A stretch of DNA of 48,115 nt, taken from Chiloscyllium plagiosum (taxonomy: Eukaryota). The position numbers and the translations under genes were made by a program. The stretch spans positions 5,667,728 through 5,715,842 of the forward strand of contig NC_057756.1 of assembly GCF_004010195.1 (NCBI RefSeq). The letters are read 5' to 3'. Position 1 is the first letter of the stretch. Every line of letters starts with the position of its first letter. Below are positions 1 through 48,115 of the stretch, one piece after another. The notes under the pieces are model-generated. The model was not told the origin of the DNA and did not search any database. It worked only from the letters and a program-made list of their open reading frames with translations.

Positions 1-125
1 GCACTCCCTCAGCACTGACCCTCCGATAGTGCGGCACTCCCTCAGCACTGACCCTCCGATAGTGCGGCACTCCCCCAGCACTGACCCTCTGACTGTGCAG
101 CCGAACCTCAGCACTGACCCTCTGA
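1..125 (+). repeat. 31/33-bp minisatellite (cactccctcagcactgaccctccgacagtgcgg)
   Basis: Direct tandem units visible. Confidence 0.9.
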
Positions 126-321
126 GACCATTGGGCTTTCTCCATAATGACCCTATGAGTTTGCTGTAACCCCTCGTATTGAACTATAGTGTCTGCCTGG
201 ATGACGTACTTTGTGTCAAAAGAACCCGGATTGATATTATACCTTTTACAATCTCTGGGTCTTCAATCGAGTCTTGCTCTGTCCTGGGATTGCTCACAAT
301 ATTCTCTTCCTTTGTTTTTAG

Positions 322-603
322 ATGCACCAGAGGGTCTCACAATTACTTCCCTCAATGGGATGAAAGATTCATCAATCAATACAATCCAGGGGGAGTCTGC
401 AGTGATAATCTGCTCTGTCAGGAGTTACCCAGCTTCTAACCTGATGTGGAGACATCTTAATGCCATAATGACGAGAACAAGTTCCAGCAATGAGCTGTGG
501 TTGGTGATTCCTAATGTTACGTCCAGGGAGGCTGGAGACTATCAGTGTGTGGCAGAGAATGAACATGGAACAGTGGAAGGCTCCATAACTATTACTGTGG
601 AAT
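322..603 (+). CDS. Gene A, Ig C2-type exon (MAG domain 3/4-like)
   Basis: Acceptor tttgtttttag|AT and donor GAAT|gtgagt; 282 bp, phase 1-1. Encodes APEGLTITSLNGMKDSSINTIQGESAVIICSVRSYPASNLMW...LWLVIPNVTSREAGDYQCVAENEHGTVEGSITITVE, with Ig B-strand Cys, C-strand Trp and a GDYQC F-strand motif. Confidence 0.93.
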
Positions 604-944
604 GTGAGTGTACACAGACTTCAATCTCTCTGACACAGGTGGAGGGACAAGCGAAAACACACAAATACAGGGATGAAGGACACATTAAAGGACCCGACAT
701 CAATGTGCATGCACGCACACACACACCCACTCGTGCATAAACTGACATTCTGTCATGAATCTTATCCAATGTTTGCATTACTTTCATTATTTGGAAACAG
801 AGATCCATGGATATGGGTCAGTTCTCTGACGAGCTTGTTTATGTACAAAACCAGAATATCAATTTGCAATAGTGAGGTCACAGTGTTAATTCCAAGACAT
901 CATGTGACTGCAATTGATGGCCTGGAACTGCCGTTGTAGTGGTA

Positions 945-1231
945 GATTAGATTCCTGACAGTGTGGAAACAGGCCCTTCAGCCTAACAAGTCCACACCAA
1001 CCCTCCGCAGAGTAACCCACCCAGACCCATTTCTCTCTGAATAACGCACCTAACACTATGGGCAATTTAGCATGGTCAATTCACCTGGCCTGCACATCTT
1101 TGGACTGTGGGAGGAAACCAGAGCACCCAGAGGAAACCCACGCAGATACGGGGAGAATGTGCAAACTCCAGACAGACAGTCACCTGAGACTGGAATCGAA
1201 CCTGGGACCCTGGTGCTCCGAGGCACCGTGC
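945..1231 (-). mobile_element. HE1-like tRNA-derived V-SINE (duplicate at about 34003-34289)
   Basis: Reverse complement of ggttcgattcc...gtctggagtttgcacattctcccc...gggtttcctc...cccacagtccaaagatgtgcagg, with a CR1-type tail. Confidence 0.85.
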
Positions 1232-1994
1232 ATAAAATGGTTATATTGTTTAGTTTATAACAGGCAAGGTAAATATATCAAGGATCTCTGTTTAGTTTTG
1301 ACATCAGAGCAGAAACACAGCAGAGACACAGTAGAGTTGAATTCAGAAAGTTGAACAGCTTCTCCTGACAGCAGATCCAGTGCAAACAATCAGCTCAGCA
1401 GAAGGGGTTTCTAGTCTGTGAAGCTTTCTATCCAGGAGAGTTTGAGTAAAAAGCATCAAGTGTTTAGATTGAGCAGGTTCAGGCCTCCATAACTTTGAGA
1501 GACTTAAGGCCAGCAGACATGAGAAGGAATCATAGAATAAACACCAGACTTCAGAGTAAACAAATTCATAAACTAATGATTTAAAGAGCTGAAAGAGAAT
1601 GACATTTCTATGGAATTAGAGTCTCTGTAACGACAGTGTGATGAAACAGGTTGGAACTTTGTTTTGCTGATTATTTTAAGAGCTTCCTAACTGTTTTCTG
1701 TATAAATATAGCTTTCTTTGGCAGTAGACAGCTTGCGTATTGCTGGAAAAAAATCACATTTTGTTAAAGTCTTTCATCTTGCACTCATCAGGACAGTTTG
1801 CAAGAATGCAAATTCAAGTAGGAAACCAACTTTTATTGTGCATGAGAGGATTGGTTTGATGAATGGACTCTTAGTGATAGTGGTGTGACATGGAAGATTC
1901 AGAGTGTCATACATAAAGCATAGGAACAGACCCTATGGTCCAACCAATCCATGCTGACCATAATCCCAAACTGAACTATTTCACCTCGCTGAAC

Positions 1995-2470
1995 CCTCCC
2001 AAGCTGGAGAAGGTTCAGAAGAGATTTACCAGGATGTTGTGGGAATGGACAGTTTGAGTTATCAGCAGAGCTGGATAGGCTGGGACTTACTTCACTGGAG
2101 TGTAGGAGGTTGAGAAGTGACCTGACAGAGGTTTATAAAATCATGAGGGTAGAGATAAGGTGAGTGGCAAATGTCTTTTCCCCAGGGACGGGAATTTCAA
2201 GGCTGGGGGGCATGTTTTTAAGGTGAGAGGAGAAAGGTTTTAAAAAGACATTGGGGACAATTCCTTTACACTGAGAGTGGTTCATATGTGGAATGAACTT
2301 TGAGAGGAAGTGGTGGAGATGGGTATAACTGCAACATTGAAAAGACATTTGGATAAGCACATGAAGAAGAAATGTTTGGAGGGATATGGGTCAAGCGCAG
2401 GCAGATGGGACTCGTTTCGTTTGGGATTAAGGTCAGCATGGACTGGTCTGTTTCCATGCTGTATGACTCT
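1995..2470 (+). mobile_element. CR1-clade LINE 3' fragment (duplicate at about 35054-35530)
   Basis: Decayed RT C-terminal text (KLEKVQKRFTRML...LTEVYKIMR) and a gtttccatgctgtatgactcta tail. Confidence 0.85.
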
Positions 2471-3324
2471 ACAATGTGTCACTTTTTATTCTTTCTGCTA
2501 TAATCGACAATTTCACCCACTGTACCTAGTATGTTACACACTTCATCTATCTATACCCTTTGTAGGTTGTGTTTGTTTTCCTCAGAACTTACTTTCCTAC
2601 TTATCTTTGTATCAACAACAAATTTAGTTAATGTATGTTCAATTCCTTCATTCAAATAATTTCTAGAAATTGTGAACATTTGAGGACCCAGCACCAGTCC
2701 CTTGTGGCACACTGCTGGTGACAATCTGTGAAGAGAAAGTAGAGTTGAGGTTTCAGGTCTAGTAGCCCTTCATCAGAACTCTCTTTGTCTGTGTGAAATG
2801 CAGCGAGGTGTTGACCGACCAGGATAGCCATTCGCCTGCAGGATGGCCTAGATACATCCTTTTTCAGCATTAAACTTCTTTAATTAACATTACAGGAATT
2901 TTCATAATGTCTGATGGTCAGTTTAGCCTGAGGATCAACACACCTCAGGGAAGAGGAGAGGATGAGAAGGCTGCACTCTCACAGTAGGAGAAAGTGAGGA
3001 CTGCAGATGCTGGAGAGTTAGAGTCGAGAAGTGTGGAAGTGAAAAAGCACAACAGATCAGGCAGTATCTAAGGACCAGGAGAGACGACATAAGCCCAAAA
3101 TAAACTCAGTTGTTGTGGGAATTAAACCTGTGCTGTTGGTACATCACAGACCATGCATCCAGCTAACTGAGCTAACCAACCCCCAGCATCAACTGCAGTT
3201 CCTGTGAAAGTCTCGGCTCCTCAGACTTGTCCCCCTCTCTTGAGATGTGGTGACCTCACCACCAGGTTGTCTCTCTGTAATGAGATAGCAATCCTCCCAT
3301 CCTTTGAGTCAATGCTGACTTTAA

Positions 3325-3470
3325 CACTCACACACACACTCTCAAACACTCTCTCACACATTTCGCACACACATTCTCTCATGCACTCTCCCACACACCT
3401 GTTCTCACACACATACACTCTCCTACACACACACACACACTCTCTCTCATGCACACACACAGATGCCACA
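3325..3470 (+). repeat. Imperfect (CA)n/(CT)n microsatellite (duplicate at about 36489-36634)
   Basis: Direct inspection. Confidence 0.9.
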
Positions 3471-3732
3471 CAATGGAAGTTTACATAGTCTATGTCTACT
3501 GTAAATGTGACATTGCACCTTAGATTGAGGTGAAGGTGACAGAGATCCATTGAGACAGCAGGTTCAGAGAGATGAACAATGGAGTCTTCCTGTGCTGTGT
3601 GATTGCTCACAACATTTTCTTCCTTTGCTGAAGGTGACAGAGATCCATTGAGACAGCAGGTTCAGAGAGATGAACAATGGAGTCTTCCTGTGCTGTGTGA
3701 TTACTCACAACATTTTCTTCTTTTGCTCTTAG

Positions 3733-4014
3733 ATGCGCCAGAGAATCTCACAATTACTTCCCTTGATGGGATTAAAGATTCGTCAATCACTATAACTGAG
3801 GGAGACTCTGCACTGATAACCTGCTCTGTCAACAGCTTCCCAGCTTCAAACCTGACGTGGAAACATCTTGATGTCACAATGAACAGCACAAGTTCCCACA
3901 ATGAGCTGTGGATGGAGATTCCTCACGTTACTCCCCGAGACACTGGAGACTATCAGTGTGTGGCACAGAATGAACATGGGACAATGGAAGGCTCCTTATC
4001 CATCACAGTACAAT
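3733..4014 (+). CDS. Gene A, Ig C2-type exon (paralog of the 322-603 exon)
   Basis: ctcttag|AT ... CAAT|gtgaga; 282 bp, phase 1-1. APENLTITSLDGIKDSSITITEGDSALITCSVNSFPASNLTW...DTGDYQCVAQNEHGTMEGSLSITVQ. Confidence 0.93.
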
Positions 4015-4048
4015 GTGAGACTGCTGGTACATCTGTTCATTGTTACAA

Positions 4049-4702
4049 TATGTACGTAAGTTAGCTCATTGAGCTGGAAGGTTTGTTTTCAGATGTTTCA
4101 TCACCATGACTAGTTAATATCATCAGTGAGAGTCTCCGGTGCTGGTGGTATGGCCTCTCTTTATAGGTCTTGATTTCTTAAGATGGATGATGTCATTTCC
4201 GGTTCTTTTTTTCAAGGGAAGGTAGTTAGAATCTAAATTGATGTGGTTGTTGATGGAGTTCTGGCTGGAATGCCATGCCTCTAAGAATTCTCGTGCATGT
4301 CTTTGTTCCATCTGTCATAGATTGTGTGTTGTCCCAGTCAAAGTGGTGTCCTTCTTTGTCTGTATGTATGGAAACTAATGAGAGTGGGTCGTGTCTTTTG
4401 GTGACTAGTTGGTGTTCGTGTGTCCTTGTGCCAAGTTTCCTGCTTGTTTGTCCGATGTAGTGGTTTTGTTTTACAGTTCTTGCATGGTATTTTGTAAATG
4501 ACATTGGTTTTGTTGGTAGTAGCTAATGGATCCCAGACTATAAATAGAAAGTTGGAACATGCCACCACCACTTCATCAGACGCTCTCAATGATGATGTTT
4601 CCTAGTCATGGTGACAAAACATCTGGAAACAAATCTTTCAGCTCAGTGAGCTAACTTACATACATATTCTCAACCTGAGCTATAAATCTTCTCGAAAATC
4701 GC
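4049..4702 (-). mobile_element. Penelope-like element fragment (GIY-YIG endonuclease region) with inverted terminal segments
   Basis: Minus-strand frames give NVIYKIPCKNC...YIGQTSRKLGTRTHEHQ...HHFDWDN, frameshifted. Segments 4057-4130 and 4583-4658 are inverted copies. Confidence 0.85.
4089..4129 (-). ncRNA. Hammerhead-ribozyme-like motif of the Penelope fragment (degenerate)
   Basis: The minus strand reads tca-CTGATGA-tattaactagtcatggtgat-GAAAC-ATC-tga, with a 3-bp stem I and an imperfect stem II. Confidence 0.5.
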
Positions 4703-5574
4703 CAACTGTTACAATATCTTTAGATGAGTTCTTGGCATTGTCTTATTTCCTCTTTGGATTTCTTCAAGCTTCTCTCATCCTTTTCTATTTTTTCCACAAT
4801 TCCTCCAACAGTTGGGTCTGAGACAAGGGTCGTTCTTCATCGCTATGTCTGTATCTTCATGTCTGTGCTTATCTATCTCACTCTAACTGGACGTAACACC
4901 ACTTTTGGCTCCTGATCTTCCAGTCTTTATCGAAGCCACTCACTTGTCTTGCTCTCCACCAGCTGAATTCGAACGTCCTCGCTGATACCTGCATTTTAAA
5001 ATCTGTAACCCTCCTCTCTCCACTTTCTTCAGAATCCGATTCTCGTATCCATCGAGTATGACCCTCCGCATTAGTGACTGCTCCCGGTGTTTTATCAACC
5101 TCAGGCTGATGTTTTCAGATGTTGAGACTGAAATAACTGGCTACAGTGTTTGCTGCTGTTTTCCTAACCCACATTTCAGTCCTAGGTGTAACTTGGGTGT
5201 TTAACATAGACCCAAGTATTATCCACTCTCCTGACCTCAGTGCACCCAGTCTTGATATCCCCATTACTACTTAGCACCGTTCATTCATGTCCAGTTCATA
5301 TGTCTCTCTGTGCCTTTTGTCTTGGTCCATTGTATTCACCAGCTCCTCCTTTGTTCTGTTTGTGTGTGTGATATCATCTGCCAACCAGAGATTCGACAGC
5401 TACATCTCTACAAACAAATTAATATCCCCAAGAGACAGGCACGTGAATATGCTTAAAAACAGATACAAATGCTTCAAATGCCTTCCTCTTTTAATACACT
5501 CCTTATACTCACCCTCTGTGGACATGCTTTGGGTCAGTGGCTGAAGAGATCCTTGTCTGAAGCAGATGATAAAT

Positions 5575-7600
5575 AAGAAAACAAAGTCTAGGAGCAGAAA
5601 TAGCCCATTCAGACCATTGAGTCTGCTTCGCTACTCAGTGAGGTCATGGTTGATCTGAGGATGCTCCATTCCACTTTTCTGGCATAACCTTTGATTGCCT
5701 CACTAATTAAAATGCTGACTATCTGAATGTACTTAATGACCCTGTGGCAAAGAATTCCACAGATTCACTACCCAAGAGAGAAAAAATATCCTGCTCTTGT
5801 CTGTCCTAACTGGGGAGCTCCGTGCTCTAAAATTATGTCCCTCTGGTCCAAGGCACTCCCATGTGGGGAAACAAACTTCCCACATCTTTCCTGTCAAGTC
5901 CCCCTGGCCTCCTACATGTTTCAATAAGGTCGCCTCTCATTCTTTGAAACGCCAGTGTGTACATGCCCAACCTATTTAGCCTCTCCTCATAAAATAATCC
6001 CTCCACACCTGGGATCAGTTGAGTGAACCTTCTCTGGACTGTCCCCAGTATAGCTTTCCTTAGATAAGGCACCCCAACCTATTCACTATATTCCAGCTGT
6101 GATCTGATTCATCTGTTGTGAAGTTTAAGCAAAACCTCCTTAATTTTACACTCCATTCCCTTTAAAGTAAAGGACCATATTCCATTTGCCTTCCCTATTA
6201 TTTACTGAACTTGGATTTAGATTTTTTTGAGATGTATACCCAAGGACCAATTTATTACAAATCTAAATCCAAATCCACTGCCTCTCCTTTATCTATCCTG
6301 CTTGGTACTTCCTCAGAGAATTCTGAGATATTTGTTGGACATGATTTTCTCTTCCTCGGGCCATGTGGTCAGCATGGACAAGTTGGACCGAAGGGTCTGT
6401 TTCCATGCTGTACATCTCGATGATTCTATGACCCCCAAATCCCTCCATGTTGCAGCTTTCTGTGTTTTTTCTCCATTTAAATGGCACTGAGCTTCTCTAA
6501 TCTTGCTGCCAAAGTGCACAATCCCATACCTTCCCATATTATATTCCACCTGACATATTTTTGCCCACCAGTTTAGTCTGTCTGTATTCCTCTACAGGCT
6601 CTTTGTGCCATTCTCACCACGTGCCTGCCCACCTATCTTTACATCGCTTGCAAATTTGGTTACAGTGCCTTCACCATCGGTGGCTCAGTGGTTAGCACTG
6701 CTGCCTCACAGCACCAGTGATCCAGGTTCAATTCCCACCCCGGGTGACTGTGTGGAGTTTGTACATTCTCCCTGCCTCCACATGGGTTTATGGGTGGCAC
6801 GGTGGCACAGTGGTTAGCACTGCTGCCTCACAGTGCCAGGGACCCGAGTTCAATTCCCGTCTCAGGTGACTGACTGTGTGGAGTTTGCACATTCTCCCTG
6901 TGTCTGCGTGGGTTTCCTCTGGTTTCCTCCCACAGTCCAAAGATGTGCAGGTCAGGTGAATTGGCCATGCTAAATTGCCCAAAGTGTTAGGTGAAGGGAT
7001 AAATGTAGGGGGATGGGTCTGGGTGGGTTGCGCGTCGGTGTGTACTTGTTGGGCCGAAGGGCCTGTTTCCACACTGTAAGTAATCATCATCATCCGTATC
7101 ATTGACATTTATTGTAAATAATTGCACTCCAGTATTGATCCTTGTAGCATTTCACTTGTTACAGATTGCCAATCTGAAAATGCTTCCCCCGCCCCAGCCC
7201 CATCCTAACCCTCAGTTTTTTACGAGTTAACCAATCCTCTCTCTGTGTGAATTTCCAATCTCTAACACCATGGGCTCTTAATGACTTGAACCTTATCAAG
7301 CACCTTCTGAAAACCCAAATATTTTATATCCATTGCCTCTGCTTGATCTCTCCTGCTTGTTACCTCCACAAAGAATTCTGAGATATTGTTAGACATGATT
7401 TTCTCTCCCTTGGGCCATGATCAATCTGTTTGATCGTGTTTTGTATTTCTAAACACTGTGCCATTACAGCCTTTCAAATAGGCTCTAAAATGTTCCTAAT
7501 AACAAATGTTACCTCACTAGCTCACAGTTATCTGATTTTGGTCTCCTTCCCTTTTACAATAAAGATGTTACACTGGCAGTATTCCTAATGCCTGGAATTT
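5575..7600 (-). mobile_element. Decayed CR1-clade LINE fragments, interrupted by SINE and LINE-tail insertions
   Basis: ORF remnants LGTVQRRFTQLIPG...EERLNRLG...MRGDLIE and VVNLWNSLP. Confidence 0.8.
6678..7085 (+). mobile_element. HE1-like SINE with a duplicated head, nested in a minus-strand CR1 fragment
   Basis: The gtggttagcactgctgcctcacag A-box head occurs twice (about 6678 and 6792), followed by a full body and tail. Confidence 0.85.
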
Positions 7601-7764
7601 TTCCCAGAAAATGAGTAAGGGATTTCCAGAGCGTAGAGCTCCAGGCAGTTGAAGGTGGAGCAGTGGATATCAGGAAATACTCATGAGGCTGGAAGAGTGT
7701 GGAGATCTCAGAGGGTTACAGTCTGTGGGAATTACCTGCTGATTCTCCTCTCTTCTTTTTGCAG

Positions 7765-8040
7765 ATCCCCCACGGGAGACCACAGTGTCCATCAGTGGAG
7801 CACCAGGTGGGATCAGAGAGGGGCAGAATGTCACATTAACCTGCTCCAGTGAAAGTATCCCACCAATATCTCAGTACAGTTGGTTTAGGACTGAGGGAAC
7901 CACCAGCATCCAGTTAAACACAAGCAGCCAGATTCTCTCCTTCACTCCAGTCACACGAGGGAATATTGCAGGGTTCTACTGCACAGTGACAAACCCATTG
8001 GGTAGCAGCAGCTCCAACATGACTCACCTGAATGTGGAAT
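7765..8040 (+). CDS. Gene A, Ig C2-type exon (CD22/sialoadhesin-like repeat domain)
   Basis: ttttgcag|AT ... GAAT|gtaagc; 276 bp, phase 1-1. YPPRETTVSISGAPGGIREGQNVTLTCSSESIPPISQYSWFR...AGFYCTVTNPLGSSSSNMTHLNVE. Confidence 0.92.
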
Positions 8041-8310
8041 GTAAGCTTTTTACTGTCTGTCTGTCTCTCCTTAACAGTCAGGGATGGTCTGTCTGGCAGC
8101 AACTTACTCACTGTAGTTTAGATTACAGTAACCTCCTCACTGCTATAACCTGTCCTTCATTGAGATGCACAGAGTGATATCAGGATAGGCAACTAACAGC
8201 TCAAAGAGGGAGGTTTTTAAGCAGTATCTTAAATGAGGAGATAGAGACAGAGAGAACAGTGGAGAGGTTTAGAAGGGGAATACTCCAGCTAGGATGCACA
8301 GCAGCTGAAG

Positions 8311-8900
8311 GGTCAAGAGTGTGTTGCTGGGAAAGCACAGCAGGTCAGGCAGCATCCAAGGAGCAGGAGAATCGACGTTTCGGGCATAAGCCCTTCATCA
8401 GGAATTAGGCTTGTGGGCGGGGGCTGAGAGATAAAGGGGAGAGGGGTGGGTTGGGTAGATGAAAAAGCGATAGGTAGATGGAGGTGAGGGAGAAGGTGAT
8501 AGGTCAGAGGAGGGAATGATGGACAGGTCCAGAGGGCAGTGCTGAGTTGGAGGCTTAGGACTGGGATAATGTGGAGCAGGGGAAATGAGGAAGCTGTTGA
8601 TATCTACATTTATCCCGTTTCATTCTTCTCCAGGCGTCGGGTGGTAAAGGTTTGGCGGTGGAGAAGTCTTGACAGAGTTGGGAGGGAGAGAGATGAAGAG
8701 TTCAGCCATGGGGTTGGTGGGTGAGGGTGTCACAGAGATGTGCTCTGAAAGGATCTACAAGAGGGCCCCATTCCTGATGAAGGGCTTATGCCCGAAATGT
8801 CGATTCTCCTGCTCCTCGGATGCTGCCTGACCTGCTGTGCTTTCTCAGCAACACACACTCGACTCTGATCTCCAGCATCTGCCGTCCCACTTTCTCACAA
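8311..8900. mobile_element. Penelope-derived insertion with about 95-bp inverted repeats and a target-site duplication
   Basis: 8312-8405 is the reverse complement of about 8770-8865. It is flanked by the direct repeat cagctgaag (8302-8310 and 8901-8909). Confidence 0.75.
8374..8401 (-). ncRNA. Minimal hammerhead-ribozyme-like motif (PLE type)
   Basis: The minus strand reads CTGATGA-a-gggc-ttat-gccc-GAAAC-GTC: core boxes, stem II and a palindromic ACGT mini stem III. Stem I pairing is weak. Confidence 0.6.
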
Positions 8901-8989
8901 CAGCTGAAGACATGACTGCCAGTGACAGACGGATGGATATCAGAAGAGCCTTGAGAGATCAAAATTGTAGGAGGGTAGAGATAGCCAAG

Positions 8990-9190
8990 GGTTAATGGGA
9001 ACTGGAGGAGGTGACATAGGGAGAGATGTAGGGGCTGCAGGAGGTGACAGAGGGATGTAGGGGCTGGCGGAGGTTACAGAGATGGGGAGGGATTTAGGGG
9101 CTGGCGGAGGTTACAGAGATGGGGAGGGATGTAGGGGCTGGAGGAGATTACAGAGATGGGGAGGGATGTTGGGGCTGGAGGAGGTCACAC
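8990..9190 (+). repeat. About 39-bp G-rich minisatellite (taggggctggaggaggttacagagatggggagggatg-like); related arrays at about 37690-37830 and 46045-46190
   Basis: Tandem units visible at all three sites. Confidence 0.8.
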
Positions 9191-9370
9191 TTAGAGTGAG
9201 GTTTTGGTCAGTTGAGATAAGGGGGTAATGGTTGAATGATTGGCCAGGACAGCATTGCGATGCTCGAAAATTGGGGAATTTGTGACTGTTGGCGAGAGTT
9301 TAGGTGTTACTGTTCTATCTTCCATTCTAACTCTGCTAGTCTTGACTACTTGCTGTCCTTCCCACCTCAG

Positions 9371-9664
9371 ATAAGCCAGAAATTTCTCGAGAGTCAAAAT
9401 GTGCAGAGGGGGCAGCGGGGATCACCTGCGTCTGTGCGGCCAACTCCAACCCTCCGGCAGTTATCACCTGGCACCTGCCCCATGCCAACCTCAGCGGTAA
9501 CCAAACACATGGAGGGTTTGTGTCTGAGCAGCTCCAAGAGGGGCATCTGGTGAAGGGGTTCCTGATCCTGACGGGACACCAGAATGAAGAGGAAGTGGTG
9601 GTATCCTGCTCAGTTCGAAACCCCCACGGAGCATCCTTGTTCAAGGCTTACCAGTGGCTCCAAG
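9371..9664 (+). CDS. Gene A, membrane-proximal Ig exon (MAG domain 5 / Siglec last-domain type)
   Basis: cctcag|AT ... CAAG|gtggga; 294 bp, phase 1-1. YKPEISRESKCAEGAAGITCVCAANSNPPAVITWHLPHANLSGNQT...VSCSVRNPHGASLFKAYQWLQG. The S-x-C...CxC...SNP four-Cys pattern is typical of MAG D5. Confidence 0.92.
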
Positions 9665-10654
9665 GTGGGATTGCTCTCTGTTTGACACCCACAATTCTAG
9701 ACCCCCCTTCCTCACCCTCTCCATGTGTCTCTACTTCCTTTCAGATGCTCTTTCCCACCAGCCTTTTTGACCAACACATCTTCATGTGATTGACACAATA
9801 CTGGATACGATTTGAGTCACGCCATTGAGAGGAAAAATGTCTGGAAGCATTACCTTCACACAAACGGGGGGTGGGAAATCTGCTACTGTGACCAACATAC
9901 CTCCCCACCCGCCTCCCAAAATATCTTTCTTTCATTGAAAATAAATGTAGAAGAGAGGAGACTAGTGTAGCTGCCCTGCTAATAATTTAGAATTCTAGTA
10001 GGTGACTTGATTGAAGTTTGATAATATTGAGGTGACCAGACATAAGTGGACCAAGAGAATCCGGTCCTATTGTCATGATGTCCAGGACTGGGCTTTTTGA
10101 CAGTGAAATGTGTTAGCACACAAGGTTGGTCAAAGTTTGGAACTGTCTTCCGCAACTGGCAATTGGTCGATTGGTGAAGGTAATGATACTAGGCGGAAGT
10201 GAGGACTGCACATGCTGGTGGTTCCTGATGAAGGGCTTCTGCCTGAAACGTCGATTTTACTGCTCCTCGGATGCACTTTTCCAGCACCACTCTAATCTTG
10301 AAGGTGATGATACATCTAGACTGTAAACGTTAGCTTGTTGTCTCTCCATGGATGCTTCCTGACCCGCTGTGATATCCAGCACTTTTGATTTCCCTTGATT
10401 GTTTGTCTGCCTGTCTAAACTAACTTTCTCAAGTGCGAGTGGAGGAGTATTCATCAGAATTTGACGCACAATGTCATTGTGTCTTGAGGTTTATAAACAG
10501 GCACAGAGTGTAAAATTAAGGAAGTGATGCTATACCTCTACAAATCATTGGTCAAGCCACAATTGGAGTATTGTGGTCATTTATGGGTACATGTTTTCAG
10601 GAAGGATGTGAAAGCTGTGGAGAGAGTGGTAGGAGACTTTATTTTTCGTAGAAT

Positions 10655-11962
10655 CCCTATAGTGCATAAACAGGCCATTCCAGCCCAATAGGTCCATACC
10701 AACCCTTTTAATAGCATCTGACCCAGACCCATCTCCCTAACCTGTTCCTTTAACTCCCATGGCTCACTCACCTAACCTGCACATCCCTGGGCACTATGGG
10801 ACAATTTCCCATGGCCAATCCACCTTAATCTGCACATCCCTGGACACTATGGGACAATTTCCTATGGCCAATCCACNNNNNNNNNNNNNNNNNNNNNNNN
10901 NNNNNNNNNNNNNNNNNNNNNNNNNNNNNNNNNNNNNNNNNNNNNNNNNNNNNNNNNNNNNNNNNNNNNNNNNNNNNNNNNNNNNNNNNNNNNNNNNNNN
11001 NNNNNNNNNNNNNNNNNNNNNNNNNNNNNNNNNNNNNNNNNNNNNNNNNNNNNNNNNNNNNNNNNNNNNNNNNNNNNNNNNNNNNNNNNNNNNNNNNNNN
11101 NNNNNNNNNNNNNNNNNNNNNNNNNNNNNNNNNNNNNNNNNNNNNNNNNNNNNNNNNNNNNNNNNNNNNNNNNNNNNNNNNNNNNNNNNNNNNNNNNNNN
11201 NNNNNNNNNNNNNNNNNNNNNNNNNNNNNNNNNNNNNNNNNNNNNNNNNNNNNNNNNNNNNNNNNNNNNNNNNNNNNNNNNNNNNNNNNNNNNNNNNNNN
11301 NNNNNNNNNNNNNNNNNNNNNNNNNNNNNNNNNNNNNNNNNNNNNNNNNNNNNNNNNNNNNNNNNNNNNNNNNNNNNNNNNNNNNNNNNNNNNNNNNNNN
11401 NNNNNNNNNNNNNNNNNNNNNNNNNNNNNNNNNNNNNNNNNNNNNNNNNNNNNNNNNNNNNNNNNNNNNNNNNNNNNNNNNNNNNNNNNNNNNNNNNNNN
11501 NNNNNNNNNNNNNNNNNNNNNNNNNNNNNNNNNNNNNNNNNNNNNNNNNNNNNNNNNNNNNNNNNNNNNNNNNNNGGCCAATCCACCCTAACCTGTACAT
11601 CCCTGGACACTATGGGACAATTTAGCATGGCCAATCCACCTTAATCTGCACATCCCTGGACACTATGAGACAATTTCCCAAGGCCAATCCACTCTAACCT
11701 GCACATCCCTGGACACTATGGGACAATTTCCCATGGCCAATCCACCCTAACCTGCACATCCCTGGGCACTATGGGACAATTCCCCATGGCCAATCCACCC
11801 TAACCTTCACATCTTTAGACTGTAGGAGGAAACTGGAGCACCCAGAGGAAACCCACGCAGACATGGGGAGGATGTGCAAACATTCAATTCTCCAAGGGTG
11901 GAATCAAACTGAGTTCTCTGGCACTATAAGGCAGCAGTGCTAACCACTGAGCCACCATGCTG
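10655..11962 (-). mobile_element. HE1-like SINE with an internal 53-bp tandem expansion spanning a gap
   Basis: SINE tail on the left and head on the right. The unit gcacatccctggacactatgggacaatttcccatggccaatccaccctaacct repeats on both sides of gap 10877-11575. Confidence 0.85.
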
Positions 11963-12109
11963 TTGAAATTTGCCACAATGATACTAGAAATAAGGGATTT
12001 CAGATACAAGGGCAGATTAGAGAAATTGGGCTTATTCTCAATGGAACAGAAAGGACAAAAGAAATGACCTGACTAAGGTGTTCAAAGTTATCAACAATTT
12101 TCCTTTTGA

Positions 12110-12620
12110 AAGGAAGGATGTGTTGGCATTGGCGATGGTCCAGGAGAGGTTTACAAGAATGACCCTGGAGGTGAAAGGCGTAACATATAAGGAGTGGTTG
12201 AGGACACCGGGGCTGTACTCGATGGAGTTTAGAAGGATGAGGCGGAGGATCTGATTGAAATGTACAGGATACTGAGAAACCTGAATAGAGTGGACATGGA
12301 GAAGAGTTTTCCACTAGTAGGAAAGACTAGGACCCAAGAGCACAACCTGAGTGATGGGGCGACCCTTTAGAACTGAGATATGGAGGAATTTCTTCAGCCA
12401 GACGGTGGGGAATCTGTGGGACTCATTGCTACAGAGGGCTGCGGAGCCCAAATCATCAAATTTAAGACTGAGATAGATCGGTTCTTAATGAGTAAGGGGA
12501 TCAAGGGTTACAGGGAGAAGGCAGGCAAGTGAGAGTGAGGAACATAGAAGCCATAATCGAATGGTGGAGCAGACCTGATGGGATGAGTGGCCTAACTCTG
12601 CCTCTTTCTCTTGTGGACTG
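12110..12620 (+). mobile_element. CR1-clade LINE 3' fragment
   Basis: gtccaggagaggtttacaag...aatttcttcagccagacggtggggaatctgtgg..., followed by a 3' UTR. Confidence 0.8.
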
Positions 12621-12696
12621 ATGATCTACCTATCAAGTCCTCTCAGAATCTTGTACATTTCAATAAGGTCACCTCTTGTTCTTCAAAACCTCAGTG

Positions 12697-13340
12697 GGCG
12701 GTACGGTGGCTCAGTGGTTAGCACTGCTTCCTCCCAGCGCCAGGTACACATGTTTGAATCCAGTCTCAGGCGACTGTCTGTGTGGAGTTTGCACATTTTC
12801 CTCCGGGTGCTGCGGTTTCCTCCCACTGTCCAAAGGTGTGCAGGTGGCACGGTGGCTCAGTGGTTAGCACTGATGTCTCACAGTGCCAGGAACCTGGGTT
12901 TGAATCCTGCATTGGGCGACTGTCTGTGTGGAGTTTGCACATTCTCCCCATGTCTGAGTGGGTTTCCTCCAGGTGCTCTGGTTTTCTCCCACAATCCAAA
13001 GGTGTGCAGGTCAGATGAATTGGCCATGGGAAATTGCCCACAGTGATAGGTGCATTAGTCAGGGTAAATATAGGCTAGGGGAATGGGTCTGGGTGGGTTA
13101 CTCTTTGGAGGGACTTGGGCTGAAGGGCCTGTTTCCATACTGTAGCGAATCTAATCTAAGTTCAGGTGATTGGCATGCTAAGCTGCCCATCGTGCTCAGG
13201 GATGTGCAGGTTAGGTACATCAGTCAGCAGAAATGTAAAGTAATCAGGTAGAGAATGGATCTGGGTGGGTTACTCTTTGCAGGGTCGGTGTGGACTTGTT
13301 GGGCTAAATGGCCTGTTTCACACATTGTAGGGATTCTATG
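12697..13340 (+). mobile_element. Compound HE1-like SINEs (two heads, two tails)
   Basis: Heads at about 12697 and 12845; tails near 13150 and 13340. Confidence 0.8.
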
Positions 13341-13965
13341 ATTCAAATGAGTACGGGCCCAACTGAATCAGCCTCTCCTCATAAGACAATCCCTCCATAT
13401 GTAGTATCAGCTGAGTGAACTTTCTCTGGTGCTAGACTATCCTTCTTGAGATAAGGGACCCCAAACTGTTCATTGTATTTCCAGTTGCCTAGTGCCTTCC
13501 ATCATTGTAGTGAAAAGTCCCAACTCATACACTCTATTCCCTTTGAAATAAAGGCCAGCATTCCATTTTCCTTTCCCTATTACCTGCTGAACTTAGATGC
13601 TAGCTGAAACAAGGCTGCCAGTTCGTGCACAGCAAGATCCCACAAATGTGATCATGAGCTGACCATCAACTGCTTCAATGAGCTTGAGTTGTTGCATTGA
13701 CGGAGATCATGAGGTGGGTCATGAATGTCCTGCTAGTGAAGGAAACCTGCCTCATCCCAGTCTGTGTGCACAGGTGACTCCAGCCTCTGAACTTCTGTCT
13801 CGATTTGTGTGGTTCAGGTCAAAAAAGCCCTCCACCTTCCCAAGGGGCATTAAATGTCAACATTTCTGAAGAATAAATATTTAAAAACGGAGTGAATTGC
13901 TCCTCAATGTACACCAGGCCATCATTCCAAAACTAGAGCTCAGTAATTAATGGCTGTTTTTACAG

Positions 13966-14062
13966 GTAGAAATTCCAATAAATGGACATTGGGATTAGTC
14001 GTGGCTGGAGTCGTATTGAGTGTTTTCCTGGCTGGAATCTTAATTTTCCTGTGCGTGCGAAA
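13966..14062 (+). CDS. Gene A, transmembrane exon (uncharged TM)
   Basis: ttttacag|GT ... CGAAA|gtaagt; 97 bp, phase 1-2. GRNSNKWTLGLVVAGVVLSVFLAGILIFLCVRK. Not in the ORF track; read manually. Confidence 0.92.
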
Positions 14063-14349
14063 GTAAGTGTGGATGCTTCATTCAATCTTACTCTGAGTAT
14101 TTATTTCCACTTTCTTTCCAACAAGAGGTGACTGTTCCCATGGAGTAAAGCAGTTCTTCTGTAAGTGGTCCCGATGTCCCTCCGATCCAGAGCGAGCCTT
14201 TCATTGTTGTGTGTCCAGATCAATAGCTATGAGTTGTTGTGAGGGAGGTGGATGCAAATTCAAGAGGAACTTCCAACTGTGTGATAGTATCTATGCTGCA
14301 CTGACTCTCTGATGTACAATAACTACACTGTGATATTGTGCTATTGCAG

Positions 14350-14431
14350 GAGAAAGCCAACGACTGAGGAGGCACCTTCAAAGACCAATGACATTGCAAT
14401 GATCTACAGTCAAATCTCTGTGAAGCACAAG
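14350..14431 (+). CDS. Gene A, first cytoplasmic exon with ITIM-like MIYSQI
   Basis: attgcag|G ... AAG|gtacag; 82 bp, phase 2-0, compatible with both neighbours. RKPTTEEAPSKTNDIAMIYSQISVKHK. Confidence 0.88.
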
Positions 14432-14524
14432 GTACAGAGGGTGTTTGCACTCATACCAAACCATCAATCTCAGCATGTCCCAGACAAACAGTTAACCATT
14501 GATTCTCACCTATGGAGTCAACAT

Positions 14525-15535
14525 GAGCTGAGCCAATCGAGCTCTCTCTCTGAAACAGCAGGTTGTAGTCTCAACATCACACAGCTGAAGGCTTGAACCG
14601 TACATCAGGTCTGCACAATCGAAGTGTCAGCACTGAGGGAGCACCACACTGTCAGAGGGTCAGTGCTGAGGGAGTGGGCACTGTCGGAGGGTCAGTGAAG
14701 AGGGAGTGTCGCACTGTCAGAGGGTCAGTGCTGATGGAGTGGGCACTGTCGGAGGGTCAGTGCTGAGGGAGCACCCACTGTCGGAGGGTCAGTGCTGAGG
14801 GCGTGCCGCACTGTCAGAGAGTCAGTGCTGAGTGAGTGCTGCACTGTCGGAGGATCAGTGCTGATGGAGTGGGCACTGTCGGAGGGTCAGTGCTGAGGGA
14901 ACGCCGCACTGTCGGAGGGTCAGTGCTGAGGGAGTGGGTCAGTGCTGAGGGAGTGCCGCACTGTCGGAGGGTCAGTGCTGAGGGAGCGCCACTGTCGGAG
15001 GGCCAGTGCTGAGGGAGCAGGCGCACGTTCAGAGTATCAGTGCTACAGGAGTGGACATGGTAAGAGGGTCAGCCCTGAGGGAGCACCAGCTGTTGGAGGG
15101 TCAGTGCTCAGGGAGAGCCACACTGTCGGAGGGTCAGCGCTGAGGGAGTGGGCACTGTCGCAGGGTCACTGCTGAGGGAGCACAGCACTGTCAGAAGGTC
15201 AGTGCTGAGGAAGTGGGCCTTGTCGGAGGGTCAGTTTTATTCTGCCCTTCAGATGAGTCGTTAAACTGACAAGAGTTGCCTCTCAGGCAGGTGTAAAAGA
15301 ATCCATGGCCACTCTTAGGAATTAAAGCTGTGATGGTCTCTCGCTGGTGTCCTGAACCTCTGGCTAAATTTTTGAACGAAATAATCTGGTTTAGTGACCC
15401 TTTACTGTTTGCAAGAGATTGTCATGTGCTAGATTTTGTACATTAGAACTGTGGTGGCACTTTAAGTAAAATATCTTTCAATTGGCTGTGAAGTGTCAAG
15501 GCTTATGTTTCAGTCTCAGAACTATGAAAGACAAG
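14525..15535 (+). mobile_element. Old DeuSINE-like element (SacSINE1/AmnSINE-type) with an internal 31/33-bp minisatellite expansion at about 14626-15235
   Basis: A degenerate tRNA-like head precedes the array. After it, cttcagatgagtcgttaaac...ggtgtaaaagaatccatggc...ttcaattggctgtgaag follows the Deu-domain/3' tail order as I recall it; not aligned computationally. Confidence 0.65.
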
Positions 15536-15632
15536 GTGACACCAACTGAACCATGACTTACTCTTTCGAGGCTGTGCAGTAATTTAAACCCTTTCCTGCC
15601 AATAAATGAAATCTGTTCCCATTTCTCTGCAG

Positions 15633-15899
15633 GGTTCACGGAACAGGGTACTCACTCACCCTCAGATTCCAACCAGGGACACAGCTGGAGAGACACGACA
15701 AGCTCGCCAGGATGTCTTTGAAGGTCCAGTGGGAGAAGCTGCTACACACCCTGATGGAACTGAGGACATTGTCTATGCCAATGCCAACTTGTCAAAGCTG
15801 CCCTGCGGTGACGGGACCATACAGAGGGGCGAGGAAACAGAATATGCAGAGATCAGATTCCAGCCCCAAACTGAGGGAAAAACAGGGAGGAAGGTGTGA
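15633..15899 (+). CDS. Gene A, terminal cytoplasmic exon with degenerate ITIM (IVYANA) and ITSM (TEYAEI)
   Basis: tttctctgcag|GGT, phase 0, open to TGA at 15897-15899. ...EDIVYANANLSKLP...EETEYAEIRFQ... resembles the C-termini of CD33-related Siglecs and L-MAG (EYAEIR). Confidence 0.92.
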   Translation, partial: GSRNRVLTHPQIPTRDTAGETRQARQDVFEGPVGEAATHPDGTEDIVYANANLSKLPCGDGTIQRGEETEYAEIRFQPQTEGKTGRKV

Positions 15900-16046
15900 G
15901 GAGTAGTTGCAGCTGTTAAGGTTAAGTAACAATGAAGAGAAAATGACTTGTCTAACTTTGTTCTGAGACTGGAACACCCCACTTCGAGCTTTGCAGCTTC
16001 TAAAACACTGAGAAATTAATCAAAGTCTTCAGCTTCTGTACACGTG

Positions 16047-16052
16047 ATTAAA
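16047..16052 (+). promoter_or_regulatory. Candidate polyadenylation signal (ATTAAA) for gene A
   Basis: ATTAAA about 150 bp after the stop and before the LTR element. Motif only; no transcript support. Confidence 0.25.
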
Positions 16053-16201
16053 CCACTCAGACACGTCTGTGCCCATACATTTATCGTAAATGCCATATCC
16101 TGGAGAATAATGTTTGTAGGAGAAAGTTTGTAGGAATAATGTTTGTACCCAAGATAGTGCTTCCTGTTCTCACACGCCCTTCCTGTTAGCTAAGTTCATA
16201 C

Positions 16202-17643
16202 TGAAATAACTGCACAGAGGCCAGCTTCCTGTCACCACGTTCCCTTTTATTTACATGTGACACTGATCCAGTTCCCTCAGAGCCAGCTCTTGGAGTGAAC
16301 AGAACCCCTGAAACTCCTGTTTACATCTGTCAGCCCAGACTCCCTGTTTGGGGCTGTTAAACCGGTCCAGTCTGTGGGATCCACCTGGCTGACCTTGTGA
16401 GAATCAGTGCATCCTTCCCCTTTTAATTCCGGGGACGTAGACCTGTAGCCTTCTGCTTGTAGTCTCTCCTCTGGTATTTTCGCACTAGGTCTGGTTCCTC
16501 AGACTCAGCCTTGCATACAGCCGGCATGTCCCAAACTGTAGCCCATCACTCGCACTCGGAACACCTTGGAAGAAATGCATCCTCTTCTTCACACGCTAAA
16601 GGCATGAAGACTCAGTGGGTCTCTTTTGCTACCTCGAGTCCGCCTACCAGCAACAACTACAATGGCTCGCCGGCCTGGATTCAGTGAAAACTTGAACCCT
16701 TTGGCTGAGGCTTGGTTTTGTTTTGGGGTTTTGCTGTGTGCTGACCTAGAGTCCCTCCGTTCAGGATGTGTCCTGAGTGAGGCTGTGCAGTTGCCTTCAC
16801 TCAAGTGGCATTCCCCAAGCTCAGTCGGACTGGTGAGGGTGTCCACTTCCATCGGAATACCCTGTAACTCGTGCTCCACTGGCCATTTTCCAATGATAAA
16901 TCCAGTTGAAGTGCCTGTTTGAAAGTCCAGTTGGGCTTCAGCTAGGAGGTGTTTTTGCATGGTTATATCATTAATCCCATGTACCAAACACTCATTAAGG
17001 GTTAAACCAGAGTCACCAGAGCCAGTCATCTTAACCTCATCAAAAATCCAGACATGGATTCCCCTGGTAAAACCAATGGTGTATCAGAATCAGAGGAGGC
17101 TTTGGGTTGTTATATTCCTTAACTAAATCCATCAATTGGAAATGTTTTGGTTTCTGGTGCATCAGGATACATTCGGCTCCTAATAACCAAAAAAGCTGCA
17201 GGTCCGCAAGCTGTCGGAAGAATGGCTTTCTATCTGCCCCAGTGTCAGTTGCCTGGAAAAATCAACACATTCTTTCCACACACTGGGCCCAGTCTTCAAC
17301 AACAGGATCGAATGAGTCAAGTTTCCTAAATAATGGCATGATGCCAGAAATATTTACACAGCTCAAAGACAACCGTTGTAAGTGAATTTCTTCAGGAATG
17401 TGCATAACTCTGCTACTGAAATAACTCCACACAGAGACTGGTATCCTGTCGCCAAGTCCCCCTTTATTAACACGTGGGCAGTGACACTGATCTAGTTTCC
17501 TCAGAGCCGCTCTCAGAGTGAACAGAACGACCGATACTGCTGTTTCTATCTGTCAGCCAGGGCTCCCTGATTGGGGCTGTTAACCCATTCTCAGGAAACT
17601 CAGATTCAGGAGTTGACCTGGCTGACTTTATTACACACACTAT
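16202..17643 (-). mobile_element. Degenerate, internally deleted Gypsy-type LTR retrotransposon
   Basis: Diverged direct repeats at 16202-16411 and 17417-about 17643. On the minus strand there is a PBS-like GTAGCAGAG (tRNA-iMet type) after the 5' LTR and a purine tract AAAAGGGGAAGGA before the 3' LTR. Gag-like MPLFRKLDSFDPVVEDWAQCVERM and LVHGINDITMQKHLLAEAQLDF are also present. Confidence 0.8.
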
Positions 17644-17875
17644 GACTTCTCATGGAAATTTCCCGTGTAAACATGTCACGCTGCAACGACATCTTCCTGC
17701 CACTGGTGACGCTCAGTGATCATCGTTTTGGTTTTCTCAGACACTGGTAGTAACTGTCCTGTTGTTTTTAACCAGGCCCATTGGGGATTGGATGGTCCTT
17801 ATGATCCTGGCTGAGCAAGGTTCCAACATCCTACTCCTCCCTTCAGCTGTGGTCACCCTCGGGTTAAAGTCTCCA

Positions 17876-18806
17876 AGTCGGAGGGTCAATGCTGAGGGAG
17901 CACCACACTGTCGGAGGGTCAATGCTGAGCGAGCACCACACTGTTGGAGGGTCAGTACTGAGGGAGTGCCTCACTGTCAGAGGGTCAGTGCTATGGGAGT
18001 GGCGCACTGTCGGGGGGTTAGTTCTGAGGGAGTGCCGCACTGATGGAGGGTCGGTGCTGAGTGCCGCACTGTTGGGCGGTCAGTGCTGTGGGAGGATCAG
18101 TGCCGAAGGGGTACCATACTGTCGGAAGATCAGTGCTGAGGGAGTGCCGCACTGTCGGAGGGTCATTGCTGAGCGAGAACCGCACTGTCAAAGGGTCAGT
18201 ACTGAGGGAGTGGTCACTGTCGGAGGTCAGTGCTGAGGGAGCGCCGCACTGTAAGAGGGTCAGCACTGAGGGAGGACCACACTGTCAGAGGATCATGCTG
18301 AGCGAGCGGGCACAGTTGAAGGGTCAGCGCTGAGGGAATGCCGCACTGTCAGAGGGTTGGTTCTGAGAGAGCGCCACACTGTTGAACGGTCAGAGCTGAG
18401 GGAGCACTATACTGTCAGAGGGTCAGTGCTGAGGGAGCACTATACTGTCAGAGGGTCAGTGCTGAGGGAGCGCTGTACTATCGGAGGGTCAGTGCTGAGG
18501 GAGCACCACACTGTTGGAGGGTCAGTGCTGAGGGAGTGCCGCACTGTCAGAAGGTTAGTGTCGAGGGAGTGCCGCTCTGTTGGAGGATCAGTGCTGAGAG
18601 AGCGACACACTGTCAGAGGGTTGCAGCTGAGGGAGTATCGTAATGTCGGAGGGTCAGTGCTGAGGGAGCGCAGTACTGTCGGAGGGTCAGTGCTGAGGGA
18701 GTGCCGCACTGTTGGGGGGGTCAGTGCTGAGGGAGTGCCGCACTGTCGGAGGGTCAGTGCTGAGGGAGTGGGCACTGTTGGAAAGTCAGTGCCGAGGGAG
18801 CACTGA
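17876..18806 (-). repeat. 31/33-bp minisatellite array (opposite orientation to the arrays at 1, 27180 and 32374)
   Basis: Tandem gtcagtgctgagggagtgccgcactgtcggagg units, moderately diverged. Confidence 0.92.
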
Positions 18807-18959
18807 ATTGGCAGGAATGAACAGTGTCTGAGTAGTCTCTGAAAGGATGTGAGGCCTGGCAGTCACCATAGTTCTGTTTATAGAGTTTTGCTCTGCGCCA
18901 TTTGATTGTTCCAATTCCTACATGACTATAGCAACCACTATTAAAGCTTTGAAGCTCTT

Positions 18960-19400
18960 GCAGACTTGTTGTTTATTTCAAAAATATACATTATTCATAA
19001 AAAGCCTTACATAACATACATAGTGACTGAGCAGTTCAATTCTGGACAGCGTTTACATATGCAGTATAAGCAAACCAAAGACATCTCTTGTTTGTTTAAA
19101 TCTGTGTATGCATGTCGGAGGAGGGTCCGATAACTGAACTTACCTTCAGCAGGGAGACCTCAGACAGTGGTCTTTCCCCACTGTGCCTTAGCGGCAGCTG
19201 CCCCAAGCTTTCATGTGTCCCTCAGCATGTAGCCCGGAGCTTGGAACGTGCCAGTCTGCAACACTCGCTTAGGGCGAACTCCTTGTTGTGGGCAGAGCAA
19301 AGAGTGTCTTTCCCTGAGTTGATGGTCCTCCAGGCACAGTCGATGTTTGTCTTGGTGACAGACTGGAGAGTGCAGACTCCCACATCAGGGAGGTGGTGGA
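18960..19400 (-). mobile_element. Tx1/L1-clade LINE 3' fragment
   Basis: The minus strand encodes ...ECCRLARSK...KLGAAAAKAQWGKTTV*, followed by an AT-rich 3' UTR. Clade assignment is from recall. Confidence 0.6.
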
Positions 19401-19769
19401 GTGTCCTTGTGACTTGCTGTGTGGCTGTATGGTCAGGCTAACTCTCTCTGTGTCTGTGCACTGCTGCTGCTGGGGGTGTGCTTTGTATCTGCTCAGGGTG
19501 GTTCACTGCTGACAGGTGGGGGAGGGATTGAAGCAGGCAAAACACGTTTTTGTTTCTCCCAAGTCCTGTCACGGAACTACAATTTAAATGTTGCCCAGCC
19601 AGAGAACAGCTTTGCAAACTTCATTTACTCATCCAGTCAGCCATCTGCAAACGCAGTGGAAAGTGCACTGTTCCTGCTCCACACTGCCCTCCTTCCAGCC
19701 CCCTTTATCATCTCCTTCTCTTCCTTACCCTTGTGTATTTGTACAGTTTAACCGACAGGATAGATCTCC

Positions 19770-19995
19770 CAATCCCAGTGGGAGCAAATCCCACGTTTCT
19801 CCCTCTCACTCCCTGTGGGAATGAGTCCCACATTCCCCCCTCCACTCCCTGTGGGAACGTGTCCTACATTCCTCCCCTATTCCCTGTGGGAGTCAGNNNN
19901 NNNNNNCAGTCCCACATTCTCCCCCCACCGACTCCCTATGGGAATGAATCCTACATTAACCGCACCCCCCTCCCCCCCTGCAATTCCCTGTGGGA
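19770..19995 (+). repeat. Diverged minisatellite of about 38 bp (ctccctgtgggaatgagtcccacattcc...)
   Basis: Five to six imperfect units. Confidence 0.7.
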
Positions 19996-20726
19996 GCATA
20001 ATTCAGTTGGGATGTTCTTGGGTTTTCGGATAGATTAAATTATTCTGTATTCTTTTCTCTTTAGTTTGTGTTTCAGTTGGTAATCTTGGAAATAAACTCT
20101 GTTTTGTTTAAGACGAGGTGGTTGCATCAGCAGCATCTATCAAGGTTACACCCACTTAAAACAACCAGCAAAGTTCGGGACTGGGCTACTTTATTGAAAT
20201 GTTTTGAGGAGGTCTGGCCTGGTCCATAACAGGCCTCACCATTACTCTTACTAACCCCCCCAACCCCATTTCTTGATTTACGTGAGGAACGTTGGCAGAT
20301 GAGACAATGTCAAACGAGCACCTCTCATACGGGTCAGGAGAGATGCGGGAAAGCCAAGGGAGTGATGACTTATCACCTGCAAGGCTGGGGTGCAGATAGG
20401 CGCATGATGGGAGCTGTCCTCTCAAGACTTAAATAAGGTAACACCCCTTTTCAAATTGTAGCTTAAAACATAGATTCCCAGTGACTTTTTAGTGACAGCA
20501 GTCAACCGATCAGCGCACTTTTCTGCTGCGCTATGAATTGTTGTTCCCTCTCTGTTCCTGAATCTGTCCTGACGAGACGATGTCAGCCTATTGCTAAGCA
20601 ACTGGGAGCGCAAACACAGAGGTACAGAGCCCAAATCTTTTATTTTAAAATAAAGACTAAATGTACAGCCAGTGTGATTCTGCCAGTTAGTCTGGATGTC
20701 TGTGTGTGTCTGTGTATGTGTGTGTG

Positions 20727-21226
20727 NNNNNNNNNNNNNNNNNNNNNNNNNNNNNNNNNNNNNNNNNNNNNNNNNNNNNNNNNNNNNNNNNNNNNNNNNN
20801 NNNNNNNNNNNNNNNNNNNNNNNNNNNNNNNNNNNNNNNNNNNNNNNNNNNNNNNNNNNNNNNNNNNNNNNNNNNNNNNNNNNNNNNNNNNNNNNNNNNN
20901 NNNNNNNNNNNNNNNNNNNNNNNNNNNNNNNNNNNNNNNNNNNNNNNNNNNNNNNNNNNNNNNNNNNNNNNNNNNNNNNNNNNNNNNNNNNNNNNNNNNN
21001 NNNNNNNNNNNNNNNNNNNNNNNNNNNNNNNNNNNNNNNNNNNNNNNNNNNNNNNNNNNNNNNNNNNNNNNNNNNNNNNNNNNNNNNNNNNNNNNNNNNN
21101 NNNNNNNNNNNNNNNNNNNNNNNNNNNNNNNNNNNNNNNNNNNNNNNNNNNNNNNNNNNNNNNNNNNNNNNNNNNNNNNNNNNNNNNNNNNNNNNNNNNN
21201 NNNNNNNNNNNNNNNNNNNNNNNNNN
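20727..21226. other. Assembly gap (500 N, probably a placeholder size). Other gaps: 10877-11575, 19897-19906, 27863-27888, 32747-32971, 36857-37516, 39631-40130
   Basis: N-runs. Confidence 1.
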
Positions 21227-21489
21227 AAGGGTTCATCGCTGTGTCATAACATCAACCATACATGAACCAGCCCATGGTGAGGAGAGGAATTATTCACAGA
21301 ACAGTATTAATAAAGCAAGTGGCTATCAAGGGACAAGGAAGTGGGATATGCTGAATAAACATAAAGAATAATACATACAGAGACCTAAATGTGGAAGTAA
21401 GTTTACTGGAACCCAAAGTCTTACAGTCAAGGATGGAGAATTGCTAAATATAACATTAACAAAGTAATCAGGATATCATGGGACTGGTA

Positions 21490-22335
21490 TCTTGATTAAC
21501 TGGGTCAGCGGGCTGAGGAATAGCAGAATGGGGTTTAATTTAGTAAATGCGAGGTGTAGCATTTTGGTAAAGCAAACCAGGACAGGGCTTACACAGTCAA
21601 TGGTAGGGCCTCGAGAGTGTTAATAGAACAAAGCGGTCGAGGGTTACAGGTTCATATCTCCTTGAAAGTGGCGTCACAGGTAGACAGGGAGGTGAAGAAG
21701 GATTCCTGCATGCTTGCTTTCACCGGTCAGAGCATTGAGTATAGGAGATGGGATGTCTTATTGCAGCTGTACAAGACGTTGGTGAGGCCACATTTGGAAT
21801 AGTGCCTGCAGCTCTGGTCACCCTACTTCAGAAAGGACATTATTAAACTAGAAAGGATTGCAGCAAAGATTTACTAGGATGCTGCCTGGACTGGACAGTT
21901 TGAGTCATAAGGAGAGGTCGGGTAAGCTAGGACTTTTTTCACGGGAGAGTAGGAGTCTGAGGGGCACCTTATAGAGGTCTATAAAATCAAGAAGGGCATG
22001 AATAAGATAGAGAGCCAACAGCATTCCCCCTGGGAGGGGAGTCTAAGATAACAGGACATGGGCTTAAGGTGAGAGGGGAGAGATAGAAAAGCAACCAGTG
22101 GAGCAACACCTTCACACAGACGGTGGTGAGTGGAAAGGGCTGTCATATGAAGCAGTGAAAGGGAGTACAATTCTGTCATTTAAGAATCATTTAGACAGGC
22201 ACATGAATGGGATAGGTACAGAGTGATATGGACCAAGCACAGGTGAATGGGACTAGCTTAATTGTGAAAACTGGGCAGCATGGATAAGTTGGGCCGAAGG
22301 GCCTGTTTCCATGCTGTAGATCTCCATGACTGTAT
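21490..22335 (+). mobile_element. CR1-clade LINE 3' fragment
   Basis: SLKVASQVDREVKK...LLQLYKTLVRPHLE, plus tail. Confidence 0.85.
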
Positions 22336-22504
22336 GGTTGCTTGGAGAGAGCCGAGATGTCGTGGAGTGAGGTAATGTCCAGTTATCTACAAAGGAGCGA
22401 GTGACTGACTGTGGTCAGCACTGCAAGGTAAGACCCTCAAACACAAGCAGATGTTGAAGGATGGTGGGGGAAATGTGTCACGTGTACCAGTGGTCAACCA
22501 ACCA

Positions 22505-22722
22505 ACCACAGGCAATTTCCCATGGCCAATTCACTTAACCTGCAATCTTTAGACTGTGGGAGGAAACTGGAGCACCCAGAAAAAACCCACGCAGACACGG
22601 GGGTGGGGGTGGGGGGGGGAGAGATTGTGCAAACTCCACACGGACAGTTGCCTAAGGCAGGAATTGAACCCAGACCCCTAGCACTGAGGCAGCCGTGCTA
22701 ACCACTGAGCCACCATGCCACC
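22505..22722 (-). mobile_element. HE1-like SINE
   Basis: gtgctaaccactgagccaccatgccaccc head on the reverse strand, plus V-domain. Confidence 0.8.
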
Positions 22723-22789
22723 CTGTTTCCTTTATGTTTTTTCCCCCTTTTTGCTGTCTTCGCCCTCTTGGTGAACACTTCCATTGTGG

Positions 22790-23190
22790 CAGGTCCTGAC
22801 CTGGCCTTTCAACAGGTCCCAGCCTGGTCTTTTGGCAGCTCATGGCGGGTCCCCAGCTGGTATGTTGGAGCTTCATGGTGGGTCCCGGCCTGGTCTCTCG
22901 GTGTTTCTCGGTGGGTCCCGGCCTGGTCCCTCGGTGTTTCTCGGTGGGTCCCAGCCTGGTCCTTCAGTGTTTCTCGATGGGTCCCAGCCTGGTCTCTCGG
23001 TGCTTCATGGTGGGTCCCAGCCTGGTCTCTCGGTGCTTCATGGTGGGTCCCGGCCTGGTCTCTCGGAGCTTCATGGTGGGTCCCGGCCTGGTCTCTTGGT
23101 GTTTTGTGGTGAGTCCCGGCCTGGTCTCTCGGAGCTTCACGGTGGGTCCTGGCCTGGTCCCTCGGTGTTTTGTGGTGAGTCCTAGCTTAG
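22790..23190 (+). repeat. 33-bp minisatellite (gtcccagcctggtctctcggtgcttcatggtgg), about 12 units
   Basis: Exact 33-bp period, which explains the three repetitive ORFs. Confidence 0.92.
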
Positions 23191-23660
23191 TCCCTCTGTG
23201 GCTCAGGGAAAATTTTAATATTAACTATTAGCTTTTTATTTTCCCACCCTGCTGTGAAGTAAGGCTGAACATTTTAACTCTCATTTCTCTTACTACTTTG
23301 TACCTAAGTTTATTTGTACCTAGGTACCATGGAAACTAAAATGGTGCCTTAGGTGGCAACATTATAAAGTCGTCAGTGTACTCCTGTACTTGAGTACACA
23401 TGACAGTGAAATGTAAAATGAAATACTTGGAGAACTTCCACTTCGATCCAACTCTCGAACAATCCAATCAACCAGGCAATGCAATACACATGGACACCTA
23501 AGCATAACCCGCCTGTGGGTTTAAGGCTTTGGAAAGCACTAAATAAGATTGCTTGTGTTAGTAATCTTGGGGGATTTGGGTTGTTGATATCCAGAGTCAG
23601 CCCATAGGCCGAGGACAGACTTAACAGAAAGGGAACTGGTTGATTCTTTGCAATATAATG

Positions 23661-24033
23661 GTATCCAAAAACTTCCAACTTCCAGTTTACATTTCCCCAA
23701 AGCGAGGTACACAACCCTTACAGTGTGCTTCAACGGTGTGACTTCAGGCATGGGTACCAGACATCAAAATGGCCATTTTTAGTGGTGACACACATCTCCT
23801 GCATCGGGAACAAAAACTTCATTTGTCCATTCACTTTATCAACCTGTATCCAAAAACTTCCAACTTCCAGTTTACATTTCCCCAAAGCGAGGTACACAAC
23901 CCTTACAGTGTGCTTCAACGGTGTGACTTCAGGCATGGGTACCATACATCAAAATGGCCATTTTTAGTGGTGACACATCTCCTGCATCGGGAACAAAAAC
24001 TTCATTTGTCCATTCACTTTATCAACCTGTATC
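23661..24033 (+). repeat. 185-bp near-perfect tandem duplication
   Basis: gtatccaaaaacttcc occurs at 23661 and 23846; the units differ only slightly. Confidence 0.92.
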
Positions 24034-26873
24034 ACAACTTTTACTGATGAATATATTTGTCCAATCACCTTGTTTTAGGAATAAATGTATTTGTCCTGTA
24101 CATTATGTTACCCTCTGACCCCACTGAGACACTTGTTTCCAGCACATGCTGCAAACTCTATTTTTCCAGGTTTTATCATGATTCCTAGTCCAGTGGCATT
24201 ACCACAACAATGTCACCTCTTAATGAACTGAGCCCCCAATGGACTTACTTTGTCCACCCATGTTAGCAACTTCCATTAATCTCTTTATTCTGAAGTTGAA
24301 GATATCAATAAGTGTTACTACAGTGTGTCGTCAGAAATCTTCATTCAGAGGGTGATCAACTGGACAAATATTAATACCTTGAACTAGAAAATCCCACAGG
24401 AGAAGTAGCCTTTGTGTGCACTCTCTTTCTTCTGAAAGTCCTTTCATCATAGAGATCTCGGAGAGACTTATAAAATTCTAACAGGACTACATAGGTTCGA
24501 TACAGGGAGGATGTTCCCAATGGTGGGTGTGTCCAGAGCCCGGGGGGTGGGGGTGGAGTCACAGTTTGAGGATTCAGGATGGGCCATTTAGGATGGAGAT
24601 GCAGAGACATGTCTTCACCCAGAGAGTGGGAGCCTGTGGGATTCATTACCACGGGAAGGAACTGATGCCAGAACATTGAATTTATTCAGGAGGTGGCTGG
24701 ATATAACATTGGGGGCGAATGGGGTCAAAGGTTATGGGGAGAAGGCTATTGAGTTGGACGATTAGCCATGATGGTGATGAATGGTGGAGCAGGATCGAAG
24801 GGCTGAATGGCCTCCTCCTGCTCCTATCTTCTGTGTTTCTATGGTTCTGTAGTTTGTCATGTGAAAGAACATTGGGAAGCCTCATCAGCACGTGTGCGTA
24901 GTTCTTAAATGAGAAGTTGGAAATGTAAGGGATCACATATTTTTACTTTTTGAATGATAATCTGAAATGGAAGTTAGACACTGCTATGTCGCTGAGAGAC
25001 CAGGAGGGTTTTACAACTTGGATAAATTAAATGGGGCACATGTTTAGCTGTGCAAGTCGCTTTTGGAACCAGTGTCAGCAATACTTAGAGTTAAGGAAAG
25101 ACTTCCGGACGATAGTCCTTGGATGGGTTGAGCTGCAGTTTGCTACAAATCTGCAGGTGCTGGGTAGCCAGAGACATCCAGACTCTGCAAATTGTAAACA
25201 GCCCTCTCTCCCCTGTCCTCTCTCCATGTGATTGAAAAGACAAGAAAACAAGATTAAAAGAAACATTCTAATAAGAAAGAACCAGGTCCATTGAATCAGC
25301 TGTCGAAGTGAAGAATGACCATCATTGCTCAGCCAAAAGAGACTGTGAGAGACAATTTAACCCAGACTTGTGATCTGGAGTTCTGATTTCCAGAATTTTC
25401 TTCCCTGTCTGATTTCGTTTACCATTCAAAATATCTGTGTCAGACCATCTGGCTTTTGTTTGTCTTAATCAAGAATAAGTTTGTGCTGTTTGGTCAAGGT
25501 GAATAGTTTAAGATGAATAGTGGTTGATTATAGATATTTTTTCCCTACTCTTCTTTAAGGTAGAGTATGTAATAAATAAAAGGAGTTATTTTCTGTTAAT
25601 GACAGAACTTGGTGTGAATTGTATTTGTCCTAACAGTATTGAGTCAAATATTACAGACTATTGCAAAGGAGGTGATAACAAGGCACTTAGAAACTATCAA
25701 TGGGAATAGATGCAATTAACATGTATTCAAAAGGCGGCTTGATAAAGCACTTAAGGGTGAATGGGATCAGCAGTTATGGAGAAAAAGCAGGATTAGGCTA
25801 GTGAGTTGGATGATAAGCCATGATGGTGATGAATAGGGGAGCAGGTTTAAAGGGCCGAATGGCCTCCTCCTGCTTCTATCTTCTATGGTTCTATGTCCTC
25901 AGCCATCAGTCAGGCAAATTGGTGCTCAAATTGAAAACGTATACATTTGGTGATGGCTTGTAGAATACTGGGACATGAATATTGGTGCACTCTTCCTAAT
26001 TAAGTTATGATAGAAACTACACTGTTGTTTCCAGAAAAACACTCCTCAATCAGCTATAACTGATCCACAATACATCCTCGTGCAAACAGGTTGTGTGGAA
26101 AGCAACATTTGCTACAGATAAACACTTGGGACAATCTATTACTAAGTATATTTTTCAAATGTAGCTGTTACATGACCAAGACATTTCTAAGGTAACACTT
26201 CGGTGTGTGTGTGTGTGTGTGTGTGGGGGGTATATTTGCACATTTTAAGCCTTTTGCTCTTTGGTTGCGTAAGATTCTTTGCAATAACTTGACTAATTTA
26301 AGCAATCTGGAAGACTTGTTTTTGGTATTGAACTTTATGCAGTTGGATGATGCAGATAAGATCTTCTGGTGAATTAAGTTCAAATCATATGGCCAGAGGA
26401 GGAATAAGGAAATGAAGCAGTTCATCATGTCGAACAGGGTTATAATGCAAAACATAGACTTGCTTTTCTGTAGCGCTTTTCACCAGCTCAGAATTCTCCA
26501 AATTGAATTAAATGCAGCGAAATAATAATTGTAGTGCCGCTGTTCTACAGGAAACATCGAAGCATATTTGAGAAAAGCAAGCTCCCATACACAGGAATGA
26601 AATAATCAGGCCAGTCCCTCAGACCATGATAAACCAGTGAACACCAAGCTCTGGTCAGCTCCTCCATCCGTGTGTCTCAGAATGAAAGTGTTTTAAGTTG
26701 AGGAACAGATCCACTGCCTAAAAGGATAACATTATTTTCAGATCATTGTAAACTCTCATGTCTAATGTCATCATTATAAACTTGCTTTCATTTGTGGGAC
26801 TGTAATTTCTATTTCAGCAGCTGCTTCACGTTATAGTTACTGAAAATATATTTATCCTCTCACTGTCTGTTAG

Positions 26874-27167
26874 ATTTTACAGATAAACCCACAATATTCC
26901 CCGTGCAAATTATTGCAGGAAAGCATGTGAGATTAAGGTGCACTTTCAACACAACATGCAGTGGAACAGCACCCACCCTAACCTGGGACACTCCTACCAT
27001 CGTACGTGGATCAGTCTCAAACACTACAACTCAGCATGGTGTCACTCTGACTTATACTTCAGTTCTGAGCCTGACACCATCACTCAGACACCAGGGACAA
27101 ACTCTAACCTGCAGAATGAGTTATTCAAACATTTCATCAGAGCAGACCTTCGTACTGACAGTGCAAT
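26874..27167 (+). CDS. Gene B, Siglec domain-2-type Ig exon, copy 1
   Basis: ctgttag|AT ... CAAT|gtaagt; 294 bp, phase 1-1. DFTDKPTIFPVQIIAGKHVRLRCTFNTTCSGTAPTLTW...TSVLSLTPSLRHQGQTLTCRMSY. It has the C-x5-C...P..xW pattern with the extra inter-domain Cys typical of Siglec D2. Confidence 0.88.
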
Positions 27168-27179
27168 GTAAGTATCTAC

Positions 27180-28128
27180 GCAGCACTCCCTCAGCACTGG
27201 CCTTCCGACAGTGCGGTACTCCCTCAGCACTGACTCTCCGACAGTGCGGTACTCCCTCAGCACTGACTCTCCGACAGTGCCCACTCCCTCAGCACTGGCC
27301 TTCCGACAGTGCGGTACTCCCTCAGCACTGACCCTCCAACAGTGCCCACTCCCTCAGCACTGGCCTTCCGACACTGCGGCACACCCTCAGCACTGGCCTT
27401 CCGACAGTGCCCACTCCCTCAGCACTGGCCTTCCGACAGTGCGGCACTCCCTCAGCACTGGCCTTCCGACAGTGCCCACTCCCTCAGCACTGACCCTCCG
27501 ACAGTGCCCACTCCCTCAGCACTGACCCTCCGACAGTGTCAACTCCCTCATCACTGACCCTCCGACAGTGCCCACTCCCTCAGCACTGACGCGCCAACAG
27601 TGCCCACTCCCTCAGCACTGACCCTCCGACAGTGCGGCACTCCCTCAGCACTGACCCTCTGACAGTGCCCACTCCCTCAGCACTGAACCTCCGACAGTGC
27701 GGCACTCCCTCAGCACTGACCCTCCAGCAGTCCTGCACTGCCTCAGCACTATCCGCCGACAGTGCCCACTCCCTCAGCAATGACCTTCCGACAGTGTCCA
27801 CTCCCTCAGCACTCACCCTCCGACAGTGCGGCACTCCCTCAGCACTGACCCTCCAACAGTGCNNNNNNNNNNNNNNNNNNNNNNNNNNCAGCACTGACCC
27901 TCCGACAGTGCCCACTCCCTCAGCACTGACCCTCCAACAGTGCCCACTCCCTCAGCACTGACCCTCCGACAGTGTGGCACTCCCTCAGCACTGACCCTCC
28001 AACAGTCCTGCACTCCCTCAGCGCTGACCCGCCGACAGTGCCCACTCCCTCAGCAATGACCCTCCGACAGTGTCCACTCCCTCAGCACTCACCCTCCGAC
28101 AGTGCGGCACTCCCTCAGCACTGACCCT
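27180..28128 (+). repeat. 31/33-bp minisatellite array starting just after the D2 exon donor
   Basis: Tandem units with a small internal gap at 27863-27888. Confidence 0.93.
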
Positions 28129-28665
28129 TTACAAAACAATGTGTCAACCTGTTTCCCAACACTCTGTTACAGTGGCTCAAATCTAGAGGAGTTACACTCC
28201 TATCTCAACTCTTCAAGTTTCTATTTATCTTTAAACCAAAAAGATGAAGACAATTTTACAGTTCCTTTCAGTGGCATGAACCTTGCACAATTCTAATGGG
28301 CCAAACACTTTTTAAATTCGCACAGCCAAACAATTTCTATCTCAAACTCTCCTGGCTTGGAAGTTTCATAAACTAAAAACAAGGTTACCACTGTGACTGG
28401 TTTTCACTGAACTGAAAATAAAATAAAAAACTGCATGCTGAATCGAAAACAGAAAATACTGGAGAAACCAAAAATATCCTGCTTTGCATAAATCTGTTCC
28501 CTTTCAAGCAAAGTCTTGTTTCCTTCTAAACTGAAGTCAGAACAAAACTAATGGCCTTGCTCTGTTTACACAACCTATCATGAACTCAAAGTGACAAATA
28601 TCTTATTCCATTAACACAGCCAGGGATCATCCAGGCTTTTACCTGTTCTCTGCTTGGAATTTAGG

Positions 28666-29331
28666 TGTGATGATGCTGCGGTGATTTTGCCCTAGGTTTT
28701 TTTAAGGAGAGGCTTTATGACAGAGGTAATGAGCTGTCTATTTTGGAATACCAATAAAGAAAGCAGTTTGTGAGGACTTGGGGATTTTTAATGTGGAGCA
28801 ATAGAAGCAGCCTGGATGGGTGTGGCCAGCTTTCACACACAGGAGTTTCTAGTTTTTTTTAGTTTGTAGGATTACCTGTCAACAGCTGATGTCGGAGTCT
28901 CAACAAGGCAGAAGTTGCTGGAGTTTTGAAGAAGGTGAAACCATTGTTTCCCTCTCTCAGTTACAGCGAGAAGCTGGAGCTTCTCTCTGCTGCTGGGTTA
29001 ACCGGGAGACAAATCTATCTTTCTGAATTTGCCTTTGTGCCAAGGGCTGATTTTACAGGATGTTACTATATTGGAACAGTTCATTCGTAATCATTACTAA
29101 ATCTATTATTCTGTTAAGTTTTCTAATAGAGTTGTTATTCTAAGTTCTTCTCTTATTGTATTTTAATTATAGTGTTTAAATAAATTGTGTTTTGCTTAAT
29201 GTTCAAGTAGTTTGACCAATCAGATTGCTTTGGGAACACATCACATTATATATCCCTTTAAAATGAGAAAAATGTAGGGTCTAGGCTACCTTCTTAAAAT
29301 ATTTTGAGGGGATCTAGTCTGATCCATAACA
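28666..29331 (+). mobile_element. Solo LTR with a 5-bp target-site duplication
   Basis: Begins TGTGA and ends TAACA, with an internal AATAAA, flanked by TTAGG at 28661-28665 and 29332-29336. A related 3' LTR end (…gtccataaca) lies at about 20040-20231. Confidence 0.8.
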
Positions 29332-29444
29332 TTAGGTCACTGCTCCAGAATGACCTTCTGATCATTTTAACATAAATCTTCACGGAACTAACCTATATTT
29401 CTTGTCCTCTGTTTTGACATCTAGATCCATCTTAATTATTAAAT

Positions 29445-32400
29445 AGGTTTTATCATGATTCCTAGTCCAGTGGCATTACCACAACAATGTCACCTCTTAA
29501 TGAACTGAGCCCCCAATGGACTTACTTTGTCCACCCATGTTAGCAACTTCCATTAATCTCTTTATTCTGAAGTTGAAGATATCAATAAGTGTTACTACAG
29601 TGTGTCGTCAGAAATCTTCATTCAGAGTGTGATTAACTGGACATATCTTAATACCTTGAACTGTTTGAAAGCAGAGGGGACTGACTACAGCAGCACAAAA
29701 GGCTACAGTTGCAAAGAGAACATAAGCTGCTTAGCCAACTCGGTGAGTCTGAAACACTTTCACAGAGAGGTCACATGACAGTTTTTGGGTGTAAAATAGG
29801 CCTTGAATTTAGAAAATCCCACTACAGAAGTAGCCTTTGTGTGCACTCTCTTTCTTCTGAAAGTCCTTTCATCATAGAGATCTCGGAGAGACTTATAAAA
29901 TTCTAACAGGACTACATAGGTTCGATACAGGGAGGATGTTCCCAATGGTGGGTGTGTCCAGAGCCCGGGGGGTGGGGGTGGAGTCACAGTTTGAGGATTC
30001 AGGATGGGCCATTTAGGATGGAGATGCAGAGACATGTCTTCACCCAGAGAGTGGGAGCCTGTGGGATTCATTACCACGGGAAGGAACTGATGCCAGAACA
30101 TTGAATTTATTCAGGAGGTGGCTGGATATAACATTGGGGGCGAATGGGGTCAAAGGTTATGGGGAGAAGGCTATTGAGTTGGACGATTAGCCATGATGGT
30201 GATGAATGGTGGAGCAGGATCGAAGGGCTGAATGGCCTCCTCCTGCTCCTATCTTCTGTGTTTCTATGGTTCTGTAGTTTGTCATGTGAAAGAACATTGG
30301 GAAGCCTCATCAGCACGTGTGCGTAGTTCTTAAATGAGAAGTTGGAAATGTAAGGGATCACATATTTTTACTTTTTGAATGATAATCTGAAATGGAAGTT
30401 AGACACTGCTATGTCGCTGAGAGACCAGGAGGGTTTTACAACTTGGATAAATTAAATGGGGCACATGTTTAGCTGTGCAAGTCGCTTTTGGAACCAGTGT
30501 CAGCAATACTTAGAGTTAAGGAAAGACTTCCGGACGATAGTCCTTGGATGGGTTGAGCTGCAGTTTGCTACAAATCTGCAGGTGCTGGGTAGCCAGAGAC
30601 ATCCAGACTCTGCAAATTGTAAACAGCCCTCTCTCCCCTGTCCTCTCTCCATGTGATTGAAAAGACAAGAAAACAAGATTAAAAGAAACATTCTAATAAG
30701 AAAGAACCAGGTCCATTGAATCAGCTGTCGAAGTGAAGAATGACCATCATTGCTCAGCCAAAAGAGACTGTGAGAGACAATTTAACCCAGACTTGTGATC
30801 TGGAGTTCTGATTTCCAGAATTTTCTTCCCTGTCTGATTTCGTTTACCACCCAATATATCTGTGCCAGACTATCTGGCTTGCCTTAATCATGAATAAGAT
30901 TGTGTCTGTTTGTCCAAGGTGAATCGTAGTTGATTATAGATATTTTTTTCCCTACTCCTGTTTAAGGTAGAGTATGTAATAAATAAAAGGAGTTATTTTC
31001 TGTTAATGACAGAACTTGGTGTGAATTGTATTTGTCCTCAGCTGTCAGTGAGGCAAATTGGTGCTCAAATTGGGAATTTATACATTTGGTGATGGCTTGT
31101 AGAATACTGGAATCTGAATATTGGTGCACTTTTCCCAGTTAAGTTATGATAGAAACTACACTGTTGTTTCCAGAAAACCATTCCTCAAGCAGTTATAACT
31201 GATCCACAAACACATCCCAGTGTAAGCTGATTGTGTGGAAAGCAACACTGGCTACAGATCAACACTTGGGACAATCTATGACTAACTGCATTTTGCAAAC
31301 ATAGCTGTACATAACCAAGATATTTCGAAGGTAAAACTTTGCAGAGAACGTGTGTGAGTGTGTGATTTCGTTACAATTAAGGAGCATAGTTGTGTATATT
31401 TGCACATTTTAAGCTTTCTGTTAACATCATTTGATCTTTGGTTGTGTAAAATTCTTTGCAATAACTTGGTTAATTTAAGGAACCTGGAGCACTTGATTTT
31501 GATATTGATCTTTATGCAGTTTGATGATACATACAATATCTTCTGGTGAATTAAGCTCAAATCATATGGCCAGAGAAGGGGTGCAGCAAGGAAATGAAGC
31601 AGTTCATCATGTTGAACAGGGTTATAATGTAAAAGAAAGACTTGCATTTCAAGAACACCTTTCACCAGCTCAGAATGCCTCAAATTGAATCAAAGGCAAT
31701 GAAACAGTAATTTAATTTTTGTGCCACTGTACTACACGAAACATAGAGCATATTTGAGAAAAGCAAGCTGTGAAACACAGGAATGAAATATCTCAGACTG
31801 TGATAAACCAGTGAACATTAAGCTCTGGTCAGCTCCTCCATCTTCATCCAGGGTCAGCAATCCCCTGTCTTGGAATGAAAGTGTTTTAAGTTGAGGAACA
31901 GATACACTGCCTAAAAGGATGACATTATTTTCAGATCATTGTAAACTCTCATATCTAATGTCATCATTATAAACTTGCTTTCATTTGTGGGACTGTGATT
32001 TCTATTTCAGCAGCTGCTTCACGTTATAGTTACTGAAAATATATTTATCCTCTCACTGTCTGTTAGATTTTACAGATAAACCCACAATATTCCCCGTGCA
32101 AATTATTGCAGGAAAGCATGTGAGATTAAGGTGCACTTTCAACACAACATGCAGTGGAACAGCACCCACCCTAACCTGGGACACTCCTACCATCGTACGT
32201 GGATCAGTCTCAAACACTACAACTCAGCATGGTGTCACTCTGACTTATACTTCAGTTCTGAGCCTGACACCATCACTCAGACACCAGGGACAAACTCTAA
32301 CCTGCAGAGTGAGTTATTCAACCGTTTCATCAGAGCAGACCTTCGTACTGACAGTGCAATGTAAGTATCGACGCAGCACTCCCTCAGCACTGGCCTTCCG

Positions 32401-32746
32401 ACAGTGCGGCACTCCCTCAGCACTGACCATCCGACAGTGCCCACTCCCTCAGAACTGACCCTTCGACAGTGCCCACTCCCTCAGAACTGACCCTCCGACA
32501 GTGCGTACTCCCTCAGCACTGACCCTCCGACAGTGCCCACCCCCTCTGCACTGACCCTCCGACAGTGCCCACTCCCTCAGCACGGACCTTCCGACAGTGC
32601 GGCACTCCCTCAGCACTGGCCTTCCGACAGTGTGGCACTCCCTCAGCACTGACCCTCCGACAGTGCCCACTCCCTCAGCACTGACCCTCCGACAGTGCAG
32701 CACTCCCTCAGCACTGACCCTCCGATAGTGCGGCACTCCCTCAGCA
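29445..32746 (+). repeat. Tandem duplication module containing the D2 exon, copy 2
   Basis: Matches 24168 onward. It has about 148 extra bp near 29663-29810 and lacks the insertion at about 25633-25895. Confidence 0.9.
32067..32360 (+). CDS. Gene B, Siglec domain-2-type Ig exon, copy 2
   Basis: Same splice sites and length as copy 1. I see three differences from copy 1 (CRVSYSTVSS versus CRMSYSNISS). Confidence 0.88.
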
Positions 32747-33198
32747 NNNNNNNNNNNNNNNNNNNNNNNNNNNNNNNNNNNNNNNNNNNNNNNNNNNNNN
32801 NNNNNNNNNNNNNNNNNNNNNNNNNNNNNNNNNNNNNNNNNNNNNNNNNNNNNNNNNNNNNNNNNNNNNNNNNNNNNNNNNNNNNNNNNNNNNNNNNNNN
32901 NNNNNNNNNNNNNNNNNNNNNNNNNNNNNNNNNNNNNNNNNNNNNNNNNNNNNNNNNNNNNNNNNNNNNNNNGCACTCCCTCAGCACTGACCCTCCGATA
33001 GTGCGGCACTCCCCCAGCACTGACCCTCTGACTGTGCGGCACTCCCTCAGCACTGACCCTCCGACAGTGCGGCACTCCCCCAGCACTGACCCTCTGACTG
33101 TGCGGCACTCCCTCAGCACTGACCCTCCGACAGTGCGGCACTCCCCCAGCACTGACCCTCTGACTGTGCAGCCGAACCTCAGCACTGTCCCTCTGAGA
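32374..33198 (+). repeat. 31/33-bp minisatellite array filling most of the intron between D2 copy 2 and the next exon
   Basis: Tandem units with a gap at 32747-32971. Confidence 0.93.
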
Positions 33199-33392
33199 CC
33201 ATTGGGCTTTCTCCATAATGACCCTATGAGTTTGCTGTAACCCCTCGTATTGAACTATAGTGTCTGCCTGGATGACGTACTTTGTGTCAAAAGAACCCGG
33301 ATTGATATTATACCTTTTACAATCTCTGGGTCTTCAATCGAGTCTTGCTCTGTCCTGGGATTGCTCACAATATTCTCTTCCTTTGTTTTTAG

Positions 33393-33661
33393 ATGCACCA
33401 GAGGGTCTCACAATTACTTCCCTCAATAGGATGAAAGATTCATCAATCAATACAAGCCAGGGGGAGTCTGCTCTGTCAGGAGTTACCCAGCTTCTAACCT
33501 GATGTGGAGACATCTTAATGCCATAATGACGAGAACAAGTTCCAGCAATGAGCTGTGGTTGGTGATTCCTAATGTTACGTCCAGGGAGGCTGGAGACTAT
33601 CAGTGTGTGGCAGAGAATGAACATGGAACAGTGGAAGGCTCCATAACTATTACTGTGGAAT
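33393..33661 (+). pseudogene. Gene B, frameshifted copy of the 322-603 Ig exon
   Basis: Splice sites intact, but 269 bp rather than 282 bp. The 13 bases agtgataatctgc, including the B-strand Cys codon region, are missing at 33471/33472, giving TGA at 33500-33502. Confidence 0.85.
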
Positions 33662-36600
33662 GTGAGTGTACACAGACTTCAATCTCTCTGACACAGGTGG
33701 AGGGACAAGCGAAAACACACAAATACAGGGATGAAGGACACATTAAAGGACCCGACATCAATGTGCATGCACGCACACACACACCCACTCGTGCATAAAC
33801 TGACATTCTGTCATGAATCTTGTCCAATGTTTGCATTACTTTCATTATTTGGAAACAGAGATCCATGGATATGGGTCAGTTCTCTGACGAGCTTGTTTAT
33901 GTACAAAACCAGAATATCAATTTGCAATAGTGAGGTCACAGTGTTAATTCCAAGACATCATGTGACTGCAATTGATGGCCTGGAACTGCCGTGGTAGTGG
34001 TAGATTAGATTCCCGACAGTGTGGAAACAGGCCCTTCAGCCTAACAAGTCCACACCAACCCTCCGCAGAGTAACCCACCCAGACCCATTTCTCTCTGAAT
34101 AACGCACCTAACACTATGGGCAATTTAGCATGGTCAATTCACCTGGCCTGCACATCTTTGGACTGTGGGAGGAAACCAGAGCACCCAGAGGAAACCCACG
34201 CAGATACGGGGAGAATGTGCAAACTCCAGACAGACAGTCACCTGAGACTGGAATCGAACCTGGGACCCTGGTGCTCCGAGGCACCGTGCATAAAATGGTT
34301 ATATTGTTTAGTTTATAACAGGCAAGGTAAATATATCAAGGCTCTCTGTTTAGTTTTGACATCAGAGCAGAAACACAGCAGAGACACAGTAGAGTTGAAT
34401 TCAGAAAGTTGAACAGCTTCTCCTGACAGCAGATCCAGTGCAAACAATCAGCTCAGCAGAAGGGGTTTCTAGTCTGTGAAGCTTTCTATCCAGGAGAGTT
34501 TGAGTAAAAAGCATCAAGTGTTTAGATTGAGCAGGTTCAGGCCTCCATAACTTTGAGAGACTTAAGGCCAGCAGACATGAGAAGGAATCATAGAATAAAC
34601 ACCAGACTTCAGAGTAAACAAATTCATAAACTAATGATTTAAAGAGCTGAAAGAGAATGACATTTCTATGGAATTAGAGTCTCTGTAACGACAGTGTGAT
34701 GAAACAGGTTGGAACTTTGTTTTGCTGATTATTTTAAGAGCTTCCTAACTGTTTTCTGTATAAATATAGCTTTCTTTGGCAGTAGACAGCTTGCGTATTG
34801 CTGGAAAAAAAATCACATTTTGTTAAAGTCTTTCATCTTGCACTCATCAGGACAGTTTGCAAGAATGCAAATTCAAGTAGGAAACCAACTTTTATTGTGC
34901 ATGAGAGGATTGGTTTGATGAATGGACTCTTAGTGATAGTGGTGTGACATGGAAGATTCAGAGTGTCATACATAAAGCATAGGAACAGACCCTATGGTCC
35001 AACCAATCCATGCTGACCATAATCCCAAACTGAACTATTTCACCTCGCTGAACCCTCCCAAGCTGGAGAAGGTTCAGAAGAGATTTACCAGGATGTTGTG
35101 GGAATGGACAGTTTGAGTTATCAGCAGAGCTGGATAGGCTGGGACTTACTTCACTGGAGTGTAGGAGGTTGAGAAGTGACCTGACAGAGGTTTATAAAAT
35201 CATGAGGGTAGAGATAAGGTGAGTGGCAAATGTCTTTTCCCCAGGGAGGGGAATTTCAAGGCTGGGGGGCATGTTTTTAAGATGAGAGGAGAAAGGTTTT
35301 AAAAAGACATTGGGGACAATTCCTTTACACTGAGAGTGGTTCATATGTGGAATGAACTTTGAGAGGAAGTGGTGGAGATGGGTATAACTGCAACATTGAA
35401 AAGACATTTGGATAAGCACATGAAGAAGAAATGTTTGGAGGGATATGGGTCAAGCGCAGGCAGATGGGACTCGTTTCGTTTGGGATTAAGGTCAGCATGG
35501 ACTGGTCTGTTTCCATGCTGTATGACTCTACAATGTGTCACTTTTTATTCTTTCTGCTATAATCGATAATTTCACCCACTGTACCTAGTATGTTACTCAC
35601 TTCATCTATCTATACCCTTTGTAGGTTGTGTTTGTTTTCCTCAGAACTTACTTTCCTACTTATCTTTGTGTCCAGAACAAATTTAGTTACTGTATATTCA
35701 ATTCCTTCATTCAAATCATTTCTAGAAATTGTGAACATTTGAGGACCCAGCACCAGTCCCTTGTGGCACACTGCTGGTGACAATCTGTGAAGAGAAAGTA
35801 GAGTTGAGGTTTCAGGTCTAGTAGCCCTTCATCAGAACTCTCTTTGTCTGTGTGAAATGCAGCGAGGTGTTGACCGACCAGGATAGCCATTCGCCTGCAG
35901 GATGGCCTAGATACATCCTTTTTCAGCATTAAACTTCTTTAATTAACATTACAGGAATTTTCATAATGTCTGATGGTCAGTTTAGCCTGAGGATCAACAC
36001 ACCTCAGGGAAGAGGAGAGGATGAGAAGGCTGCACTCTCACAGTAGGAGAAAGTGAGGACTGCAGATGCTGGAGAGTTAGAGTCGAGAAGTGTGGAAGTG
36101 AAAAAGCCTCAGGGAAGAGGAGAGGATGAGAAGGCTGCACTCTCACAGTAGGAGAAAGTGAGGACTGCAGATGCTGGAGAGTTAGAGTCGAGAAGTGTGG
36201 AAGTGAAAAAGCACAACAGATCAGGCAGTATCTAAGGACCAGGAGAGACGACATAAGCCCAAAATAAACTCAGTTGTTGTGGGAATTAAACCTGTGCTGT
36301 TGGTACATCACAGACCATGCATCCAGCTAACTGAGCTAACCAACCCCCAGCATCAACTGCAGTTCCTGTGAAAGTCTCGGCTCCTCAGACTTGTCCCCCT
36401 CTCTTGAGATGTGGTGACCTCACCACCAGGTTGTCTCTCTGTAATGAGATAGCAATCCTCCCATCCTTTGAGTCAATGCTGACTTTAACACTCACACACA
36501 CACTCTCAAACACTCTCTCACACATTTCGCACACACATTCTCTCATGCACTCTCCCACACACCTGTTCTCACACACATACACTCTCCTACACACACACAC

Positions 36601-36798
36601 ACACTCTCTCTCATGCACACACACAGATGCCACACAATGGAAGTTTACATAGTCTATGTCTACTGTAAATGTGACATTGCACCTTAGATTGAGATGAAGG
36701 TGACAGAGATCCATTGAGACAGCAGGTTCAGAGAGATGAACAATGGAGTCTTCCTGTGCTGTGTGATTACTCACAACATTTTCTTCCTTTGCTCTTAG

Positions 36799-36856
36799 AT
36801 GCGCCAGAGAATCTCACAATTACTTCCCTTGATGGGATTAAAGATTCGTCAATCAC
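36799..36856 (+). CDS. Gene B, 5' part of an Ig exon (copy of 3733-4014), cut by an assembly gap
   Basis: ctcttag|ATGCGCCAGAGAATCTC... matches 3733-3790 up to the N-run. Confidence 0.8.
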
Positions 36857-38299
36857 NNNNNNNNNNNNNNNNNNNNNNNNNNNNNNNNNNNNNNNNNNNN
36901 NNNNNNNNNNNNNNNNNNNNNNNNNNNNNNNNNNNNNNNNNNNNNNNNNNNNNNNNNNNNNNNNNNNNNNNNNNNNNNNNNNNNNNNNNNNNNNNNNNNN
37001 NNNNNNNNNNNNNNNNNNNNNNNNNNNNNNNNNNNNNNNNNNNNNNNNNNNNNNNNNNNNNNNNNNNNNNNNNNNNNNNNNNNNNNNNNNNNNNNNNNNN
37101 NNNNNNNNNNNNNNNNNNNNNNNNNNNNNNNNNNNNNNNNNNNNNNNNNNNNNNNNNNNNNNNNNNNNNNNNNNNNNNNNNNNNNNNNNNNNNNNNNNNN
37201 NNNNNNNNNNNNNNNNNNNNNNNNNNNNNNNNNNNNNNNNNNNNNNNNNNNNNNNNNNNNNNNNNNNNNNNNNNNNNNNNNNNNNNNNNNNNNNNNNNNN
37301 NNNNNNNNNNNNNNNNNNNNNNNNNNNNNNNNNNNNNNNNNNNNNNNNNNNNNNNNNNNNNNNNNNNNNNNNNNNNNNNNNNNNNNNNNNNNNNNNNNNN
37401 NNNNNNNNNNNNNNNNNNNNNNNNNNNNNNNNNNNNNNNNNNNNNNNNNNNNNNNNNNNNNNNNNNNNNNNNNNNNNNNNNNNNNNNNNNNNNNNNNNNN
37501 NNNNNNNNNNNNNNNNGCGCTCCGAAAGCTAGTGCTTCCAAATAAACCTGTTGGACTATAACCTGGTGTTGTGTGATTTTTAACTTTGTTCACTCCAGTC
37601 CAACACCAGCTCCTCCACATCAATGGGGGAGTGATGGGAATCAGGGTAAGAGGGGGTAGTGGCAAGAGGAGGCTGTAGAGAGACACAGAAGGGGTGTAGG
37701 AGCTGGAGGAGGTTACAGAGATAGGGAGAGGTTTAGGGGCTGGGGCAGGTTACAGAGATAATGATGGGTGCAGGGGCTGGACAAGTTTAGAGATAGGGAC
37801 AATTGTTGAATGGGTTGTGATGACAAAGATAGGGAGGGTTCTCACAGGCTCCCCTGTGGTAGATCCCCCCCGCAGTTTCTGGGCAACCTCTGGAGCAGTT
37901 TATTTCGTGGAATCTGTAATTCTGTGCAGTGGTCTGTTGAGATCATGGCTGATTTACATGAGACCGAGATAGATTTCACCCTGTGAAAAACATTTCCAGA
38001 TTTCTCTAGAATAACACAATCCTGCGTGCAGAAAAGAGAGAAACCTCTGACAGGGAATCGAACAGGACAAACCTGCACTGTCTCCAATAGCTCACACTTT
38101 TACTTGATTCATTCTCTAAGTTTATTCACTATTACAGAACTTTAATTGAAATTAAATTTCACCATCTGTAATAATGTAATGTGAACCAATGTTCTCATAA
38201 CATTAGTCCTGGATTCTGAATTGCTCACCCAGTGACATTCTCACTGTGCCTCCACCACCATTGCTGTAGTGAAATGGAGGTTGAGAGAGATTGAGACCT

Positions 38300-38602
38300 G
38301 GGGCGGCACGATGGCTCAGTGGTTAGCACTGCTGCCTCACAACACCAGGGACCTGGGTTTGATTCCAGCCTTGGGTGACTATCTGTGTGGAGCTTTCACA
38401 TTCTCCCTGTGTCTGTGTCTGGGTGCTCCAGTTTCCTCTCACAGTCTAATATATGCAGGTCAGGTGAATTGGTCATGCTAAATTGCCAATAGTATTAGGT
38501 GCATTAGGGTAGGGGAATGGGTCTGGGTGGGTTACACTTCGGAGGGTCGGCGGTGGACTTGTTCGGCCGAAGGGCCTGTTTCCACACTGTTGGGAATCTA
38601 AT
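38300..38602 (+). mobile_element. HE1-like SINE ending about 40 bp upstream of the Arg-TM exon acceptor
   Basis: gggcggcacgatggctcagtggttagcactgctgcc head through the gggcctgtttccacactg tail. Confidence 0.85.
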
Positions 38603-38641
38603 CAGACAGGAAGTGATTAATCCTTTCTCTGTGTTTTCTAG

Positions 38642-38769
38642 GTAGCAGAGGAGAGAGTCTGCATGTGATCCTGATCCTGGGAATACGAGCTGGGATATTC
38701 ATTGTAGCTGTTGTTCTCACTGTTGCTGCTGTTTGTGTCTGTGAGGGGCAAACTGTCAAAGGAAGCTGA
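38642..38769 (+). CDS. Terminal TM exon with intramembrane Arg and short tail (activating-receptor type), probably gene B
   Basis: Pyrimidine tract tcctttctctgtgttttctag|GT, phase 1. GSRGESLHVILILGIRAGIFIVAVVLTVAAVCVCEGQTVKGS*, with Arg codon CGA at 38686-38688 and TGA at 38767-38769. Not in the ORF track. Confidence 0.75.
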
Positions 38770-40299
38770 AAGGCAGCTTCAAGCTTTATCAGTGCAACTG
38801 AATCCCATGGGATGTTGGGTTAGGTTGTACTGAGTCCAGTTAAGGGCACTGGTTCGGATCGTCTGAGAACCATAGAATTCTCAGGTAGCCATTCAGTCCA
38901 TTGAGCTATGCCAGCTGTCTCTGTACAGTTATGCAGTCAGTGCCATTTCCCCACTCTCTCCACATTGTTCTGAGAGTTTATTTCCCACAAATATTCATCC
39001 AAATTCTGTTTGAAATCAGTGAGCATCTTCCCTTCCACCCCACCTTGTAGGCAGTGAGATCCAGATCATTATCACTCACAGTGTATAACAGTCCTTCCTC
39101 ACAACCCCTGCTCTGCCTATCCCACCCTGAATCTTCAATATGTCTCCCCTTGTCCTTGTATCATCAGCAATGGGAACAGCTTTCCTTTGTCTCCCTGATC
39201 TAAACCTGGCCCCATCTCTTCCTCATCAGTCAGATTCACCCCCAGTCACCATCGCTCTGAGAAGAACAGCCCCAGCTTCCCCAAATGAACCCTGTCACTG
39301 AAATCCCTGCTTGCATTTGGGTCAATCTCCTCTGTACTCTGTTGGGGACACTCACCTCTTTCCCCCTTAAAGACCCGCACATCCTTCCCCCCACAGAGGA
39401 CCCTCACATGCTTCCCCGTTGAAGAGCCTGGCATCCTTTCTGAAGTTCACTGACCAGAACTGGACACAGTATTCTCTTTGTAAATGTTCAGTACAGTTTC
39501 CTTGCCTTTGTCCGTGATCCTGATGAAGGGCTTATGCCTGAAACGTCAATTCTCCTGCTCCTCGGTTGCTGCCTGACCTGCTGTGCTTTTCCAGTACCAC
39601 ACTCTCAAGTCTGATCTCAGCATCTGCAGTNNNNNNNNNNNNNNNNNNNNNNNNNNNNNNNNNNNNNNNNNNNNNNNNNNNNNNNNNNNNNNNNNNNNNN
39701 NNNNNNNNNNNNNNNNNNNNNNNNNNNNNNNNNNNNNNNNNNNNNNNNNNNNNNNNNNNNNNNNNNNNNNNNNNNNNNNNNNNNNNNNNNNNNNNNNNNN
39801 NNNNNNNNNNNNNNNNNNNNNNNNNNNNNNNNNNNNNNNNNNNNNNNNNNNNNNNNNNNNNNNNNNNNNNNNNNNNNNNNNNNNNNNNNNNNNNNNNNNN
39901 NNNNNNNNNNNNNNNNNNNNNNNNNNNNNNNNNNNNNNNNNNNNNNNNNNNNNNNNNNNNNNNNNNNNNNNNNNNNNNNNNNNNNNNNNNNNNNNNNNNN
40001 NNNNNNNNNNNNNNNNNNNNNNNNNNNNNNNNNNNNNNNNNNNNNNNNNNNNNNNNNNNNNNNNNNNNNNNNNNNNNNNNNNNNNNNNNNNNNNNNNNNN
40101 NNNNNNNNNNNNNNNNNNNNNNNNNNNNNNAGCGTGTTGCCTCCCTGCTCCCACATTCAATGATATCACAGGACAATCCTTCTGGGTGAGTGAGAACTAT
40201 GGTTTAAATTGGTACGATCAAAATGGGTAGGAAGGGCAGGTGCTCCTTGGAAACCTGGTGACCAACAGACCAAATGACAGAAGGAACGTTTAGAGACAA

Positions 40300-40775
40300 C
40301 AGAGTAATAGAAACAGACCCTTCGGTCCAACCCGTCCATGCCGACCAGATATCCCAACCCAATCTAGTCCCACCTGCCAGCACCCGGCCCATATCCCTCC
40401 AAACCCTTCCTATTCATATACCCATCCAGATTCCTCTTAAATGTTGCAATTGTACCAGCCTCCACCACATCCTCTGGCAGCTCATTCCATACACGTACCA
40501 CCCTCTGGGTGAAAAAGTTGTCCCATCCTTGTAAATCTTTTCTGAACCCTTTCAAGTTTCACAACATCTTTCCGATAGGAAGGAGACCAGAATTTCACGC
40601 AATATTCCAACAGTGGCCTAACTAATGTCCTGTACAGCCGCAAAATGACCTCACAACTCCTGCACTCAACACTCTGACCAATAAAGGAAAGCATACCAAA
40701 CGCCTTCTTCACTATCCTATCGACCTGGGACTCCACTTTCAAGGAGCTATGAACCTGCACTCCAAGGTCCCTTTG
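40300..40775 (-). mobile_element. CR1-clade LINE 3' fragment with an internal deletion
   Basis: QRDLGVQVHSSLKVESQVDRIVKKAFGML...LYRTLVRPLLEYCVKFWSPSYRKD. Confidence 0.88.
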
Positions 40776-41694
40776 GTTAGGGGACGGTGACCATTGCATC
40801 ATACGGATTAGGATGGAACTGGAAAAATGATATACATATGGATAAACACATGGATGAAAATGGTGTAGTGTAGGAACGATAGGCTTCAGATTGGTTCCAC
40901 AGGTTGGTGCAACATCGAGGGCCGAAGGGCCTGCACTGAGCTGTGATGTTCGATGTTCTATCAATCAACAGGCAGAGACCAGGATTCCATGGAATAAGGA
41001 CAGAGTTGGATAGATTGGGTCCAAATAACTCTGATGTTGCAGCTATTACAGAGACTTGGTTGAGAGAGGGACAAGCTTAATGTTCCAGGATTTAGGTGGT
41101 TAAGGTGTGATAGAGAGTGTCGTAAAAGGGGTAGGGAACTTGTGTTAATGATAGGGAGAATATTACAATGGTACTGAGGGAGGACAACCTGGAGGGTTCA
41201 TCCAGTGAGACATGGGTGGAGCTCAGGGAAAGGCAGGGTGTAATTACTTTGATGGGATTGTACCACAGGTCACCAATAGCCAGGTGACTGAGGAACAGAT
41301 AGGTGGACAGGTTATGCAAAGATGTGAAAGTGTGCTTTGAACTTTCCTTATTTTGTTTGGAACTCACTCGGTGCCAGGGGCTTGGATTGTGGGCAATTTG
41401 TAAAGGTTTTCCACGGCAGTTTTTCAAATAATATGTACGTAGTACAAAGAGGGAAGGGGCAATACTAAACTATTGGGTAGTTAGCCCTGTCAGCTGATTG
41501 AAGTTTCAGTGCGGGAGCACTTCAGGAACAGCAGCCATAATTCTGTAAGTTTTTAGTTACTTATGGATAAGGATTGGAGTAGTCCTCAGGTGAAACTGGG
41601 GAAAGGCGAACTATCCCAATATTTGGCAGGAACTGGGGAATGTATACTGGGAGCGGCTTTTTGAGGGTAAATTCACATCTGGCAGAGAGCTCAG

Positions 41695-42622
41695 AACAAT
41701 ACAGTGCAGAACAGGCCCTCGATACTGCACTACCTGTGAACTAATCTAAGCCCATCCCCCAACACTATCCCATCGTCATCCATGTGCTTATCTAAGGATT
41801 GTTTAAATCTCTCTAATGTGGCTGAGTTAACTACATTAGCAGGTACTGCATTCCACGCCCTTACCACTGAGTAAAGAACCTGCCTCTGACATCTGTCTTA
41901 AATCTATCACCCCTCAATTTGTAGTTATGCCCCCTCGTACAATCTGACGTCATCATCCTAGGAAAAAGACTTTCACTGTCTACCCTATCTAATCCTCTGA
42001 TCATCTTGTATGTCTCTATCAAATCCTCTCTTAGCCTTCTTCTCTCCAATGAGAACTGACCCAAGTCTCTCAGCCTTTCCTCATAAGACCTTCCCTCCAG
42101 ACCAGGCAAAATCCTGGTAAATCCCCTCTGCACCTTTTCCAATGCTTCCACATCCTTCCTGTAGTGGGGCGACCAGAACTGTACACAATATTCCAAGTGC
42201 GGCCGCACTAGTGTTTTGTATAGTTGCAGCATGACATTGCGGCTCCGGAACTCAATCCCTCTATCAATGAAACGTAACACACCGTACGCCTTCTAAACAG
42301 CACTATCCACCTGGGAGGCAACTTTCAGGGATCTATGTACATGGACTCCAAGATCCCTCTGCACATCCACACTACCAAGAATCTTTCCATTGACCCAGTA
42401 CTCTGCCTTCCTGTTATTCTTCCCAAAGTGCATCACCTCACATTTAGCTGCATTGAACTCCATTTGCCACCTCTCAGCCCAATTCTGCAGTTTACCCAAA
42501 TCCCCCTGCAACCTGTAACATTCTTCCACATTGTCCACTACTCCACCGACTTTAGTGTCATCTGCAAACTTACTAACCCATCCACCTATGCCTGCGTCTA
42601 AGTCGTTTATAATATTTGACAA
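41695..42622 (-). mobile_element. Relatively young 5'-truncated CR1-clade LINE nested in an older plus-strand CR1 relic (about 40980-43110)
   Basis: INDLDAGIGGWVSKFADDTK (RT catalytic FADD)...LQLYKTLVRPHLEYCVQFWSPHYRKD with few lesions. Confidence 0.92.
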
Positions 42623-43365
42623 ACTTTATGAAAATGACAAGCATTTAAAGGCCAGGTAACTGAATTTGAAGTGGCAAAGAACCAAACAAGTAATTTGGAA
42701 GGTTAAAAGGGACCATGAAATGTCTTTGGCACACAGGATTCAGAAAAATTCTAAGGCATTTCATGCAGATACAAGGACCAAGAGGATGGTGAGGCGAAAA
42801 TGGAGACCTATTCAAGGACAGAGGAGGGTCATAGTCATAGAGTCATAGAGATATACAGCATGGAAACAGACCCTTCGGTCCAACCCGTCCATGCCAACCC
42901 AGATTGGGTGGAGCCAGGAGACCTGGGTGAGGTCTGTAGATTGATGTTCAATGAAGGAGAAGAGCATGGTAGATGATGAGTTTAGAGAGGGCATGCTGAT
43001 ATTCTAAGGGATAGTGATATTAAAACAAAAGGTGTTGTTGGATGTTAAGGCAGACATATCCCAGGTCTTGATAGAATCGATCTCAGCATGCTAAGGTGAG
43101 GAAACTCCTGGGGCCAATTGCTGGGGCGGTTGGACAAATGTTTTAGAGTCATAGAGCTGTACAACACAGAAACAGACCCTTCGGACCAACACATCATTCC
43201 CAAGGAGATATCCGAAATTAATGTTGTTCCATTTGCTAGCACTTGGCACATATCCCTCTAAACCCTTCCTATTCATGTACCCCCAGCCTCCACCACTTCC
43301 TCTGACAGCTCATTCCATACACGCACCAGCCTCTGTGTGAAAACATTGTCCCTTAGGTCTCTTTA

Positions 43366-43668
43366 GGGCGGCACGGTGGCTCAGTGGTTAGCTCTGCTAT
43401 CTCACAGCACCAGGGACCCAGGTTCGATTCCAGCCTCGGGTGACTGTCTGTGTGGAGTTTACACATTCTCCCCGTGTCTGCGTGGGTTTGCTCCAGGTGC
43501 CCCGGTTTCCTCCCACAGTCCAAAGATGTGCAGGCCATGCTAAATTGCCCATTGAGTTAGGTGCATTAGTCAGAGGGAAATGGGTCTGGGTGGGTTACTC
43601 TTCGGAGGGTCAGTATGGACTTGTTGGGCTGAAGGGCCTGTTTTCATATGGTAGGGAATCTAATCTAA
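43366..43668 (+). mobile_element. HE1-like SINE
   Basis: Full head, body and aatctaatctaa tail. Confidence 0.85.
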
Positions 43669-43970
43669 CCTGAATCATTCCCCTGTCACCCTAAACCTAT
43701 GCCCTCTAGTTCTCCCACTGCAGGGAATGTATCCTGTTGAGTCACAGATCCCAGAAAACTGTGGAATAGCCAATTTTGTTCTTTGGTTCAGAAAGACAAC
43801 AGGAATAATCTGGGAAATTCCAAGGTGGTGAATCTACGTCAGTGGCAGGGAAATTATTGAGGAAGGTTCTGAGGAACAGGATTTGCTCACATTTGGAAAA
43901 ATATGGATTTATTAGCAATAGAGTAAGGGAAGGTATATTGATGTAAAATAATCCATTCTCTGTGTGTAAG

Positions 43971-44264
43971 ATTTCACAGATAAACCCACGATATTCCCTG
44001 TGGAAATTATCGCAGGAAAGTGTGTGAGTCTCAGCTGTATCTTCAATACAACGTGCACTGGAACAGCACCTGTCTTAACCTGGGACACTCCCACTGCTGT
44101 ACATGGATCACTCTCAAACACCGTCACTCAGCGTGGGGTCACTCTGAGCTATACTTCTGTTCTGAGCCTGACACCATCACTCAGGCACCAGGGACAGACC
44201 CTCACCTGCAGAGTGAGTTATCCAACTGTGTCATCAGAGCAGACCCTCGGACTGACAGTGCAAT
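43971..44264 (+). CDS. Gene C, Siglec domain-2-type Ig exon
   Basis: tgtgtaag|AT ... CAAT|gtaagt; 294 bp, phase 1-1. DFTDKPTIFPVEIIAGKCVSLSCIFNTTCTGTAPVLTW...QGQTLTCRVSYPTVSSEQTLGLTVQ. Confidence 0.9.
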
Positions 44265-44777
44265 GTAAGTATGGACACGTTTCATTCAACATTCGCTGTA
44301 ATTGCTTACAGCAACCCAATGTCACACAGTCACAGAGGTCTAAAGAACAGAAAAGGCCCTTCAGCCCATTGCTGTACTGACCACAAACAACCCCTAATGG
44401 CTCTCATTCCTTTTCCCCGCACTTGGCCCAAGGCCTGGTATGCTTTAGCATCACCAGCGCACATTGAAATATTTCTTCAATGTTATCGGGAGGCAACAAT
44501 CTCGTGATACTATCTCGAGTCCAGACAATATTCTGGGAACCCGGTTTCCCTGGGCAGGTGGGGAATTGGAGTTCAGTAACGAATCTGGCATTAAGTGTCT
44601 CATGATGAAAAACCCATCTGGGTCAGTGATGCCCTTTAGGGAAGGAGGCTGTCACCCTTACCTGGTCTGGCCTACACGTGACTCCACACCCACAGCAATG
44701 GGGTTGGCTCTGAACTGTATTCTGGGCAATTAATGTCGATGCTGGCCCAGCCAGCGATGCCCTTATCTCTAACACAT

Positions 44778-45048
44778 GGGGCAGCACGATGGCTCAGTGG
44801 ATGGGACCCGGGTTCGATTCCAGCCTCAGGCGACTGACTGTGTGGAGTTTGCACATTCTCCCCGTGTCTGCGTGGGTTTCCTCTGGGTGCTCCGGTTTCC
44901 TCCCACAGTCAAAAGATGTGCAGGTCAGGGTGAATTGCCTGTGCTAAATTGCCCCACACTGTCTAAGTGGGGTCGCCATGGGAAACGCACTGATAGTGTG
45001 GGTCTTGGTGGGACGCTCTTCAGGGAGTCAGTGTGGACTCGGGCCAAA
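44778..45048 (+). mobile_element. HE1-like SINE
   Basis: Head with an internal deletion, plus V-domain. Confidence 0.8.
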
Positions 45049-46399
45049 TGAATGAATAAATGAATGAATATTTAGAAAGACGGTTTCTGCCTCCTCCACC
45101 CTTTCAGAAAGCCAAATCCAGAGTCTCACCACCGTCTGGGTGAAGAAATATTTCCACGCTTCTCCCTTAAACTCCTGGTCATTGATCCCTACCCCCACAG
45201 GAAGAGTCTCTTCCATGCTCCCCAATATATGTACATCATATATCCACGTTAAAATCATGGTCCTCTTCAGTTTGCTCTGCCTCTAAAACACGCCATCCCA
45301 GTCTGTCCGATCACTTCCTCGTAACGGAAACCCTCCAGTGCAGACAACATCTGAATAAATCTCCTCTGCACCCTCTCCAGTGAAATCCTGGTCCTCCTGT
45401 GATGTAGATTCCACTACACACAATACTCTAGTTGCGGCCTAACTAACATCTGATGTAAAGGTGCTGCACACCAGGTTTTAATTGAGCAATATTGAATGAA
45501 GGGCTTTTGCCCGAAACGTCGATTTTCCTGCTCCTCGGATGCTGCCTGACCTGCTGTGCTTTTCCAGCACCACTCTAATCTAGACTCTGATTTCCAGCAT
45601 CTGCAGTGCCCACTTTCGCCTCATAATCTTTTTACGTCTGACCGAGAGGGCAGAGTCGCATTTTGAGATGTCGCGTTAAAGTTGGAACGGTTGAGAGGGC
45701 CTGACTGTCTCAATATTGATATTTCAGCGCATGATATTCCTTCAGCACTGAGGTCCAACTGGATGGGAGTCCCTGAGTGCTGACCCTCTGACAGCCGCTT
45801 TCCCCCTCAGTACTCGCCCTCGGTATTGACCAACAGACAGTGCAGCATCCCTTTGGGACTGACCCTCCAACAGTGTGGCAATTGCTCTGGACGGAACTGA
45901 TGTTTTGAGATATTGAGACTGAAATCACGAGATATAACTTTGATATTTATCATGATTGGAAATTCTTAACCCTTCTGACCTCAGTGCAACGTGGGAAGGT
46001 CCAACAGGCCAGATTTGGAGGAGGACATAGATCTCTGAGATACCAGCTGCTGGAGGGGGTGACAGAGATAGGGAGGGGGTGTAGGGGCTGGAGGGGGTTA
46101 CAGAGATAGGGAGGGTGTGTATGGGGCTGGAGGGGGTTACAGAGATAACGAGGGGCTGTAGGGGCTGGAGGGGGTTATTGAGATGGGGAGCGATTTGAAA
46201 ACAAGGGTGGGGATTATAAGTTCCCTGTTCAGCTCATGACAGAGTGTAATTGTTGAATCCAATTATCAAGTTTTCGTTGTGCTGAGGTTTCGAGGGTGGG
46301 AGATGGGAAAGCATTGAGCTTGGAGTGAACCAAGACACTGATGAAACTTTTTGCGTTAACTCTTCTGTTGTTGACTGATTGCTGTCATTCCCTGCTCAG

Positions 46400-46693
46400 A
46401 TGGTCCAGTGTTTTCCCGAGAGTTGGAATGTGCTCGGAGGGCAGAGGGGATTACCTGCACCTGTGCGGCCAACTCCAATCCTCCCGGAGACCTCACCTGG
46501 CACCTGCCCCATGCCAACCTCAGCGGGAACCAAACTCACGGAGACTTTGTATCACAGCAGCTCAGAGTGGGGCATCTGGTGATGGGCTCTCTGACCCTGA
46601 CAGGGCACCCGGAGGAAGAGGAAACGATGGCATCCTGCTGGGTTCGAAACCCGCACGGGGCAGCCACGCTCAAGGCATATTTTTGGGTCAAAG
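46400..46693 (+). CDS. Gene C, membrane-proximal Ig exon (MAG D5 type)
   Basis: cctgctcag|AT ... AAAG|gtgaga; 294 bp, phase 1-1. YGPVFSRELECARRAEGITCTCAANSNPPGDLTWHLPHANLSGNQT...ASCWVRNPHGAATLKAYFWVKG, a paralog of 9371-9664. Confidence 0.9.
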
Positions 46694-47139
46694 GTGAGAG
46701 TATCGCTCAGGACTGGACTCGAGAATCCGCCTCTGCTCTCTCTCCACCTCCTTTAAGATACTCTTTCCCACCAGCCTCCTTGACCAACCTGTGACCACGC
46801 CAACACTGGATACAATTCGACTCAGACCATTCAGGGATGGGGATCAGGAAGCACTTCCTTGACACTTACTGGGGCTGGTGTCTCAGCACTGGCAGCTGGC
46901 AGAGTGGGAGGTGTGGCAGGACTGTTGTGGCACGTGGTGGGTGTGTCAAATACACTTGTGGGAAGACGGTTCAGAACTGGGTACAGGGGGTGGGATGTCA
47001 AAGCCAGCGTTGGGATGGGGCAGGGGAAGGAGTGGGGAGAGTGTCAAAGTTGACAGGACGTGGGGTGGGGACACTGTTGGGGAATGCAGGCCGGCGAAGC
47101 AGAGGAGTTGAATCTCTTATTTTTGAATTGGAGGCATAT

Positions 47140-47481
47140 CATAGATTCCCTAAAGTGTGAAAACAGGCCCTTCGGCCCAACAAGTCCACACTGATCCTGC
47201 AAAGAGTAATCCGCCAAGACCCATTTCCTATGACTCTACATTAACCCACAGCTAATGCACCTAACTCACACATCGCTGATCACTATGAGCAATTTAGCCA
47301 ATTCATCCTGACCTGCACATCTTTGGATTGTGGGAGGAAACCGGAGCACACCAAGGAAACCCACACAGACACGGGGAGAATGTGCAAACTCCACACAGTC
47401 TGTCACCCGAAGCTGGAATCGAACCCGGCTATCTGGCGCTGTGAGGCAGCAGTGCTAACCACTCAGCCAGCATACCACCCA
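47140..47481 (-). mobile_element. HE1-like SINE
   Basis: Reverse-strand head, body and tail. Confidence 0.85.
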
Positions 47482-47484
47482 AAG

Positions 47485-48115
47485 GGTTGGGGAGGAGTGG
47501 GAGCTGTCTGGTTGGTGTGGTGAAGGGGTTATTGGGGAGTGGGAGGGTATCTGTTTGGTGTGGTGAAGGGGTTGTTGGGGAATGGGAGGGTGTCTGGTTG
47601 GTGTGGTGAAGGGGTTTGTTGGGGAGTGGGAGGGTGTCTGGTTGGTGTGGTGAAGGGGTTTCTGGGAAAGGGGGAGGGTGTCTGGTTGGTGTGGTGAAGG
47701 GGTTTGTTGGGGAGTGGGAGGGTGTCTGGTTGGTGTGGTGAAGGGGTTTGTTGGGGAGTGGGAGGGTGTCTGGTTGGTGTGGTGAAGGGGTTTGTTGGGG
47801 AGTGGGAGGGTGTCTGGTTGGTGTGGTGAAGGGGTTTGTTGGGGAGTGGGAGGGTGTCTGGTTGGTGTGGTGAAGGGGTTTGTTGGGGAGTGGGAGGGTG
47901 TCTGGTTGGTGTGGTGAAGGGGTTTGTTGGGGAGTGGGAGGGTGTCTGGTTGGTGTGGTGAAGGGGTTTGTTGGGGAGTGGGAGGGTGTCTGGTTGGTGT
48001 GGTGAAGGGGTTTGTTGGGGAGTGGGAGGGTGTCTGGTTGGTGTGGTGAAGGGGTTTCTGGGAAAGGGAGCTGTCTGGTTGGTGTGGTGAAGGGTTGTTG
48101 GGGAATGGGAGGGTA
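47485..48115 (+). repeat. 44-bp G/T-rich minisatellite (ggtttgttggggagtgggagggtgtctggttggtgtggtgaagg), about 14 units
   Basis: Homogeneous central units, running to the window end. Confidence 0.95.

Follow-up and report, generated by a model that had tools for sequence, protein, structure and literature searches.

Paired activating and inhibitory Siglecs have been described from mammals, and the logic by which a basic transmembrane (TM) residue goes together with a short tail is textbook knowledge. In a paired receptor of the activating kind, the cytoplasmic tail is short and a basic residue of the TM segment recruits DAP12, CD3-zeta, FcR-gamma or DAP10 (PMC13358205). In the primate pairs Siglec-5/14 and Siglec-11/16, inhibitory and activating neighbours have near-identical ectodomains, the activator carries a basic TM residue and a short tail, gene conversion operates, null alleles of the activator are frequent, and the sialic-acid Arg has been lost in some lineages (PMC6288428, PMC5701461, PMC13358205). 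Siglec-15 is an ancient activating Siglec that also has a basic TM residue, and fish genomes have been stated, for teleosts, to be without inhibitory CD33-related Siglecs (PMC7226832). In cartilaginous fish, multigene activating and inhibitory Ig receptors are known as the MDIRs of the clearnose skate (PMC3031540), which have CD300/TREM/pIgR-like ectodomains, unlike the receptors considered here. Our search of the openly accessible literature yielded no account of the exon described below, of shark activating Siglecs or of shark paired Siglec-like genes.

The window, that is, the whole 48,115-nucleotide stretch of Chiloscyllium plagiosum DNA analysed here, holds a cluster of Siglec-like Ig genes on the plus strand, with Pfam Ig or C2-set matches in nine of the 14 frames tested. 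The original prediction had picked out in it an exon for a TM helix with an intramembrane Arg and no signalling tail, and had assigned this exon to an adaptor-coupled activating receptor. New beyond that are the likely pairing with an upstream gene (gene A), the apparent reuse of the exon across families, and a 13-bp frameshift in the third Ig exon (D3) of the gene to which the exon likely belongs (gene B).

By analogy, the design appears to resemble that of Siglec-14/-16 beside Siglec-5/-11, combined with a CD89-type placement of the Arg. Like CD89, NKp46 and NKp30, the shark exon has a short tail and appears to have its Arg in the upper helix, and in 13 of 33 copies a polar residue at position -5 relative to the Arg (Gln in 12, His in one), about one turn above it, recalls the polar residues of CD89. 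In contrast to the primate pairs, the shark TM exon has no detectable relation to solved TM segments, the geometry of its Arg would point to FcR-gamma or CD3-zeta rather than to DAP12, and the exon is also found on non-Siglec ectodomains. It differs from CD89-type receptors in its ectodomain family, with no sequence similarity shown, in an adaptor binding that is predicted, and in an Arg that would lie one or two residues deeper than in CD89. Whereas the TM residue of Siglec-15 is a Lys conserved from fish to mammals, the shark exon is multi-copy, and a profile of it matched no protein named Siglec-15, and none named MDIR, among the 17 and nine matches described below.

The transmembrane exon and its conservation

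Judged by its sequence, the TM exon is a real, conserved exon of the activating type. The predicted phase-1 acceptor and the TM frame with its intramembrane Arg were confirmed by sequence, by hydropathy and by a control over all comparable acceptors. The pyrimidine tract before the exon reads cctttctctgtgttttctAG, and the exon translates in phase 1 as SRGESLHVILILGIRAGIFIVAVVLTVAAVCVCEGQTVKGS, followed by a TGA stop at 38767-38769. Its hydrophobic stretch comprises 26 residues including the Arg, and its best 21-residue Kyte-Doolittle mean is 2.72. Among 319 pyrimidine-rich YAG acceptors on both strands, the one at 38642 was alone in opening a phase-1 frame with a 21-residue mean of at least 2.3, under a filter strict enough for gene A's own TM exon to escape it. 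AlphaFold2, given a seven-row alignment, returned a single helix over residues 2-39 (mean pLDDT 86), which tells little beyond helicity. No Pfam family covers the exon, a protein atlas search gave no usable match for it, and a profile search of the PDB gave one match, a designed peptide at E 0.71, which we take as chance. A canonical polyA signal (AATAAA or ATTAAA) is absent from 38770-39630, where AATGAA at 39284 is the sole variant. The features of the window are collected in Table 1.

Table 1. Features of the Siglec-like cluster, in window coordinates.
Feature	Position	Strand	Basis and remarks
Gene A Ig exons D3 (322-603), D4 (3733-4014), D5 (7765-8040), D6 (9371-9664)	322..9664	+	Pfam; NCBI model P0032; likely inhibitory partner
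Gene A uncharged TM exon	13966..14062	+	
Gene A cytoplasmic exons (14350-14431, 15633-15899) with Tyr motifs MIYSQI, IVYANA, TEYAEI	14350..15899	+	
Gene B C2-set Ig exon D2, copy 1	26874..27167	+	Pfam C2-set_2; 87/97 to C. punctatum P0007
Gene B C2-set Ig exon D2, copy 2	32067..32360	+	Pfam C2-set_2; 94/97 to copy 1
Block near-identical to window 1-3790, which covers gene A D3, the intron and the beginning of D4	33072..36856	+	3679 bases aligned, with 24 mismatches and 4 indels
Gene B Ig exon D3, 269 nt, 13 bases lost after 33466 relative to gene A, with frameshift and stop	33393..33661	+	Comparison with gene A
Gene B Ig exon D4, start only; remainder inside the 660-N gap 36857-37516	36799..36856	+	Sequence
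Pyrimidine tract and AG acceptor of the TM exon (phase 1)	38622..38641	+	Sequence; AG at 38640-38641
TM exon: short stalk, then the Arg-bearing hydrophobic helix, a tail of 8 residues and TGA	38642..38769	+	Sequence, homology; one continuous helix in AlphaFold2
Intramembrane Arg codon CGA	38686..38688	+	Sequence; Arg in 33/33 carriers
Possible internal donor gtgagg (TCT|gtgagg, GT at 38741)	38741..38746	+	Sequence; used by P0009, without conservation

The exon was carried by 33 of the 164 proteins retrieved, from seven named sharks of three orders plus two further records (C. punctatum 9, C. plagiosum 1, Hemiscyllium 2, Rhincodon 1, S. torazame 3, S. canicula 3, Carcharodon 12, other 2). All comparison proteins are automatic gene models, the carrier set was enlarged with members from cluster look-ups, and it includes isoforms and two assemblies, so the 33 are not independent loci. 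Used alone as a query, the exon matched nine proteins among 55 candidates; its seven-row profile matched 17 among 7,999 proteins and nine among 1.84 billion cluster representatives, and no ray or chimaera protein was matched in these exon searches. The copy in the window is 93-98% identical, over its full length, to other carpet-shark copies.

The Arg, on whose conservation the original prediction had been made to depend, was found in 32 of the 32 carriers matched by a profile in which its position was left free, and also in the 33rd, P0163. Fourteen columns are invariant among 17 distinct versions of the exon, a set that excludes P0009 and P0163, and these columns include I-4, L-3, G-2, I-1, R, A+1, I+3, F+4 and T+11. 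Two of them, T+11 and E+19, are not universal, since P0163 has Ile and Lys there, respectively. Together with I-4 and F+4, T+11 maps onto the Arg face of the helix. The claim that there is no signalling tail held as well: behind +18, the tail has 4, 5, 8 or 12 residues and no Tyr in 32 of 33 carriers, lengths that rest on gene models, the one exception being P0009, which is spliced on from the internal donor. In a tree of the exon, rows clustered by shark lineage and not by ectodomain class, and given that only one of its 14 inner branches was well supported, we did not use it as proof.

Two further observations concern the exon and its surroundings. All 17 distinct versions have a Cys at +16 (38732-38740), close to the helix's cytosolic end, which would be a candidate palmitoylation site. 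A SINE-like repeat at 38301-38603 stops 38 bases before the acceptor and has relatives at 12843-13159, ahead of the gene A TM exon, and at 43363-43667; we speculate that these could serve ectopic recombination.

The exon had been taken for unannotated, and here the original prediction needs correction: it is already part of an NCBI model for the same locus, XP_043539248.1 (P0009, labelled Chiloscyllium plagiosum), three of whose four segments, the TM exon among them, match exons of the window at 100%. This model begins behind the D3 frameshift, takes the donor at 38741 to splice 38740 to 43971, and runs on into Ig exons at 43971 and 46400. Given that two Ig domains would then sit in the cytosol and that a 500-N gap is crossed, we read P0009 as a chimera of two genes. 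The Ig exons in question are those of a third gene (43971-44264, D2-like, 78/97 to gene B D2; 46400-46693, D6-like, 69% to gene A D6), which has no V exon ahead and no TM exon inside the window, and which P0009 apparently fuses wrongly to the TM exon. As for the internal donor itself, suggested earlier as the source of an alternative tail, the gtgagg motif is present and P0009 uses it, but such a tail is not conserved: the Trp found at +18 in 19 of 33 carriers, encoded only by TGG, removes the GT, and the short tail is thus likely the true end.

The likeness once seen between the openings of this exon and the gene A TM exon (G-R/G-S) turned out to be an artefact. With a T as the last base of the upstream Ig exons, the codon at the junction (T+GT) specifies Cys and not Gly; the P0009 junction reads ...ITVE-C-SRGE, and BLASTP aligns no part of the two TM exons at E <= 100. 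Kinship with the gene A TM exon was rejected, and no uncharged TM among 132 proteins beat E 1.

Gene A, gene B and their probable pairing

Comparison with other sharks makes it likely that the TM exon is the last exon of gene B, a Siglec-like partner of the upstream inhibitory gene A. The exon sits on a 2.1-kb piece flanked by the 660-N gap and a 500-N gap, and the junction from the fourth Ig exon (D4) to the TM exon appears in the models P0007 (C. punctatum), P0001 (H. ocellatum) and P0058 (S. torazame); these models from three other species support the link between D4 and the TM exon in gene B. The domain order of P0007 is V-D2-D3-D4-D3-D4-exon.

Gene B would likely be the activating twin of the ITIM-type gene A. 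The two are linked, gene A has Tyr motifs, and their ectodomains are near-identical, a likeness that within the window may be a haplotype artefact; paired activating receptors are classically laid out in this way, with an ectodomain near-identical to that of an ITIM-type neighbour (PMC13358205). In C. punctatum, the activating-type P0007 and the inhibitory P0018, both listed on a contig of 76,745,996 bases, have V domains identical at 112 of 118 residues. The inhibitory orthologues P0018 and P0032 are identical at 103 of 118 residues in V, 87 of 91 in D5 and 92 of 97 in D6. At the protein level, informative sites group by species in V (7:0:0) and in D3 (5:0:0), the D3 test relying on the gene B of the window, which is possibly an assembly copy of gene A. 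D4 has no conversion signal, P0007 being identical to P0018 and to P0032 alike at 88 of 93 residues, and the signal in D2 is weak (92/98 vs 90/97).

One of the seven informative V sites is the Arg of the YxFR motif, the V-set essential Arg of Siglecs (PMC13358205). This position is Lys in both C. punctatum genes, P0007 and P0018, and Arg in the other two species; P0032, P0017 and the majority of the Carcharodon and Scyliorhinus carriers have Arg there. The V domain of the Siglec V-then-C2 layout is present in P0007 and in the Carcharodon and Scyliorhinus carriers, and among solved structures P0007 is closest to MAG (E 1.5e-40), Siglec-8 and CD33. A tblastn search of the window with five V-bearing queries (E <= 10) found no leader or V exon. 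Gene B, with no V exon in view and with Lys for the essential Arg in its closest orthologue, P0007, is a candidate member of the Siglec family proper.

Several rearrangements were seen around these genes. Regions 24377-27553 and 29801-32746 form a local duplication, with blocks identical at 96% and 87%, that carries two D2 exons. The gene A model P0032 is without D2 and reads through the intron, which, with two D2 copies near gene B, hints at misassembly. A 98-bp tandem duplication at 3531-3727, just ahead of gene A D4, copies the acceptor region; gene B is single-copy there and instead has a 105-bp duplication at 36002-36212.

Owing to the 13-bp deletion, D3 of gene B hits a stop after 35 codons, and the copy in the assembly may be a null allele or pseudogene, or may be rescued by skipping of D3, a phase 1-1 exon whose skipping would keep the frame. 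That the copy is null has, in our view, close to an even chance of being right, and at the level of the family it would be compatible with an activating receptor. A precedent is the human SIGLEC16P, the majority allele of its gene, in which 4 bp are deleted (PMC5701461); activating Siglecs commonly have null alleles (PMC5701461, PMC6288428), and the absence of leader and V exons from the window fits as well. Apart from the skippable D3, what speaks for a functional copy is the TM exon, intact and as close to other carpet-shark copies as noted above. Moreover, leader and V exons could hide in the 500-N gap at 20727-21226, and the 13-bp deletion could be an assembly error.

Placement of the arginine and the predicted adaptor

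The basic residue of the TM helix, a single one in the AlphaFold2 model, is Arg in 33 of 33 carriers. The polar residues at -5 and the Trp at +18, which is followed by a charged residue, bracket a span of about -4 to +18, in which the Arg would be about the fifth of 23 residues; this would favour FcR-gamma or CD3-zeta. By hydropathy windows, the Arg ranks 1-2 in 19-mers and 6-8 in 21-25-mers, and it is eighth in the best 21-mer. Given that such scans place it anywhere from first to eighth, depth alone is indecisive. In CD89, an Arg near the top of the TM binds FcR-gamma, and a one-turn downward shift is tolerated; NKp30 and NKp46 are assumed to bind the adaptor as CD89 does, and adaptors with DxxxT/S take a central Lys, with the exception of NKG2D and DAP10, where the residue is a central Arg (PMC13107469). 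Instead of the central Lys that marks a partner of the DAP12 type (KDD/DxxxT), all 33 carriers have an Arg in the upper half of the helix.

On balance, we think it somewhat more likely than not that the TM exon, with its conserved Arg helix and Tyr-free tail, ends a Siglec-like gene that forms a pair with gene A, and that the product is an activating receptor, predicted to act by pairing its Arg with the two Asp residues of an ITAM adaptor, for which FcR-gamma or CD3-zeta would be the likeliest candidates. D4 would be spliced to the TM exon, as in the models of three other species, and the membrane span would extend from Ile-4 to +18. The receptor would be assembled in the ER with a dimeric adaptor, the Arg lying against the adaptor's aspartate pair, and would be transported to the surface only as a receptor-adaptor complex, where ligand binding would lead to Syk-family signalling. 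Gene conversion would hold the ectodomain matched to that of the inhibitory partner, and we propose that a microbe engaging the gene A product would thereby also trip the gene B product.

The same activating receptor could instead have DAP12 as its partner, as in activating mammalian Siglecs (PMC6288428, PMC8198044), or DAP10, which we consider rather unlikely. The TM residue of Siglec-14 is itself an Arg, an exception to the central-Lys rule for DAP12 partners. For Siglec-14, -15 and -16, use of DAP12 through a basic TM residue has been reported (PMC6288428, PMC7226832), NKG2D pairs a central Arg with DAP10 (PMC13107469), and an Arg that is eighth in the best 21-residue window would lie nearer the middle. 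However, the polar -5 (13/33) and Trp +18 would set the Arg within the upper fifth, a central Lys is otherwise the rule for DxxxT/S adaptors (PMC13107469), and the residue at i+4 is Phe instead of the expected Ser or Thr. Our search found no paper showing FCER1G, TYROBP or HCST in sharks, and look-ups of such terms in three shark papers (PMC8455134, PMC6795676, PMC7677710) turned up Siglecs once, in passing, and DAP12, DAP10 or FcR not at all.

Charged TM segments of other kinds were also encountered among the proteins compared. A second, unrelated Arg-bearing TM occurs, with longer tails, on Siglec-like proteins of a stingray (Hypanus sabinus models P0073, P0133, P0134 and P0136); it is unmatched by the exon profile, P0073 is without YxxL, and it is possibly an independent activating solution in rays. 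Nine of 132 proteins (P0015, P0021, P0022, P0046, P0052, P0054, P0074, P0086 and P0093) have an acidic residue in the TM core (Asp in three, Glu in six) together with long tails, mostly with Tyr motifs.

Assembly of the locus and apparent reuse of the exon

We judge it improbable that the link between the TM exon and D2-D4 is an artefact of assembly, in which 33072-36856 would represent gene A's second haplotype, joined across the gap by scaffolding to the TM exon of another gene, or that 38741 is spliced to the downstream Ig exons as in P0009. The divergence of 0.65% fits alleles, P0032 is without D2 while two D2 copies lie near gene B, and N gaps lie on both sides of the TM exon; the NCBI model, for its part, joins 38740 to 43971. 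Yet D4 followed by the TM exon is modelled in three other species, and the splice of P0009 would place two Ig domains in the cytosol and depend on a donor lost in 19 of 33 carriers. That the hydrophobic stretch serves as the signal for a GPI anchor, or simply as the membrane anchor, of a non-signalling decoy, with the Arg snorkelling at the membrane surface, is very improbable: it would suit the S-G-G or S-R-G, short spacer, hydrophobic segment and 4-12 residue tail, the 18-residue hydrophobic run behind the Arg and a cytosolic flank that opens with Glu instead of the usual basic cluster, but the tail is polar and reaches a length of 12 residues, and a GPI signal needs far less constraint than 14 invariant columns, which here surround the Arg in three shark orders.

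In carpet sharks, the TM exon also closes models named CD22-like, CEACAM5-like or sialoadhesin-like by NCBI. Hemiscyllium P0001 and P0003 are identical at 40 of 40 residues in the exon and at 21 of 78 in the adjoining Ig domain, and C. punctatum P0007 and P0002 at 38 of 40 and 21 of 76, respectively (BLASTP, 26% over 88 residues). The CD22-like junction to the TM exon is modelled in two species, and such junctions may be chimeric predictions within a tandem cluster. In Carcharodon and Scyliorhinus, the exon is mostly found behind a D2-type domain in short CD33-like V-C2 proteins. The profile search of cluster representatives also brought up a diverged version in two proteins (E 7e-9 and 3e-7); SLAM, Ly-9 and CD48 are the atlas clusters nearest to their ectodomain (scores 0.95-0.96). 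A PDB search of P0163 placed CEACAMs first and CD2 tenth of 11, and the label SLAM-like is best taken as a lead. In the S. torazame model P0019, at least five tandem V-set domains, five of them with the YxFR Arg, precede the TM exon; P0019 may sense sialic acid multivalently, or it may be a fused model.

Overall, the exon likely turns Siglec-like receptors, and in gene models CD22- and SLAM-like ones, into activating receptors via predicted adaptor binding. More tentatively, with a chance that we would put somewhat below even, a single portable Arg-TM exon may have been copied onto Siglec-, CD22- and SLAM-like ectodomains, yielding FcR-gamma-coupled activators out of receptors, inhibitory or adhesive, from unrelated Ig families, with gene conversion keeping each matched to its inhibitory twin, down to the joint loss of the sialic-acid Arg, in parallel to primate Siglec-5/14.

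If true, a converted shark pair with a likely null activator would mean that the same pathogen counter-trap design exists in the oldest jawed-vertebrate lineage, whether ancestral or independently invented. Reuse of the TM exon across families, if true, would offer a concrete route for the repeated origin of activating receptors, and the shark receptors that bear the exon would provide a short list for asking which ITAM adaptor came first.
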